From a virus (taxonomy: Duplodnaviria > Caudoviricetes), in IMG/VR virus record IMGVR_UViG_3300032327_000128, positions 1 to 60,601 of that record: DNA of 60,601 nt; one strand, written 5' to 3'. Of the stretch, positions 1-60,601 are shown one piece after another. Below the pieces are notes generated by a model. The model saw nothing but the letters and a program-made list of their open reading frames with translations, was not told the DNA's origin and searched no databases. The stretch's first letter is position 1. Each line of letters starts with the position of its first letter. A program made the position numbers and the translations under genes.

Positions 1-123
1 CGCAAATGCTGCCAATCTGAATATCAACCCCGTGCTGCTGGGCTTGCTGAGCGAACTGAGCCAATGAAATAGCCAACTTCAAAGAGACTTTGAAGTCGTA
101 GGCCGGAAGCGCAATAAATACGC
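1..123. repeat. Terminal direct repeat (123 bp), copy 1; circular assembly overlap
   Basis: 1-123 is identical to 60479-60601, and an ORF reads through the junction. Confidence 0.95.
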
Positions 124-160
124 TGCGTCCAGCTAGATCATAACTTTTTTCGTTTTGCAT
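1..160 (-). CDS. 5' part of GT-A-fold glycosyltransferase-like gene, continuing at 60601->59901
   Basis: ATG at 160 gives MQNEKSYDLAGRSVFIALPAYDFKVSLKLAISL..., in frame with the 59901..60560 ORF through the repeat. Confidence 0.85.
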   Translation of the reverse strand, partial: MQNEKSYDLAGRSVFIALPAYDFKVSLKLAISLAQFAQQAQQHGVDIQIGSIC

Positions 161-163
161 ATA

Positions 164-640
164 TCACCCGTAAAAAGTCGTAGCAGTTATGTTAGCAGGC
201 AATCCCACATAAATCCCATTGGGGGCTAGAATACCTTCGCCGGGAACAAGGATAGAATATGCCACAGCATTATAGCTGTCGGCTTCCAGCAATACAGTCA
301 GGTAAACCGTTACGTCGCCCGTACCAGATGCCGCCGTAGTAACTGTGAAGGAAGTGGCATTAGCCGAAACAACCGTATACGCACCATCCACAGCGCTTCC
401 ACTAGTGAAATCCAGCCACACCCTATCACCGGCAACGAGATTATTTGCCACCGTAACTGTTAGTGTGGTGGTGGTAATGCTGTACGTACCTGTTTGCGGG
501 TCATCATCCATAAAAAGGACGTTTCTTGCCGCCGCAGCCGCGTTAGCGGAGAGGATAGCCCCCTTCAGGCGCGTACGTGAACCATACGCAACACCTGAAG
601 CGGACAAATGCTTGGATTTGACATCATATTGCATAGCCAT
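164..640 (-). CDS. Thr/Ala-rich virion structural protein (beta-rich)
   Basis: 158-aa ORF in the capsid operon, GGAGG RBS. Confidence 0.6.
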   Translation of the reverse strand: MAMQYDVKSKHLSASGVAYGSRTRLKGAILSANAAAAARNVLFMDDDPQTGTYSITTTTLTVTVANNLVAGDRVWLDFTSGSAVDGAYTVVSANATSFTVTTAASGTGDVTVYLTVLLEADSYNAVAYSILVPGEGILAPNGIYVGLPANITATTFYG

Positions 641-663
641 AGGATTGGCCTCCTATTAAGCTA

Positions 664-1188
664 TTACGAAGTAGCGAATGGCGTAGCAAGCGAGCCTGAA
701 CCGATCAATTCACCCTGAATTAACCACTGAGTCGCAGTGACAGCCGTGACGGTGAAGAACGAACCAGCGATACCACCAGTGGTCGTGCCGTTAAGGTTGA
801 TCGAGCGTATAGTCGTACCGTTAGCGACGAAATTGCTGGCCGCAGCATCGGCAGTGGACATGCTAGTTCCGCCGAGCAAGAAGTTGCTTGCAGCCGTGAT
901 GACCTTAACCGCAGTGGCGGTAGTAGGGAGGAAGAACGTGTAGACAATACCGAGATTGTTAGGGTTGTTTGGATCAGAACCCGGACCAGCCGAAGCAGGA
1001 TCAGCACTCGCGTTAAGCGCAGGCAGCGTAATTGTAGTCGTCGCCGCAGTAATGTTCATGATGCGGCCAGCATAGTTATTGATATCAAGTGTCAATGTGG
1101 CAGTCGAAACCGCTTTAATCGCGCCGGGACCGTCTGAAATGAAACCGTTCAATGAGCGAACGGGACCTTGGAAAGTTGCAATAGCCAT
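664..1188 (-). CDS. Putative head decoration/fiber protein
   Basis: 174 aa, N-terminal MAIATFQGPVRS typical of the gene following the capsid gene in this phage type; Thr/Gly-rich. Confidence 0.55.
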   Translation of the reverse strand: MAIATFQGPVRSLNGFISDGPGAIKAVSTATLTLDINNYAGRIMNITAATTTITLPALNASADPASAGPGSDPNNPNNLGIVYTFFLPTTATAVKVITAASNFLLGGTSMSTADAAASNFVANGTTIRSINLNGTTTGGIAGSFFTVTAVTATQWLIQGELIGSGSLATPFATS

Positions 1189-1194
1189 AATATA

Positions 1195-1272
1195 TCTCCG
1201 TGTAGTAGCACTGCCTCATACCGTCTCTACTAAGTCTGCTAGGGCAGTCGGTACAAGTAATAATCCTAGTAG
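1195..1272 (-). ncRNA. Structured, pseudoknot-capable RNA downstream of the capsid gene (probable Mu-gpT-DE-type motif)
   Basis: Minus strand has pairings TACCG/CGGTA and CTGC-CCTA-GCAG; 5' CTAGG is complementary to loop CCTAG, and TAGTAG to CTACTA; position just downstream of a gpT-like capsid gene. Confidence 0.55.
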
Positions 1273-1291
1273 GTGTAAGCATACACCATAT

Positions 1292-1326
1292 AAAACAAAA
1301 GGGGAAGAGGTTTCCCTCCTCCCCTC
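1292..1326 (-). terminator. Rho-independent terminator after the capsid gene
   Basis: Minus strand GGGGAGGAGG-GAAA-CCTCTTCCCC followed by TTTTGTTTT. Confidence 0.75.
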
Positions 1327-1333
1327 TAAGTTC

Positions 1334-2242
1334 TTACGAACCCGATGAACCGAACATACCGAGCGGGTCAGACCAGCCGAACGAATAACGCTCGCGGGCC
1401 TTGTAACGCACGTTGCCAGTGTCGAAGTCACCGTCCATGCCCGTGCTCATTGGAGTACGAACAAAGTGCTTCAGGCCGTTTGGCACGTCGGTGGTCAGGA
1501 ACCAGCCGTTCGTGTCGGTCAAGAAGTGGTTTACGGTGTAACCTTCTGGGATCGAACCATTGTTCTTCAATGCGTTGATGTCGTTGTCCGAAGTACCGAC
1601 GCGAAGTTCAGTTTCGAGCAAACGAGTAGCAACAAACATCAAGTTTGGTGGGACAACCAACTTACGTGGCTTCGCAGCGATCAACAGACCACGCTCGTCA
1701 GTCCAAGCAGCAATCTGAATGACTGCGGCTTCAAGCGACGTTTCGTTAAGGTCGGTTTGCGTTGAAGGTGTGTTGGAGTTCGTACCACCAGAAACCAATG
1801 GGTGAGCAGTCGAGAACAAAGGCTGACCATCACCACCGGGGTAGGATGCACTGAAGCCGTTGTTCAAGACAGCAGCCGCTTTGGTCTGCTTGGTGTAGGA
1901 CATCGCACGAGCAAGGGCCTTAGTATAACGAGCCGAGAGGCTGTCATACAAGTTATCTTCAATCGCTTCTTCAGTCAGCGAGAACCCGAGGGCAATCGTT
2001 TCATGGGTGTAGCGAGCAGTGAAGACTTCCTGACCGTTGTCGTATGCGATAGCCGAACCTTCGTTCTTAACCGGAGCAGCGGAGAAGCCCGACAGCTTGG
2101 TTTCTTCTTCGAACGAACGCTCTGACGTTTCCGTGTCAAAGATTTCCTTATGCTCTTCGCCGTAGCGTGCATATTCCAAACCGAACAAAGCGTTCAGGCC
2201 CGGGAGGAGTTCTTTGAGGAGCTGTGCGCGTGAAATTGCCAT
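1334..2242 (-). CDS. Major capsid protein (HK97 fold, Mu gpT-like family)
   Basis: 302 aa; MAISRAQLLKELLPGLNALFG start and YKARERYSFGWSDP end; downstream of the scaffold gene. Confidence 0.9.
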   Translation of the reverse strand: MAISRAQLLKELLPGLNALFGLEYARYGEEHKEIFDTETSERSFEEETKLSGFSAAPVKNEGSAIAYDNGQEVFTARYTHETIALGFSLTEEAIEDNLYDSLSARYTKALARAMSYTKQTKAAAVLNNGFSASYPGGDGQPLFSTAHPLVSGGTNSNTPSTQTDLNETSLEAAVIQIAAWTDERGLLIAAKPRKLVVPPNLMFVATRLLETELRVGTSDNDINALKNNGSIPEGYTVNHFLTDTNGWFLTTDVPNGLKHFVRTPMSTGMDGDFDTGNVRYKARERYSFGWSDPLGMFGSSGS

Positions 2243-2257
2243 ATCTTAATACTCCTC

Positions 2258-2851
2258 TTAGACGCCAGTTGGGTTGAGGTAAGGATGCATACCTTGGTTC
2301 CACTTGACAACAACTTCCGTGTAGGAACCTGCCGACGACTGGGTTTCAGCGATAACATCAATGATGCGGATTGGCCATGTCGAGGTAGTACCAGTCGTGC
2401 TGCTTACAGCAACCTTGGAATCACCTGTGATGGTCGAACCAGCAGTCTGGACCAAAACAGCGTTTTCACCGACGTTTGCACGGGTGACGTAGCTGATGTT
2501 GGTACCTGTCGAAACTACAGCGACCTTGAACAGAGCGTCTGGGTCATCTTGCACGTATGCAACGATGTCAGTGATGTTCGTAGTAGCAGCGTAGTACTGA
2601 CGGAATGTTTTACCAAAGGTTGGATCGGTGTACGAGCAACCAAGGAAAACGCCGACAGGGGTAGCCGAGCTTGTGCCAACGTCCTTGTCAAGAGTACCGC
2701 CGCTGTTCAACTTTACAACGTCACCGAAATAGATGGCGGTTGAAGAGTTGGTAGCAATCGGAATCTGACGAGTAGCGCTGGCAAAAACCTGACCGCCGAT
2801 CAAATTGATCGGAATGAGACCATATGGTCCCGAAACAGTAGGGTATGCCAT
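2258..2851 (-). CDS. Putative capsid cement/minor head protein
   Basis: 197 aa immediately upstream of the capsid gene; IYFGDVV...GVFLGCSY pattern. Confidence 0.6.
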   Translation of the reverse strand: MAYPTVSGPYGLIPINLIGGQVFASATRQIPIATNSSTAIYFGDVVKLNSGGTLDKDVGTSSATPVGVFLGCSYTDPTFGKTFRQYYAATTNITDIVAYVQDDPDALFKVAVVSTGTNISYVTRANVGENAVLVQTAGSTITGDSKVAVSSTTGTTSTWPIRIIDVIAETQSSAGSYTEVVVKWNQGMHPYLNPTGV

Positions 2852-2870
2852 GTTTCTAAACTCCTAAGAT

Positions 2871-3320
2871 TTATTTGCCTGAACCAAACGATGTTTTGGA
2901 CCTACGCTCCGTAAAGAGCGGCATCCTCGGATCGTTTTCTCGCATGAAGTTGCTATCCACGGATTCATTCTGTGCTTGGGTCATTCGGTCAAAGTGTGCC
3001 CGACGTTGATCCATGAACTCAGAAGGAATCTTGCAAAGCAACAAACCTGCGACTTCGATGTTGTCCTTAAATCGACTATCTGGGTCGGTTAGATTTTGGA
3101 ACTTAGGTTGTTCCTCAATCCGAACTGGTTCCCAGCCTTCACGGAAAGCCGATGAAGCATTACGAGCATCATTCTGTCCCAGTGTCGATACACGTACCCA
3201 ACGATACATATATCCGTCTAGCTTATCAGGCTCGGGCAGCGTTGAAGCTGGTTGCCAAGCCTTAGGCCGTTCGGCCACTTCACGAGTTTCCATCTCACGT
3301 ACTATACGATTTTCAGCCAT
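2871..3320 (-). CDS. Conserved head-module hypothetical protein
   Basis: Likely start MAENRIV with GGAG RBS; YRWVR...REGWEPV...GLLLCKIP. Confidence 0.65.
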   Translation of the reverse strand: MAENRIVREMETREVAERPKAWQPASTLPEPDKLDGYMYRWVRVSTLGQNDARNASSAFREGWEPVRIEEQPKFQNLTDPDSRFKDNIEVAGLLLCKIPSEFMDQRRAHFDRMTQAQNESVDSNFMRENDPRMPLFTERRSKTSFGSGK

Positions 3321-4251
3321 TTTTGTTCTCCTTAGCAACTTCACGAGCATATTGCTCGGCGGTTAAACCCAACTTTTTAGCGATTGCTAGTTGGGACTGT
3401 CTTAGTACGATCTTTTTGGAGGATGTACTTCGTGACGCTGAGGCGACAACGGCTGATCGGTTTGCACGTGCAGCGGATTTCGTGTCGCTGCTAGCTGAGT
3501 CAGAATCCCCGAAATACTCAGGAAAACGACGACGCATCGTTGTGTCGATAGCGCCCCAATATTCGTCAGTACCGATATATTTATTACCGTACTGTTTTTC
3601 GAGCTTCTGGTGAAGCCCTAAGGCTGAGGCGGTCATTTCCTCATCCAGACCATACCATTGATTGCGCTCTTGCCACGCCATCGTCTTCTGATCCGGGCGC
3701 GGGATTTGGACCGCTTCCGGAGCAATTTGTACCTCAGTCTCTTGAGTTTGTAAAGTAGGTTTATAGTTAGAAAGTTGTTCGAGCTTATATTGAGCAGCAT
3801 TTAGCTTCTCTTGGGCGTCGAGTACTTTATCTGTATCCCCTGCTTCATAAGCATCGCGGTAAGCCCGACGAGCTTCAGTGAGTTCAAACTCTACGTTCTG
3901 TTTAACGCTACCAACTAACGATTCCTGCCCTTGGGCAAGTGTATTGCGAAGCTGTTCGGCTTCTTGGCGGTAGCGTTGTGCGGCAGTAAGAGCTTCGTTC
4001 TGTTCGCGCTGATAGCGTTCTTTTTCACGGCGCTCGTCGTGCCAGACTTTCTTCATCTGCTTTAGACGGAGTTTGACCTTTTCAGAATACTCTTCAAGTT
4101 CGTCGGCTTCGAGTTCGTCAACGATCTCCTTCGGCATCGGCTCACGGCCTCGGTCGGCCTCCGGGGTATCGTCTTCTACCTCAATTTCGGGTTTGCTATC
4201 TATAGCATCGTCTTCTACTTCCCACTGGAAGTCATCATTATCTTCAATCAT
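3313..4251 (-). CDS. Putative capsid scaffolding protein
   Basis: Acidic N-terminus, coiled coil, C-terminal IAKKLGLTAEQYA; lies between portal and capsid genes. Confidence 0.7.
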   Translation of the reverse strand: MIEDNDDFQWEVEDDAIDSKPEIEVEDDTPEADRGREPMPKEIVDELEADELEEYSEKVKLRLKQMKKVWHDERREKERYQREQNEALTAAQRYRQEAEQLRNTLAQGQESLVGSVKQNVEFELTEARRAYRDAYEAGDTDKVLDAQEKLNAAQYKLEQLSNYKPTLQTQETEVQIAPEAVQIPRPDQKTMAWQERNQWYGLDEEMTASALGLHQKLEKQYGNKYIGTDEYWGAIDTTMRRRFPEYFGDSDSASSDTKSAARANRSAVVASASRSTSSKKIVLRQSQLAIAKKLGLTAEQYAREVAKENKNG

Positions 4252-4266
4252 TTGTGCCTCCTAGGC

Positions 4267-4701
4267 TTATGCGCGCTTAATGCCTCTTGGGTCCTCGACG
4301 GTCCCTTCGATTGCATCATCGTTTATTATACGGAACTCTCGGCCATGGATTTTGACCCGGGTACCAGCGTGTGGGCGTACAAGGACGAAATCGCCTTCTT
4401 TGCACCACGGACCGCTTGGAAACCGCTTCTTGTCCTTGTAGCAGTCTGGACCCAGTTTCATGACGAACAACGTAACCGTCAGCAGTTCTTCATGCTGAAG
4501 GGTGATGTCTGCCTTGATAATCCCACCCTCAGTGGTCTTCTCGACGTCTGGCAAAGCACAAAGAATGCGATATCCGGATGGGTCGGGAAGTTGCTTAGGC
4601 CGATCCTCAATAGCGAGTTCGGATGCCGCACCAACCTTTGGGATTGGACGTCCACCTACGTCTACAAGCGCAGCAGGCATATTACCGATAATATTACTCA
4701 T
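4267..4701 (-). CDS. groES: Co-chaperonin GroES-like protein
   Basis: PSGYRIL, KTTEGGII, GPWCKEGDFVLV, FRIINDDAI motifs of phage Cpn10 homologs. Confidence 0.75.
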   Translation of the reverse strand: MSNIIGNMPAALVDVGGRPIPKVGAASELAIEDRPKQLPDPSGYRILCALPDVEKTTEGGIIKADITLQHEELLTVTLFVMKLGPDCYKDKKRFPSGPWCKEGDFVLVRPHAGTRVKIHGREFRIINDDAIEGTVEDPRGIKRA

Positions 4702-4885
4702 CGTCAGCCTCCATGCGTTCTGCGGTTTCGGCAATGATATTGTTCGCTACGAGCAAACCACGGTAAATACCGCAAGCATACTTATAGGCCCCAAAATCAA
4801 CGGCATTACCCATTGCCAAGTCTGCCTCGATAATCTTTAACTCGTCCTGCACCTTTTTTGACAGGTGCCTGAGTAAATCACTCAT
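4694..4885 (-). CDS. Small conserved hypothetical protein downstream of portal
   Basis: 63 aa, overlaps both neighbours; YKYACGIYRGL. Confidence 0.65.
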   Translation of the reverse strand: MSDLLRHLSKKVQDELKIIEADLAMGNAVDFGAYKYACGIYRGLLVANNIIAETAERMEADDE

Positions 4886-7373
4886 TAGTTACCTCTTCTG
4901 TTGTAGGAGAAGCCGGGTTGGCTTCCTTTTGTTGCTGATTCATTTGTATCTGCTCGCGGGCAATATCCATGCCCATCCGCAGACCCTCAGCCTCTTGTTT
5001 GGCGTCTAGGTCACCCTTAGCCGTCGCAAGTTTTGCACCGACCTGTAGGCCAGCGATTTCTTTCTGTGCTTCGATCCGCATCTGCTCAAGCTCAATGCGG
5101 TCGTTCTTCTCGGCAGCGTCGACCTGAAGCTTCTGCTTCTTGAGGTCGAGTTCACCCTGCTTAATAGCCAGTTCCTGCTGCTGCATTTGGATGAGTGGGT
5201 CCTGAGCAGCTTCTTGGTTCTGCTGTTGTTGCGCTTCAGCCTGCTTCTTTTGTGAAAGCTGCTGTGCAGCGGCTGCTGCGAGGCGTGAAACCTGAAGCTC
5301 GATGTCTTCGCTCATCTCGGCGTCTGGTGGTGGCAGAGCTACACCGGCCTGTTCTTCGATCTGTTTGCGATACGAGAACGCTAAGTGTTCCTGCATGTGG
5401 GCTTGCATTGCCGCCATGACAGTTTGACCTTGTGGGTTCTGGCCGATCATCGCCGCGACCTGCGGGTCCTGCATCATGCTTGTATGTACAGCAATATGGG
5501 CTTCGTGGTCTTGGTAGATGAATGCCTTGACCGGCTTACCGTTGATGACGTCCATGTTTTCAGAGATGGGGTCACGCGGCTTCATGTCGTCGCCGTCCTT
5601 AAGCGGGACGAGCTTCTCGGCGTTTGTAATACCCAGTACGTCAAGCATCTGGCGGTGCAGATATGGCATGTCGTAAATCTGCGGGGCAGTCTGGGCCAAC
5701 TGTAGAACTGCTTGATATTGCACGATCTTCTGCGCCATTGTCGCGGCGTTGGGGTCAGATACAGGGATAACGGCGACCATGTCATAGTCAGCCCGCTTTG
5801 CCTTGCGGCTACCCTCTGTTGGCTCGTAGCTATACGCTTCTGGCGTGTAGTCGCGGATGATACCCTTAAGAAGCCGGAACTCCTGCTTCATTGAGTAATG
5901 GACGCGTGCCTGAATGGCCGACATCGACTTAAGCGTACGCTCAAGAATAGCCAGCGTGGTACCCACAGGGGCTTGCCCAGACATGTCGCTGATCTTCATG
6001 TCAGCAGCGCCAGCGAAGCGACGGCCTTCTTCTACGATGGTGCCTAAGAGGCTATAAAGTACTTGGCTTGGCTCTTTGTAGGGCAACGGCATGATATTAT
6101 CACGCATTGTCCCTGAGGCTACGTCTACGTCACGCCATTCAGCCGGTGCTATGGGTGTGTCGTCGCCTTTAACTCTAAGACCTTTAGTTTTAAAGCCACC
6201 CGGAAGGTTAGATAGAGTACCAGCATCAACAAGCTGACGAATAAGACTGGTGCCAGACTTAGCAAAAGCACCAATAAGGTGAATAAGGCCAAAAGCGTAG
6301 AAGCCAAAGCCCGGAACATACGGGTAATGAACAAAATGCTGGCGTTTAAGTTTCTTTTTATCATCGGGGTCCCAATTCCGGCGGATAGACAGGATTGTCT
6401 GCGTGCCTTTTTCAATGGTTACAATATAAGGAAGAGCGATGCCTTCGTCTTCCTCGTCGCGGAAATTGTCGTCTTCAAGCTCAAGCTCGACCTGCATCTC
6501 AAGCAGCTTGTACCGGTCGTCTGTTGACGCACGGAAACCCATGCGCTCGGCAATAGCCGTCTCGACCTCATCAAGGCTGTCTACGGGGTCTTCAAGCTCG
6601 ATATCACGGTAGAACCCTGCTGCCTGTAGTTTGGCAACCTCATTGGGTGTCTTCCGCATTACATGGGTGACGCGTCCAGCGACTTCCAAACTAGACGCGC
6701 CATAGGGTACGACAACGTCCTCGGAAGGTACGTACATCGAGGTTTGACGACCGAGTGATGGATCGTAATAGACCTTCTTGAACGCATTTCCTGAGAGGCC
6801 CAACCCCCACAGCATCCGCTCATGTTCAGGCCGATATTCGATCATCACATCGGTCAACTGGTAATTCATATCGGCTTCGACGCGCTGCGCAGCTTCTTTC
6901 TTCGCTGGCGTCTCTTTACCAAGAATCTCTGTCCGCACAGGCCCACGAGCCGGGAACGTCTCCATCATGGTCTCAGCTTGGAACTTAACCAAAGCTTCTG
7001 ACAGCAGTGGGTGGTATACACCGCACGCACCGGGCCAAGGTTCAGTCCGGTCCTCGACCTTCATACCGAGCAACTCAAGGCCGTCGACGTAGGTCTGCAT
7101 CCAGTCTTTGCGGCTGGAGATGTCTTCTTCAAACTCACCCAACAGGTCACCGGCAAGCTCTGTAAGAGCGCCTTCGTCCATGTCTTCGGCGAGGTTTTCC
7201 GAGAACTCGTCCTCTTCCCCAGCGTCGGGATCAATTTCGATCTCCGTGTCACCGGAGCGAATCGTTACCTCTTCAGGGTCTTCGATTTCAATTTCGATTT
7301 CCGGACCTTCGTCCATAGCCGTCATCTGGGACATGCCCAGTGGTGCTTGGTTGATAGCTTTATCGACGGCCAT
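4878..7373 (-). CDS. Portal protein
   Basis: 831 aa downstream of terL; FKKVYYD motif and Gln-rich coiled-coil C-terminus (P22-like barrel). Confidence 0.85.
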   Translation of the reverse strand: MAVDKAINQAPLGMSQMTAMDEGPEIEIEIEDPEEVTIRSGDTEIEIDPDAGEEDEFSENLAEDMDEGALTELAGDLLGEFEEDISSRKDWMQTYVDGLELLGMKVEDRTEPWPGACGVYHPLLSEALVKFQAETMMETFPARGPVRTEILGKETPAKKEAAQRVEADMNYQLTDVMIEYRPEHERMLWGLGLSGNAFKKVYYDPSLGRQTSMYVPSEDVVVPYGASSLEVAGRVTHVMRKTPNEVAKLQAAGFYRDIELEDPVDSLDEVETAIAERMGFRASTDDRYKLLEMQVELELEDDNFRDEEDEGIALPYIVTIEKGTQTILSIRRNWDPDDKKKLKRQHFVHYPYVPGFGFYAFGLIHLIGAFAKSGTSLIRQLVDAGTLSNLPGGFKTKGLRVKGDDTPIAPAEWRDVDVASGTMRDNIMPLPYKEPSQVLYSLLGTIVEEGRRFAGAADMKISDMSGQAPVGTTLAILERTLKSMSAIQARVHYSMKQEFRLLKGIIRDYTPEAYSYEPTEGSRKAKRADYDMVAVIPVSDPNAATMAQKIVQYQAVLQLAQTAPQIYDMPYLHRQMLDVLGITNAEKLVPLKDGDDMKPRDPISENMDVINGKPVKAFIYQDHEAHIAVHTSMMQDPQVAAMIGQNPQGQTVMAAMQAHMQEHLAFSYRKQIEEQAGVALPPPDAEMSEDIELQVSRLAAAAAQQLSQKKQAEAQQQQNQEAAQDPLIQMQQQELAIKQGELDLKKQKLQVDAAEKNDRIELEQMRIEAQKEIAGLQVGAKLATAKGDLDAKQEAEGLRMGMDIAREQIQMNQQQKEANPASPTTEEVTNE

Positions 7374-7639
7374 TATTTCTTCCCTTTGAGCGTAGCCCGG
7401 TTAGTCCGGGGGTTATAAGTATACTTCTTCGATGCTTTACCACTTAACTTGGCCGCTCGATCAATCGCACGCTCTTCAGCAGTCATAGCGTCACGCTCAC
7501 GGCCCTTTGCAGTAAGTGTTCCGTCAGAGTTCATAAGGCCACGTTTCTTCAGAATTTCACGGGCGAGCTTCTCGCTACCTACCTGCGCAGATAAACGGTC
7601 GACAATTTGATTTCGCCCCATGTGCTTCTGAGTAACCAT
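7373..7639 (-). CDS. Small basic hypothetical protein
   Basis: 88 aa, translationally coupled between terL and portal. Confidence 0.6.
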   Translation of the reverse strand: MVTQKHMGRNQIVDRLSAQVGSEKLAREILKKRGLMNSDGTLTAKGRERDAMTAEERAIDRAAKLSGKASKKYTYNPRTNRATLKGKK

Positions 7640-9156
7640 TAATAATACCCCTGATTACGGTTACGCTTAAAATACTGGATTTCTTCCGGTTCGTCTAGGT
7701 TGGTTGTGATATATCCGCCCCTACGGAACCGGTGCAGCGCCATGGATACAGTATCGACATAGTCATCGTGAGTACCGGCTGGGAACTCAGCTACTTCGTC
7801 AATCACTTCTTCGGCCCACCGAGAAGCAGGTGCCCATACCCGTCCAGATGCAAACAAGTCGCTCACAGCGTTCAAACGGGAGATTTTGTCGTTCCCCCGT
7901 GTAGGTGTAAACTCTTGTACCGGTATCCCCATCGCCCTCATCTCGTAGATCAAAGGTGCACCTGAAGCCTTCTTTTCGATGATGACGCTGTCCGGCTCCC
8001 AATCTCTGTACTCCTCGATAGCGCACCGTTTTAGCTCGGGGAACTCCATGCGGTCCCTGAACGCGTTCAGTAGGATAATGTTAGCTTGCTCGTTGCCAGC
8101 GTCGTCAGCCTGATAAAATACGCCCCAAGTTGTACACGCCGAATAGTCGGCACGTTGCGTCTTCTCGAAGGCCGTATCCCATGACTGAAGGATGAAGTCG
8201 CACGTAGGCGGTTTGTCGCTATCCCACTCCATCCACCACTCACGCTTGATAATAGCAGCCGACTCAGAGATCGGGTTCTGCTGATACTGCGCCATCCACT
8301 TGCTGTTCGGGACGTCGCGCTTAACTTTCTCAAGCTCGCTTAGCTCCCAGAACTCAGGCCACAGTGGCTTGTCACTTGGAAGAATCGCTGGAAATTCAAT
8401 GACTTCCCATTCACCGAGGCTGTCATTAGCCGCTGCGTCTTTAAGTATCTGCCCTGTCAAGTCACGCTTCGACCAACGCGTCATAACGATGACGATGGAC
8501 CCACCCGGCTGGAGACGCTGACGCGGACCAGATGTATACCACTCGTAGGTCTTGTCGTAGATGTCTGGGTTAACTTCCGCGATAGCAGCTTCCTGCTCCG
8601 AGTGCGGATCGTCGATGATGAGGACGTCAGCCCCCTTACCTGTTACGGCACCACCGATCCCGATAGCGAAGTAATCACCCCCCTTCGAAGTATTCCAGCG
8701 GCCAGCAGCTTTACTGTCGGACGCGAGGCTTAGGTCTGGGAATATGTTATGATATACTTCTGTGTCTACGAGGTTACGAACTTTACGCCCAAAGCCTACC
8801 GCAAGCTCAGCCGTATGGGAACATTGGATAATTTTTTTCTGGGGGTATTTACCGAGGAACCACGCTGGGAGGAGATATGATGCAAACTCGCTCTTGGTGT
8901 GTCGTGGGGGCATGTTGATGATGAGGCGCTTACACTCACCACGAGCAACGCGTTCGAAGGCATCTGCCATTTTTGCATGGTGTCGTCCCCCTATGAATGA
9001 CGGCCAAACTTCCTTGACGAACCCAAGGAACCTATCCTGCGCAACTTTCTTCTTCTTAAGCTCTGACAGCTTATCTAGCTCAGCCAGCAGCTTCTCCTGC
9101 TCAGCTATGCTGAGCTTGGGTAACACCTTATTGATATCACGCAGTGATATCGTCAT
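7639..9156 (-). CDS. terL: Terminase large subunit
   Basis: NMPPRHTKS Walker A-like, LIIDDP Walker B, RNase H-like C-terminus (SWDTA...HDDYVD). Confidence 0.95.
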   Translation of the reverse strand: MTISLRDINKVLPKLSIAEQEKLLAELDKLSELKKKKVAQDRFLGFVKEVWPSFIGGRHHAKMADAFERVARGECKRLIINMPPRHTKSEFASYLLPAWFLGKYPQKKIIQCSHTAELAVGFGRKVRNLVDTEVYHNIFPDLSLASDSKAAGRWNTSKGGDYFAIGIGGAVTGKGADVLIIDDPHSEQEAAIAEVNPDIYDKTYEWYTSGPRQRLQPGGSIVIVMTRWSKRDLTGQILKDAAANDSLGEWEVIEFPAILPSDKPLWPEFWELSELEKVKRDVPNSKWMAQYQQNPISESAAIIKREWWMEWDSDKPPTCDFILQSWDTAFEKTQRADYSACTTWGVFYQADDAGNEQANIILLNAFRDRMEFPELKRCAIEEYRDWEPDSVIIEKKASGAPLIYEMRAMGIPVQEFTPTRGNDKISRLNAVSDLFASGRVWAPASRWAEEVIDEVAEFPAGTHDDYVDTVSMALHRFRRGGYITTNLDEPEEIQYFKRNRNQGYY

Positions 9157-9779
9157 TCGTCTTCATCCTCCGCCAGTTCTGCGAACTGTACGTCTTCCAT
9201 CTCGTCGAGTTCCCCGTACGCCGGGTTGTACATCGCCAGTTCTTCTTCGATGCTTTGGCCAAGGGGTGTGACATCTATAATGTCTGCGTTCAGCAGGCGC
9301 TTGACGCGTTCCTTGATTGCCTTCTCCAAGTCTTCTGGGTTCTTATAGTTGATGGTAATCTCGGACTTAGAGGTGAATAGGCCAATGTCGCTGTGCTTGC
9401 CGAGGAGTTCCAAAGCCTTAAGCTCGTACTTAGTTTCGCCGCAGTTGGCGATTTCCATCAGCTTAAACGTAAGCGCTGCACGTACTTCGTTAGCATCAAC
9501 AGCAAGTTGTTGCCCATACTGGCGTAGGAACTGCGCTGCGCCGAAGGCGGTTGATACCTGATTTAAATTCTTGGTTTGACGCTTATTGACTACGTCAGTC
9601 AACTTCTTAGCTTCTTTAGCTACGTCTTCGTCTATCTCAAGGGGAGCGCCCATACTCACGAGCAGTTCTGCCGTGTTCCCCGCAATAGCGATCTCTTCGA
9701 GCAGAGAGCCGGGTTTATGTTCCGCAGTGTCATAGGGCACTGGGTGTTCCCGGGTAGGTTCAATTTTAATCACAGTCAT
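9153..9779 (-). CDS. Probable terminase small subunit
   Basis: Directly upstream of and overlapping terL; LKALELLGK motif. Confidence 0.6.
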   Translation of the reverse strand: MTVIKIEPTREHPVPYDTAEHKPGSLLEEIAIAGNTAELLVSMGAPLEIDEDVAKEAKKLTDVVNKRQTKNLNQVSTAFGAAQFLRQYGQQLAVDANEVRAALTFKLMEIANCGETKYELKALELLGKHSDIGLFTSKSEITINYKNPEDLEKAIKERVKRLLNADIIDVTPLGQSIEEELAMYNPAYGELDEMEDVQFAELAEDEDE

Positions 9780-9850
9780 GTAGCGCAGCGTCCGGTTTGG
9801 GGGAGCAGGTGGCCTCTATAGCTGCGGTAGTATGGGTAAGTAAAGAACTT

Positions 9851-10204
9851 TTAATCTTTATGCGTCCAACCACTACGCTGGTAGGTCTTCTTCCTATGGC
9901 AGTTGGCGCAGCGCACTTCGCACTTGGCGATTTCGGCTTTTAGCTTCTTGATCCCGACGCCATCACGGGCAGCGTCGGATATGTTAAACTTTTTATCCTT
10001 GATGTGGTCGAACTCTAAGATGATCGGGTCTGCCTCCCCGCAATCCACGCAGGGATTAGTCTTAAGGTAGTTGTTTATAAATGCCCTTGTGCGGTTCCGT
10101 GCGACTTTGCTGTACTCTTTGGCCTTGGCAATAACCCTATCACGATGCTTCGCGTAATGCCTACGGCTCGCTTCCCTACGCTTTTCTATATCCGAAAAAG
10201 GCAT
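9851..10204 (-). CDS. HNH endonuclease
   Basis: CVDC...EFDH...CANCHR zinc/HNH motifs. Confidence 0.85.
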   Translation of the reverse strand: MPFSDIEKRREASRRHYAKHRDRVIAKAKEYSKVARNRTRAFINNYLKTNPCVDCGEADPIILEFDHIKDKKFNISDAARDGVGIKKLKAEIAKCEVRCANCHRKKTYQRSGWTHKD

Positions 10205-10318
10205 GGTTGGGGCCTATACCACCATAATGGCAGATTTATGAAGGGAAAAGGGGTGGTGAAAGAAAGGAGAAAACACCACCCCTCCCAGAAAGGAAATGCG
10301 CTGACTAGGCGCGGGGGA

Positions 10319-10346
10319 ATAATACCATGGGGGTTTTGTGTGTCAA
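10319..10346 (-). promoter_or_regulatory. Sigma70-like promoter, leftward
   Basis: Minus strand TTGACA-N16-TATTAT with TGn extension. Confidence 0.55.
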
Positions 10347-10606
10347 GGTACCATTGACGGGGGGTGTTTCCTACGTGCGGGCCAGATGGATATCGGCCAG
10401 AAAAAATAGGGGGTGGGGGGTTGTGGTTTCGAATCCCTAAGGGGGGCCTTCCCTATGTCGAATGACAGGGTTTTTTAAAAACGCAAAACTGAATGTGCAA
10501 AATAGTATGTATACAGGCGCGCCACCACATAGGCCTATTTAGGGGGGTCGGGGGACGGTGGGAGCGCCGAATAATGCCCTTTCTGCCCCCTCCCCCCACT
10601 TTTTGT

Positions 10607-10634
10607 TTGACAAATAGATTAAATTGTAAGACAA
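10607..10634 (+). promoter_or_regulatory. Early promoter block 1
   Basis: TTGACA followed by GATTAAATTGTAAGACAA, an 18-mer repeated exactly at 11608-11625. Confidence 0.5.
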
Positions 10635-10676
10635 CAAGGACGTCAACAACGACACAACACACACAAGGAATTAAAC

Positions 10677-10895
10677 ATGAGCATGATGTTTCTAGCTAAC
10701 GTAGCACGCACGACATCGGAGAAGAGCGTCAACTTCTACACGCCATACGAACATGTCGTCGTGGATTATCCCAGCAAGGCGCAGCCTAACTACATGGTCT
10801 GGTCATACGACCACAGCGATGTCGCAGTAGCTAAGGACTTCGCCAAGGCGATGGATACCGCAGCCCGCTGGCTCAAGCTAGCCGAACCAGCCTAA
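10677..10895 (+). CDS. Early hypothetical protein (cassette 1)
   Basis: 72 aa, AAGGA RBS; ends in the 61-bp repeat. Confidence 0.7.
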   Translation: MSMMFLANVARTTSEKSVNFYTPYEHVVVDYPSKAQPNYMVWSYDHSDVAVAKDFAKAMDTAARWLKLAEPA

Positions 10896-10944
10896 CCCAA
10901 CGGGGGAGCGCAAGCTCCCCCAACCTAACCGGAGAATGAATATG
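10884..10944 (+). repeat. 61-bp direct repeat, copy 1 (stop + GNRA hairpin + RBS + start)
   Basis: Identical to 11143-11203. Confidence 0.95.
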
Positions 10945-11154
10945 CTTATCGCAAACGACAACGATGATACCTGCTACATACTGTTCTTTGATAACGAGGA
11001 TGACAACGCCACAGCAACGCACATCGAAGGCCCGTTCCCCTCATTCAAGGCCGCAGTTGATTACGGCATAACAGCATTCAACTGGGCGAAAGAGAACGGA
11101 GTTGGTTGGGTTGCAACTGAAATCGTATCAGCCTCAGAGTTTGAACCAGCCTAA
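10936..11154 (+). CDS. Early acidic hypothetical protein (cassette 2)
   Basis: 72 aa, flanked by the two 61-bp repeats. Confidence 0.7.
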   Translation: MNMLIANDNDDTCYILFFDNEDDNATATHIEGPFPSFKAAVDYGITAFNWAKENGVGWVATEIVSASEFEPA

Positions 11155-11203
11155 CCCAACGGGGGAGCGCAAGCTCCCCCAACCTAACCGGAGAATGAAT
11201 ATG
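11143..11203 (+). repeat. 61-bp direct repeat, copy 2
   Basis: Identical to 10884-10944. Confidence 0.95.
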
Positions 11204-11467
11204 TTACATCGCATTCAAGTAGCCTTCACCCACAGCGATGGGGCAGCACGCTACGGCCTCGACGTCTACGGCCACACAGTCCACGACCTCAACGCCCTGA
11301 TATGGCCGCTCATACTACACTGGAGACGCCAGCTTAAGAAGTACCCAGATGCAGAGGTTAGCCTGAGGTACAAGGACTTAGGCATAGGATGCCGCCTCAA
11401 GTACATCAAGGCAGACCAGATACACAGATGGATGATGGAGAGGATAAACCACAGAGCAGCAGCCTAA
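11195..11467 (+). CDS. Early hypothetical protein (cassette 3)
   Basis: Start MNMLHR supplied by the repeat's RBS; followed by a variant hairpin at 11476-11495. Confidence 0.65.
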   Translation: MNMLHRIQVAFTHSDGAARYGLDVYGHTVHDLNALIWPLILHWRRQLKKYPDAEVSLRYKDLGIGCRLKYIKADQIHRWMMERINHRAAA

Positions 11468-11597
11468 GGCGAGACGGGGAGGCGAGAGCCTCCCCCAACG
11501 TCCACCGCTGCGTGATAGTAATTCCCTGCGGACAGCCACTTGCTATGCGTAGCGGACAGCTCAAAACGTCTAACAAGGTTAGAAAACACGATTTTTC

Positions 11598-11625
11598 TTG
11601 ACTTTATGATTAAATTGTAAGACAA
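11598..11625 (+). promoter_or_regulatory. Early promoter block 2
   Basis: TTGACT followed by the shared 18-mer GATTAAATTGTAAGACAA and a CA-rich leader like block 1. Confidence 0.5.
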
Positions 11626-11675
11626 AGAAGGGGTCAGCGGGACACCCCGACGACACTCACACACAAAGAAGGAAA

Positions 11676-12185
11676 ATGAGTATTATGGTTACTAAAGTAA
11701 AAGCACAGGCCACGCCTGTATCGAAGGCCCGCGCTGCTTATATGGCGTCGACCGCTTCCACCTACGGCGCGCTCCGCAAGTATTCGGAGACGTTGACCGC
11801 CACCCTTGGCGAGAAGTGGTGGCTGACCCCGATGAAGGGGCCGCTCACCGGCAACTTGGCTGCGCTGCGGGAGGCAATCCGCAAGGAGAAGGCGGAAGTC
11901 AAGTTGCTGGCCGAGAAGAAGCAGAAGGTCAACCCGAAGTATAACATTTACAAGCCGTGGTCCGACGTTCTGGCCTATGTTGACGAAACCAAATCGAAGA
12001 AGGGTGCAGGTGCAAACGTGGCCCGCGAGATTCGGGAGCGCATCAAGGTTGAAGTGTCCAAGGTTTACAAGGCCGTCAAGGAACACGATGACGCGGACCT
12101 CGAGGATTTGGCGGATTGCAACTTCCACCTCGGCGCGGCGCTCAAGGCAATCGGTGTCGACCTCACCGAGATGAACAGCAAGTAA
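11676..12185 (+). CDS. Basic alpha-helical early protein
   Basis: 169 aa, Lys/Ala-rich, AAGGA RBS, followed by a double terminator. Confidence 0.75.
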   Translation: MSIMVTKVKAQATPVSKARAAYMASTASTYGALRKYSETLTATLGEKWWLTPMKGPLTGNLAALREAIRKEKAEVKLLAEKKQKVNPKYNIYKPWSDVLAYVDETKSKKGAGANVAREIRERIKVEVSKVYKAVKEHDDADLEDLADCNFHLGAALKAIGVDLTEMNSK

Positions 12186-12191
12186 AACGGG

Positions 12192-12252
12192 AGGGGGGCG
12201 CAAGCCCCCCTTTTTTGTCCGCAATCCTGCCCGCCTTTGGCGGGCTTTTTTT
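12192..12252 (+). terminator. Tandem rho-independent terminators
   Basis: GGGGGGC-GCAA-GCCCCCC-T6 and GCCCGCC-TTT-GGCGGGC-T7. Confidence 0.85.
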
Positions 12253-12356
12253 GTGTCCGGTCCGGCCATATCCCGTTCGCCTTGCACCTAGCTGAGCAGG
12301 CCTAAGAAAGTTAGGGGTCGTCGTGATAGTAAATTCGTGCGGACAGCCCCTCGCGT

Positions 12357-12815
12357 AGTAAGCGTAGCGGACCTAATGTAAGATTAATTCTGTTAATCTA
12401 CACAGTATACTTTGATGAACGACATTGTCTAACTTAGTTAGAGGTCATCATGACAGTAGGTTCGGGCGGACAGCCACCGCCTGCGTAAGAAAAGTTTGCT
12501 TTGTAAGAAAAACAGCCGCTTTGTAAGAATTACACCCACGCATTTCTGCGCTTTGTAAGGGTTGTAAGGTTTGTAAGGCATTTTTCTTACGAGTCTGAGA
12601 GAAGGAGCCTCCTCGCTTATGCGTAGGCAATGTCAGGAAATCCCTTATATATATATTTTTTTAACTTACTTTCTTACACTACAACCGATTTTCTTCCGGA
12701 GACTCGCAGGCTTCCGCCATTTTCTTTTGTAAGTTTTATGCTCCTCGTTTTCTTACAAATGGCCCTTTTTCCTTACATTACCCAACTTCTCTTACGCACC
12801 TAACTTTCTTACACC
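12357..12815. repeat. Iteron-like GTAAG/CTTAC array around an AT-rich core (candidate origin)
   Basis: About 16 pentamers in non-coding DNA, mostly GTAAG on the left and CTTAC on the right; TATATATATATTTTTTTAA near 12645-12664. Confidence 0.6.
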
Positions 12816-12839
12816 TCACCACCCCTGTGGCCACATCGT

Positions 12840-12868
12840 TTGACTTGAGCAGACTTTTGTGCTACATT
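12840..12868 (+). promoter_or_regulatory. Sigma70-like early promoter
   Basis: TTGACT-N17-TACATT with TGn; same architecture as the promoter at 15808. Confidence 0.7.
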
Positions 12869-12948
12869 AAAAAGAAAAAAGTGCGGGTAAGGCTTCAAGC
12901 CCATCCGCACCAAGTGACCAGACCTAACAAAGTTAGAAAGAGCAGACT

Positions 12949-13101
12949 ATGACATTCACGAACGACGACCTCATAAACTTACTACTCACTGCCAAGGAAG
13001 CACTTGAACTTGGCATAGCCGAGCAGCCCCGTGAATTTGACCACGTTGTTTTGCACCGCATCAATACTGTGATTCGCAGTCTGAAGGAGCAAGCAGCATG
13101 A
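12949..13101 (+). CDS. Small hypothetical protein (50 aa)
   Basis: MTFTNDDLINLLL...; stop overlaps the next ATG (ATGA). Confidence 0.6.
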   Translation: MTFTNDDLINLLLTAKEALELGIAEQPREFDHVVLHRINTVIRSLKEQAA

Positions 13102-13289
13102 AATGTGATTGCGGAACCCGCATCAATCCGAAACGCGTAGCCCTTGGCTACCAAACCTGTCCTGTGTGTGGGGACTTGGAGGCGAGGAAGGTAGTGCGGT
13201 GCGTAGCACCTCTTAACAAAAGCAACTACGTCCTCGTCTCCAACTTCACAGACCTCAAGCAGCTCAACCCCAAATACAACAACGCCTAA
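13098..13289 (+). CDS. Small zinc-finger protein
   Basis: CDCG...CPVC; APLNKSNY. Confidence 0.7.
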   Translation: MKCDCGTRINPKRVALGYQTCPVCGDLEARKVVRCVAPLNKSNYVLVSNFTDLKQLNPKYNNA

Positions 13290-13311
13290 CAAAGTGAGAA
13301 GGAAACGCAGT

Positions 13312-13521
13312 ATGGATTGGCAACCAATAGAAACAGCACCGAAGGACGGGACACACATCCTGCTATTCATCGAAGACCAAGCAGTCGAAGGATGGTGGGG
13401 CGAATGGAGTAACTGGAAAACAGCATTACTCTCAAGCCACGGCTGCGGCTGCTGCGCAGACGACAACGAAGAACCAACCCATTGGGCGGTGTTAGACACA
13501 CCGAAGAAGGAGCAAGCATAA
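13312..13521 (+). CDS. DUF551-like phage protein
   Basis: WQPIETAPKDG...PTHW motif. Confidence 0.75.
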   Translation: MDWQPIETAPKDGTHILLFIEDQAVEGWWGEWSNWKTALLSSHGCGCCADDNEEPTHWAVLDTPKKEQA

Positions 13522-13700
13522 TGAAATACGTTTACAAAGCAGCCCTACGGTTGTCCTACCTTATATCCGACCTAGCCGAGTTCATCGCGCAGCCCATTGC
13601 CGATTGCCTGTGGGACTTGGGTGGCAGCATCGAATACTGGGCACATGAAAAGCTAACTAAGTTAGAAGCCCACGACCTGCCAGAGCAGGAGCAACGCTAA
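13521..13700 (+). CDS. Hypothetical protein
   Basis: MKYVYK start with AGGAG RBS; coupled to neighbours. Confidence 0.6.
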   Translation: MKYVYKAALRLSYLISDLAEFIAQPIADCLWDLGGSIEYWAHEKLTKLEAHDLPEQEQR

Positions 13701-14110
13701 TGGGCTACCGTTCAGACGTTAAGATTGTGTTCTACCTAACCGAGGGGACAATCGACACACCACCCACCAAAGACAACCCGCTCATCTCGTTCCCCATGCT
13801 CAAGCTGTGGTTCGAGGAGACTTACCCAGTCGCAGAGGCCAAGGAGGATTGGGAGGCCAAGATTGAGTATGGCGACGACTACATCATGGTCAACTACTAC
13901 GATGTGAAGTGGTATCCAAGCTACGAACATCCAGCGTCCATCGAGCGTGTCTTCGAGTTATTCAGCGCAGCGTTCAGCAGTGACGGGCGCAACCATCGTG
14001 CGCAATACGAAATGGTGCGTATCGGTGAGGAAGACCCTGACATCGAGAGGGAGAGCAGCGCCTATGCCGACCACCGCATCAGCGTCGAGCGCGGCATGAT
14101 ATTTGAATGA
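13700..14110 (+). CDS. Conserved phage hypothetical protein
   Basis: MGYRSDV...DVKWY...RIGEE motifs. Confidence 0.7.
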   Translation: MGYRSDVKIVFYLTEGTIDTPPTKDNPLISFPMLKLWFEETYPVAEAKEDWEAKIEYGDDYIMVNYYDVKWYPSYEHPASIERVFELFSAAFSSDGRNHRAQYEMVRIGEEDPDIERESSAYADHRISVERGMIFE

Positions 14111-14120
14111 GGATAAGGAG

Positions 14121-14267
14121 ATGAACGAATACGATAACAACTACCCACCATGCGTCCATTGCGGCGAGGGATGTGACCCAATGGCGGCAACGCCGATACA
14201 GTGGCAGTGCAATGACTGCGGGCTGTGGAACGATAAACCAGAAGAACCAACTACCCAACAGACCTAA
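14121..14267 (+). CDS. Small zinc-ribbon protein (48 aa)
   Basis: CVHC...CNDC; not in the ORF track. Confidence 0.55.
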   Translation: MNEYDNNYPPCVHCGEGCDPMAATPIQWQCNDCGLWNDKPEEPTTQQT

Positions 14268-14283
14268 CAAAGTGAGATATAAA

Positions 14284-14547
14284 ATGGCTATAGACCTAAC
14301 CAAGAAGCAAGACATCAAGCTAAGCACCAAGCTACAAGCAGCCTTACTGCTACGCAAGTATGACCAGTTACGTAAGCAACTGCGCGAGACCGAGCATGAA
14401 CTAGGCAAGGCCGTGACGGAATACGCCAGAGAGACTGGCCGCTGGGCACTATCAAAAGACCACTTCCGCAGCGAACTTGAGCGCGAAGAAAACACCCGCC
14501 TCGAACAAGCAGCCGAGCGCAATGACTGGGAGAAGGCACATGCCTAG
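14284..14547 (+). CDS. Coiled-coil hypothetical protein
   Basis: Likely start MAIDLTKK. Confidence 0.6.
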   Translation: MAIDLTKKQDIKLSTKLQAALLLRKYDQLRKQLRETEHELGKAVTEYARETGRWALSKDHFRSELEREENTRLEQAAERNDWEKAHA

Positions 14548-14635
14548 CATCATACACGCAGCCGCAGAAATACTGTTCATATCCGGCGGCATCTTTGCCG
14601 CTTGGGCAGTCCACGCAATCATCAAGGAGAAGTAA
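14540..14635 (+). CDS. Small single-TM peptide (31 aa)
   Basis: MPSIIHAAAEILFISGGIFAAWAVHAIIKEK, GGAG RBS. Confidence 0.45.
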   Translation: MPSIIHAAAEILFISGGIFAAWAVHAIIKEK

Positions 14636-14636
14636 A

Positions 14637-14783
14637 GTGAGCAAGCTAACCAAAGACCGCAACTACTACCGTATGTTGACGGATACAGAACTGGTCGCCC
14701 TGACTAGGGACAGCAGCAAGATAACCGAACTTGAGAAAGTGCTGGCCGAGCGCCTCAAATCCGCACTTGGACTTCGCGTCTAA
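14637..14783 (+). CDS. Small hypothetical protein
   Basis: GTG start after AGGAG; YRMLTDTELV...LAERL. Confidence 0.55.
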   Translation: MSKLTKDRNYYRMLTDTELVALTRDSSKITELEKVLAERLKSALGLRV

Positions 14784-14828
14784 CCGAGCAGAACAAACAG
14801 ACCTAACAAAGTTAGAAGGAAACAGATT

Positions 14829-15779
14829 ATGTCATGGAACAATTCATATCGCACATGGGGCTTCCCAACGATGAGCACCTACGACCAAGCGGCGTATCAC
14901 GAAGCGCAGGTCAAGCCCATCAGGGGCGACAAGAACGGCACGAAGCCGCTGGGTGACCGCAAGAAGAAGTATATCAACATCCGCAAGGAGGAGGGAACTT
15001 CCGACATCATCTGCCGTATCGGCAGCACAGACGTAGTGCGCTACAGGCCCAATGGGGATGTTGTAGTAAACATAGGCGGCTACACATCAGCGACAACAAA
15101 TGATTTCCTTGGGCAGTTGCTTCACATGGACGTGCGCACCTTCGACAGCAAGTCATGGGTCAAGTGCTTCTACCAGAGCAGCCCGATGGAGAAAGCCGTG
15201 AGCGGCGAGTTTGTGCTACCGAACGACACGGACTCTGTATTCCGCATGGACGCAATCACGCGCCAGTGGGTGACGCTCGACGTAATCCCTGCCTACACGC
15301 ACAAGGTAAACCGTGAGAAGTCTAACTTAGTTAGGAAGTCTTACACAACCTTCACGCGCTACCTACGCAATATGGTCAAGCTGCGCACCGAGATAACCGA
15401 GAAGCGGCACTGGACGGGCGACATCGTGGTCGAGCGGGTTGTTACTATCAGCAACGAGGAATTGGCAAACTTGGGCATCAAGACAGGCTACCGAGAACGC
15501 CTATCGTTCAAACCGCACAGCAACGGCTTAGCGCAGAACGTGCGGGGCATGATGATAAGTGATGACCCAGAGCAACACTACCAAGCCTTTGTGCAAATCA
15601 TACATGGCGCATCCGGCTACAGCTACATGCCGCAAAGGGGTATCGCAGTATACGCAGACGCAATCGGGGATTTCTACAACAAGCTACTGTTGTTCATACA
15701 CAAGAACGATGTGCTGGAGAAAACGGTAAGCACAAGCGATTCAGCTAAGCGCGACCCATACGGTGCATGGTTCAAGTGA
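14829..15779 (+). CDS. Early hypothetical protein (316 aa)
   Basis: Long ORF with AAGGA RBS. Confidence 0.75.
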   Translation: MSWNNSYRTWGFPTMSTYDQAAYHEAQVKPIRGDKNGTKPLGDRKKKYINIRKEEGTSDIICRIGSTDVVRYRPNGDVVVNIGGYTSATTNDFLGQLLHMDVRTFDSKSWVKCFYQSSPMEKAVSGEFVLPNDTDSVFRMDAITRQWVTLDVIPAYTHKVNREKSNLVRKSYTTFTRYLRNMVKLRTEITEKRHWTGDIVVERVVTISNEELANLGIKTGYRERLSFKPHSNGLAQNVRGMMISDDPEQHYQAFVQIIHGASGYSYMPQRGIAVYADAIGDFYNKLLLFIHKNDVLEKTVSTSDSAKRDPYGAWFK

Positions 15780-15807
15780 AGAGCCACCACAGGCCCGACC
15801 ACATCGG

Positions 15808-15836
15808 TTGACTTGGCCAGTATATTGTGCTATAAA
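15808..15836 (+). promoter_or_regulatory. Sigma70-like early promoter
   Basis: TTGACT-N17-TATAAA with TGn; preceded by CCACATCG and followed by an A-tract, as at 12840. Confidence 0.7.
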
Positions 15837-15870
15837 TAAAAGAAAAAACAGCGGAAAACCGCCAACTTAA

Positions 15871-15905
15871 ACCTAACCAACCTAACCAACCTAACCAAAC
15901 CTAAC
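15871..15905 (+). repeat. Tandem CCTAACCAA repeats (palindrome half-sites)
   Basis: (cctaaccaa)x3 running into the full palindrome at 15901. Confidence 0.8.
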
Positions 15906-15931
15906 AAAGTTAGAAACACGGAGCAGTTATT

Positions 15932-16999
15932 ATGTCTATTGATTTTGGTTCAAACATCAGCCTCGACGAAGCAGCCAGCCTCATCGTCTCCATCCCCGAC
16001 AACATCTTCCTACTCGAAGGTGAACCCGGCATCGGTAAGTCCTCCATCATGAAGGCGCTCAAGGCCAAGCTGGGTGATGGCTATGCCTATGCTTACTTTG
16101 ACTGTGCGCAGAAAGACCTTGGCGACATTGCCATGCCAGCCCCAAACCGCGAGTTACGGGTAACAGAGTATTTCCCCAACGCAGCCCTCCAGTTGCAGAC
16201 GGGCAAGCCAGTGGTCATCATGCTCGACGAGTTTGCCAAGGCTCCGCCACCTGTGCAGAACATGCTTCACCCGTTGCTCGAAGAACACAATCGCCGCTTG
16301 GGTGACGTTGCCTTGACCGATGGTTCCATCGTGTTCCTCACATCGAACCTATCAACCGATGGCGTGGGCGATGTCATCAAGGGGCATACTCTCAACCGCG
16401 TGACCAAGGTGCGCGTGGCCAAACCAGACAGCGACCAGTGGCTTGGCTGGGCGGTGAACAACAACATCGACCCTGTTGTCATGGCGTGGGTAAAGCAGTT
16501 CCCGCAAGCACTGTCGTCATACACCGAGGGTGGGCAGGGTGATAACCCATACATCTACAATCCCAAGGCTATGCAGAAGTCCTACGTCTCGCCCCGTTCT
16601 TTGTCGCGCAGTTCTAACATTGTTAGCAAGCGGGAGCATATCTCATCCAATGCTCTTACTGCTGCTCTGTCAGGCACAATCGGGGAAGCGGCAGCTCGTG
16701 ATATGCAAGCCTTCATCGCCTACCAAGACCAGCTACCGACATGGGACAGCATCATAGCCAGCCCTAAGTCTGCTGCGCTACCCACATCGGCTGGGGCATG
16801 TGCGGTGCTTATCTTCGGTGCAATCGCCAAGGTGACTAAGGAAACCATGACCCCGCTCATGGCGTATCTCGAACGGTTCGAACCAGAGTGGCAAGCGACC
16901 TTTGCTATCAACATCGCCAAGAACCCAAGCAAGCAGAGCATTGCCTTCACCTCATCGGCCTTTGGTAACTGGATGCAGGAAAACGAAGACCTGCTGTGA
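15932..16999 (+). CDS. AAA+ ATPase (MoxR/AAA_5-like)
   Basis: GEPGIGKS Walker A, MLDE Walker B, TSN, SPRS. Confidence 0.9.
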   Translation: MSIDFGSNISLDEAASLIVSIPDNIFLLEGEPGIGKSSIMKALKAKLGDGYAYAYFDCAQKDLGDIAMPAPNRELRVTEYFPNAALQLQTGKPVVIMLDEFAKAPPPVQNMLHPLLEEHNRRLGDVALTDGSIVFLTSNLSTDGVGDVIKGHTLNRVTKVRVAKPDSDQWLGWAVNNNIDPVVMAWVKQFPQALSSYTEGGQGDNPYIYNPKAMQKSYVSPRSLSRSSNIVSKREHISSNALTAALSGTIGEAAARDMQAFIAYQDQLPTWDSIIASPKSAALPTSAGACAVLIFGAIAKVTKETMTPLMAYLERFEPEWQATFAINIAKNPSKQSIAFTSSAFGNWMQENEDLL

Positions 17000-17265
17000 G
17001 TATCGACATACTCGCAGTGAAGCCGTGGGGGAGAGCATCCGGTAACGATGCCTCCCTCAAGCGATACTCAGTTTACTACAAGCGGGAAGGACGTATGTGG
17101 CGCAGCCTCATCGACGCAATCGACGAGATAGCTGCGTGGCGTAAGTTCCATGACGTAGTGGACCACCATACCAACCAAAACCTAACTACTTGTCTATCAG
17201 AGCAGGAGCAAGAATATCATGGATTTACAGAAAGCAGAGCGCAAGCTGAAGAAGGTCAAGATTGA
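16996..17265 (+). CDS. Hypothetical protein
   Basis: 89 aa between the AAA and VWA genes, GTGA coupling. Confidence 0.5.
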   Translation: MSIDILAVKPWGRASGNDASLKRYSVYYKREGRMWRSLIDAIDEIAAWRKFHDVVDHHTNQNLTTCLSEQEQEYHGFTESRAQAEEGQD

Positions 17266-18424
17266 CTTGATGCGCAACCCCAAGTTCGCGTTGTGGTCAG
17301 GCATCATGATGGTCGGCAAGACCAGCGTGGTCGAGGGCATACCTACGGCTTGCACCAATGGCCGCGACGAGATGTATGGCTTGGAGTTCATAACAAAGTT
17401 AGACCACAAGACCCTTGGCTTTGTCATACTACACGAGAACCTACACAAAGCGTTCCGCCACCTGACCACATGGGCCAAGCTATACAAGGAAGACCCCAAG
17501 CTGGCGAACATGGCTTGTGACTACGTCATCAACCTGATGCTTGTGGATATTGACGTAGGCGAAACTGTCATAGCGTTTCCCCGGCACGAGGATGGTTCGC
17601 GGATGGGCCTGTATGACCCACGCTTCAAAGGTATGCACACCAAGCAAGTCTTCGACATACTGAAGCAGGAGAAGGAAGAAGGCGGCGAAGGTGAAGGCGG
17701 CGAAGGCTTTGACGAACATGACTGGGAAGGCGCAGCCGAGATAAGCGGCGAGGAGAAGAAGGAACTCGAACGCGAGATAGACCAAGCGTTGCGGCAGGGT
17801 ATCATCACTGACCAAAAGGTGAACGGCGCAGGGGGAGGCGGACTAAGCCGCGAACTGGGCGAACTGTTGCAGCCGCAGATAGACTGGCGCGAGGCGTTGC
17901 GTGAATTTGTATCGTCGTTCTGCAATGCCAAGGACACATCGTCATGGCGCAGGGTCAATCGCCGTATGCTCGCACAAGATGTGTATATGCCTAGCCTAGT
18001 AGGTGAGAAGGTAGGCCACATCGTTGTCGGTATCGACACATCTGGGTCAATCGGTGTGCAGGAACTCAACACGTTCCTGTCCGAGGTCAAGTCTATCGTT
18101 GAGGACGTTCACCCTGATGCGCTCGACCTTATCTATTGGGACGGGGCCGTGGCTGCGCATGAGGTCTACGACATGGCAACGATGTCTAACCTTGTTAGCT
18201 CTACTAAACCAATGGGAGGCGGTGGAACCGACCCGACCTGCATGATGCGCTACCTTAAAGAGAAGAACATCAAGCCAGAGTGCATCATCCAACTGACAGA
18301 CGGATACATCGGCAACTGGGGCGACGAGTGGGAAGCACCAATCCTGTGGGTCATCACCGAGAGCAACTACAACAGCAACAAGATTGTCTCGCCTGTCGGC
18401 AAGACTGTTCACATCAAGGGGTAA
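17219..18424 (+). CDS. Metallopeptidase-VWA protein (DUF2201-like)
   Basis: TACTNG, HENLH (HExxH), NMACDYVIN; C-terminal VWA DTSGS, GGGTD, LTDG. Confidence 0.85.
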   Translation: MDLQKAERKLKKVKIDLMRNPKFALWSGIMMVGKTSVVEGIPTACTNGRDEMYGLEFITKLDHKTLGFVILHENLHKAFRHLTTWAKLYKEDPKLANMACDYVINLMLVDIDVGETVIAFPRHEDGSRMGLYDPRFKGMHTKQVFDILKQEKEEGGEGEGGEGFDEHDWEGAAEISGEEKKELEREIDQALRQGIITDQKVNGAGGGGLSRELGELLQPQIDWREALREFVSSFCNAKDTSSWRRVNRRMLAQDVYMPSLVGEKVGHIVVGIDTSGSIGVQELNTFLSEVKSIVEDVHPDALDLIYWDGAVAAHEVYDMATMSNLVSSTKPMGGGGTDPTCMMRYLKEKNIKPECIIQLTDGYIGNWGDEWEAPILWVITESNYNSNKIVSPVGKTVHIKG

Positions 18425-18428
18425 GCAG

Positions 18429-18674
18429 ATGACTAAAGCAATCATACGTTACGGTTACGACAGCTATGTGGTGGAGGCAGAGGATGCACTGCGCATACAT
18501 GAAATCCTAGCCAAGGCTGAACATTACCATAGGAAATACCGCTCAACAGAGGAGGGTGGCACTTCTTATTATGTCTGGGAGCAGGACATGAACAGTGACA
18601 TGCGCGACATTACGCTGATGCCCGATGGCCTCTACCGCATGGCCAAGTTGGCTGGCAAACCCGAAGATAAATAA
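18429..18674 (+). CDS. Hypothetical protein
   Basis: Likely start MTKAII; YRMAKLAGKP end. Confidence 0.65.
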   Translation: MTKAIIRYGYDSYVVEAEDALRIHEILAKAEHYHRKYRSTEEGGTSYYVWEQDMNSDMRDITLMPDGLYRMAKLAGKPEDK

Positions 18675-18734
18675 AAACACGAGTCAGTAGGTCACACCTA
18701 ACTAAGTTACACCTATTCAAGAAGGAGCAAGCAT

Positions 18735-19586
18735 ATGAGTATTAGTTCTTCATCGGTTCTTGTCGAACTGAACATCTCCGTCTGGACGGCTAACAAGCTG
18801 GACAAGGACGCGACCAACAAACTGACTGCTGACAATAGAGCAGACGCAAACGCAGCGCAGGTGCGCAAGAACCTGATGGCTGGCACTTCGTTACGGAAGG
18901 ACATAGCGGACTTTGCTGCTGGCTGTCGTATGTGGCACAACACACGAACGCTACCTTGGTCTGACCGTGGCCCTCGCCTGTTACCCACAAGTCTGTTTCT
19001 CGACTACAAGGCAGAAGCCAACACGCGGCGCGATGCGTTCATGCAGATGAAGGACAAGTTTCGCATGGAATATCCGAGGCTGCTGGCCACACGGATACTA
19101 TCAATGGGCGACCTACATAACCCTGATGACTACCCGCATGTTGACGAGGTGATGGGCAAGTTTGACTTCCGCCTTGTGTTCTCTCCCGTTCCAGAGTCGG
19201 GCGACTTCCGCTTAGACATACCAAAGCAGGACATGGACGAGATACGTAAGGAATACGATACTAACTTTGTTACACGTATCGAGGAAGCCATGCGGTCCCC
19301 ATGGGAGAAGCTGCACACTATGTTGTCTGGCATGAGCGCCAAGCTGACCGATAGCGATGACGAGACTAAGAAGCGGTGGCACGACACGTTCATTACCAAT
19401 GCGCAAGACATGTGCGGGATGCTGACCCACCTAAACATTACGGGTGACCCCAAGCTGGAAGCTGCGCGGCGGCAACTGGAACAGGCGCTAATCAACGTCG
19501 ATATTGACGACATCAAAGAGGAAGTGGGTGTTCGCGTAGACCTAAAGCAAAAGGTCGATGACATCCTCAAGGGTTATGACTGGTAA
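18735..19586 (+). CDS. DUF3150-like protein
   Basis: VELNISVWTANKLD, TLPWSDRG motifs; typical neighbour of AAA/VWA pairs. Confidence 0.6.
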   Translation: MSISSSSVLVELNISVWTANKLDKDATNKLTADNRADANAAQVRKNLMAGTSLRKDIADFAAGCRMWHNTRTLPWSDRGPRLLPTSLFLDYKAEANTRRDAFMQMKDKFRMEYPRLLATRILSMGDLHNPDDYPHVDEVMGKFDFRLVFSPVPESGDFRLDIPKQDMDEIRKEYDTNFVTRIEEAMRSPWEKLHTMLSGMSAKLTDSDDETKKRWHDTFITNAQDMCGMLTHLNITGDPKLEAARRQLEQALINVDIDDIKEEVGVRVDLKQKVDDILKGYDW

Positions 19587-19598
19587 AGGAAGACTAAC

Positions 19599-20510
19599 AT
19601 GACAATGAATTACGACGGCTACACATATACCGAACTCGATGGATACAAGAACGTATACAGGCGGGAATACAAGGCACAGAACAACCCGTATCAAGGGCCA
19701 GCGGTGCTTGCACCTAAGCTTGCACCCTTTGTGGATGCGATACTGGCACAGCGCCCCAAGTGGAAGTTTGTGGCTAGGCAGCGGGCGGGGACGGTTCTCC
19801 AAGACGACGGAACCAACACCCCTGCGTTTGGCACTCTTCAGGTCTACACAGAGAATGACGAGATACTGGGAGAACTTGATACCACCTACACCTACCGTGG
19901 TGGCGAGAGCCAGCTTACTTACACCTACGACAACGAGAGGCTGAGTGACAAGAGGCAGCGTGGGTCTTGGTCGAAGAGCACAAAGCTGGATAAGGCAGTC
20001 AAGGATGTGCTCAAGAACTTCCGCCCGAAGAACACTAACGAAATTGTGCGGGAGCGTATGAGCCTTGCGGGTAGCGTGGTAGGGCAAACAGCGGCTGAAG
20101 CGCAAAAGAAGTTTATGAACCCATACTCCAAGCTAAACCAGCAGATGACTAACTTTGTTATGTATAACTGGGCTACGCTATCTCCGATGTTCACGAAGGC
20201 GGGTCTTGAGTTTGACCCCGAACTTCCAGAACTATACGCGGCTGCTATGAAGGCCAAGGAGATGAAGGAGTCGTTCGCTCCCGATGGCGGCGTAACCATA
20301 ATAGTGCGACCTAGTGATTATCTTGTAGTGCGAAACACTGGCGTAGACGATAAATACGATGTACAGATTAAAGCACCAGAGGAACTGCCAGCCGAGGTGC
20401 GCCGCAAGCTGGGTATACTCAAGCTGACGGAACTTAGGCAGTACGTCCCCGACATGGGCGTGCATTGCGCGAAAAATACATACTTTATTACTGGGAAGGA
20501 CATGATGTGA
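19599..20510 (+). CDS. Early hypothetical protein (303 aa)
   Basis: Long ORF with AAGGA RBS. Confidence 0.75.
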   Translation: MTMNYDGYTYTELDGYKNVYRREYKAQNNPYQGPAVLAPKLAPFVDAILAQRPKWKFVARQRAGTVLQDDGTNTPAFGTLQVYTENDEILGELDTTYTYRGGESQLTYTYDNERLSDKRQRGSWSKSTKLDKAVKDVLKNFRPKNTNEIVRERMSLAGSVVGQTAAEAQKKFMNPYSKLNQQMTNFVMYNWATLSPMFTKAGLEFDPELPELYAAAMKAKEMKESFAPDGGVTIIVRPSDYLVVRNTGVDDKYDVQIKAPEELPAEVRRKLGILKLTELRQYVPDMGVHCAKNTYFITGKDMM

Positions 20511-20692
20511 TTGAAGAAACTAAACGATACCGAGGGCAGCGTGGGTTGGGCAAGCGCCCCGCCATGAGCCTTGCAAACCTGCGGCTGCGGACGGACATCC
20601 TCGACTACTATAAGACGTTCCCAAGCTACACGGCTAAGATGCGTGAAGTCCTAACGGAGTATGCAGAAGCCGAATCGGCGGACTACAAATAG
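20507..20692 (+). CDS. BrnA/DUF4415-like ribbon-helix-helix DNA-binding protein
   Basis: RGLGKRP...NLRLRTDILDYYK...YTAKMREVL pattern; GTG overlaps the upstream stop. Confidence 0.6.
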   Translation: MIEETKRYRGQRGLGKRPAMSLANLRLRTDILDYYKTFPSYTAKMREVLTEYAEAESADYK

Positions 20693-20720
20693 ACTAGTAA
20701 CTCCTAACTAGGTTAGAACT

Positions 20721-20746
20721 GACCGCCCTTGTGGCGGTCTTTTTTT
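20721..20746 (+). terminator. Rho-independent terminator ending the early region
   Basis: GACCGCC-CTTGT-GGCGGTC-T7. Confidence 0.85.
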
Positions 20747-20767
20747 GTCTTTTTTATTTTTCATGTT

Positions 20768-20795
20768 TGACAATGTATAAGCATGATGTAAGGTG
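20768..20795 (+). promoter_or_regulatory. Putative middle promoter
   Basis: TTGACA-N16-TAAGGT; TTGACAATGT...TGTAAG is shared with 28917. Confidence 0.5.
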
Positions 20796-20819
20796 GCCTC
20801 CCTAACAAGGAGCAACCAG

Positions 20820-21185
20820 ATGAAATACCCAGAACTTATCAACGTCACAGTCGTGCCCACGGCAGGGTATAAAGCGATTTTCCTTAGCCCCTATGACAAA
20901 GAGGATATACCAGAAATGGTATCAGACTTGTGGATAGACCACATCATCGGATGGCGGGTTTCCACATATCAACGCGACAACGGCGATATTTATTCGACCA
21001 CGGACGCAATCACTGTAGATGGTTCGTCTCACCAAGACTACGCTGTTATGGCCCCAGACGGAACCGTTGCGGACTCGTTCCATAGCGCTCATGCTAACTT
21101 AGAAGAATACCTAGCCCATAACAGGAAATACCAAGCGGAACTGAAAGCCCTGCACGTAGAAATAACTGGAATTACCAGTGGCTAA
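20820..21185 (+). CDS. Hypothetical protein
   Basis: MKYPEL start after AGGAG. Confidence 0.65.
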   Translation: MKYPELINVTVVPTAGYKAIFLSPYDKEDIPEMVSDLWIDHIIGWRVSTYQRDNGDIYSTTDAITVDGSSHQDYAVMAPDGTVADSFHSAHANLEEYLAHNRKYQAELKALHVEITGITSG

Positions 21186-21495
21186 AACCCCCGAAAAAGT
21201 GGTCAAGGACAAGGTCGTGTCCATCCTCAAGTCAGAGGATGTGTATTACTTCTTTCCCGCAACGCACGGCTACGGACGCAGTGGCGTTCCAGATATCATA
21301 GCATGTGTAAACGGACACTTCTTTGCCATTGAGTGCAAGGCAGGTGGTGGCAAGCTGACCGCCCTCCAAACCCGCGAGATTGAACACATCCGCCGTTGCG
21401 GTGGCGTGGCTGTCGTGGCGAACGAAGACAACTGGGACATGGTGCGCGACATCGTGCGCAAGCTTAAGAATACTGTCATAGGAGAGGCGGCGTGA
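21178..21495 (+). CDS. VRR-NUC domain nuclease (Holliday junction resolvase-like)
   Basis: GVPDII...AIECKA...LTALQ. Confidence 0.85.
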   Translation: MAKTPEKVVKDKVVSILKSEDVYYFFPATHGYGRSGVPDIIACVNGHFFAIECKAGGGKLTALQTREIEHIRRCGGVAVVANEDNWDMVRDIVRKLKNTVIGEAA

Positions 21496-21659
21496 TTAAA
21501 GAACGCATCGAAGCGCTACGCAAACGCGAAGCCGTGTGCTGGGATATGTCGGAGGTGTTCCTTCACGCGAAGGACGCACATGGTCTACATGACATGGGTG
21601 TAGAAATCCAAGGCATCCAGTGGGCCATCCGCGAACTGGAACTTCTGCTATGCAGATAA
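21492..21659 (+). CDS. Small hypothetical protein (55 aa)
   Basis: MIKERIEALRK..., coupled on both sides; not in the ORF track. Confidence 0.55.
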   Translation: MIKERIEALRKREAVCWDMSEVFLHAKDAHGLHDMGVEIQGIQWAIRELELLLCR

Positions 21660-23470
21660 TCACAATCGACTTCGAGACCTACTATGACCGAGCGTTCAGC
21701 CTGTCCAAGCTGACGACCGAGGAATATATCCGTGATGAGCGCTTTGAGACTATCGGCGTAGCTGTAAAGGTTGACGAAGGCGAGGCCCAATGGTTCAGCG
21801 GCCCGAAGGCCGCGACCAAGATGTTCCTTAGCCAATTCCCATGGGACGATGCTGTGGCTGTGGCGCATAACGCTGTGTTCGACATGGCTATCCTTAACTG
21901 GCAGTTCGACATCCGCCCCAAGCGCATTGCTGATACGTTGTCTATGGCAAGAGCCAAGCATGGAACGGAAGTGGGTGGTAGCCTCAAGGCGCTGGCCGAA
22001 TACTATCAGTTGGGAGCGAAAGGCACTGAAGTTCTTAACGCACTGGGCAAACAGCGATTGGATTTCAACGCCAAAGACTTAGCCAGATACGGAGAATACT
22101 GCCGTAACGATGCAGACCTCACCCATAGTTTATTCAAGTGCCTTGCTGATGGCTTCCCCCTCGTAGAGTTGCAGCTTATCGACCTGACCATCCGTATGTT
22201 TACCGAGCCAGTACTGACACTAGATAAGCAAATCCTGACAGAACACTTGGTCAAGGTGCAGGATGTCAAGGAGGCACTGCTTGGTAGGGCACTGGTAGAC
22301 AAGGCGGACATCATGTCCAACCCTAAGCTGGCCGACCTGCTGCGCAAGTGCGGTGTCGAGCCACCAACGAAGATTAGCCCAAAGACAGGCAAGGAGGCGT
22401 TCGCCTTCGCTAAGAACGACGAAGCATTCAAGGCGCTGCTGGAGCATGAGAACCCAGTAGTCCAAGCGATTGTGGCTGCGCGGTTAGGTGTAAAGTCTAC
22501 CCTTGAGGAAACCCGAACCGAGCGATTCATCAAGATTGCGGAGCGCGGCACGTTACCTGTGCCCCTACGTTACTACGCTGCACATACTGGGCGATGGGGA
22601 GGGGACGACAAGGTTAACCTTCAGAACCTACCTCGCAAGTCACCATTGAAGAAGGCGATGCTGGCACCGGAGGGGCATAACTTTATCGACTGTGATAGCA
22701 GCCAGATTGAAGCACGGACCTTGGCGTGGCTGGCAGGGCAGAACGACCTCGTAGACGCATTTGACCGAGGCGAAGATGTGTACAAGATTATGGCATCCTC
22801 TATCTACGGTGTGCCTATTGACGAGGTGACGGACGGCCAGCGCTTCGTGGGTAAGACAACCATCTTGGGCTGCGGCTACGGTATGGGGGCTGACAAATTC
22901 AAGGCGCAGCTAAAGACGTTCGGTGTCGATATGGAACTGGCCGAGTGCAAACGTATTATTAGCGTATACCGAGAGACCTATTCCATGATCCCAAAACTGT
23001 GGCGTGAGGCTGGTGACGCTCTGGACGCTATGGCGAATAATCAAACTGCACCACTAGGGTTATCCGGTGTGCTGACGGTGTGCGGTGCAGATGGTATCAA
23101 GCTGCCCAACGGGCTGAGCCTCAAGTATCCCGACCTCCGCTGGGTGTATGGCGATAACGGTAAGCCCGAGATGGTTTACAACCAGAGGAAGGGTAAGGCT
23201 ATCCTACCCACCCGCATCTACGGCGGAAAGCTAATCGAGAACGTGTGCCAAGCCTTGGCCCGTATCATAATCGGTGAGCAGATGCTAATGATTGCACGTA
23301 GCTACCGTGTGGTGATGACCGTGCACGACGCGATAGGGGTGGTTGCCCCTACTGAGAAAGCCGCAAAGGCGCGGCAATTTGTAGAGCAGTGTATGCGTAT
23401 GCGTCCCAAGTGGGCGACAGCACTGCCGTTAAACTGTGAAAGCAAAGAAGGAGCAAGTTATGGCGGGTGA
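21650..23470 (+). CDS. polA: DNA polymerase, family A (3'-5' exonuclease + polymerase)
   Basis: DFET exo I, HNAVFD exo II, DSSQIEAR motif A, KTTILGCGYG motif B, VHD motif C. Confidence 0.92.
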   Translation: MQIITIDFETYYDRAFSLSKLTTEEYIRDERFETIGVAVKVDEGEAQWFSGPKAATKMFLSQFPWDDAVAVAHNAVFDMAILNWQFDIRPKRIADTLSMARAKHGTEVGGSLKALAEYYQLGAKGTEVLNALGKQRLDFNAKDLARYGEYCRNDADLTHSLFKCLADGFPLVELQLIDLTIRMFTEPVLTLDKQILTEHLVKVQDVKEALLGRALVDKADIMSNPKLADLLRKCGVEPPTKISPKTGKEAFAFAKNDEAFKALLEHENPVVQAIVAARLGVKSTLEETRTERFIKIAERGTLPVPLRYYAAHTGRWGGDDKVNLQNLPRKSPLKKAMLAPEGHNFIDCDSSQIEARTLAWLAGQNDLVDAFDRGEDVYKIMASSIYGVPIDEVTDGQRFVGKTTILGCGYGMGADKFKAQLKTFGVDMELAECKRIISVYRETYSMIPKLWREAGDALDAMANNQTAPLGLSGVLTVCGADGIKLPNGLSLKYPDLRWVYGDNGKPEMVYNQRKGKAILPTRIYGGKLIENVCQALARIIIGEQMLMIARSYRVVMTVHDAIGVVAPTEKAAKARQFVEQCMRMRPKWATALPLNCESKEGASYGG

Positions 23471-23831
23471 TTTAGATTTACTGGAGGACCTCGTAGGGGT
23501 GTCCCCACTACCTATGATGGGGCGTAAGAAACTGCATAAGTTGAAGAAGTATAGATTTGAATGTAAAAATAAACACCCTTTGCGGGGAGAAAACCTTATA
23601 ATCCGCAAAAGCGGAACTCGTACAACTAAGATATGCAAGACCTGTCTCGATGTATCGAGGGCTAAGTGGAAGGCGAACAATCCTGACTACAAGACACCGC
23701 AGCGCCTTGCCAAACAAACGAGGCCAGAGCGCATAAAAGAACTTGAGGCTGCTCTGCTAGACGTACTGACTTATATGAGTCCTAGTACGCTCAAGGAGCG
23801 CTATGAGAAGATTGCACGGGGAGTGAAGTGA
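23460..23831 (+). CDS. Zn-finger protein (HNH-associated-type Cys/His domain)
   Basis: CKNKH...ENL...CKTC. Confidence 0.55.
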   Translation: MAGDLDLLEDLVGVSPLPMMGRKKLHKLKKYRFECKNKHPLRGENLIIRKSGTRTTKICKTCLDVSRAKWKANNPDYKTPQRLAKQTRPERIKELEAALLDVLTYMSPSTLKERYEKIARGVK

Positions 23832-24202
23832 TGGGCGAACCACATGACGTAGTGAAGCTACTACTTGCACGGATGGAGAGCCACCCCGAAGAGTTTCGGG
23901 GTCGAGCAGAAGCGTATTATGAGCGCTGGGTTAACCACATAGACGAGATACGCGAGCATGGAAACGAAACGGACAAAGCTTTAATCGTTGCAAAGCTACG
24001 GGATATTCGGATGACTGAAACTCACGAGCGAGTGATGGATGAACTGCTCAACGGCCCCGACAGACGTCGTAAGCAAGAAGAAGAAGCCGAGTACGAGCGT
24101 CACCTTGTACACGCAGCAAGCCATTCGCGGCAGCAACAGCTAACTTTTGGCACGCCTTATACCGACATGAACCCAACAGGTAACTTAGGAGCAAGAAAAT
24201 GA
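23828..24202 (+). CDS. Hypothetical protein
   Basis: LLLARMESHPEEF motif; coupled to neighbours. Confidence 0.65.
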   Translation: MMGEPHDVVKLLLARMESHPEEFRGRAEAYYERWVNHIDEIREHGNETDKALIVAKLRDIRMTETHERVMDELLNGPDRRRKQEEEAEYERHLVHAASHSRQQQLTFGTPYTDMNPTGNLGARK

Positions 24203-24795
24203 CCGAGTATCAATTTACAAAAGACTGGTTCAACTGGGCACCAGAAGTATGGAACCAACTCACCCCTATGCTGTCAGGTGAAGCAGGTAAGCGTAACTTC
24301 CTTGAGATAGGCTCGTTTGAAGGACGCAGCAGCATCTGGATTGCAGAGAACATGATGCAGGACGGTGACCGCCTTAACTGTATCGACACATGGATGGGTG
24401 GCGAGGAACACGGCGAAGAGAACATGAATGAAGTGGAAGAGCGGTTTCGCGCTAACTTGATTGTCGCTGCGAAAAAGTTCCCAGAGCGCGTTATCGTCCA
24501 GCAAAAGGGTACTTCTACTCTCGCACTGGCACACAAGATTAGGCACGGTAGCTTCTACGACTTCATCTACATCGACGGAAGCCACAAGGCACCTGATGTG
24601 CTGACCGATGCGTGTATGGCTTGGCCGTTGCTCAAGCGTGAAGGTCTGATGGTGTTCGACGACTATATGTGGGGCAACCCCCGCGATGCGCTGCACCGCC
24701 CTAAGATTGCAATCGACGCTTTCACTAACATCTTCGGTGAGACAGCAGAGATTGTCCACGTTGGTTACCAACTAGTAGTACGCAAGAAAGGATAA
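24199..24795 (+). CDS. Class I SAM-dependent methyltransferase (Methyltransf_24-like)
   Basis: LEIGSFEGRS, CIDTW, YIDGSH, FDDY. Confidence 0.85.
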   Translation: MTEYQFTKDWFNWAPEVWNQLTPMLSGEAGKRNFLEIGSFEGRSSIWIAENMMQDGDRLNCIDTWMGGEEHGEENMNEVEERFRANLIVAAKKFPERVIVQQKGTSTLALAHKIRHGSFYDFIYIDGSHKAPDVLTDACMAWPLLKREGLMVFDDYMWGNPRDALHRPKIAIDAFTNIFGETAEIVHVGYQLVVRKKG

Positions 24796-24799
24796 GAAC

Positions 24800-24970
24800 A
24801 TGGATTGGATTACGACTGTAGCAGTATTTGTATTGGTGTTCGTTAGCTATGCGATTGGGCGGCTTAGTAGTGACGCTACCCCCATCAAGCGTGAGAACGA
24901 GCGGCTCAACGCAGAACTAAAAAAGCTGACTGACCGTGACGAGCGTGGCCGTTTCAAAGGCGGTAAGTAG
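24800..24970 (+). CDS. Small membrane-anchored protein (56 aa)
   Basis: N-terminal hydrophobic helix, C-terminal RDERGRF. Confidence 0.55.
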   Translation: MDWITTVAVFVLVFVSYAIGRLSSDATPIKRENERLNAELKKLTDRDERGRFKGGK

Positions 24971-25146
24971 TGCCCAAACGAGTATGGACGCCTGAGAGGG
25001 ACGCAGAGTTGTTGGAGTATTACAAGTACGGCCTAAGGCCAGCGTACATGGCGGAACAGATGGGGCTTACGATTGCTTCAGTCGAGGGCCGTTACGGGAA
25101 GCTGAAAAGAATACAAAAAGCTAAGGAAGCAGAGAGCAATGACTGA
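24970..25146 (+). CDS. GcrA/Myb-like HTH protein (58 aa)
   Basis: WTPERDAELL...MAEQMGLTIASVEGRYGKL; not in the ORF track. Confidence 0.55.
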   Translation: MPKRVWTPERDAELLEYYKYGLRPAYMAEQMGLTIASVEGRYGKLKRIQKAKEAESND

Positions 25147-25894
25147 AGAGAAACGACCTAAGATTATGATCGCTACACCTATGTATGGCGGGATGTGTAC
25201 TGGTATGTATGTGATGGGTTTGCTCAACACTATGGCCGTGATGCGCGAACTGGGTGTCGAGGTGCGTTGGGCACATATGACGAACGAGAGTTTAATCACC
25301 CGGGCACGTAACGAGCTTGCTCGTGCTTTCTTAGCCACAGACTGTGACTACCTAATGTTCATCGACGCTGACATTGGTTTCGACGGACAGGCTATCGCTC
25401 ACCTGTTGGCCGTGGACGATGATATCGTATGCGGTATCTACCCCAAGAAGGAAGTGAACTGGGACAGCGTCAAACGTGCGGCGGCTGCGGGTAAGGAAGA
25501 TTTACAGGATCACGCAGGTGCCTTTGTGTTTAACATGGTAGGTGAAGCGCATGTCGAAACCGACGAGCGCGGTACAATCGAAGTGCGGCATGGTGGCACA
25601 GGCTTCATGCTTATTAGGCGGGGGGTGTTCGACCACCTTGCGCCACACGTACCAACCTACCGAACATCATCGTTCATTAAACCGGACGGTGAGTATGAGA
25701 AGCCACTGACGCACGAGTTTTTTGCTACAAGCATCGACGAGACAGGTGCACTGCTGTCAGAGGACTACCACTTTTGCGAACTGTTTCGCAAACACGGAGG
25801 GAAGATATACGCCCATCCCTTCGTGAAATTGGACCACGTTGGGACCTACGTCTACAACGGGGACATTTTGAAATCGGGCGGAAACCTAAAGTAA
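25139..25894 (+). CDS. Glycosyltransferase-like protein (GT-A fold)
   Basis: IATPMYGG, ESLITRARN, FIDADI (DxD), LSEDYHFC. Confidence 0.8.
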   Translation: MTEEKRPKIMIATPMYGGMCTGMYVMGLLNTMAVMRELGVEVRWAHMTNESLITRARNELARAFLATDCDYLMFIDADIGFDGQAIAHLLAVDDDIVCGIYPKKEVNWDSVKRAAAAGKEDLQDHAGAFVFNMVGEAHVETDERGTIEVRHGGTGFMLIRRGVFDHLAPHVPTYRTSSFIKPDGEYEKPLTHEFFATSIDETGALLSEDYHFCELFRKHGGKIYAHPFVKLDHVGTYVYNGDILKSGGNLK

Positions 25895-25906
25895 GGAGCG
25901 AATGAA

Positions 25907-26392
25907 ATGACGAAACAAAACAAAGCAGCATTAGTTACATCTATGTTGGAGCGAGGCTATCCCGTTAAAACTATTAAGCGGCTTGCTAAGACTAGTGAAA
26001 GCTACATATACTTAGTTAAGAAGAAGCTGGCGGAAGCAGCGGGAGAAGTCGTAACAGCGGTTAAAGAAGCCGTGAACGAAGCCATAAACGAAGAAGTGAT
26101 TAAGGCGGAGACTAAGAAGGAAGAACTGGATACTGTACTGGACGAAAGAGAAGACCAGTACGGCTCGTTCATGCAAGCCGCAGATACAGCCATCAAGATT
26201 AAGGGTGTCATGCATAACGCCATCGCACGTAACGACCTGCATCTATACCCCGATCAGTTGTTGTCATTGGATATGATCGCGGTAAAGATAAGCCGTATCG
26301 TAAATGGCAACCCAGCGCACCGAGATAGCTGGATTGATATAGCGGGATATGCTACGTTAGTGGCTGAACGCCTACAAGGAAAAGCGAGATAA
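25907..26392 (+). CDS. DUF6378-like protein
   Basis: LDEREDQYGSF...KISRI..GNP.H.DSWIDIAGYA. Confidence 0.7.
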   Translation: MTKQNKAALVTSMLERGYPVKTIKRLAKTSESYIYLVKKKLAEAAGEVVTAVKEAVNEAINEEVIKAETKKEELDTVLDEREDQYGSFMQAADTAIKIKGVMHNAIARNDLHLYPDQLLSLDMIAVKISRIVNGNPAHRDSWIDIAGYATLVAERLQGKAR

Positions 26393-26393
26393 C

Positions 26394-27065
26394 ATGACAG
26401 CGTGGTCCTATAGCAGCATCAAGACCTTCGACCAGTGTCCGAAGAAGTACTTCCATCTCAAAGTTGTGAAGGATGTCAAAGATACGCCGGGGGAAGCTGC
26501 TGACTATGGGACCGCAGTCCATGAAGCTGCCGAGTTGTTCGTTAAGGACGGCACACCCATCCCAAAGAAGTTTGGCTACATGCAGCCCATCGTTGACAGC
26601 CTCGTTGCTATCGAAGGCGATAAGCACACGGAGTTAAAGCTAGGTGTCAGGAAGACGCCCACTGGCTACGCTCCGTGCAGCTTCTTCGCCAAGGATGTGT
26701 GGTGGCGCGGCATCGTCGACTTGGTTATCATCAACGGCGACACGGCCTACATGGTGGACTACAAGACGGGCAAGAACGCCAAGTACGCAGACCCCAAGCA
26801 GCTTGACCTCATGGCTGGTGCGTTGTTCGTGCACTACCCAGACCTTAAGACGATTAAGTCTGCTCTGGCATATGTAGTGAGCAACGAGTTCATCAAGAAG
26901 GTTCACGTTGCTGAGCAGCGTGATGAATACCTAAATGTGTTTGTTGACGAACTAGGTCGCTTGGAACATGCCCAGCTTAGCGGCGTGTGGAACCCAAAGA
27001 GCAGCCCTTTATGTGGCTGGTGCCCTGTAACAGAGTGTGAACATCACAGACCACGGAGACGATGA
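26394..27065 (+). CDS. PD-(D/E)xK exonuclease (Cas4/RecB-like)
   Basis: WSYSS...CP, GTAVH, VDYKTG, C-terminal CGWCP..C. Confidence 0.85.
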   Translation: MTAWSYSSIKTFDQCPKKYFHLKVVKDVKDTPGEAADYGTAVHEAAELFVKDGTPIPKKFGYMQPIVDSLVAIEGDKHTELKLGVRKTPTGYAPCSFFAKDVWWRGIVDLVIINGDTAYMVDYKTGKNAKYADPKQLDLMAGALFVHYPDLKTIKSALAYVVSNEFIKKVHVAEQRDEYLNVFVDELGRLEHAQLSGVWNPKSSPLCGWCPVTECEHHRPRRR

Positions 27066-27349
27066 TGGCCCGCGATTACCGCAAAGAGTATGATACCTAT
27101 CAAGGCACTGAGCAGCAGAAGAAGAACCGCGCTGCACGTAACGCTGCACGTGCCAAGATGATGAAGGCCGGTAAGGTCCATAAGGGCGACGGGAAAGACG
27201 TTGCTCACGTTAAGGCATTTGACAAAGGTGGTAGTAATAAGACTGGACTACGTGTAGAAAGCGCATCAGCCAACCGCTCATTCAAACGGGACAGCAAGAA
27301 GAACCTTGTCTCCGAAGTCAGTACGCGGGAACGCAAAAAGAAGAAATAA
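27062..27349 (+). CDS. Small basic HNH-like protein
   Basis: RDYRKEY...GDGKDVAH...GGSN...NRS. Confidence 0.6.
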   Translation: MMARDYRKEYDTYQGTEQQKKNRAARNAARAKMMKAGKVHKGDGKDVAHVKAFDKGGSNKTGLRVESASANRSFKRDSKKNLVSEVSTRERKKKK

Positions 27350-27369
27350 CATCTAGGTGGAGATACACC

Positions 27370-28920
27370 GTGCAAATCGTAGACAATAAAGCGTTAGTCT
27401 TTGAGACTAACGAGCCTGACATTATTACCCACGTAATCCCGAACAGTGCAGTAATCGAGGACAACAAGGTGGCAGTTAAGTGGGGGATGCACGAAGTGCA
27501 AATCCTTGCTGGCTTAGGCTACAAGAACGCCCCGTCCCCCATCACGCGCGACTACAAGTGGACAGGCAAGTATACGCCGTTCGCGCACCAAGAGACCACA
27601 TCATCTTTCCTGACAGCCAACAGGCGCGCATTTTGCTTCAACGAGCAGGGTACAGGTAAGACGGCCAGCGTCATCTGGGCAGCAGACTACCTGATGAACT
27701 TGGGTAAGATTAAGCGCGTCCTCGTGTTATGCCCCTTGTCCATCATGAAGTCGGCATGGCAGCGTGACCTGTTTACCTTTGCGATGCACCGTTCGTGTAG
27801 CGTTGCTCATGGTGATGCCAAGACCCGCAAGAAGATTATCGAAGCTGGTTCTGATTTCGTCATCCTAAACTTTGACGGCTTGGCTATCGTGGAGGATACA
27901 ATCCGCAACGGCGGCTTTGACTTAATCGTTGTGGACGAGGCTAACGCCTACAAGAACTCACAGACCAACCGTTGGAAGACGCTGGCGGTGATAATGAAAG
28001 ACCTCAACCCATACCTATGGATGCTTACAGGTACGCCTGCTGCTCAGTCCCCCATAGATGCCTACGGCTTAGCTAAGCTGGTGAACCCACAGAATTGCCC
28101 TACCTTTTACGGTGCATTCCGCGACCAAGTCATGATGAAAGTGACGCAGTTCAAATGGATTCCGAAGCCTAACTCAGACCGTGTCGTTCATAATGTGCTG
28201 CAACCCGCTATCCGGTTCGAGAAGAAAGACTGCCTCGACTTACCAGAGGTTACGTTCATCGAACGCGAGGCACCGCTTACAGCGCAGCAGAAGAAGTACT
28301 ACCTGCAACTCAAGAACGAGATGCTGATTGAGGCAGGCGGCGAGGAAATCAGCGCGGTCAACGCAGCGGTCAAGATTAACAAGCTGCTTCAGATTAGTGG
28401 TGGTGCGGTCTATGCGGATACTGGAGAAGTCATAGAGTTCGATGTGTCCAACCGGCTTAACGTCGTGCTCGAAGTCATCGAGGAAGCTGCGAACAAGGTG
28501 CTGGTCTTCGTGCCATTCACCCACACCATCGAACTACTACGCGCTAAGCTGGAGAAGGCTGGCATATCCTGCGAGGTCATCAACGGTAAGGTGCCGCTCA
28601 ATAAGCGCTCCGACATCGTCGACCAGTTCCAGACCCGCAAAGACCCGCATGTGCTTATCATCCAGCCACAGGCTGCATCGCACGGGCTTACGCTTACGGC
28701 AGCAGACACAATCATCTGGTATGCCCCAGTGACAAGCGTAGAAACCTACTTGCAAGCTAACGCCCGCATCAACCGCCCCGGACAGAAGAACGCAATGACC
28801 ATTGTGCATATCAGGGGCAGCGAGGTGGAGGACCGCCTTTTCTCCATGCTGCAAGGGAACATCAACAATCACGAAAGAATTATCGACTTATACCGTCAGA
28901 TGATGATTGATGGTGCTTGA
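27370..28920 (+). CDS. SNF2-family helicase
   Basis: QGTGKT, VVDE, LTGTP, HGLTLT, QANARINR. Confidence 0.9.
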   Translation: MQIVDNKALVFETNEPDIITHVIPNSAVIEDNKVAVKWGMHEVQILAGLGYKNAPSPITRDYKWTGKYTPFAHQETTSSFLTANRRAFCFNEQGTGKTASVIWAADYLMNLGKIKRVLVLCPLSIMKSAWQRDLFTFAMHRSCSVAHGDAKTRKKIIEAGSDFVILNFDGLAIVEDTIRNGGFDLIVVDEANAYKNSQTNRWKTLAVIMKDLNPYLWMLTGTPAAQSPIDAYGLAKLVNPQNCPTFYGAFRDQVMMKVTQFKWIPKPNSDRVVHNVLQPAIRFEKKDCLDLPEVTFIEREAPLTAQQKKYYLQLKNEMLIEAGGEEISAVNAAVKINKLLQISGGAVYADTGEVIEFDVSNRLNVVLEVIEEAANKVLVFVPFTHTIELLRAKLEKAGISCEVINGKVPLNKRSDIVDQFQTRKDPHVLIIQPQAASHGLTLTAADTIIWYAPVTSVETYLQANARINRPGQKNAMTIVHIRGSEVEDRLFSMLQGNINNHERIIDLYRQMMIDGA

Positions 28921-28944
28921 CAATGTCAAAGAGCATTGTAAGAA
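28917..28944 (+). promoter_or_regulatory. Putative middle promoter
   Basis: TTGACAATGT...ATTGTAAGAA, resembling 20768. Confidence 0.45.
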
Positions 28945-28970
28945 CACGAAGGCCAGCCAAGGAGCAAAAA

Positions 28971-29375
28971 ATGAATACCGATAAATCCGTTGAGGAGATG
29001 GTGGCTGCGTACCGTAAGATACGTGAAGCTATCTCGGAAAAAGAAGAAGCCCACAAAGCAGATATATCTGGACTGCGTGAGCAACTCGACATTGTCAGTT
29101 ATGCACTGTTGGGGGTTTGTAATTCCCTTCAGGCTGACAGCCTACGTACAGCGGCGGGTACAGTTAGCCGCCGCGTGAATACCCGTTACTGGACCACCGA
29201 CTGGGAAAGGATGTACGAGTTCATTCGTGAAAACGATGTGCCATTCCTTCTTGAGCAGCGCATCCACAACGGCAACATGAAGCAGTTCTTGGACGAAAAC
29301 CCAGACTCGCTTCCGATTGGCCTACAAGCTGATCGCAAATTTGTTATCCAAGTTCGTAAACCAACAGGAAAGTAA
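28971..29375 (+). CDS. Conserved replication-module protein
   Basis: Start MNTDK after AGGAG; RTAAGTV...DWERMYEFI. Confidence 0.65.
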   Translation: MNTDKSVEEMVAAYRKIREAISEKEEAHKADISGLREQLDIVSYALLGVCNSLQADSLRTAAGTVSRRVNTRYWTTDWERMYEFIRENDVPFLLEQRIHNGNMKQFLDENPDSLPIGLQADRKFVIQVRKPTGK

Positions 29376-29387
29376 GGGGATATACCC

Positions 29388-30293
29388 ATGTCAAACGAAG
29401 TATCTATCTTTAAGCAAGCCGGTGCCGTCTCAACGTCAGTCGGTCGTCGTGAACTCAGTGAACTTGCTAAGTCGCTTGCGACCAGTGGTACCACATCGCG
29501 TCGTATCCAGACCAACACCAACGGTACGTTCAAACGCCTAATCAACGGTGAGCAGATTGGTGATGCAGTTCGTGGTGATATCAATGTCATCATCGTTCAT
29601 GCACTGCCCAAGGTATCGCGTACATTCTACGCTGGGGCATACGACCCCAATGCAAAGCCGACGTTGCCAGATTGCTGGTCGAACGACGGTGACAAGCCAG
29701 AAGCATCTGCTGGTAACAAGCAAGCATCCAACTGCGCATCATGCGATATGAACGTAGTCGGCTCGGGCCAGAACGGTAAGGGTCGCGCCTGTCGCTTCCA
29801 GCGCCGCATCGCAGTGCTACTCGCTGGTGACGCATCTGGCGAAGTTTATCAGTTCAACGTGCCAGCTAAGTCGCTCTTCGGTAAGGGTGTCGGCAACGTG
29901 CATCCGTTCGAAAGCTACGTGCGGTATCTGCTGGGCCACAACGAAAGCCCAGACACGGTAATCACCAACATCAGCTACGACTTGAACGCTGACTCCATGG
30001 AACTTCTCTTCACGCCTGTGCGTGGTTTGAACGAAGATGAGTACGCCTTAGTCAAGGATGTGCAGAAGGACCCAGCAACTAAGCGTCTGTGCGAACTGAC
30101 CGTAGCTGCGCAAGATGGTGTTAAGAAGCAGCCAGAGGCACCCGCCCCCAAGCCAGCACCACAGGTCTCTCGTTCGGATGAACCCGACGAAGAAATCGAA
30201 GAACCCAAAAAGCGTGTTGCATCCAAACCCGAAACTGTGGCAGCATCAGAAAGCCTTGCGTCGGTTATCAGCGCATGGGGTAATGGGGAGTAG
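29388..30293 (+). CDS. Putative ssDNA-binding/annealing protein
   Basis: PDCWSNDG, CASC, GRACRFQRR; acidic tail ending near Trp; lies between helicase and primase. Confidence 0.6.
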   Translation: MSNEVSIFKQAGAVSTSVGRRELSELAKSLATSGTTSRRIQTNTNGTFKRLINGEQIGDAVRGDINVIIVHALPKVSRTFYAGAYDPNAKPTLPDCWSNDGDKPEASAGNKQASNCASCDMNVVGSGQNGKGRACRFQRRIAVLLAGDASGEVYQFNVPAKSLFGKGVGNVHPFESYVRYLLGHNESPDTVITNISYDLNADSMELLFTPVRGLNEDEYALVKDVQKDPATKRLCELTVAAQDGVKKQPEAPAPKPAPQVSRSDEPDEEIEEPKKRVASKPETVAASESLASVISAWGNGE

Positions 30294-30295
30294 TA

Positions 30296-30529
30296 ATGAG
30301 TTACGGCTACAGCATTAAGCTGGTTGAAGCCAATCAACAGGCTGACGAGGGACACTTGGGTGTGCAGCTTGGGAGGAAGTGCATTGAGCATGGAATCTCG
30401 GTGAGCAAAGCTGCCAACGAACTGGGTGCTACTCGTCAGACTGTTTACAACTGGTTCTGCGGGGGTAGTGTCCCGCAGGGCGAGTTCATTGGGCTGATCC
30501 AAAAATACATCGCTCAACTGCCTAATTGA
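30296..30529 (+). CDS. Helix-turn-helix protein
   Basis: SVSKAANELGATRQTVYNWF. Confidence 0.8.
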   Translation: MSYGYSIKLVEANQQADEGHLGVQLGRKCIEHGISVSKAANELGATRQTVYNWFCGGSVPQGEFIGLIQKYIAQLPN

Positions 30530-30584
30530 GCCTACCAAGATGTGAGTTAGTGGGCGGGTAAACCCCGCAACAGAGAGTGATGCC

Positions 30585-33437
30585 ATGGAGAATTTTGACC
30601 TAATGTCTGCTGTGCAGCCATCTGATGGATGGTTTGCCATTGTGGGCATCAAAGATAATGCAGTTAAACAAACATTGGTCGAAACCCGTGAGGAAGCCGA
30701 CCGTGTTGCTGCCCAGTACCTAGCCCAAGAATGCAATGTGTTCTTCGGGGTGGCTAAGTTTAAGACGGACGCAGGCCGCACCAAAGACAACGTACTATCA
30801 CTTCGTGCTTTGTGGCTCGACATTGACTGCGGTGAAGCCAAGGCGGTTATAAGCGACAAGACCGGACGCCCTGATGGGTATGCTACGCAGCGTGATGGGG
30901 CCATAGCTCTGCTTGAGTTCCGTAACCTTGTCGGTCTACCCAAACCAATCATCGTGAGTTCGGGACGCGGTATACACGCATACTGGCCGCTTGACCGAGA
31001 TGTGACCCGCGAAGAATGGGAACCTGCCGCTGAGCGTCTACGTGACCTATGCTACACCCATAACTTTTACGTCGACCCTGCCGTGTTCGACGCGTCACGT
31101 ATCTTAAGGATACCCGGGACATACAACTATAAAGACGCTACACCTAAGCCAGTAGAGGTAATGCGGCCCGCCGAGCCGACTAGCTTTGACGAGATCGTTA
31201 AGCTTATGGGCGTCAAGAAAGCTGCGCCTAAGAAGCAGTGGGAGCCAACCGAACTTGGTAAGGCCATGAGCGCCAGCACACAGTTCAACTTCAGCAAGAT
31301 TATGACGCGTAGTGCCAAGGGCGACGGCTGCAACCAGCTTCTTCATGCCTACACGAACCGCGCCACGATAGACTACTACGAGTGGTTCCATGCCATCTCG
31401 GTAGCTGCTCAGTGCGAAGACGCAGACAAAGCAGTTCATATGATGTCCGAGGGGCATCCCGACTACGACCCAGACCTACTGGACGCTAAGGTATCCACCA
31501 TCAGGGGTGCAACTAGCTGCGCCAAGTTTGAAGGTAAGACCCCTGCGCTGTGCCAAGGGTGTAAGTGGAAGGGGCAAATCCTCGGGCCAAAGTATCTTGG
31601 CAAAGTTGTCAAGGAAGCGACCTCTGACCTCGTCGATATTGTTCTGGATACGCCAGAAGGGCCAAGGTCAGAGACGCTAACAATACCCAAGTACCCATTT
31701 CCTTATTTTCGCGGTGAGGGTGGGGGTATCTGGCGTACAGGCGCAAAGGGGGAGGATGGTACCGAGGCAGACCCTATCCTTGTATACCCTTACGATTTTT
31801 ATGCCTTAAAACGTATGCGGGACGCGAAAAACGGTGAAATCATCGTCTTCCGTCGCCATCTACCGCAGGATGGTGTCGAGGACTTCTTGGTTCCCCTCAA
31901 TGAGGTAACCTCCAAAGATATGCTTCGTAAGGCTATATCTACCTACAGCATCGTCGCTGCGGGTAAGACCTTCGATATATTGATGGACTACACCCTTAAG
32001 TCGGTAATCAAAATGCAAGATATAAGGAAAATGGAAATTATGCGTAATCAATTTGGATGGGCTGACAACAACAGCAAGTTTGTTATCGGAGATCAGGAGA
32101 TCAGTAAGGATGGGGTGCTTTACAGCCCTCCGTCGAATGTAACAGCCAACATGGCAAAGCAGATGGGTCCGGTAGGCTCACTGGATAAGTGGAAGGAAGT
32201 CTGGGCACTTTACGGGCGTCCCGGCATGGAAGGCCATGCATTCGCCGCTTTGAGCGCATTTGGTGCGCCTCTGCTCCGCTTCTTGCGCCAGACAGGTGCG
32301 GCTATCAACCTCGTTAGTCCTGAGAGCGGCACGGGTAAGACCACCGCCCTGCGTATGGCTATGAGCGTATACGGACACCCAACAGAACTGATCGCTAAGA
32401 AGTCGGACACGCTCAACGCTAAGATGCAGTGGCTGGCCATCATGCGTAACCTGCCATTCTGCGTGGACGAAATCACCAACATGCCAGCGGAAGAGTTCTC
32501 CGAACTGGTTTACGGTATGTCCCAAGGTAAGGGCAAGGAGCGTATGACTGCTGGGGGTAACGAACTCCGCATCAACGACACGACATGGCAGACAATCTCG
32601 CTATGCTCGTCCAACGCTTCATTCTACGAGAAGCTGACCAACCTCAAAGGCTCGCCTGACGGGGAAATGATGCGCCTCATCGAGTACCGTATCAACCCCA
32701 CGGATGCGATCCCAACGGATGTTGGCAAGGCTATGTTCGACCAGCAGTTGATGGAAAACTATGGCCACGCCGGTCCTATCTTTATCAAGTACGTGCTGGA
32801 GAACTTGGAAGAAACCGAGGAAGCTTGCATGGCAATCCAAGCGCGCTTGGACCGTGAACTACAGCTAACACAGCGGGAACGCTTCTGGTCTGCGGGTGTA
32901 GCGGGTAACCTTACGGCTGGCTTCATAGCCAAGATGCTCGGCCTTATCGACTGGGATATGAACCGCCTGTACCAGTGGGCTTGCTCCATGGTCGTGGGCC
33001 TACGTGAGGAAATCGAAGCACCAGCCACTAACACGGCACAAATCATCGGTGACTTCATCAACCGCTATATGCAGAACATCCTCGTCGTTGACGATGTGGT
33101 AGACCAGCGCAGCAATATGCCAACCATACCCCGTATGGAGCCAAAGGGTGAATTGGTAATTCGGTTTGAGCCAGACACTAAGCTGATGTTCATCACGGCT
33201 AAGAAGTTCAAAGAGTACTGCGTTATCTACCAGATCAACTACAAGGAAACGCTGAAGAAGCTTAAGGACGAAGGCGTGTTCTTGCGCTCCGACACCAAGA
33301 GGATGACCAAGGGTATGAAGGTTACCACTACTGGCGTACAGGCGTTGTTCTTCGACACATCTGTAGGTGGCTTCCTAGACATGGGCAACCTACTTCCCGA
33401 ACCAGCCGAGGCAAACGATGAAAGTGCAGGGAGTTAG
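30585..33437 (+). CDS. Primase-helicase (AEP/RepB-like primase + Cys cluster + DUF927-like ATPase)
   Basis: WLDID, SSGRGIHAYW, RILRIPGT; SC..F...CQGC; ESGTGKT, CVDE. Confidence 0.85.
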   Translation: MENFDLMSAVQPSDGWFAIVGIKDNAVKQTLVETREEADRVAAQYLAQECNVFFGVAKFKTDAGRTKDNVLSLRALWLDIDCGEAKAVISDKTGRPDGYATQRDGAIALLEFRNLVGLPKPIIVSSGRGIHAYWPLDRDVTREEWEPAAERLRDLCYTHNFYVDPAVFDASRILRIPGTYNYKDATPKPVEVMRPAEPTSFDEIVKLMGVKKAAPKKQWEPTELGKAMSASTQFNFSKIMTRSAKGDGCNQLLHAYTNRATIDYYEWFHAISVAAQCEDADKAVHMMSEGHPDYDPDLLDAKVSTIRGATSCAKFEGKTPALCQGCKWKGQILGPKYLGKVVKEATSDLVDIVLDTPEGPRSETLTIPKYPFPYFRGEGGGIWRTGAKGEDGTEADPILVYPYDFYALKRMRDAKNGEIIVFRRHLPQDGVEDFLVPLNEVTSKDMLRKAISTYSIVAAGKTFDILMDYTLKSVIKMQDIRKMEIMRNQFGWADNNSKFVIGDQEISKDGVLYSPPSNVTANMAKQMGPVGSLDKWKEVWALYGRPGMEGHAFAALSAFGAPLLRFLRQTGAAINLVSPESGTGKTTALRMAMSVYGHPTELIAKKSDTLNAKMQWLAIMRNLPFCVDEITNMPAEEFSELVYGMSQGKGKERMTAGGNELRINDTTWQTISLCSSNASFYEKLTNLKGSPDGEMMRLIEYRINPTDAIPTDVGKAMFDQQLMENYGHAGPIFIKYVLENLEETEEACMAIQARLDRELQLTQRERFWSAGVAGNLTAGFIAKMLGLIDWDMNRLYQWACSMVVGLREEIEAPATNTAQIIGDFINRYMQNILVVDDVVDQRSNMPTIPRMEPKGELVIRFEPDTKLMFITAKKFKEYCVIYQINYKETLKKLKDEGVFLRSDTKRMTKGMKVTTTGVQALFFDTSVGGFLDMGNLLPEPAEANDESAGS

Positions 33438-33612
33438 TTACGACGTAAACTGGAAAGCATTCAAGCAGGGGACGTCAATTTTCATCCCCTGCTTGGACAC
33501 CAAACGTGCCAGAGCACAAGTCCTAGTGGTTACCAAGCGGCTACGTATCAAGATATTGATAAAAATTGTGGTCGTAGATGGAATTAGGGGTTTACGTATT
33601 TGGTCAATATGA
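33418..33612 (+). CDS. Small hypothetical protein
   Basis: SIFIPCLD...GLRIW; overlaps the primase end. Confidence 0.6.
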   Translation: MKVQGVSYDVNWKAFKQGTSIFIPCLDTKRARAQVLVVTKRLRIKILIKIVVVDGIRGLRIWSI

Positions 33613-33656
33613 TACGGCATGAGACGGAAGCTGCTCCTTCCGGTTAGGCATCACTC

Positions 33657-33690
33657 GGCCCCCACCCTTCTCCGGTGGGGGCCTTTTTCA
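33657..33690 (+). terminator. Terminator at the convergence of the two arms
   Basis: GGCCCCCACC-CTTCTCC-GGTGGGGGCC-TTTTT. Confidence 0.85.
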
Positions 33691-33692
33691 TT

Positions 33693-36600
33693 TTAGCGGT
33701 TCTTTTGCAGCAAGCTGCGTACGTATGGATCAAAGTCCTTCGATACGCGTAGACCCTCCATAGACCCAGCACGATCCCTATCGCGGGTCTTAAGGCTGTC
33801 TTGCCAGTTTTCGGGGTATATCGGGGTAATGTGGGCGGTGCTGTCGTTCCACTCATAGATTTTATCCCAGAGTTTGTTGACGTTCTTCTCGCCCTCCTCA
33901 ACGCTGATACGGTTAAGGTCGACGTCCCGATACACTTTTTCCAGCTTATCTAGGTACTCCGAGCGTTCCTTCTCAATCTTAATGACCGTCTTCTTGGCGA
34001 GGATATTACTTTTCTGGATGTCAGACACATCGGTACGACCAAAGCCAATACTCTGCCCAACAAGCACACCCCATGTGTAATCCTCCACCGGAGCGACAAC
34101 ATCCTGCGTATTAGGCGTGATATACCCTTCAGACCCAAGCCGCTTCGCCATAAGTGCGTTACGCAACGGTGCAGGCGCAAGGTTTTCAGCAGCCCTCCAC
34201 CCTTCACCCTTAGCTGCATAGTCCGCGCCGCGAACTAGGTTGCGCACCACTGAGCCTGTCGCACCGAACGCTAAGGTATATGCCAAGGACCGTAAGGCTT
34301 CCTCGTTGCTATCAACCGGCGTGTCGTCACGGAAGAACAACCCATCAAGGCCGACCGATGAGCCGATGTTCATGTTTGTAACAGCAGAGACAGGACCCAT
34401 CTTAACCGCACGCGTAAGTAGTTTTGCCTGTTCGTCGTCAAGACCCAAGTCGTTAGCTAGGTCGCTGTCAGGGCCAAAGTACTCAGGTAAAAACTTCTCA
34501 CGGAACCACAAATCAAGATTACGTGCTGTAAGTGGATTGTTATCATCATCGTCTTCGGCATCGCCAAGGCCAGCCGCTGCAAGAAGTGAGGTCATAAGCC
34601 CCATCATGAAGCTGTAACCGGGCATATTTACACTACCGGCAATCATCCATGTCATACCGAGGGTACCGAAGAACTGCTTAGCCGCAACCTTACGCTCTGC
34701 ATTGGGGAGTAGTGTCACTGTGTTTAAAAAACTACGGGTAAGGAACGACGCAATCTGGATAGGGAACGAGTAGAACTGTAGCGCAACGCGGCCAATTGGC
34801 CCCTTCATAGCGCGAGGCTTACTGCTTTCAGCGTAGTCGAACATAGTTTCGAGCGTCAGGTCAGCAGCAGTATCCGCAGCAATCTCCATGGCGGTCTTAG
34901 GGTCCATGCCATCTTTGATGCGCTTAGCGTAATCTAACTCGAACGCCGACATATACGCGATTTCACGTGAAATGCGTTCCGCATGGTGAATACCACCAGC
35001 GAAGAAATCAAAGACCCACTTACCCATTTTTGCAGGACGCCCTTGGAACTGCGCACTTGGTCCGGCTTTTCGCTCCAGTACGTCACCAGTAAAGGTAGAA
35101 TCCACAATGGCGCGCTTGCGTCCATACTCCCAAGCAAACTTTAACGCTTTGCCTAGTTCAGGGTCTTTGTTGTTGTTGATGTATTTGCTGTCACCCATGG
35201 TGGGTTGGCCCCAGTTGGTAACAAGGGTGCCGGTTTCATCTACCTTAGCTGTACCAAACTTATTACCTAAGGTTGCGATATACCGCGCAGCCACAGCCGC
35301 AGTCTGCACCGTACCATAACGTGCGCCGAGAGCTGGCATTGCCACGGTAGGAAGCTGGAAGAACTGTGCTATCACAGATTTGATGGACGTCAGTAGGTAG
35401 AAGAACGTCGCCTTATTCGCCAAACGTGCCATCGTGTCGAGCGAACTCGTATTCGGGCTGAAGGTTTCAGCTACGCGGATAGCCATCTCGTCAATAAACG
35501 GTTGGAGTTGATCGCGGTTCGGGTTTCCAGCCATGAGGCCATATGCCTCACCGAGGGTCTGGCGGATTTTTGATGAGTACTGCAAGTGTGTTAGGCGGTT
35601 AGCCGTCGACATCTGGGAGTCGACATACGCACGTAGCGTATCCGCCGAGAAACCGGCAACACCTTCGCGGTGTTGATATCGCTCAAGGTTAGAACCCTTA
35701 GGGAGCGATGCAGCATAAAGCTGGAAGATCATATCCTTAATGGCCCGGACATCGCCCATGCCACCCTTGTCGATTTCTAGCAGTACATTCTTAAGGACGT
35801 CAGAAGGTTCAGCACGCAAGAAATCAGCTTCTAAGCCATCAATATCTTGGCCGAAGTTAAAGACCTTTTCGTCGGCCTTGATTTCTGAGGCACTGCGGGT
35901 ATCGCCCGCATCTTGCAGCTTTTTGATACCTTCTTTGATAGCTTGCTGGTAAGCCGTCCCGTTGTTGTACCGTTTTACATCGCGGTTCTTACCCTTACCG
36001 ACGCGTACCCAATAATCCCCTGTACGGAACAAAGTAGCATAAGGGGCGTTCTTCTTGGCTGCTTCGTACAGCTTATCGAGTAGGTCAACAGTTTGCTGGA
36101 TACGATCCGCAGGCAGGCCAGACTTACGCACGCTGGATACCTGAGCGTTATATTCATTCTCAAACGAAGTCTTGTAGCCACCCATTACCATATCATAGAT
36201 TAGCTGCCCTTCACCATTGCCCATCTCTGGGGCGGCAAGCGCTTCGCGCATATCGTATATGTATTTGATTTGGTTTTTGCGGTTACCCAAGGCATCTTTA
36301 CCCGCACCGCTCTTAACCAGTTCAGCAAGCGTGTTATCCGCAGCCATGGCTGCTGCAAGTGACGGGTGACGCGACTCCACTCCTAATAGGGTAGAACCGT
36401 TAATCAAATTAGCCAGTAGCTCAGCGCCTTCGCTGTATTTGGCAGCGAACTTCTCGTAGCGTTTAGCGTTATAAGCAAGGTCCTTAAGCATCCCGTTACG
36501 GTAGCCGTCCATCCTGCCGAGAAGCTCGTTGATGCGGTTAAGTTTGCGCGCAACAGGCGGTGACAGCTTGTTGATTATGCGGATGAGGTCCCGGCTGTAC

Positions 36601-39600
36601 GTAAGGTAGCCCAGAACAAACCGACGCCGCTTGTCTGACATATCTTTCCACGCGGAGTCCAGAACATCAAGCTTGCCCTTAATACTCCGTGACTTGAAAA
36701 ACATAGTCCAAGTATCGGTATTGTTTTGAGCAGCGTCTTGGCTGGATGCTAAATTTCTTTCAAGACGCCGTACCCCAGCCATTTGCCGTTGGTTTACCTT
36801 AGGCGCAGCCGCAGGTTTAGCTTTGCCCTTAGCTTTGCTAGCCATGTACTTGTTGATGATCTCAACGTCGGCATCGTCGTAGATTACGTAGTTAAATGAC
36901 GGCCTTATCCGGTACGGGGACCGTGAATTGCCATCTAGATACTTAGTACCGCGCACACCGGCATCAAGCAGCGCTAGGGAAGCATCTTTAGGCGAACGGT
37001 ACTCGCGGGCAAGTATGCGATAGGCATCTTCACCATCGCTTGGTGTTGTCCGCTCCATTTTGCTGCGCCTAACCATCAACTTTGTAATTTTGCTGGCCAA
37101 CGGTTTTGCTTGGTCAAGGAGCGCTTGCGCTTGGGCTAGCGTTCTTTGGCTTTCCTCACCATACTGTTTATTCTCGGCTAAATATTCCAGACGAGAAGAT
37201 TCTTCCATCAGGGGATAATATTCTCCCCGCAGCGCTTCTATCTCTGCGTCTATAGCCTCTAACTCGCTAACTCCGTCTATATCAAGTCCGAGTTTGGTAA
37301 ATGCTGCCTTCACTATATCTGACTGTTTGGAAATAGGTTCGTCCCATAATAGGAACTGATTATCCTCAGGGGTTAACCTAACTTCATATAGTTTGCCGCC
37401 TTGAATGACTTTAGCGCCAGCCTCTATCAAAAGCTGTGCAACGGCTACTTCGCGCCTCAGACGCGCAACATTACGCTCAACTAATTTAATCGTTTCCGAG
37501 TCTGACTCTCTATCAAGGTAATCAAGATCGTCTTTAATCATGTCGTTAGTGGTTTCAATATACACCTCTAACTCTTCACCCCTTGGTAGATGCCCAATCG
37601 AACGCTCGATGTTTTTCAAAGCCTGCCCATACGGAGTAACTTTAGGATCAAGGTTCTCCATTGCCCATGTAAGGACGTCTTTGCCATTTACGGTAATCTT
37701 GTGCTTGGACAACGCCTTCCTATAGTGTTCTGCAATTCCCCGTTTGTCTGCGAAGTACAGACCCCAACCATAGACCTGCGCACCTTCACCACTGCCGATT
37801 TCATTGGAATCGAACTTATCAAAGTCGTGCGGGCCACCATGCCAGCCATTGACCATGTAGCGCAGGCCTTTGATGATGGTGCTTTCGCGGTTGCCGTCGA
37901 TGACTTGGTCGTGTGCCATAGCCAGAATGGAACGCACTTCGGCGTCACTATAGTCCAGCTTCAAACCAATGCGGCGACCGAAGTCCTTGATGACGGCAGA
38001 AATCTTAGCCCAGACAGACGCATCTACGCGGCCAGCTTCTGACTCCTCCGCAAGCACTTCTTCCAATGCACGTAAGTTAGGGTTGCTGTCGTTAGCGTAG
38101 ACACCGGGATTATCAAAACTCCACTGGTCAGCCTGCTCACGCAGCTTCTTGCTACCCTTATAAAGCTGGGCAAGTACTGCGTCCAAGCGGGTGTTGAAAA
38201 GCGCACGCAAGCCAAGGTGCCCAAGTGCCTCATGGTAGACAGCCGAGCTAGCTTCTTCAAACGTGTCAATGTTACTGGCGACAAAATAAATTGTGCCATC
38301 CGGAGCCACAAAAGCAGGGACGCGTTCCATGCCATCACGCGTAACAGCCCTGCGCAGCGTATCCGGAAGCTCAGCAATCGTACCAATAACCTTGATGCCA
38401 ATCTTAGCACGCCAGTTCTTTGTGAGGTCCTTGATGTGCTCTATAAGGTCAGTAGCAGCCATACCTTCAGCAGCTTTACCACTGCGGCTAGCTTGATATC
38501 TTTGCTTCTTTTCGTGACGTTCCCTAGCGGCTTTAAGCTCGGCATCGACTTCATCAATCGTACGGCGCTTTGTTTGAAGCTCAAACTTAACCCTATTGTA
38601 AGTTTTCTCGCTGATGAAAGGCTCAATTCCCATCTCAGGAACGCCCTCAAAAGCTTCTTCAATTTCCCCCATCACACGCTCAGCTTTGTCTTCAGGCGCT
38701 TCTTCGAGGTCTTCCTCGGGTGTGACCTCAACGGGTGCAGCTTCCCTTTGCTTACGAGCTTCGATTTCCCGCCGCAGGTTAGCCTCGGCTTCAGCATCCG
38801 CAGCCTCTTGTGCCGCTAGTTCTTGTCGCCGTGTATCAACATAACCTTGTACATTTTCCTGTGCAGGTGCAGCTTCGGGCTTAGGGCCATACAACCGCGT
38901 CATGCGCTCTTCGGCTACACGACGGTAGGATGCTGGGTCGGGTGTGCTTGTCCCCATGCCCCAATCAGAACCCAGTGCCCACGACACATCCGGGAATTTC
39001 TGTCCTGCAAACGCTTTTTCGAAGTTATCCCAAACCACAGCAGGTTCACGCCTGTCTGGGCGGTAGGGTGTAGGTGCAGGTTCTTCAGCCACAACTTCTT
39101 CAGCCGCCATCTCAGGCGCAGGAGCTAGTGCGACGTCTTCAGGTGTAATGTCTGCTACAGTAGGTGTAGGCTGAGCCGCTACTGATTCTTCTGTTAAGGG
39201 CATCGCCGCAGCAGATGTAGGCGCAGCCTCGGGGGCAATACCCAAGTCCTTAGCCGCAGTCTCTGCGATGCCCGGAACCACACTGGCAGGGTTAGGCTGC
39301 GTAGCAGCTTTGATAGCTTCAGTAACCGGAGCTTTAGCCGCCTCATCGAGGGTGGGTCCTGCTGGCGCTGCGGTAGGGGTCGGGGTCGGAGCGGTGAACG
39401 ACTTACCAGTAACCGCTTCCAGCGCAGCCACGGGGTCACCGTCATACTTACCATTTGCAAGCTGCTGCTTAGCCTGATTGAACTGCTTTTGGTCAATATC
39501 GTTGACGTAGATAGACTCGTTGTTAAGTATCGTGTCGTTCAGTAGCTGGGTAGCTGCGCTAACTCGTTCCTTCAGCGGCACCTTCTTGTTGGTAAGGGCT

Positions 39601-41204
39601 TGCTTGGCTTCGTCTAATGTACGCTGCTGTTGTCCTTCCGCTCCAGTATCTGTTCCAACAGTATCTCCACCAGTTCCCACTGATCCAGTGTCAGTTTCCC
39701 CAGCGCTTCCGGCCATACCAGCGGGTCGTACCCCATCACCACTAGGAACGCTTGGCTCAGTTCCTCCGGCGTCAGTTGTATCATCAGTGACTGACTCATC
39801 TTCGCTCCTTAGCTTAGCCATATAGTTGCTGACATCTTGGCGCGCTTTTGCGTTAGCCTCAGCTTCCGACTTACCTTCGGATTTGTACCGTGTGAAAGCT
39901 TCTTCGTAGGCTTTACCTACACCACCGGGACCAACACGGAGCATATCCGCTTCAAGCGCAGCGGCGCGGCGTTCTTCATCGTCAATTTGCTCTTGGCGCT
40001 TGTCTGTGATTTCCCCGCGACCAGCTGCGACATTTAGGCCACCACCAAGGATACCGCCAAGTGTGCCTTCATAAGCGGCGCGTGAGAGCACGCCCTTCAT
40101 TAGATCAGTTGGGAAACCAGCGCGGGTTTGGGCAAGGTTCTCGGCCAGCGCCTCTTGCCCAGCTTGAACACCTTCAGGAATACCCTCAACAAGTGCACCT
40201 TCTACGCCGCGACGGATAAGACCTTTACCACCGGCTTCCGCAACCGCTTCAGCTACGTCGGCACCAGTAGCGCGGGCGGCAGCAGCCGCAGCAGCAGCTT
40301 TAGCAGTGCGGGTCGTAATCTGTTTGGTTACGTCCCCGAGAACCCTACTAGCAATCATTTTACCAAGTAGAGGGCCAGCACCCGTTGCACTTGCAGCACC
40401 ACCAATAACGCCGCCAAGGGCGATCATATCTGTATTTTCACCACCGTAAGCCTGCGCTTCTTCCGCAATCTTTTCTGCTTGTGCATCGGATAGACCTGAC
40501 TGCTTGGCGCGGGCGAGCGTAGCATCGTAGATGTCGCCCTTAATCATACCGACGCCTGAAGCTGTACCTACGCCCGCTGCGGCGAGTAGGGGTATATAAC
40601 TAGCGCCACCAGTGAAAGGCGCAGCGAGAGTAGCACCAGCGGCAGCGATAGCTGCTGGGGCAGCAGTGCCTAATAGGTTAGCCGTAGTGTCAATAGGGTG
40701 CCGCAAGAATGCTTTACCGGCAGCGCCAGCACCTTCCCAGAAGCCTTCAGCTTTAGCCATTTCTTCTGCGTCTTTAGCGAAATCTTCACGGGCTTCCGCA
40801 GAGAGTAAGTCATTAGTGCCTTTACCAAAGCTTTCCAAGGCATCGGACGCTGCATTGTCCGCACCGAAAAGGTCAGTGAAAGTCTTACCTATGGTGGCTA
40901 CCCCACCCATAACCCCGAGTGGAACGTCTGTGATACTAGACAAAACACCGCCAACGACTGGAATTTCCTCAATCGGGCTAGGGGCGAACTTCTGCTTTTG
41001 CTTCTCTTCGGGGGCGGGAGGAGCCTCTACAGGCTTCCAGTTCTTTTGCTCGTTTGGGTTACCGCCTTTGAAGACATACCCACCCGAAACCGTACCGGGT
41101 TTTGGCACAGCTATGGGAGCAAGCTCCCAGTTCTTTTGGTCGTTCGGGTTCCCACCTTTAAACCGATATCCATCGACGACTGCGCCAACATTAGGTACCG
41201 GCAT
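33693..41204 (-). CDS. Giant internal virion/ejection protein (polyvalent: metallopeptidase-like and ART-like domains)
   Basis: 2503 aa; two N-terminal GYxFKGGNPNxQKNW repeats; HEALGH; WHGGPH...GWGLYF...YEV...NYVIYD. Confidence 0.75.
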   Translation of the reverse strand: MPVPNVGAVVDGYRFKGGNPNDQKNWELAPIAVPKPGTVSGGYVFKGGNPNEQKNWKPVEAPPAPEEKQKQKFAPSPIEEIPVVGGVLSSITDVPLGVMGGVATIGKTFTDLFGADNAASDALESFGKGTNDLLSAEAREDFAKDAEEMAKAEGFWEGAGAAGKAFLRHPIDTTANLLGTAAPAAIAAAGATLAAPFTGGASYIPLLAAAGVGTASGVGMIKGDIYDATLARAKQSGLSDAQAEKIAEEAQAYGGENTDMIALGGVIGGAASATGAGPLLGKMIASRVLGDVTKQITTRTAKAAAAAAAARATGADVAEAVAEAGGKGLIRRGVEGALVEGIPEGVQAGQEALAENLAQTRAGFPTDLMKGVLSRAAYEGTLGGILGGGLNVAAGRGEITDKRQEQIDDEERRAAALEADMLRVGPGGVGKAYEEAFTRYKSEGKSEAEANAKARQDVSNYMAKLRSEDESVTDDTTDAGGTEPSVPSGDGVRPAGMAGSAGETDTGSVGTGGDTVGTDTGAEGQQQRTLDEAKQALTNKKVPLKERVSAATQLLNDTILNNESIYVNDIDQKQFNQAKQQLANGKYDGDPVAALEAVTGKSFTAPTPTPTAAPAGPTLDEAAKAPVTEAIKAATQPNPASVVPGIAETAAKDLGIAPEAAPTSAAAMPLTEESVAAQPTPTVADITPEDVALAPAPEMAAEEVVAEEPAPTPYRPDRREPAVVWDNFEKAFAGQKFPDVSWALGSDWGMGTSTPDPASYRRVAEERMTRLYGPKPEAAPAQENVQGYVDTRRQELAAQEAADAEAEANLRREIEARKQREAAPVEVTPEEDLEEAPEDKAERVMGEIEEAFEGVPEMGIEPFISEKTYNRVKFELQTKRRTIDEVDAELKAARERHEKKQRYQASRSGKAAEGMAATDLIEHIKDLTKNWRAKIGIKVIGTIAELPDTLRRAVTRDGMERVPAFVAPDGTIYFVASNIDTFEEASSAVYHEALGHLGLRALFNTRLDAVLAQLYKGSKKLREQADQWSFDNPGVYANDSNPNLRALEEVLAEESEAGRVDASVWAKISAVIKDFGRRIGLKLDYSDAEVRSILAMAHDQVIDGNRESTIIKGLRYMVNGWHGGPHDFDKFDSNEIGSGEGAQVYGWGLYFADKRGIAEHYRKALSKHKITVNGKDVLTWAMENLDPKVTPYGQALKNIERSIGHLPRGEELEVYIETTNDMIKDDLDYLDRESDSETIKLVERNVARLRREVAVAQLLIEAGAKVIQGGKLYEVRLTPEDNQFLLWDEPISKQSDIVKAAFTKLGLDIDGVSELEAIDAEIEALRGEYYPLMEESSRLEYLAENKQYGEESQRTLAQAQALLDQAKPLASKITKLMVRRSKMERTTPSDGEDAYRILAREYRSPKDASLALLDAGVRGTKYLDGNSRSPYRIRPSFNYVIYDDADVEIINKYMASKAKGKAKPAAAPKVNQRQMAGVRRLERNLASSQDAAQNNTDTWTMFFKSRSIKGKLDVLDSAWKDMSDKRRRFVLGYLTYSRDLIRIINKLSPPVARKLNRINELLGRMDGYRNGMLKDLAYNAKRYEKFAAKYSEGAELLANLINGSTLLGVESRHPSLAAAMAADNTLAELVKSGAGKDALGNRKNQIKYIYDMREALAAPEMGNGEGQLIYDMVMGGYKTSFENEYNAQVSSVRKSGLPADRIQQTVDLLDKLYEAAKKNAPYATLFRTGDYWVRVGKGKNRDVKRYNNGTAYQQAIKEGIKKLQDAGDTRSASEIKADEKVFNFGQDIDGLEADFLRAEPSDVLKNVLLEIDKGGMGDVRAIKDMIFQLYAASLPKGSNLERYQHREGVAGFSADTLRAYVDSQMSTANRLTHLQYSSKIRQTLGEAYGLMAGNPNRDQLQPFIDEMAIRVAETFSPNTSSLDTMARLANKATFFYLLTSIKSVIAQFFQLPTVAMPALGARYGTVQTAAVAARYIATLGNKFGTAKVDETGTLVTNWGQPTMGDSKYINNNKDPELGKALKFAWEYGRKRAIVDSTFTGDVLERKAGPSAQFQGRPAKMGKWVFDFFAGGIHHAERISREIAYMSAFELDYAKRIKDGMDPKTAMEIAADTAADLTLETMFDYAESSKPRAMKGPIGRVALQFYSFPIQIASFLTRSFLNTVTLLPNAERKVAAKQFFGTLGMTWMIAGSVNMPGYSFMMGLMTSLLAAAGLGDAEDDDDNNPLTARNLDLWFREKFLPEYFGPDSDLANDLGLDDEQAKLLTRAVKMGPVSAVTNMNIGSSVGLDGLFFRDDTPVDSNEEALRSLAYTLAFGATGSVVRNLVRGADYAAKGEGWRAAENLAPAPLRNALMAKRLGSEGYITPNTQDVVAPVEDYTWGVLVGQSIGFGRTDVSDIQKSNILAKKTVIKIEKERSEYLDKLEKVYRDVDLNRISVEEGEKNVNKLWDKIYEWNDSTAHITPIYPENWQDSLKTRDRDRAGSMEGLRVSKDFDPYVRSLLQKNR

Positions 41205-42781
41205 TATTGTCCCCCGTAATTACGATCCCACGGCGCAGTAGAAGCGCTGCCAGTCCCACCACTACCTGAACTTGGCATCGCCGCAAGGATTGCTTGGACA
41301 CGAGCTTTAAAAATCGCATCTTTTTCAGCAGGAGTCCCGTTACGATACTTCATGTCTTGTTGGACATCCGCTGATGCTAACTTAACAGCGTCGTTGATGC
41401 GACCTTCTTCAAGCTGAGCCGCTTTTGCTGCGTCTCCAAGTACGGATGCCTGAAAATTCTTATTGGTGCTGTAGATATTAGCGTTGTAATTAAGGTTCTG
41501 ACCTGCCTTTGTGGTCTCGTTCTGCATCAGCGCTTGTCGCCAGCTGTCGGTGCGTGACATATCCTTATAGGTGAGATCAAGTTCTGTCTTACCAAAGTCG
41601 AGCATGAAAGCTACGCGTTGGCGTGCTTCGTTGTTCTCGATGCCTTCAATCTCCGCATACTGGCTGAGATATTTTTCAAAGCGAGCTTCGCGTTCTTCCT
41701 TAGCCTTTTTGCCACTCGCAGTGGCAACTTTTCCGCCTTCAGCAACAGCCTGAAAGAAGTTAGGTGAGTTAGAGCCAGCGATGGCCCAGCCAGCTTCAGC
41801 AAGTGCAGACCATTTATCGTAGTTCTTCTGCTTCTTCTGGCTTTCTTCCGACATGCCTTCTTCGACATGCGCCTTCAGCTTGTCCCGAGCCTCAGTCTTA
41901 GGCTTAGGCATAAACTTATCGTAGAACTCACCAGCACGTTCAAACGCAGGCATCATCTGATCTGCAAGACTACCGCCCGGTGCATCTGTAGGGGTACGTG
42001 GATTAGCCGCCTGTGAAGGGTTAAGAAGCCCTTGACTACCAGACTTAGCCAGACCCGGACCCGGTTCGACATGCACATGGTCACCTTCGTTGATGACGTC
42101 ATACTGCGAACCAAACTCACCCTTAAGTTTCTGATGGAACGCAGCCATGCTCATACCCTTAGGTGGCACAAAGTCACGGGCATTATCTGTTTTATGAAAG
42201 CTATTAGATACGCCACCCGCTGCGGTGTTTTCCGCATCGCTACGCTGACGGCTTGTGACTCCGAGACCGGGAACAGCCTTAGTAGCCACATCTTCAAAAT
42301 ACTTACCGTAACCACCACCAGCAAACGCAACGATACCCCCGCCAGCATAGCTGCCGTTGTTAGGCTCATCAAACATAGTGTCGGGCAGAGGGAGTGTAGT
42401 AAGACCACCAGCAGCCATACCCATCGGCGCCTCTTCCATAGGCATTTCAGGTGCACCCATTTCGGGCATAGGAGCCTGCGCAGCTTCCGGCGTAGCACCA
42501 AGACCAGCGGGCATACCCTGCTGTGGCATCGGGGAAGGCGCACCAATCCCACCCATAGGAGGGGGAGGGGCTTGAGGATTTAAAAGTTTCTCGGCTACAG
42601 TCTGCGTAGGAGCCTGCGCACTTTGTCCCGCTTCGTCCATCTGCTGCTTCTTCAGGGCCGCTAGGGTAAGTTCCAAAGGAGACATACGCCCCTTAGCAGA
42701 AGCCTCCGCCATGGCAGGTAAGTCATTCCCGTAAGCAAGAAGTAGTTCCAGAGGGGGTCGAATCATGAACGGTTGAGACAT
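41204..42781 (-). CDS. Internal virion protein with peptidase M15-like domain
   Basis: TSRQR...SFH...ARDF...HVHVE, LAS-type zinc motif. Confidence 0.65.
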   Translation of the reverse strand: MSQPFMIRPPLELLLAYGNDLPAMAEASAKGRMSPLELTLAALKKQQMDEAGQSAQAPTQTVAEKLLNPQAPPPPMGGIGAPSPMPQQGMPAGLGATPEAAQAPMPEMGAPEMPMEEAPMGMAAGGLTTLPLPDTMFDEPNNGSYAGGGIVAFAGGGYGKYFEDVATKAVPGLGVTSRQRSDAENTAAGGVSNSFHKTDNARDFVPPKGMSMAAFHQKLKGEFGSQYDVINEGDHVHVEPGPGLAKSGSQGLLNPSQAANPRTPTDAPGGSLADQMMPAFERAGEFYDKFMPKPKTEARDKLKAHVEEGMSEESQKKQKNYDKWSALAEAGWAIAGSNSPNFFQAVAEGGKVATASGKKAKEEREARFEKYLSQYAEIEGIENNEARQRVAFMLDFGKTELDLTYKDMSRTDSWRQALMQNETTKAGQNLNYNANIYSTNKNFQASVLGDAAKAAQLEEGRINDAVKLASADVQQDMKYRNGTPAEKDAIFKARVQAILAAMPSSGSGGTGSASTAPWDRNYGGQ

Positions 42782-42786
42782 CTTTA

Positions 42787-43905
42787 TTAACCCCCACTAA
42801 ACATCTTGTACGTGCTATATGCGCCTAAGCCAGCACCTGCAAGCTGTTGTGCAAGGCCCGGTGATGGTGCACTTGTTGTTTGTGTAGTGCTCATATTCTG
42901 AGGCACACCACTCATGAGGCCCATGTACTGCTGAAGTTTAGTATATGGATCGTTAGATGCCTTCTGGAAGTCTGCATAGTCGAGGTCGCGCATCTGCTGA
43001 CCATATGCCTGCTCCTGTGCAGCCGTTGACTGCTGCATCCCAAGACGCTGAGCATCTGCGTTCTGCTGTGTCTGGCCAATGTTGGCAAGCGTCTGAGCCA
43101 TCTGCCCCGCAGTTTGAGCACCCTGAAGCCCCTGCGTTGCACCAAACTGGCGAGACGCCTCTCCGGCTTTCTGCGCTTCGAAGTCGTACTGCTGGTTAGC
43201 CAAAGCCGCCTGAAGATTGTTCTTAGCCCCCAACTCCTGCACACCCAGTCTCGCACCGAGGTTAGCATTGTTGACGTTGTAGGCTGCGTTACGGTCACTC
43301 TCGAACTGCTTCTGTGCGTTCTCATATGCAGACTGCATACCTGTAGCTTGGATGTCACCCATCTGACGACCAAGGTCACGCTCACGAGTAAGACCAGCGA
43401 GAAGCTGGCGGCTACCGCCATAAGTACCCTGACGCGCCGCACCTAAATTCTGCATCAACTGTGATTGCTGAGCATCTTCTTGGGCTTTGCGCTTCTGGAC
43501 ATCCAGTACGTTCTGGACGTAAGGCGACATATACTGCTGAGCTTGTTCGTTCCCAAACTGCTGCGCAGGGTCCATCTGGTACATGTTAAGGTTTTGGTTT
43601 TGGACCTGCTGCGCATTAAATTGCGTAGGGTCGTAGTTGCCAGCATTAAGCGCAGCAACCCCAGCTTGGTTTGCAAAGTTCGTAGCCTGACCAAACTGGC
43701 CCGGTGTTTTCATCCCAGCGACTTCTTTTTGTAGGTTCTGCTGCTGCTGGGTAAACCCTTCAAGACGATCACGGTCATAGATAGGGGTTTGAGTAGTGAG
43801 CAGGGCGTTAGCCCGCTGCATAGCGTTGTTATAATACGGTTGCTGAGCCGCACCGATGTTCGATGTGGTGTTGACAACATTCTGTGTAGTAACTTTAGCG
43901 GCCAT
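42787..43905 (-). CDS. Gln-rich DNA ejection/pilot protein
   Basis: YMSPYVQNV, GTYGGSRQ motifs; Q/A-rich helical; hydrophobic C-terminal tail. Confidence 0.7.
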   Translation of the reverse strand: MAAKVTTQNVVNTTSNIGAAQQPYYNNAMQRANALLTTQTPIYDRDRLEGFTQQQQNLQKEVAGMKTPGQFGQATNFANQAGVAALNAGNYDPTQFNAQQVQNQNLNMYQMDPAQQFGNEQAQQYMSPYVQNVLDVQKRKAQEDAQQSQLMQNLGAARQGTYGGSRQLLAGLTRERDLGRQMGDIQATGMQSAYENAQKQFESDRNAAYNVNNANLGARLGVQELGAKNNLQAALANQQYDFEAQKAGEASRQFGATQGLQGAQTAGQMAQTLANIGQTQQNADAQRLGMQQSTAAQEQAYGQQMRDLDYADFQKASNDPYTKLQQYMGLMSGVPQNMSTTQTTSAPSPGLAQQLAGAGLGAYSTYKMFSGG

Positions 43906-43911
43906 TATAAA

Positions 43912-45489
43912 TCATCCTAACCCACGGGCTAACTTGGTGTCGTGACCACGCCCTGCCTTCTTCCGTGCCTTATGCGCCTTATCCATAAGAGCGTATAGCT
44001 TATCTGCACCCCGCTGGGGGCTACCTTTACCAATGCGGCGGACCACATTCGCGGGCATAATTACTTCGTCCCGAGCAACACGGGCTGGCTGGCTGCGACC
44101 GATGCGGGCAGGTACACTATCACTTACGCCATCACCCGGACCTTGCACTGGCTGACCACCCATGCGGCGAAGGGCATCCATGCCAGCATTACTACTGCCG
44201 TTACCAATCTCAGATACCGTGCGGGCGTCGAGCACAAAGGCTCCATCGGACAACTGGACCTCGCCACCATGGGCGTAACCTTCTTCCTCTGGGTCAACCC
44301 CGCCCATATATGTGACAGGCGCAAAGTCGTACATGTTATTGTTGGGCGTTTTATTTTTGGACGAAAGGCTGAAGAAGCCCCTCTTCTTTTCCGGTGCCCT
44401 AAGCACTGGCTGCATAATCTGCGTACCTTTGGCGGTGTGCGAACCGGGCTGCACGACCTGACCCATAGTGTTATAGATTTCAGGCATATCCACCTCGAAG
44501 AACCGGCGCTGCTTCGACGAGAGCGGACCCTCTGGGTCCATGATTTGCTTACGGTCTTGTGCAAAGTACGGTCCTTGGAATGAGTTATCAATCCGGCCAT
44601 CTGGACCTGCTACTCCGCCACCCGATGGGGTCATCGCGCCACTAACACCCTGCATAAGACCCATACCAGCAAGTTTAGGCGCGGCGTTAACAATAAAGCC
44701 CGGGGTACCAGAAGGTAGACCTGCCTTGGCAGCGTTACCGAAGTTCTGCATGAGACCCGGAAGACCAGTTTTAGCCGCTGTAAGAGTAGCAGGTGCAACC
44801 GCACCAGCAAGGCCGGAACCTGAACCTGCTAGGGTCATGGCATTAGCACCTGCATTCCCTAGGGTCATAGCTGTAGGCGCGGCAGCGTTAGCAAGTGTTC
44901 CGCCTGCTACGTTCATCACATTACCTGCACCACTTAGACCGGCAGTGGCAGCAGAAGGAAGTGTAGTCGCGCCAGCAGTAGTCGCCGCGTTAGTCGCCGC
45001 GTTAGTAGCTGCATTGGCAACCGTACCTGTAGCATTGGCAAATAGACCGCCAGCAAGTGAAGCACCACCATATGCTTGGAGACCGGCCATCAGACCTTTC
45101 TTAAGGCTACCTGTTTTAGCAACGGAGCCAGCAGCGACGAGACCCGCAGCCGCAAGCGGGCCGATGCCGGGAATAAAGTTAAGGCCAATCCCTAACAGCG
45201 TAGGTAGTAGTTTCTTAAGGAACCCAGCTTCAGGTAGACCTGTATGCGGGTTAATTGTGAGCGACCCACCATGCGCCATAGCCAGACCCTGAAGGCTGTT
45301 AACCTCGTTTGGCGTCATGTGAACAAGCATAGAGTCTTCACCGCGACCTTGCGACTGAAGCTGCTGCGCCATAGGGTTTTGAGCTACGTCAAGCCCACCA
45401 TGCATAGGGATGCCACCGGTGTTACGGGGTATAGGAGTCCCTAGATGTGGGAGACCACCCATAGGTGAGGCTGCGCTGTAGTCCATCAA
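43912..45489 (-). CDS. Internal virion/ejection protein
   Basis: GRGEDSMLVH...TINPHTGLPE; Gly/Ala hydrophobic segment; GPGDGVSDSVPA motif. Confidence 0.65.
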   Translation of the reverse strand: MMDYSAASPMGGLPHLGTPIPRNTGGIPMHGGLDVAQNPMAQQLQSQGRGEDSMLVHMTPNEVNSLQGLAMAHGGSLTINPHTGLPEAGFLKKLLPTLLGIGLNFIPGIGPLAAAGLVAAGSVAKTGSLKKGLMAGLQAYGGASLAGGLFANATGTVANAATNAATNAATTAGATTLPSAATAGLSGAGNVMNVAGGTLANAAAPTAMTLGNAGANAMTLAGSGSGLAGAVAPATLTAAKTGLPGLMQNFGNAAKAGLPSGTPGFIVNAAPKLAGMGLMQGVSGAMTPSGGGVAGPDGRIDNSFQGPYFAQDRKQIMDPEGPLSSKQRRFFEVDMPEIYNTMGQVVQPGSHTAKGTQIMQPVLRAPEKKRGFFSLSSKNKTPNNNMYDFAPVTYMGGVDPEEEGYAHGGEVQLSDGAFVLDARTVSEIGNGSSNAGMDALRRMGGQPVQGPGDGVSDSVPARIGRSQPARVARDEVIMPANVVRRIGKGSPQRGADKLYALMDKAHKARKKAGRGHDTKLARGLG

Positions 45490-45495
45490 TATTTC

Positions 45496-45798
45496 CTAGG
45501 TCGAAGTCACAGTCTGCCAAGCAGACCCGTTGTATACACAAAGTTTGCCCAGAGTGGTATCAAAAACAACCCAACCCGCTGCCGGTGTCAAGGCATTTTT
45601 CTCTGCTGTGGTTACGTTCTTTGTGGCTAATATACCATTAAAAGTATCAGCCGTATACTTCTCAGCGTTGTTTGGCGTTCGTGAGTCAAGCTGCGAGAAG
45701 TAGTTTTCTAGCACGCGCAGCACCTGCCGCATGTATTGCGCATCCCACTTTGGTGGTGAGTTGGGCAGTGGCGGAAATTTGAATTTGTCCATTGCCAT
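45496..45798 (-). CDS. Small tail-associated protein
   Basis: Likely start MAMDK coupled to the upstream stop; C-terminal AGWVVFDTT...YNGSAW. Confidence 0.6.
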   Translation of the reverse strand: MAMDKFKFPPLPNSPPKWDAQYMRQVLRVLENYFSQLDSRTPNNAEKYTADTFNGILATKNVTTAEKNALTPAAGWVVFDTTLGKLCVYNGSAWQTVTST

Positions 45799-47708
45799 TA
45801 GCGGGAACCATCCTGACGAGCATCGAGACGCGGCGCACCCAGTTGCCACTGAACCCCAAGGTTTGTTGACCGAATTTTAAATGCCATCTGACGCGCACGG
45901 GCACGCATGAAGACCTGATCGGTATACTGGTTAGCCGTAGTCTGGATCACACGTTGACTATCCGCAGCGTCGGACTGAGACGAACCACCGGGAAAATTCT
46001 TCGGGATTATGGTCAACGTAGCTTCAGGAGATGAGGCAGTAGAAGTATTAAAAGTAACGTCAGGGATAATTCGGCGGATCAGCATGAAGTTATCACCATC
46101 ACCAAGGTCAAAGGGCGACGACTGGATGTAGCTATCCATTGCAATAGCGTCGTCGTTCACCCCATCTTCATGGGAATATACATAGCCCGAACCGGCAACG
46201 CCATTAACAACCGGAGTATTTGCAGCCTGCGGGAAATGGCGCAACGGAGTGTCAAGCCATGCCGTACGGTCAATGCTGCCATAGTACCAGATTTGCTCTA
46301 GGTGGTTGTAAATGACGTAGGCGTTGTTGTAGTCGCTGTCAGCCGTAGGGTAAAACCACCAGACTTCGTTCCATTGCTCATTGGTTCCGCAGACAATCTG
46401 GTCGGATTGATCGAAGTTAATGTTTGCAAATACATGGTTACGCAGTGTGCAAGGTAGCGTCTCAACGCGGCCAGTATAGGCATAGAACTTGTCCTGCCCC
46501 ATCCAGTAAACGACGTTGGAAGCAGATACCATGCAGCGCGGTGAAGCGACGGAGATATTGTCTGCGTATTCCTGAAGCCCGAATACATCCGCAGTGCCGA
46601 GATACTGAAGTGTGTATAGATGTGTATCAGTCCAGATTAGGATTTCTTGGCGTGTTGGTAAGCCACGGATGATGCGCGACCCACGGGAAACGCGAAGGTC
46701 ACCTGCTGAAGAAGTAGATGATGGGGTCCAGTCACCGGGGCTATCCTGAGACGCCCAACGGATAAGCAGTGGGTCAAAGTCCGTAGTGCTTGTAGACCCA
46801 TAAGGTACAGCCCCCAGAGCGATTAGGTGTTTGTCCTGTTGTGATACCAGCAACTGCATAATCTTCGACGGTACAGCGTTGGGGTCCTTGCTTTCGGCTG
46901 TCGCATAAGCTTGTAGGGTTATAGCATGTGCAGCCAAGGATGGTGCAGGATCAGTAGAAGCTTGGCGATACCACCAGTAGCCCGGACCGTTGCGGATATT
47001 CATCACAAGGTCGTTGTCGAAGTTGTCGAACCACCAGTCGCGCTGCGGTAGGTTAATAGGCGCACCAGTAGTACCAGTACCCCAAGCATCACGCCCCCAT
47101 GTGCCGACACCCCAACCGTAGCCAGCGGTTGCAATAGCGTAACCGGGTTCAATTTCAGCCTGCACAGTATAGCCTGCGCCACTTACGGAGGCATTAGATG
47201 TTGCTGCCGTAGTTGTAGCGAACGTAAAGCTGTTGGCTCCCGTCTTGGTTATCGTGCGGTCACCATTAAGTTCACTGATGGGTATACCGCCAAGTGCTGA
47301 GGCAAAACCAGCAATAAGAACAGTTTCACCGGTATCGAGCCATGAAGGCAGGGTAGTCGTTGTGGTTACCGTGACGAGCTTCTGGGTATTAATTACCGCA
47401 AATGTGTTCGATCCAGCCAGCGCCGCGTCAAAAGGGGTGATGTCGTAGTACACGCCACCTGCTTCTATATAGACGCGCTCGTTCGTACCGAGGGCAAGGA
47501 AGTCATCTGAGTAGGATGTAATCCAGTTCCACATTTGGCGACACACACCGACAAACGCAGTGGGGGAGGACTTTACCCAGCCGCCAATCTTCTCCGGATA
47601 ACCTGAGCGAAACCTGATTTTGTCGCACTCATACCAGCCGCCCTCGTTGGAGTAATCGGTCTGGTCGCGGTTCACACCGGGTTTAAACTGGAGCTTGATG
47701 AATGGCAT
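45798..47708 (-). CDS. Tail nozzle/stabilization protein (beta-propeller)
   Basis: KPGVNR, IRFRSGYPEKIGGW, IRWASQ, EVWWFYP, RTAW motifs. Confidence 0.75.
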   Translation of the reverse strand: MPFIKLQFKPGVNRDQTDYSNEGGWYECDKIRFRSGYPEKIGGWVKSSPTAFVGVCRQMWNWITSYSDDFLALGTNERVYIEAGGVYYDITPFDAALAGSNTFAVINTQKLVTVTTTTTLPSWLDTGETVLIAGFASALGGIPISELNGDRTITKTGANSFTFATTTAATSNASVSGAGYTVQAEIEPGYAIATAGYGWGVGTWGRDAWGTGTTGAPINLPQRDWWFDNFDNDLVMNIRNGPGYWWYRQASTDPAPSLAAHAITLQAYATAESKDPNAVPSKIMQLLVSQQDKHLIALGAVPYGSTSTTDFDPLLIRWASQDSPGDWTPSSTSSAGDLRVSRGSRIIRGLPTRQEILIWTDTHLYTLQYLGTADVFGLQEYADNISVASPRCMVSASNVVYWMGQDKFYAYTGRVETLPCTLRNHVFANINFDQSDQIVCGTNEQWNEVWWFYPTADSDYNNAYVIYNHLEQIWYYGSIDRTAWLDTPLRHFPQAANTPVVNGVAGSGYVYSHEDGVNDDAIAMDSYIQSSPFDLGDGDNFMLIRRIIPDVTFNTSTASSPEATLTIIPKNFPGGSSQSDAADSQRVIQTTANQYTDQVFMRARARQMAFKIRSTNLGVQWQLGAPRLDARQDGSR

Positions 47709-47718
47709 CTATTACTCC

Positions 47719-48345
47719 TTAGAATGTCGGGTCTGCATAAACTGCAAAGGGTCTGCTAATTTCGACCAAGGTCGATGTATTCCGGATGTATAACGTGCCT
47801 TCGATATAAGACAGGTCCGATGTGCTGCTAACTACATCAATCGCACGGTTGGATGACAGAGCATACCAACTAGTAAACCCAGTAGCTGATACGTTTACAC
47901 CGGCAAATTTTACATAGCCACCACTAGCTGCCCCTACTAGAGTAACATTGAGTCGTGTTTCATATCCATTACCCGGTGTTCCGCCAGTCGGGGTACCCCA
48001 AGCCGTAGGGCCAAGGGAGGTATCGAGACCAAATTGCGCACCAAACTTTGTACAAGTAGCTGCTGTGTTAACAGTGTAAGTTGCTTGATAAACAACCCCA
48101 CTTCCACCTCGGTCGCTTAGGTCGATATTCTGTGCGTTATTAAAGACCGCTGTGAACGCCGTTGTACCGTAGAAGTTCCGGATGCTTATCTCACCAGACG
48201 ATGGCACAGCACCATAAGTGCCCGTCGTCCCTGCGGGAACGTAGGCTCCGCCAGCGTAATACTCGCTCAAAGATATAGGGTTGCTGCCACCAAACTCAGT
48301 CTGGATGGTTGACAGACTTATAGCCCCACTTGACGGTATAGCCAT
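47719..48345 (-). CDS. Putative tail fiber/tip protein
   Basis: SGAISL..IQTEFGG.NPISLSEYY N-terminal module; variable C-terminus. Confidence 0.6.
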   Translation of the reverse strand: MAIPSSGAISLSTIQTEFGGSNPISLSEYYAGGAYVPAGTTGTYGAVPSSGEISIRNFYGTTAFTAVFNNAQNIDLSDRGGSGVVYQATYTVNTAATCTKFGAQFGLDTSLGPTAWGTPTGGTPGNGYETRLNVTLVGAASGGYVKFAGVNVSATGFTSWYALSSNRAIDVVSSTSDLSYIEGTLYIRNTSTLVEISRPFAVYADPTF

Positions 48346-49085
48346 TAGACGCTCCCGTAGCCTGTGACGTTGTTAATCGCTGTAAATGCACCTGCACTGC
48401 TTAGCTTGGCAATGTTGGTACCGTTATATTTGAAAAGCAAGTCCGTGCCGCTCTGCGTCATCGTGAAGTTTGCAGACACAAAGTTAGTAGCGTTTGTAGC
48501 CGTAGTCGCGTTCGTAGCGTTAGTTGCGTTTGCGGCTGTGCCGCTGATACCAATAGCCCAAGTTCCTGTTGCACCCGTACCATCGTTAGCTGGGACACCA
48601 AGAGCAGTACGCGCAGCGGCGGCGGTATTACCGCCAGTACCGCCAGAAGTAATCGGGAGAAACGTGCCGAGTGTCAGCGATGTAAGGTGAGTAGTCGCAT
48701 CAACGACGTTAACGCCAGTGTTGTAAACCCATACGGTCTTACCTGTAGGGACGGCGATACCTGTACCCGTGGCATTCTTTACCGTGATCGTGCCGTCAGT
48801 GGCGTTGTTGATGATATATGCTTTTTCGATAGCAGGGACGACAAGGTTAAAGCCCGCAGTAGCAGTGCCAGTGAGGTTCAAGCGCATGTTACGCGCAGTC
48901 TGCGTAGCGTTGGTATCCGTCAGTGTGAGCGTGACGTTGGCGCTAGAAAAGGCAACATCAGCCGATCCAGCAATAGCTTCTTCAAGAGCAGTGCCGAGGT
49001 TGACGTTCGTGACGTTACCCCATGTGGTGGCGTTCTCGCCAGTGGTCATCAACTGGATTTTAAGGTTGCTGTACGTACTTGCCAT
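48345..49085 (-). CDS. Tail fiber-like protein
   Basis: MASTYS...GENATTWG; GGTG..TAAAARTALG; ATN repeats. Confidence 0.65.
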   Translation of the reverse strand: MASTYSNLKIQLMTTGENATTWGNVTNVNLGTALEEAIAGSADVAFSSANVTLTLTDTNATQTARNMRLNLTGTATAGFNLVVPAIEKAYIINNATDGTITVKNATGTGIAVPTGKTVWVYNTGVNVVDATTHLTSLTLGTFLPITSGGTGGNTAAAARTALGVPANDGTGATGTWAIGISGTAANATNATNATTATNATNFVSANFTMTQSGTDLLFKYNGTNIAKLSSAGAFTAINNVTGYGSV

Positions 49086-49094
49086 CTTCGTTCC

Positions 49095-49793
49095 TTATAT
49101 TGGGATTTGCACCCAAGTCACTGTGTTCCCATCGTTAACTTGTACCCATGTTCCCGTCTGGCTATCATTGACAGGTACCCAGTTAGGTGTTTGGTTATCA
49201 TTAATTTGACCCCAAATAAGCACGGACCCAATACTACCAACAGCCGAAACCCCAATGGGGAATACCTTTGCTCCACCCCTTACGCTAGTAGTGCCAATAA
49301 ATCCAGAGGCAGATACACCAGTAACGTAGTAGCCAGATTGAGTTTGTACGGTACCGAGAGAGCCAGTGGCAGAAACACCCGTGAGAGTAGTATTTGCTTT
49401 ACCTGCTACATTAACTGTACCAACAGACCCAGAAGCTGAGACGCCAGTAAGGGCAAAACTTGTGCTAAGGGCAACTGTTACTGTACCAAGAGAGCCAGTA
49501 GCGGAAACACCTGTGAGGGCTACATTAGCAAGACCAGCTACAATAACTGTACCAAGGGAGCCGGTAGCTGAAACACCCGTTAGGGTTACATTAATAGGCG
49601 CAGTTACATTTGCTGTGCCGATAGAGCCAGTAGCGGAAACACCTGTGAGGGCTACATTAGCAAGACCAGCTACATTTGCTGTACCAAGGGACCCAGTGGC
49701 TGAAACGCTAGTTACACTTACGCTGACGTTAGGGCTAGCGCTAACCCCAGTAGCAGCAAATGGTGCAGCCGCGAAGGAGGTAAAACCAAACAT
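49095..49793 (-). CDS. Repeat-rich virion protein
   Basis: About seven V.LTGVSATGS.GT repeats; exact ~52-bp duplication at 49491-49542 and 49623-49674. Confidence 0.65.
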   Translation of the reverse strand: MFGFTSFAAAPFAATGVSASPNVSVSVTSVSATGSLGTANVAGLANVALTGVSATGSIGTANVTAPINVTLTGVSATGSLGTVIVAGLANVALTGVSATGSLGTVTVALSTSFALTGVSASGSVGTVNVAGKANTTLTGVSATGSLGTVQTQSGYYVTGVSASGFIGTTSVRGGAKVFPIGVSAVGSIGSVLIWGQINDNQTPNWVPVNDSQTGTWVQVNDGNTVTWVQIPI

Positions 49794-49816
49794 GTATAGC
49801 CCTCCTTCTACTTAAG

Positions 49817-50161
49817 TTATTTTACAGCTACTGCATCTACCCATGCTTGGACTGTCAAGCGATGTTTTACACTGCAGTCTGTATACTTTGCAATGATATC
49901 AGCTTCCCAAAGCGCCCGCTCAGGGTCGATTAAATATGTTGGTGGGTCTGGAACTATCGGGCACTTCGACGCTAGGTTTGCCGGTGGCAGCGGCATTGGC
50001 GTCACGGACACTGCTTTCGAGCAGCCTGCGCACAGCATCAGGAGCAGTACAATCAGGAGAAACGGCAGGAGTCGTTTTATATATCTCGCGTATGGTATAG
50101 GTTCTTTCGGTTGCCACCCCATCGGCTTTATCTCGTTCGACTTCATAGGTTTGCGAAACAT
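49817..50161 (-). CDS. o-spanin (Rz1-like lipoprotein); true start probably downstream of 50161
   Basis: Lipobox LLLMLCAGC, Pro-rich, overlaps the i-spanin in another frame. Confidence 0.7.
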   Translation of the reverse strand: MFRKPMKSNEIKPMGWQPKEPIPYARYIKRLLPFLLIVLLLMLCAGCSKAVSVTPMPLPPANLASKCPIVPDPPTYLIDPERALWEADIIAKYTDCSVKHRLTVQAWVDAVAVK

Positions 50162-50327
50162 TATCTACTACCTCTTGTTTTTTGACACGTAGCTTCTCAG
50201 CCTTCTCCAGCGCCTTTGCATATGCTGCATCACACTGCCAATCGCGGACTTTGTACCCAGAGGCTGCACCAATAATAAGCGCACCGCCCAATGCGTAGAG
50301 CATTACTGGGTTAGGAATTAAAGCCAT
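49920..50327 (-). CDS. i-spanin (Rz-like)
   Basis: N-terminal TM helix plus coiled coil, directly after the endolysin. Confidence 0.7.
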   Translation of the reverse strand: MALIPNPVMLYALGGALIIGAASGYKVRDWQCDAAYAKALEKAEKLRVKKQEVVDNVSQTYEVERDKADGVATERTYTIREIYKTTPAVSPDCTAPDAVRRLLESSVRDANAAATGKPSVEVPDSSRPTNIFNRP

Positions 50328-50929
50328 GTTGCATACTTCTTCGTCTTTACCTTGCGGTCTTCGAGGCCATGTGTACCACCATTGATCCGCTTTGTCAGTG
50401 CGAGGATTGCAGCATCGCCAACTCCTTGGTCACAGATCGACCATAGCTTGTTCCGGTCAAAGAACCACAAGGCGCTCTCAAAGCAGAGTTCACCAGCCAC
50501 AAGGTCTGGGTTATCCATCACATCTGGGCGGTTGATGTAGTTAGCGAAGGCTCGGTAATTGTCCTTGCCAGTTAACTGGAGTGCGCCGCGTCCTCGGTAT
50601 TTCCATCCGTCGCCTGAGCTTTCAGGTCCGTTGCCCATGCGATTTGCATAGACACGATTGGCAATCTTCTCTGGCTTACGCTCGTAGGTACGAGCCAGCG
50701 CATCAGTCGGGAAGTACTTGCCGAAAATACCGCGTAGACCCTTTGCACCATAGTTCAGGTTCTCGCTGAACGCTTTGAAGCCGCCGCTTTCATGCGCCGT
50801 TTGAGCAAAGAAATGCGCAGCGCGAGCAGATGATAATTTATAAAAAGCCGCAGCTTTCTTATACGTACCCGGACCAAATGCACCATCTGCGGTCACCCCA
50901 ATCTTCTTCTGAAGGTTAACTAAGCTCAC
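50318..50929 (-). CDS. Endolysin, glycoside hydrolase family 19
   Basis: FFAQTAHESGGF, ENLNY, YRGRGALQLTGKDNY, INGG. Confidence 0.92.
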   Translation of the reverse strand: MSLVNLQKKIGVTADGAFGPGTYKKAAAFYKLSSARAAHFFAQTAHESGGFKAFSENLNYGAKGLRGIFGKYFPTDALARTYERKPEKIANRVYANRMGNGPESSGDGWKYRGRGALQLTGKDNYRAFANYINRPDVMDNPDLVAGELCFESALWFFDRNKLWSICDQGVGDAAILALTKRINGGTHGLEDRKVKTKKYATWL

Positions 50930-51093
50930 TTGTCTTTATCCTTGTTCCAAAGTTCAAACAGCGTTTTGATCTTCTCTTCCGCTACGCCAAGGCGCACATC
51001 CATTTTGGCAAGGATGATGGTCAGCGAAATAAACGCCAATACGATGGGCCAAAGCTGGCCGATCAGTTCAACGGTAGAGAGGTCGCCTGCCAT
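50926..51093 (-). CDS. Putative holin/antiholin (55 aa, one TM)
   Basis: MAGDLSTVELIGQLWPIVLAFISLTIILAK...; stop overlaps the endolysin GTG; not in the ORF track. Confidence 0.6.
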   Translation of the reverse strand: MAGDLSTVELIGQLWPIVLAFISLTIILAKMDVRLGVAEEKIKTLFELWNKDKDK

Positions 51094-51609
51094 TTACGCC
51101 GCCGGATTGCGCCAGTCGGGGAAATCATCTTCATTGACCACGCCGTCGCCGTTAGCATCGTAGCGCAGGTCATTGCGGTACTTTTCCCAAGGAGCGAGAT
51201 CATCGTCATCTTCATCCTCTTCAGGCTCGTCAATAAAGACTGTGCCGTTCGGGTCGTTGTATGCCTTTGGCGCTTCCACTTCCATCGCAGGCGTAAGATC
51301 AAGTGGAGGTTCGTGCGCTGGTGGCAGTGGTGATGGCTCTTCGGCTTCCTTATCACGGGCATTAGCGTTGATGCTAAGGCCACCTAGTAGGCCAACGAAT
51401 GCACCGATTACCATGTTAAAGGCAGGGCCGACAATCTCGAACACCTTATCGCTGTCTACGACGTTATCGGGCACAAATAGGCCAATAACCAGAGCAGCTA
51501 CAACAACAAGCACGACGCAAGCTAGCGTCACAACAGCAGTGCGAATTGTAAACTCAACGGTGTCTTCGATGCCGTCCCGGCTGCTTTCAAACCTATCCCA
51601 AAAGCTCAT
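51094..51609 (-). CDS. Two-TM membrane protein with acidic tail and DxNxDG loop
   Basis: Start MSFWDR; DANGDGVVNEDDF EF-hand-like motif. Confidence 0.6.
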   Translation of the reverse strand: MSFWDRFESSRDGIEDTVEFTIRTAVVTLACVVLVVVAALVIGLFVPDNVVDSDKVFEIVGPAFNMVIGAFVGLLGGLSINANARDKEAEEPSPLPPAHEPPLDLTPAMEVEAPKAYNDPNGTVFIDEPEEDEDDDDLAPWEKYRNDLRYDANGDGVVNEDDFPDWRNPAA

Positions 51610-51874
51610 CGTCTTCGTCCTTTTTCTTTTCCTGTATAGGGCCACTGCCCTGTCCTGCCATAAGTCCTGCTAACGCACCCACGATAAATGTCGCAATAGG
51701 GTTAATTAGCTTAAAAAACTCTGCGTCATTTGGGGCCTGTCCATCCATCGGCTGCGATACAAACACCAACGAATATAGCACAGTTGCCACAATAAACGTA
51801 AGCGTCACCGATAGCACAATACCGACGATGAAGCGAAGAAGTTCTTCTGGTGACCATTCCCTAGTCGGCTTCAT
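51593..51874 (-). CDS. Two-TM membrane protein
   Basis: Two hydrophobic helices; APNDAEFF..INPIATF. Confidence 0.65.
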   Translation of the reverse strand: MKPTREWSPEELLRFIVGIVLSVTLTFIVATVLYSLVFVSQPMDGQAPNDAEFFKLINPIATFIVGALAGLMAGQGSGPIQEKKKDEDDELLG

Positions 51875-52046
51875 GCTTATCCTCGCCTGTTGTCACAAGG
51901 TACTCGGTGCAGTACCCAGATGCTATGCACTTGGGTTTCTTGCACTCTTCGACCTCCCAGTTGTCAGGGTCTTGGCAATCGTAACGGAACCGGTCTTGGC
52001 ACCCAGCTAAAAGCAGCAGTGCCGCTAGCAAGAGAATGCGGCTCAT
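51861..52046 (-). CDS. Small Cys-rich lipoprotein
   Basis: LLLAGC lipobox; RYDCQDP..W...C..P.C...G.C. Confidence 0.7.
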   Translation of the reverse strand: MSRILLLAALLLLAGCQDRFRYDCQDPDNWEVEECKKPKCIASGYCTEYLVTTGEDKHEAD

Positions 52047-52047
52047 A

Positions 52048-52380
52048 TCAGACACCCCAAGGAAGTGGTGGTGTCACCACAGGCGGTACAATTTGGTTGT
52101 TAATCTGCTGCGACACGTTTTCCTCGTAGGCAGTGACCTGCTCTGTGCCCATAGTATCTTGCACCCAGCCAATAACTTGCGCTTCAGTTAGACCAGCATA
52201 CGGCGTAAATACTGTATCTTCTGAAAACGATACCCCAGTTACACTATCTACACTGGCTGTGTAGTCACCATTTACACCAGTCAATGTCCAGTGAATGGCA
52301 AAGATCACATTTGGCTGACCTTCATATTCTACAAAGGTATCCATCTGCCGCACAGTCCATGTGTTTATAATCGCCATCAT
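52048..52380 (-). CDS. Conserved tail-associated protein
   Basis: FTPYAGLTEAQVIGWV...PLPW. Confidence 0.65.
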   Translation of the reverse strand: MMAIINTWTVRQMDTFVEYEGQPNVIFAIHWTLTGVNGDYTASVDSVTGVSFSEDTVFTPYAGLTEAQVIGWVQDTMGTEQVTAYEENVSQQINNQIVPPVVTPPLPWGV

Positions 52381-52387
52381 CTTTCCT

Positions 52388-53263
52388 TTAGATCAACGTT
52401 ACCATTTTCCACGCGCCGTTATAGATGTAGAACCTATTGTTCGTGGTGTCATAGTACATTGGTACGGTTCCACTTAAAGCCGTGGGTACGCCGCTAGGTG
52501 CGCCAGCGGCAGCGGGGATATAAAAGAAGCCACTTGTCATGGCCGTTGTACCTGCTGGCGTTCTGGTATTACCCTGCATCGTCGTGGTGCTTGTGCCAGC
52601 AGTGCTGCCAATTGTAATGTTTGTCGTGCTACCAGCCCCGCCATTTACGCCAATCTGGAATGCAGCCGTAAGACCAGTTTCGGTGACACCACTACCAATA
52701 ACTACAGTCTGGGCTTTAGTTGAACGGCCAACACTAACTTGGCCTGTTGCCGCAGTGCCACCAATACCGATGGTTCCTGCGCCAGTGGTAGTTAACGTGA
52801 AACTGTTAGAGTTAACTGTAAGAACACAGCCAGTGCCACCTGTTAGGGTTGAGGTTCCTGTAAAACTGTTGTTGCCACTAGAAGTAGTAATAGCAGTAGC
52901 TGTTATAGCCCCAATCGATAAAGTTCCGGGTATTGTGCAGCTATTGCCAAATTCATTTAGATATACTGCTCGTTCTGCTGGGTAATCTAGAAATACTGTC
53001 GACGTACCTACAAGCGTGATTGCAGCGCCTGCTGCACTTGAAGAAAAAATTACTGTACGTGCTAACGTATTGCCAGCGGTTGCGTAGGTGCCGTAACCCA
53101 CTTCCCAGTCGGTACCGCTGGTTATCGTGTAGTAAACAAAGTCACCATTACTGGCGACCGCCGAAAACGGCTGAAAGCCACTGACAGCACCGGCAAGTGT
53201 AATTGTGCCGGTTCCGGTAGTGGCGGTCGTTTCCTGTACGCGGTTAGCAACTTTAAGTGCCAT
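52388..53263 (-). CDS. Tail fiber/spike-like protein
   Basis: RVQETTATTGTG, WEVGYG N-terminal module; Thr/Gly-rich. Confidence 0.65.
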   Translation of the reverse strand: MALKVANRVQETTATTGTGTITLAGAVSGFQPFSAVASNGDFVYYTITSGTDWEVGYGTYATAGNTLARTVIFSSSAAGAAITLVGTSTVFLDYPAERAVYLNEFGNSCTIPGTLSIGAITATAITTSSGNNSFTGTSTLTGGTGCVLTVNSNSFTLTTTGAGTIGIGGTAATGQVSVGRSTKAQTVVIGSGVTETGLTAAFQIGVNGGAGSTTNITIGSTAGTSTTTMQGNTRTPAGTTAMTSGFFYIPAAAGAPSGVPTALSGTVPMYYDTTNNRFYIYNGAWKMVTLI

Positions 53264-53625
53264 TACATAAGGTTCCGTAGCTTGTAGATTGTGCTTAGAT
53301 ACGTATCAGTGACACCATCAACCAGATTACCAACAGCCCGATTACCCCGACAAATCTTCTCGTGGTTCTTTTCAATCCAGTCTGCGTCTTCGACGAGAAC
53401 TAAAAGAATATCTGAAGCTTTTGTCGGTGTCTTAGGTATCGTGCCAATCAGTTCAAATGCACCTTGGTACGCTTCAACCAGCTTATCTATGCTGTCGATG
53501 ACGTTGTCATAGAACTCGTTCAGCGCGATATGACGCGCATAAGCACCGACGCCATTAGCCGTCCAATGCTCAAAATGCGCTAGGTTACGGGCGTAGAACA
53601 CCCGGCTGACGAGGTCTTCAATCAT
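53263..53625 (-). CDS. Ferritin/Dps-like protein (DUF5856-like)
   Basis: H..HW...YARHIAL.EFY...D..VE.YQG...YKL. Confidence 0.65.
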   Translation of the reverse strand: MIEDLVSRVFYARNLAHFEHWTANGVGAYARHIALNEFYDNVIDSIDKLVEAYQGAFELIGTIPKTPTKASDILLVLVEDADWIEKNHEKICRGNRAVGNLVDGVTDTYLSTIYKLRNLM

Positions 53626-54098
53626 TATGCAATCCTGATGATAGCCGAGGTATTGTTATTCGTTGGGAAGATGATGGTGAAGTCACCTGCCGTCGAAGTC
53701 TTGTCCGAGCCAAAATCAAGCACAGCTACAGCAGCGTTGGTCAGCGTGGTGTTCGCCGTGCCGTTAGCCGAAGGGGTTGTGTTATAGATCAGCGCGCCGC
53801 GAGCCGTGATTGTTGCGTTACTAAACGTCAGGTTGCTAAAGGTTGTAAAGCCTGTACCGGACGAAGCATTTGAGTTTGTAGCAGTCACACCACCATTAAC
53901 TAGCGTACCACCGCCAGCCGTGTAGTTTGTACCAGTTACTTCGTTGGTAGCCGTATAAGCAGTCGTGTTGGCATCAATCGAAGCCGCTGAAGTATACAAC
54001 GCCAACTTGAAGGTGTCGCCACCAGTGTTACGGAAATCGTGGACAGCCAGCAGAATTTCGGCTTTGAAGCTGGTTGTCATAGCTTGAGTAATGGGCAT
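53625..54098 (-). CDS. Conserved virion structural protein
   Basis: TSFK.E...FKLALYT...ARGALIYN...VLDFGSDK. Confidence 0.7.
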   Translation of the reverse strand: MPITQAMTTSFKAEILLAVHDFRNTGGDTFKLALYTSAASIDANTTAYTATNEVTGTNYTAGGGTLVNGGVTATNSNASSGTGFTTFSNLTFSNATITARGALIYNTTPSANGTANTTLTNAAVAVLDFGSDKTSTAGDFTIIFPTNNNTSAIIRIA

Positions 54099-54108
54099 TA
54101 GTATTCTC

Positions 54109-54393
54109 CTAGGAGTCGATTAGTTTAACAAGCTCAGGGAACCCAGCTTCAGTAAACTTAGCTGCCAGAGTTACGTTACGTGAGCGCATGGCTTCACGCA
54201 TAAAGTAGATGAGCACCTCACGCAGGTTCTCTTGGAAGGCGCGAGCCTGACCCGCGATCACCGGGGGTGCGTTATCACCTACATTAATAATCTGATTGAG
54301 TGCACGCTCGGCAAGCTCTTCAGCAGAAAAACCACGGTTGTTCGTGGTCATAACCTGCACGGTGCCAAGGGCGGAAGAAAGTTCGTTAAGCAT
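54109..54393 (-). CDS. Conserved hypothetical protein
   Basis: TTNNRGFSAEELAE...QARAF. Confidence 0.65.
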   Translation of the reverse strand: MLNELSSALGTVQVMTTNNRGFSAEELAERALNQIINVGDNAPPVIAGQARAFQENLREVLIYFMREAMRSRNVTLAAKFTEAGFPELVKLIDS

Positions 54394-54397
54394 TATA

Positions 54398-55078
54398 TTA
54401 CCTTACCGGTTGGCGGATTTGAGGTGTGCGGTACATATCCTGACGGTTCTTACCTTCACCAAGTTGTTTCAGCATGGCAAGTGCTTCGCCATATCGCTGT
54501 TGGTAGTTAGAGATAATCTCTGCCTCACCCTTCATAAATGTGTAGGCTTCCAGCAGAGAACCATAAAGCAGCACGCTGTCAAAATTGTCACCAAGCCATG
54601 ATGTACCAGCCGTCACGATGGATGGTGGGTAGTAGAAGTAGTGCAATTCGACTGTGTAGTTCGCGTCTGGTGTAGGGCCGAGGATATACGAGTTCTCGTC
54701 AAAGAATGCATAATGAGTCGGAAGGCCCGTGTCGGCTGGGTTAGGGAATGATTCACGGATAAAGTTCACATCCTTGTCCAGCAGATAGCTAAAATTGCCG
54801 CTTGCGTCGATCACAGCCAAAGAGAAGTTTGCAAGCCAGTCAGATGGCACAGATAAGTATTTATTTCCTGATGTTACATTACCAGTCACGTTCTTACGTA
54901 AGTCCAGAAGCTGGACCATGTTGTATACGCGCTGTTCGGCCTGTTGAATGAACGTGTTAATCTGTTCGGTAGACGTAAGCGTCACGGTCCCCGAGCCAGC
55001 GGAGTCCGTCCATGATGTATTGGGGAAGTCGTTTTCGACGTACCCCTTAATGGTTTCGAACAGAGTAGCGTAGTTCAT
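54398..55078 (-). CDS. Putative head-tail adaptor
   Basis: FIQQAEQR, GPTPD..Y, LLYGSLLEAY.FMK. Confidence 0.65.
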   Translation of the reverse strand: MNYATLFETIKGYVENDFPNTSWTDSAGSGTVTLTSTEQINTFIQQAEQRVYNMVQLLDLRKNVTGNVTSGNKYLSVPSDWLANFSLAVIDASGNFSYLLDKDVNFIRESFPNPADTGLPTHYAFFDENSYILGPTPDANYTVELHYFYYPPSIVTAGTSWLGDNFDSVLLYGSLLEAYTFMKGEAEIISNYQQRYGEALAMLKQLGEGKNRQDMYRTPQIRQPVR

Positions 55079-55281
55079 TAGCCCATCTTCGTGCTGCTGC
55101 TGTTACCACGGGTAGTGTTTTTAGTACCCCGAGTACGCAGCGTTTGGGTGTTAGCGATCTTGTTCGGATAGCCGTTGTTGCCTAAGTCGATGGCAGTGCC
55201 ACCAGACATGTTATGTGGTTGAGCGTAGACGCTAGCGGGGCCAACTTCGTTACCGCCCTTTTTCATACTGAACTTAGCCAT
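55078..55281 (-). CDS. Small basic protein
   Basis: 67 aa; MKKGG; RTRGTKNTTRG. Confidence 0.6.
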   Translation of the reverse strand: MAKFSMKKGGNEVGPASVYAQPHNMSGGTAIDLGNNGYPNKIANTQTLRTRGTKNTTRGNSSSTKMG

Positions 55282-55402
55282 TCTTCACCACCTTAACTTC
55301 GTTGCTCGAAACAGAGCGCACGGATTTCTTCTGGTTGGCAATCTTAGCGAGATTACGTCCCAGCTTTAGCATTTGTGCGTTGGTTTTACCACCCTTAGCC
55401 AT
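55274..55402 (-). CDS. Small basic protein (42 aa)
   Basis: MAKGGKTNAQMLKLGRNLAK..., AGGAG RBS; not in the ORF track. Confidence 0.6.
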   Translation of the reverse strand: MAKGGKTNAQMLKLGRNLAKIANQKKSVRSVSSNEVKVVKNG

Positions 55403-55411
55403 AACTTACTC

Positions 55412-55846
55412 CTATGTTTGTACCGTTACTGTACCTACTTCACCTGTACCTAATAGCGTATTTGGGAGATCAGGCAAAGCTAAAGCGTTATTTAGCCCTA
55501 CTGGTGCCCAGCCCCACTGGATAATTCGGCTACCATCTGAGGGTGTACCGAACGCTAATTGGTTACTCGACGGCACTTCACCACGGACCAATACCTTAAG
55601 ACCAGTCATACCTGCTTGCCAGTAACTGACATCAGGGCGTGGATTGCGCAGTGCCTGTGGGTCATCAACCGGATACATACCGATTTGAAGCTGCGGCTGG
55701 TCAGGCTCCCAGCAAGTAGGGCACACAAGGATATTGGTGCTCTTGGTCTTGATGGTTAGCTTACGAAGCTGTTTTAGTTTGTATCGAAAACCACAGCGGT
55801 CACACTCTGCAATGGCCTTCTTACCAGAGGCAAACGGATTGGGCAT
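55412..55846 (-). CDS. Zn-finger structural-module protein
   Basis: CDRCG...CPTC; DPQALRNPRPD. Confidence 0.7.
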   Translation of the reverse strand: MPNPFASGKKAIAECDRCGFRYKLKQLRKLTIKTKSTNILVCPTCWEPDQPQLQIGMYPVDDPQALRNPRPDVSYWQAGMTGLKVLVRGEVPSSNQLAFGTPSDGSRIIQWGWAPVGLNNALALPDLPNTLLGTGEVGTVTVQT

Positions 55847-55854
55847 CGTACCTC

Positions 55855-56571
55855 CTAGATAAACATCTGGCGCGGAGCGATCCGCAGAGGAGCCTTTTCA
55901 CGGTCCTCGTCAGCCGCCTGTTCCCAAGCCTCGTCGTACATCTGCTTCAGCAGCCCCGTACGCTCCATAGCGCCGGGAAGTTTGAGAGACAGATAATACG
56001 CAAGTCCAGCCACCATACACGGCAGGAAGCGGAACGGGATATCCTGTGTGTTTACGCCGTTACCCGCGTCCTGCATACGGCGCAGGCGGTAATAGAAGAA
56101 GACGTAGTAGTTGCTCTGCTCTGGGGCAGGCCACACATTGATCTGAGGGTTCTTTACCCCAGTAACCGGATAGGTCGCACCTGACTGACGGTTGATCCAC
56201 ACTTGGATAGGACGCCCTTGGGCATTCTTGTTTGGGATCGTGATGTACGTGTCGGCGCTGATACGGTTGATGTTGATGTCAAGCTGGTTCGAAGTTGTAC
56301 CGGCGTTAGTACGGATAACGTGCTCTAACAGATCAATCGTGTCCACTGGTAGGTCGTATGTAATCTGACCCTGCACCAAAGGGATCGAGCCTTGCTCGAT
56401 GGTCCACAGGTTAATACCACGGTTTGCCCACTCAATAGTAAGTAAGTTCAAACTACGGCGAGCCGTCTTAAGGTCGTAACCAGTACGAAGCTCAGCACCG
56501 CAGCGCTCAAAAGCCTCTTCAACAAGCTCATTGAGGTTCAAGTTAAATGTGCTGGTGCCAGTCGTGGTCAT
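55855..56571 (-). CDS. Putative head-tail connector/tail tubular protein
   Basis: EEAFERCG, ARRSLNLL..EWANRG, GLAYYL, EDRE. Confidence 0.7.
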   Translation of the reverse strand: MTTTGTSTFNLNLNELVEEAFERCGAELRTGYDLKTARRSLNLLTIEWANRGINLWTIEQGSIPLVQGQITYDLPVDTIDLLEHVIRTNAGTTSNQLDININRISADTYITIPNKNAQGRPIQVWINRQSGATYPVTGVKNPQINVWPAPEQSNYYVFFYYRLRRMQDAGNGVNTQDIPFRFLPCMVAGLAYYLSLKLPGAMERTGLLKQMYDEAWEQAADEDREKAPLRIAPRQMFI

Positions 56572-56963
56572 CGGTACTTAGCTGCCTTTTTTGCTATAGC
56601 CTTTGGCTGCTTAACGAACTGCTTGCCCGCTTTTGTGCCTTCGCGCTTAGCCTTGCTTGTAGCAGAGTATTCCTGAGAACTCAAAGCCTCACGTGCTTTC
56701 TTAGGTAAGTAGCGCTCGCCAGTAGCTTTCTTACCCTGTGTAGACGGCTTGCCTGACTTGGTTCCCCAGTCCTCATTGGTCCATTTGGACAGGGATTTCT
56801 GCGCTTCCGTCTTTGGGCCGCTGTAGCTGCCGCCAGACTTCTTATACCGCTGGGTCGCAAGCTGAGCTTTGCGTGCAGACCATTGACCTGCGTTCCCACC
56901 CTTGGTGCCAGCTTTTACACTGGCAACAATGCGCTTCCACTTAGGTTCGTCCGACCGAGCCAC
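56568..56963 (-). CDS. Lys-rich protein (DUF5872-like)
   Basis: GQWSARKAQ...WT.EDW.TKSG...ERYLP. Confidence 0.7.
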   Translation of the reverse strand: MARSDEPKWKRIVASVKAGTKGGNAGQWSARKAQLATQRYKKSGGSYSGPKTEAQKSLSKWTNEDWGTKSGKPSTQGKKATGERYLPKKAREALSSQEYSATSKAKREGTKAGKQFVKQPKAIAKKAAKYR

Positions 56964-57527
56964 TTACCTGTTACCAAAATCCATACGGTTCATATTACGC
57001 ATGGCTTGCATACGTGGGGCTTCTTGACCCATTTGCATCGTCGTTGGAGCCTGTGGCATACCACCTAGTCTTTGCTGGTAATTTTGTACTGGTGGGGCGG
57101 AAGGCTGCATCCCACCACCCATAGGTTGACCCTGCTGCATCATTGGGTTTTGCATTGGGCTTTGCATTGGGTTTTGCTGCGCCTGCATCGCTTGCTGGTA
57201 GTTTTGCATAGGTGGTTGAGCCATTGGGTTTGACTGCATTGGGTTCTGCTGAGGCATACCGCCCATCTGCGGCTGCTGCATTGCATTTTGCTGTGCCTGC
57301 AAAAACTGCTGATATTGCGCTATCGGAGGGGCAGAAGGCTGCATACCGCCGCCCATAGGCTGACCTAACTGAAGCGAACCAAGACCACTCTGCGGGGGCA
57401 TACCACCCATAGGCTTCTGCATCTGCTGGTTATACATGTTTTGCATACCTTGCATCTGACCCATGGGCTTGTTCTGCATTGGTTGTTGAGATTGACCTAA
57501 AAAGCCACCGAAGTTTGGCATATTCAT
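56964..57527 (-). CDS. Gln/Met/Pro-rich low-complexity protein
   Basis: 187 aa, GGAGG-like RBS, coupled to neighbours; repeated GQPMGGGMQPSAPP. Confidence 0.6.
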   Translation of the reverse strand: MNMPNFGGFLGQSQQPMQNKPMGQMQGMQNMYNQQMQKPMGGMPPQSGLGSLQLGQPMGGGMQPSAPPIAQYQQFLQAQQNAMQQPQMGGMPQQNPMQSNPMAQPPMQNYQQAMQAQQNPMQSPMQNPMMQQGQPMGGGMQPSAPPVQNYQQRLGGMPQAPTTMQMGQEAPRMQAMRNMNRMDFGNR

Positions 57528-57528
57528 C

Positions 57529-57786
57529 TTACTTACCTCTCTTAAAGCCTTTTAGCATTTGCGCGAACCGGGCACGTTGGCCGAGCTTGCCGGGAGCCTT
57601 AGCGGCTTTAGCGAGTTTCTTTGCCGGAATTGGTTTACCCTTCTTAGCACCAAGGGCCGAGCGCAGCGCACCCGGCTTCTTGATAGCTTTCGAAATATCC
57701 AGCTTACCACCGGTAGCCATACCGATAGCTTCGCCCTTAGGCATTTTGGACTTTCTCATAGCCCCCATACCACGACATGGTCGCAT
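57529..57786 (-). CDS. Small Lys-rich protein
   Basis: RGMGA; AIKKPGALR..LG...IP...RARFA. Confidence 0.7.
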   Translation of the reverse strand: MRPCRGMGAMRKSKMPKGEAIGMATGGKLDISKAIKKPGALRSALGAKKGKPIPAKKLAKAAKAPGKLGQRARFAQMLKGFKRGK

Positions 57787-59048
57787 TAGCAGGTTTTCCC
57801 GCCTTTTTTGTAGCCGGTCATACCGCCCATTGCCATCATCTTACCCTTGGTCTTGCCACGAACAGCGCAGCCGTCGATGGAGCCACCCTTGGCAAACTTT
57901 GGCATCGCACGACCCTTGGTGTCAGCCGATTTCTTCATCATAGCAGCGCCGAACTTGGTTGCCGCAAATGGCTTACCCTTAGCTTTTGCTGCTGGCTTCA
58001 TCTTAGCTTTTCCACCCTTAGCCATACCCAAGCTACCCATTTGATTAGACGAAGGCATTTCCTTAGTAACGCCACCCTTGGCAAAACGCTTTTCTGAACG
58101 GTTTCCACGTCCGATAGCCGCAGCATTTTCTGGCGTGACTTTTTCCTTCTTTACGGATTCACGGAACTTAGCGTCTGCTTTCCGTTCAGCAGCGGTAGGT
58201 TGTGGAGGTGTCGAACCACCTTTAGCCATTTTCTTCATAGTCTTTTCCTTGTTAATTTTACCACCCTTGGCTTTACCTTCTGCTCTCTCTTTTATCTGCT
58301 GTTTGTAGTAGGCCCTCATGTCCGCGTCGTTCGTAAGTCTAAGGCCTTTGAAGGGATTAGAAATGCTGCCGCGTGATATCATGCCAGCAATAGAGTTAGG
58401 GTTTAGCGGCCCCTTTGTAGACGGCCCCTGTACTTTAGTAGCAACCGTAGTCGAAGCAGCCTTAACCGGAGTCGAAGCAGCCTTAACCGGAGTCGAAGCG
58501 GCCTTAACCGGAGTCGAAGCGGCCTTAACCGGAGTCGAAGCGGCCTTAACCGGAGTCGAAGCAGCCGTGCTTGCGCTGTTATTTGTGCGCTTACGGCCTT
58601 CACCGGCAATGTTCGTGGTGAAGCTCTTACCGTTGTAAGTGAAAGTCTTACCTGCACCTAGGCGCGAACGGGCGTCCTTGAACGCAGCAGCGAAACTCTG
58701 TGGTTTAGCTTTTTCTGCTACAGGCGTAGCTGCCGCTGCAGGCGTAGATGTTTTAGCAGGCTCCGCTGCGGCTGCGGGTTTATCCGCGCCAAACTTACGG
58801 GTTCTACTTAAATTCTTTTCCGCATCGAACTCCGCTTTGCGAGTAGCTGTGCGGTCACCACCAGTGCGCTTGGCACGGTCGTCTTCTGCGTCAGCTTTGC
58901 GCTGCATACGCTTAGCTTCAAGTACTTCGAGTGCCCTGCCGCTTTTACCTGCGGAGTCCTTCTTGAAGTCTTTTTCGATATCCGCCATGCGCCGGTTATA
59001 CTTACCTAGAGCGCCACCATCGGAAAACTTACGCATTTTACGTGCCAT
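57786..59048 (-). CDS. Histone H1-like Lys/Ala-rich protein with AASTPVK repeats
   Basis: 420 aa; eight xxxGG motifs; SFAAAFKDAR...TFTYNGKSFTT. Confidence 0.7.
   Translation of the reverse strand: MARKMRKFSDGGALGKYNRRMADIEKDFKKDSAGKSGRALEVLEAKRMQRKADAEDDRAKRTGGDRTATRKAEFDAEKNLSRTRKFGADKPAAAAEPAKTSTPAAAATPVAEKAKPQSFAAAFKDARSRLGAGKTFTYNGKSFTTNIAGEGRKRTNNSASTAASTPVKAASTPVKAASTPVKAASTPVKAASTPVKAASTTVATKVQGPSTKGPLNPNSIAGMISRGSISNPFKGLRLTNDADMRAYYKQQIKERAEGKAKGGKINKEKTMKKMAKGGSTPPQPTAAERKADAKFRESVKKEKVTPENAAAIGRGNRSEKRFAKGGVTKEMPSSNQMGSLGMAKGGKAKMKPAAKAKGKPFAATKFGAAMMKKSADTKGRAMPKFAKGGSIDGCAVRGKTKGKMMAMGGMTGYKKGGKTC
58449..58565. repeat. 21-bp coding tandem repeat (~5.6 copies)
   Basis: AGTCGAAGC(A/G)GCCTTAACCGG units encode AASTPVK on the minus strand. 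Confidence 0.95.
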
Positions 59049-59051
59049 ATC

Positions 59052-59225
59052 TTATTCCTTACCTAACCATCTTTGCACGGTCCTTGTCTCGTATATACGA
59101 ATTACCGTCCATATAATAGTAAACAACGCGGCAACTGCCGGAAGTACCGAAACGATTGTACCGACAACCGTGAAGATTGAAGCCGCATCTATAGCGTACT
59201 TAAAAGTTTCATGCCCGGGTGACAT
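59052..59225 (-). CDS. Small holin-like membrane protein
   Basis: MSPGHE...LPAVAALFTIIWTVIRIYET. Confidence 0.6.
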   Translation of the reverse strand: MSPGHETFKYAIDAASIFTVVGTIVSVLPAVAALFTIIWTVIRIYETRTVQRWLGKE

Positions 59226-59227
59226 CT

Positions 59228-59488
59228 TTAACAATCCCATTTCCGAAGTGACAGAGCTTTGCGAGTAGGGCGACCCTTCTCGTCCTTCATTGGACCCGGC
59301 ATACCACTCATCCGTGCGCAAAAGCTTTTACGGCGAGCGGCAGACTTAGGTGACTTCTTCGCCTGCTTGGCTGAGACTGGAGGTTTAAGGTTCATCCCTT
59401 GCGACTTCGCAGACGCACGACCCTTGGCGTTCAAGCCGCCCTTCGGGTTCTTACCTTCCTTACGGGTCCAAGCAGGTGTCTTGGCCAT
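59228..59488 (-). CDS. Small basic protein (DUF6321-like)
   Basis: KNPKGGLNAKGR...RRKSFCARM...SLRKWDC. Confidence 0.7.
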   Translation of the reverse strand: MAKTPAWTRKEGKNPKGGLNAKGRASAKSQGMNLKPPVSAKQAKKSPKSAARRKSFCARMSGMPGPMKDEKGRPTRKALSLRKWDC

Positions 59489-59901
59489 TAGACAAAACGT
59501 CCTTTGGTTTTACCCTTGGTAGCGCAGCCATCGGCACGACGTGAAGCGGAACCGCCAGAGGCCATCTTCTTAACAGCCATCGGCTTTTTCTTAGCGGCCA
59601 TAGGCTTTTTCTTGGCCATACCACCGCGTTTGAACTGCTTGGTGTTCTCACCACGGTCTGCGAGTGTGGTACCACGACCGCCCATAGCTGGTTCGCCAGC
59701 AGTTGGGGCAGGCATATTCGCACTTGCTTGTGACGCCATGTTCGCCATCATTTTTGGTGGCACCATACCTGAGGAGCGCCCTTGCAACTGCGCTATCTTA
59801 TCGGAGCCTAGAAGCTTACCGAGGAAGCCTTTACCCCGTGGGGCAGCAGCGCGGGCCTCTTGCTTGAGGCGGGCTTTTTCCATAATTGTACGCAAACTCA
59901 T
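59488..59901 (-). CDS. Basic protein with xxGG motifs
   Basis: FKRGG, MASGG, RADGCATKGKTKG. Confidence 0.65.
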   Translation of the reverse strand: MSLRTIMEKARLKQEARAAAPRGKGFLGKLLGSDKIAQLQGRSSGMVPPKMMANMASQASANMPAPTAGEPAMGGRGTTLADRGENTKQFKRGGMAKKKPMAAKKKPMAVKKMASGGSASRRADGCATKGKTKGRFV

Positions 59902-60601
59902 TATGCTACTTCCTTCTGTGATGGGACAAGCATCGGATAGAGGACGTCCCTGCCAAATTCACCTTCATACTCTTGCACGCCCATGTGGCCCAGCTTGATG
60001 GTCGGATCGACCCAGACTTCAAAGCCTTGCTCACGAGCGCGGTCACAGAAGAGGTAATCCTCCCCGATGTAGCCTTCGTCAGTTTTCATGAAATCAAACA
60101 TGCAGGGGACGGTGCGCTCTGAGCGTTCGTCGTAATAGCGCCACTCAGGATGAGCAGCGTCAAGGGTCTCGAATACATCGCGGCGGACCATCATAAAGGC
60201 AGTAGCTACGCGCTTGGCACGGACAAGGCCCATACCGTTCATCGTAAGCTCACCGTCTTCGTCTTTATCCAACGTGCCGATGTATGTCTTAGTAGTGCTA
60301 CGCGTACGTGGTACGCCAGCAACAATACCCTTCTTGGGGTCTGAGGTCCAAGCCATAAGGCGGAAAACGTCAGCCGCTTCAAAATTGATATCGCTATCAA
60401 TGAACATCAAGTCCGTGCAGTCAGAGTCCAGCATATCCTGCGCGAGCAGGTTGCGAGCACGGGAGACAACAGAACAGCCGCAAATGCTGCCAATCTGAAT
60501 ATCAACCCCGTGCTGCTGGGCTTGCTGAGCGAACTGAGCCAATGAAATAGCCAACTTCAAAGAGACTTTGAAGTCGTAGGCCGGAAGCGCAATAAATACG
60601 C
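59901..60601 (-). CDS. Glycosyltransferase-like protein (GT-A fold), 3' part; start at 160 across the junction
   Basis: SRARN, FIDSDI (DxD), GEDYLFC, LGH. Confidence 0.8.
   Translation of the reverse strand, partial: VFIALPAYDFKVSLKLAISLAQFAQQAQQHGVDIQIGSICGCSVVSRARNLLAQDMLDSDCTDLMFIDSDINFEAADVFRLMAWTSDPKKGIVAGVPRTRSTTKTYIGTLDKDEDGELTMNGMGLVRAKRVATAFMMVRRDVFETLDAAHPEWRYYDERSERTVPCMFDFMKTDEGYIGEDYLFCDRAREQGFEVWVDPTIKLGHMGVQEYEGEFGRDVLYPMLVPSQKEVA
60479..60601. repeat. Terminal direct repeat (123 bp), copy 2
   Basis: Identical to 1-123. Confidence 0.95.

What the first reader, a model, noticed from the sequence alone, without database searches (positions are those of the whole stretch)
11570..20716. 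Early region tiled by 17 quasi-evenly spaced CTAAC-N3-GTTAG palindromes, including sites inside genes
Seen: 10 perfect and 7 one-mismatch copies at 11570, 12302, 12429, 12924, 13286, 13653, 14264, 14803, 15322, 15901, 16614, 17390, 18186, 18698, 19261, 20149 and 20704. The central base is always A or T. Spacing is 360-890 bp except for one 127-bp pair. Seven sites lie well inside CDSs (including the AAA, VWA and DUF3150-like genes), so codon choice maintains them. Chance expectation for the 10 fixed bases in 9.1 kb is about 0.01, and I saw no perfect copy in the other ~51 kb. Established: classical operators cluster at promoters, whereas domain-wide tiling by a dimer site occurs in matS/MatP, SlmA/Noc sites and mycobacteriophage stoperators. 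Inference: a phage system marks the whole early block for roadblock shut-off, looping/compaction, protection, or paced DNA entry.
Basis: partly seen in the sequence, partly recalled or inferred. Interest (0 to 1): 0.88.

Follow-up and report, generated by a model that had tools for sequence, protein, structure and literature searches.

The report
Tiled palindromic operator array in phage
A freshwater phage carries 17 copies of one short palindrome spread along a single early operon, even inside genes; its relatives keep the same layout with their own versions of the palindrome, which points to an unidentified DNA-binding regulator.

Summary
The window has 10 perfect and 7 one-mismatch CTAAC-N3-GTTAG sites, all between 11570 and 20716 and none elsewhere in the complete 60.6-kb phage genome (expected 0.08 and 1.85).

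The sites lie in two adjacent + strand transcription units that end at an intrinsic terminator 4 nt after the last site.

- **Family-wide feature:** 35 of 44 related viral contigs carry at least 6 copies of the same or a variant palindrome. The cultured phage Pag-Yong1 has its own version.
- **Selection on intragenic copies:** They sit at homologous codons across clades. Fixed synonymous codons, and even amino-acid changes, preserve the clade's own half-site.
- **RNA hairpin unlikely:** The stems are weak, and 7 of 17 sites do not adopt the hairpin as their lowest-energy fold.

My best reading (about 0.45) is an operator array for a phage-encoded double-stranded-DNA binder that shuts off this operon. 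There are two candidates. One is a BrnA-like ribbon-helix-helix protein encoded by the operon's last gene. The other is a 77-aa helix-turn-helix protein next to the primase. Neither is shown to bind.

The closest precedents are the 17-bp dyad repeats of Cluster O mycobacteriophages (function unknown) and the Cluster A stoperators. I rate it a new variant of a known kind.

The parts
11570..11582 (.). Site 1, perfect (CTAACAAGGTTAG). It lies 103 nt after the stop of the 88-aa gene and 14 nt upstream of the TTGACT of a repeated promoter-like element.
12302..12314 (.). Site 2, one mismatch. It lies in the non-coding control region after the p169 terminators and is followed 7 nt later by the conserved CGTGATAGTAA...GCGGACAGCC element.
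   Evidence: repeat families D2, D3
12429..12441 (.). Site 3, perfect. It has the same downstream element as site 2 (127-bp repeat unit), and a promoter-like match on the minus strand overlaps its left arm.
12924..12936 (.). Site 4, perfect, 12 nt upstream of the ATG at 12949.
13286..13298 (.). Site 5, one mismatch. Its TAA is the stop codon of ORF 13098-13289, and it lies 13 nt upstream of the ATG at 13312.
13653..13665 (.). Site 6, perfect, 34 nt upstream of the ATG at 13700, inside the 3' end of a doubtful 59-aa ORF.
14264..14276 (.). Site 7, one mismatch. Its TAA is the stop codon of ORF 14121-14267, and it lies 7 nt upstream of the ATG at 14284.
14803..14815 (.). Site 8, perfect, intergenic, 13 nt upstream of the ATG at 14829.
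15322..15334 (.). Site 9, perfect, inside the 316-aa gene (+493). The position is conserved in clade A 7/7 and clade B 4/5.
15872..15899 (+). Three tandem half-sites (CCTAACCAA, period 9-10 bp) leading into site 10.
15901..15913 (.). Site 10, perfect, 18 nt upstream of the AAA gene ATG at 15932.
16614..16626 (.). Site 11, perfect, inside the AAA gene (+682, codons TCT AAC ATT GTT AGC). The core is present at this position in clade A 7/8 and clade B 7/8.
17390..17402 (.). Site 12, one mismatch, inside the DUF2201/VWA gene (+171). Conserved in clade A 7/7.
18186..18198 (.). Site 13, perfect, inside the DUF2201/VWA gene (+967). Conserved in clade A 7/7 and clade B 6/8.
18698..18710 (.). Site 14, one mismatch, intergenic, 24 nt upstream of the DUF3150-like gene ATG at 18735.
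19261..19273 (.). Site 15, one mismatch, inside the DUF3150-like gene (+526). Conserved in clade A 6/7.
20149..20161 (.). Site 16, one mismatch, inside the 303-aa gene (+550). Conserved in subclade A1 4/4.
20704..20716 (.). Site 17, perfect, 11 nt after the stop of the ribbon-helix-helix gene and 4 nt before the terminator stem.
11592..11636 (+). Promoter-like element (TTGACT ... ATTAAATTGTAAGAC), a 73% copy of 10601-10645. I take it as the start of the p169 unit; this is inference.
   Evidence: D4
11676..12185 (+). p169, the first gene flanked by sites, a fast-evolving family of unknown fold. It is a minor candidate binder.
12193..12245 (+). Two terminator-like hairpins that end the p169 unit.
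20507..20692 (+). 61-aa BrnA/DUF4415-like ribbon-helix-helix protein, the last gene of the tiled operon. Its start overlaps the stop of the 303-aa gene. It is a candidate binder.
20721..20739 (+). Intrinsic terminator (7-bp stem with 6 G-C pairs, then a T run) that closes the tiled operon.
30296..30529 (+). 77-aa helix-turn-helix protein just upstream of the DUF927 primase-helicase. Its recognition helix is almost invariant in clades A-F. It is a candidate binder encoded outside the array.

Best explanation
The 17 palindromes are operator sites read on double-stranded DNA by a sequence-specific, two-fold symmetric phage protein. Together they put one delayed-early transcription block under a common control: the p169 unit plus the long operon 12.3-20.7 kb.

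The most likely effect is timed shut-off. Copies beside promoter-like elements (11570, 12302, 12429) would control initiation. The internal copies, between cistrons and inside the five long genes, would stop or slow host RNA polymerase, or would nucleate a cooperative repressive complex along the operon.

There are two candidate binders. One is the 61-aa BrnA-like ribbon-helix-helix protein made from the operon's own last gene, which would give delayed negative feedback. The other is the 77-aa helix-turn-helix protein of the replication operon, which would give middle-phase shut-off of early genes.

Shown: the array itself, its confinement, its conservation, nucleotide-level selection on the sites, and co-variation of the motif between clades. 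Inferred: recognition on double-stranded DNA, repression as the outcome, and the identity of the binder.
For: 1. **Enrichment and confinement.** 10 perfect and 17 near-perfect sites, all within 9.1 kb of the 60.6-kb genome. The same confinement holds in 4 of 4 complete clade-A genomes, with 12, 12, 13 and 9 perfect sites, each set in one 6-10 kb block.
2. **Transcription-unit boundaries.** The block starts at a repeated promoter-like element and ends at a strong terminator 4 nt after the last site.
3. **Family-wide with co-varying sequence.** 35 of 44 related loci have at least 6 copies of a TAAC-N3/4-GTTA or TCCTA-N3-TAGGA core, against about 0.2 expected per locus. Clade-specific forms include CTAACAWTGTTAG, CTAACA-N2-TGTTAG, GTAAC-N4-GTTAC, ATAACCATGGTTAT, CTTAAC-N4-GTTAAG and TTCCTACCGTAGGAA. 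Pag-Yong1 has about 22 GGTTCAG-S-CTGAACC-like sites.
4. **Symmetry reaches the centre.** In several clades the symmetry runs to 15-17 bp around a single central base, which cannot pair in a hairpin but suits a dimer on duplex DNA.
5. **Short core in clade E.** Only a 4+4 core is kept there, and the fifth position is complementary in 5 of 12 L021 sites (my count from the listing). That is too short for a structural stem.
6. **RNA stems are weak.** Folding energies are -2.4 to -4.3 kcal/mol, and in 7 of 17 sites the lowest-energy fold is not the hairpin, yet those mismatched sites are conserved.
7. **Nucleotide-level selection.** In the AAA gene the codons TCT AAC ATT GTT AGS are kept in 11 of 14 clade A/B sequences. 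Two more differ only in the spacer codon and one has a single mismatch. Clade C keeps the same amino acids with other codons and no site. Clades C-F instead hold a site 220 nt upstream whose half-site follows the clade, CTA in C and GTA in D/E. Positions are conserved in five genes. Synonymous codon identity is 0.74 in site codons against 0.56 elsewhere.
8. **Promoter-proximal copies.** Sites 2 and 3 sit 7 nt upstream of a conserved element that repeats three times, and site 3 overlaps a minus-strand promoter-like match.
9. **Candidate binders exist.**
   - The last gene encodes a protein whose relatives JGI names DUF4415, and 9 of 20 family members weakly match Pfam BrnA_antitoxin (best E 0.0051).
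   - Its modelled homodimer scores ipSAE 0.44 against a best control of 0.00. That mark was reached by 20 of 30 solved homodimers and 1 of 23 monomers. The runs agree in at least 98% of contacts and the partner pLDDT is at least 66. Residues 20-29 pair as an antiparallel strand. This may reflect likeness to solved ribbon-helix-helix dimers.
   - In 10 loci of clades A and B a palindrome lies within about 13 nt of this gene's stop.
   - The 77-aa helix-turn-helix protein is found in 8 of 9 clade A-F genomes examined, the window included, with an almost invariant recognition helix. That matches the invariant TAAC core.
Against: - No binding has been shown and no binder identified.
- The ribbon-helix-helix gene is undetectable in two complete genomes that still carry 10-11 core sites (G005, G001). 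Its presumed DNA-facing strand residues differ between phages with the same motif. Pfam does not match the window's own copy, and the fold search gave only non-significant ParD hits (E about 6).
- The helix-turn-helix gene belongs to a replication module, so it would be conserved among close relatives anyway. A half-site spacing of 8-9 bp is short for typical helix-turn-helix dimers (my own knowledge).
- Neither candidate was found in Pag-Yong1. Neither was found in the clade G contigs either, but those are only about 44% complete.
- In clade G the central base is C on the coding strand in 22 of 23 sites and never G. That orientation bias is not expected of a symmetric duplex site.
- In the window, lone CCTAAC half-sites occur 13 times on the + strand against 0 for the complement, several directly before Shine-Dalgarno sequences. 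That hints at a strand-specific or RNA-level component.
- A classical repressor needs neither even spacing nor copies inside genes.
Confidence: 0.45

Rival explanations
1. The motif works in the transcript. A phage or host RNA-binding protein or endoribonuclease recognises it just upstream of ribosome-binding sites and inside long cistrons. It would repress translation or trigger rapid decay of early mRNA, in the manner of RegB/RegA.
For: 10 of 17 sites lie between a stop codon and the next Shine-Dalgarno sequence, or directly abut them, 7-34 nt before the start codon. The same grammar is seen in Pag-Yong1 and clade G. In clades B and C an ATG at the palindrome centre can be preceded by AAGGAG. 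All sites lie in one transcription direction and are bounded by a terminator. In clade G the central base is C on the coding strand in 22 of 23 sites. Lone half-sites are strand-biased 13:0 in the window.
Against: Stems are marginal, and 7 of 17 sites do not adopt the hairpin as their lowest-energy fold, yet they are conserved. Clade E keeps only 4+4 bases with no pairing beyond them. Symmetry that extends to the bases flanking a single central nucleotide has no role in a hairpin. The lone half-site bias is weak or absent in most other loci and absent in clade G, and fits the C/A-rich coding-strand composition. No RNA data could be obtained.
Confidence: 0.15
2. The sites act on double-stranded DNA but not mainly on transcription. 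They would be evenly spaced loading or nucleation points for a protein that coats, bridges or compacts this stretch. The purpose could be protection of first-entering DNA, pacing of genome entry, relief of supercoiling, or organisation around the nearby origin-like iteron region.
For: Spacing is significantly regular in the window, L039, L037 and L038. Each of the five long genes has an internal copy near its middle. An iteron-like array with an AT-rich centre lies inside the block at 12480-12830. The phage has a 2503-aa polyvalent virion-type protein.
Against: Regular spacing is absent in L040, L041, L029, L046 and L048, and long genes are not filled in Pag-Yong1 or clade G. No ParB-type domain is present. 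The physical genome ends are unknown, because the terminal repeat of the record may be an assembly overlap. The block follows promoter and terminator boundaries.
Confidence: 0.15
3. The palindromes are binding sites for a host transcription factor that the phage uses to tie early expression to host physiology. Differences between clades would reflect different hosts.
For: No convincing phage binder is shared by all array-bearing lineages. The TAAC core is constant over clades A-F.
Against: Spacing switches between N3 and N4 among close relatives whose AAA proteins are 55-69% identical. Half-sites change together with small phage lineages. The hosts are unknown, so this could not be tested.
Confidence: 0.1
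4. The sites are conserved linker sequences that promote exchange or duplication of early gene cassettes by recombination between related phages.
For: Most sites flank small variable genes. Gene content between sites differs between clades while the sites persist. For the Cluster O repeats, two deletions between repeats were reported (passages read in PMC4351075).
Against: Conserved intragenic copies held by synonymous constraint are not explained. Thirteen bases is very short for homologous exchange (my own knowledge).
Confidence: 0.05
5. The sites are N4-type single-stranded hairpin promoters for a virion RNA polymerase.
For: The geometry fits: a 5-7 bp stem, a 3-nt loop and an A/T centre. 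The AAA and VWA genes are shared with N4-like phages at 22-30% identity. The annotated N4-type promoters of phage CB1 look similar in form.
Against: No RNA polymerase was detected. The 2503-aa protein has no match to solved N4 polymerase chains, and only its C-terminal part matches DarB-like/PLxRFG phage proteins. Seventeen copies, including mid-gene copies, and sites abutting the ribosome-binding site leave no room for a leader. In 7 of 17 sites the lowest-energy fold is not the hairpin. The N4-like phage CB1 itself has no such array.
Confidence: 0.03

Closest known systems
17-bp dyad repeats of Cluster O mycobacteriophages (Corndog and relatives), PMC4351075 (abstract and passages read)
   Same: Both are perfect inverted repeats separated by 3 bp with a mostly AAA/TTT centre. 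Both occur in tens of copies. About one third lie inside coding regions and the rest in short intergenic gaps. Both are densest in one non-structural operon of a phage that is not obviously temperate. The authors also infer a dimeric DNA-binding protein and report the function as unknown.
   Different: Those repeats are 7-N3-7 with a different sequence, number 34 or more, and are scattered over the whole genome of actinobacterial siphophages. Here the sites are 5-N3-5 and strictly confined to one 9-kb block. They are evenly spaced in some lineages. Their sequence and spacer co-vary across a large family of freshwater podophages, and selection at the codon level is documented.
Stoperators of Cluster A mycobacteriophages (search listing and abstracts only: PMC9283540, PMC6550527)
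   Same: Both are many copies of a 13-bp site spread along operons, mostly in short gaps between genes. The stoperators stop elongating RNA polymerase when bound by one phage protein. This is the functional model I favour for the internal copies.
   Different: Stoperators are asymmetric, oriented with transcription, bound by a monomeric immunity repressor of temperate phages, and occur on both genome arms. Here the sites are symmetric and confined to one block, and the phage shows no integrase or immunity repressor in the family scans.
KorB operators on plasmid RK2 (search listing and abstracts only: PMC11790492; further details recalled)
   Same: Both are short palindromes with a single central base. 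They sit both at promoters and far from them, and are used for domain-wide silencing by one protein.
   Different: KorB is a ParB-family CTP-dependent sliding clamp. No ParB N-terminal domain is detectable in any frame of this genome. RK2 is a plasmid rather than a lytic phage.
Conserved inverted repeats bound by the phiC31 repressor c (recalled; the one paper my search returned is about another subject)
   Same: Both are many copies of an inverted repeat in the early region of a phage, bound by a single repressor.
   Different: phiC31 is temperate. The repressor c family (PF25746) does not match this genome. The ESM Atlas hint for p169 scored only 0.79, which is chance level.

Membership tests
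Cluster A stoperator system | Asymmetric 13-bp site in one orientation relative to transcription | tested here: not met
   The sites are perfect palindromes, and the central triplets occur in both orientations, for example AAA 7 and TTT 2, TTA 2 and TAA 2.
Cluster A stoperator system | Temperate phage with an immunity repressor and an integrase or partition system | tested here: not met
   No integrase, ParB or repressor family appeared in the Pfam/PHROG scans of the window's ORFs. A weak or novel repressor cannot be excluded.
Cluster A stoperator system | Sites distributed over both arms of the genome | tested here: not met
   All 17 sites lie in 9.1 kb of 60.6 kb. The same holds in 4 of 4 complete relatives.
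Cluster O-type dyad repeats | Invariant inverted repeat with a 3-bp A/T-rich spacer, tens of copies, about a third in coding regions | tested here: met
   There are 17 copies, the spacer centre is always A or T, and 6-7 of 17 lie in coding sequence. The comparison rests on passages of PMC4351075.
Cluster O-type dyad repeats | Shared descent of motif, binder or phage | not tested
   The motif sequence differs. No Cluster O genome was compared here.
ParB/KorB-parS/OB systems | ParB N-terminal (CTPase) domain protein encoded by the element | tested here: not met
   PF02195 searched in six frames of the whole genome gave 0 matches at E <= 1, while the control rang in 11 of 14 reference genomes.
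N4-type hairpin promoters | Virion or phage single-subunit RNA polymerase gene | tested here: not met
   The 2503-aa protein has no PDB match to polymerase chains. Pfam gives only an ART domain. PHROG and tblastn give only DarB-like/PLxRFG matches in the C-terminal part. The N-terminal 1100 residues remain unassigned.
N4-type hairpin promoters | A stable 5-7 bp stem with a 3-nt loop at every copy | tested here: not met
   In 7 of 17 sites the hairpin is not the minimum-energy fold. The rest fold at -2.4 to -4.3 kcal/mol as RNA. DNA energy parameters were not run.
Ribbon-helix-helix (BrnA/DUF4415-like) family, for the protein 20507-20692 | Profile match to the family | tested here: inconclusive
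   The window's copy has no Pfam match. 9 of 20 aligned relatives match PF14384 only weakly (best E 0.0051). JGI names several homologues DUF4415.
Ribbon-helix-helix (BrnA/DUF4415-like) family, for the protein 20507-20692 | Strand-helix-helix monomer that pairs its strands in an antiparallel homodimer | tested here: inconclusive
   The AlphaFold2 monomer has helices 29-35 and 41-60, pLDDT 78. Foldseek's best hits include ParD antitoxins, but at E about 6. The dimer model scores 0.44 against controls of 0.00, with residues 20-29 paired antiparallel. This is a model, not a measurement.
RNase III-type intercistronic processing sites (T7-like) | Long, stable double-stranded RNA stems between cistrons only | tested here: not met
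   The stems are 5 bp and weak, and 6-7 copies are inside genes.

The most novel reading that the evidence does not exclude
The evenly spaced palindromes are nucleation or loading points for a small phage protein that coats or bridges the entire delayed-early operon and switches it off as a domain. The timer would be the operon's own last gene. That would be a phage-encoded domain-silencing system built on a ribbon-helix-helix or small helix-turn-helix protein rather than on ParB or H-NS. It would be shared, with diverging specificities, by a very abundant group of freshwater and marine podophages that carry the AAA-DUF3150-VWA block.
Probability: 0.2. Interest if true: 0.8.

Novelty: new variant of a known kind. 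Interest (0 to 1): 0.62.

Why it matters
Dispersed operator-like repeats are known in actinobacteriophages. The stoperators are understood; the Cluster O repeats have been unexplained since 2015.

Here the same kind of feature appears in an unrelated and environmentally abundant phage lineage. The DUF3150-like protein alone has 3135 relatives at E <= 0.001 in the 90%-clustered collection.

Three properties make the question testable:
- The motif co-varies between clades.
- Intragenic copies are held by synonymous and even non-synonymous codon choice.
- One cultured relative, Pag-Yong1, has its own array.

If the binder is found, it would explain how a lytic phage that lacks its own RNA polymerase times one operon. 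It would also give a set of orthogonal protein-operator pairs.

Tried and rejected
- **Virion RNA polymerase / hairpin promoters.** There is no polymerase signal, and the N4-like phage CB1 has no array. Rejected.
- **ParB/KorB-type system.** No ParB domain. Rejected as a membership claim.
- **phiC31 repressor c or DUF3102 as the identity of p169.** The ESM Atlas hint scored 0.79, and neither family matched the genome at E <= 10. Rejected.
- **DUF3150-like protein as the binder.** The AlphaFold2 model has pLDDT 77, and none of its 124 Foldseek matches reached E <= 0.001; the top-ranked ones are mostly short helical-bundle proteins. No support.
- **Known RNA families and tRNAs in the window.** None found.
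- **Sigma-70-type promoter scan.** 12 found against 10.4 expected, which is not informative. My reading of promoter-like repeats is therefore tentative.
- **Near-identical phage records.** None in the phage collection.
- **Cultured relatives without the AAA-DUF3150-VWA block.** DSL-LC04 (first 50 kb of 61.5 kb) and HTVC027P (first 50 kb of 57.6 kb) show no enriched palindrome.
- **Co-variation between binder residues and motif.** This was inconclusive for both candidates.
- **Lone half-site strand bias.** It is strong in the window but not general, so I treat it as mostly compositional.
- **Sequencing runs.** No RNA holder was listed. 20 runs, mostly labelled freshwater metagenome, hold part of the stretch as contigs. 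Read laying was not used, because contigs cannot show RNA ends.
- **Literature on this phage group.** In the two HTVC023P-type papers searched by term (PMC9599517, PMC12753301), 'palindrom' and 'promoter' occur 0 times. A search for Pag-Yong1/MinM2/Pra-JY27 returned 10 listed papers of 112, none about these phages. I found no printed description of this array in those searches.
- **Complex prediction.** It was used only for the homodimer of the 61-aa protein.

Full report
**What is there**

The pattern CTAACNNNGTTAG occurs 10 times perfectly in the window (expected 0.08) and 17 times with at most one mismatch (expected 1.85). The window is a complete 60,601-base IMG/VR virus record.

The central base is A in 11 sites and T in 6. 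Spacings are 127 and 362-888 bp. Against random placement the spacing is too regular: CV 0.32 against a simulated 0.92, and a largest gap of 888 against 1929, P = 0.0002.

**Genome context**

The genome is that of a podophage-like virus. Its portal, terminase and capsid genes resemble Planktothrix phage Pag-Yong1/MinM2, the HTVC023P-type pelagiphages and phage DSL-LC04 at 40-44% portal identity. Three blocks can be told apart:
- a minus-strand structural block (1-10.2 kb and 33.7-60.6 kb), which includes a 2503-aa polyvalent protein;
- a + strand early block;
- a + strand replication block with DNA polymerase A, a helicase, an exonuclease and a DUF927 primase-helicase.

No integrase, repressor, ParB or RNA polymerase was detected.

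The tiled stretch contains a 169-aa gene with its own promoter-like element and terminators, followed by a long operon. The operon holds small genes, a 316-aa gene, a MoxR-type AAA gene, a DUF2201 metallopeptidase/VWA gene, a DUF3150-like gene, a 303-aa gene and a 61-aa gene. The last palindrome lies 11 nt after that gene's stop and 4 nt before a strong intrinsic terminator.

Ten sites lie between a stop codon and the next ribosome-binding site. Two of these use the TAA inside the palindrome as the upstream stop. Six sites lie inside the five long genes, five of them in the frame xCT AAC NNN GTT AGx. One site lies in a doubtful small ORF.

**The array is a family trait and its sequence co-varies**

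The AAA protein retrieved 44 related viral loci. Of these, 35 hold at least six copies of a TAAC-N3-GTTA, TAAC-N4-GTTA or TCCTA-N3-TAGGA core, where about 0.2 would be expected per locus.

The detailed form differs by clade:

| Clade | Form of the palindrome |
|---|---|
| A (the window's clade) | CTAAC-N3-GTTAG |
| B | CTAACAWTGTTAG, often extended to 15-17 bp |
| C | CTAACA-N2-TGTTAG |
| D | GTAAC-N4-GTTAC or ATAACCATGGTTAT |
| E | a looser CTTAAC-N4-GTTAAG |
| G (AAA only 33% identical) | TTCCTACCGTAGGAA |

Four complete clade-A genomes have 12, 12, 13 and 9 perfect sites, each set inside one 6-10 kb block.

The cultured phage Pag-Yong1 shares the AAA, VWA and DUF3150-like genes at 22-29% identity. 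It carries about 22 copies of GGTTCAG-S-CTGAACC-like sites along its early strand, again mostly between stop codon and ribosome-binding site.

Relatives that share only the structural module show no enriched palindrome in the first 50 kb examined (DSL-LC04 and HTVC027P). The N4-like phage CB1, which has AAA and VWA homologues, shows none either.

**Selection acts on the nucleotides**

In a codon alignment of the AAA gene, clades A and B keep TCT AAC ATT GTT AGS (Ser-Asn-Ile-Val-Ser/Arg) in 11 of 14 sequences. Two more differ only in the spacer codon, and one has a single mismatch. Clade C encodes Ser-Asn-Ile-Val-Lys with other codons and has no site there.

Clades D and E instead hold GTA ACN ACN GTT ACG about 220 nt upstream, with wobble variation only in the spacer. 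Clade C has CTA ACA AAA GTT ACC at that place. That is a Val-to-Leu change, and it creates that clade's own half-site.

Intragenic copies occupy homologous alignment columns:

| Gene | Clades with a site at the homologous column |
|---|---|
| 316-aa gene | A 7/7, B 4/5 |
| AAA, downstream column | A 7/8, B 7/8 |
| AAA, upstream column | C 2/4, D 3/4, E 15/15, F 2/2 |
| VWA, first column | A 7/7 |
| VWA, second column | A 7/7, B 6/8 |
| DUF3150-like gene | A 6/7 |
| 303-aa gene | A1 4/4 |
| Polymerase | E 12/13 |

Among clade A and B sequences, pairs with the same amino acid use the same codon in 74% of cases at site codons against 56% elsewhere. The 303-aa gene is an exception at 42%.

**DNA or RNA?**

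Folded as RNA, the perfect sites give only -2.4 to -4.3 kcal/mol. In 7 of 17 sites the lowest-energy fold is not the hairpin, yet these imperfect sites are conserved.

In clade E only four bases per arm are kept. In clades B and G and in Pag-Yong1 the symmetry reaches the bases next to a single central nucleotide, which a hairpin cannot use.

These points favour recognition of duplex DNA by a symmetric protein. Three observations point the other way:
- In clade G the centre is C on the coding strand in 22 of 23 sites.
- Lone CCTAAC half-sites are biased to the + strand in the window, 13 against 0, although not generally.
- Many sites sit tightly next to ribosome-binding sites.

**Who binds?**

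Three candidates emerged.

*The 61-aa protein (20507-20692).* It is the last gene of the operon.
- Its family is present in clades A, B, C and D and in part of E.
- Several homologues are named DUF4415 by JGI, and 9 of 20 weakly match Pfam BrnA_antitoxin.
- The monomer model has two helices after an extended segment. Foldseek's best hits include ParD antitoxins, but without significance.
- The homodimer model scored 0.44 against controls of 0.00. That mark was reached by 20 of 30 solved homodimers and 1 of 23 monomers. The runs agree in at least 98% of contacts, and the partner pLDDT is at least 66. Residues 20-29 pair as an antiparallel ribbon. The pass may reflect likeness to solved ribbon-helix-helix dimers.
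- In 10 loci of clades A and B a palindrome lies within about 13 nt of this gene's stop.
- Against it: the gene is not detectable in two complete genomes that keep 10-11 core sites, and its presumed DNA-facing residues vary among phages with the same motif.

*The 77-aa helix-turn-helix protein (30296-30529).*
- It lies upstream of the primase and gave the only helix-turn-helix-type Pfam signals among the 71 ORFs scanned.
- It is found in 8 of 9 clade A-F genomes examined, the window included, with an almost invariant recognition helix. That parallels the invariant TAAC core.
- As part of the replication module it would be conserved anyway.

*The 169-aa first gene.* It is flanked by sites in clades A, B and D, but its fold is unknown.

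None of these candidates was found in Pag-Yong1. The 61-aa and 77-aa candidates were also not found in the clade G contigs, which are only about 44% complete.

**Interpretation**

I commit to an operator array on duplex DNA that places this delayed-early block under one phage-encoded regulator, most likely for timed shut-off (confidence 0.45). The promoter-proximal copies 11570, 12302 and 12429 lie beside repeated promoter-like elements and would act on initiation. The internal copies would act as roadblocks or as nucleation points.

The rivals, with my estimates, are:
- an RNA-level signal, 0.15;
- a structural or loading array not aimed at transcription, 0.15;
- host-factor sites, 0.10;
- recombination linkers, 0.05;
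- hairpin promoters, 0.03.

**Relation to what is known**

The nearest description in print that I read is the Cluster O mycobacteriophage repeat. It is TGTTCGG-N3-CCGAACA, present 34 times in Corndog, with about a third of copies in genes and a mostly AAA/TTT spacer. Its function is unknown, and a dimeric binder is inferred (PMC4351075, passages).

Cluster A stoperators share the logic of dispersed elongation blocks. However, they are asymmetric and oriented, and they belong to temperate phages (abstracts only). KorB operators share the palindromic form and long-range silencing, but they need a ParB-type clamp, which is absent here (listing).

I found no mention of such repeats in the two HTVC023P-type papers searched by term.

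The finding is therefore a new variant of a known kind. It has a new phage lineage, strict confinement to one operon, co-varying specificities and documented codon-level selection.

**Limits**

- No binding, expression or RNA-end data exist for this phage.
- No RNA run was listed.
- The promoter assignments are my inference from repeats, not from a validated model of the unknown host's promoters.

Noticed in passing
window 12480-12830: An iteron-like array. TTGTAAG occurs 5 times on the + strand at 12501-12577, again at 12727, and once on the minus strand at 12752; 9 of the genome's 12 copies lie in 10.6-12.8 kb. It is followed by inverted CTTAC(A) copies around an AT-rich centre at about 12640-12665. 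This may be a replication origin or a second regulator's array, and it sits between palindromes 3 and 4.
   Followed up: partly
window 10601-10645 and 11592-11636: Two copies (73% identical) of a promoter-like element, TTGAC(A/T)-N7-ATTAAATTGTAAGAC. Each is followed by a CA-rich leader and a gene start. The -35 to -10 spacing does not fit the standard sigma-70 pattern.
   Followed up: partly
window 11511-11557, 12322-12372, 12449-12481: A 33-nt element (CGTGATAGTAA...GCGGACAGCC) occurs three times. In the first two copies it is extended by a downstream GCGTAGCGGAC box. In the last two copies it starts 7 nt after a palindrome, giving a 127-bp duplicated unit. Rfam finds no match.
   Followed up: partly
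window 10884-10944 and 11143-11203: An exact 61-nt direct repeat between the first small genes. It contains the stop codon inside CCTAACC, a GC hairpin with a GCAA loop, a second CCTAACC, then the ribosome-binding site and ATG. So the immediate-early genes carry half-sites plus a strong hairpin rather than the full palindrome.
   Followed up: no
window 33693-41204 (minus strand): A 2503-aa polyvalent protein. It has a weak ART-PolyVal match (residues 1121-1166) and a DarB-like/PLxRFG C-terminal third. Residues 1-1100 match nothing in Pfam, PHROGs, PDB sequences or the phage collection.
   Followed up: partly
window 13098-13289 and 14121-14267: Two small proteins with paired Cys-x-x-Cys-type motifs. 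The first looks by eye like a TraR/DksA-type zinc ribbon and is conserved in 25 loci. If that is right, the phage may also act on the host RNA polymerase secondary channel. This is not supported by any profile hit.
   Followed up: no
window 19599-20692: The fast-evolving 303-aa gene (57% identity within clade A, about 25% to other clades) overlaps the start of the BrnA-like 61-aa gene by 4 nt. The arrangement resembles a coupled pair with an antitoxin-type partner, but no BrnT-like toxin is present.
   Followed up: no
L050/L059 (OL906435.1, Planktothrix phage Pag-Yong1): The record has 68.9% G+C, which is unusual for a phage listed with a Planktothrix source. Three records of identical length (65,014 bp) are filed under different cyanobacterial hosts.
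   Followed up: no
window 18735-19586: The DUF3150-like protein has 3135 relatives at E <= 0.001 in the 90%-clustered collection, and none of the 120 listed carries a functional name. Its AlphaFold2 model (pLDDT 77) has no significant match among solved structures.
   Followed up: yes
L037 5726 and 6575; L035 11069: In clades B and C some palindromes are preceded by AAGGAG and have ATG at their centre, in frame with the annotated downstream start. The true start codon may therefore lie inside the palindrome.
   Followed up: no
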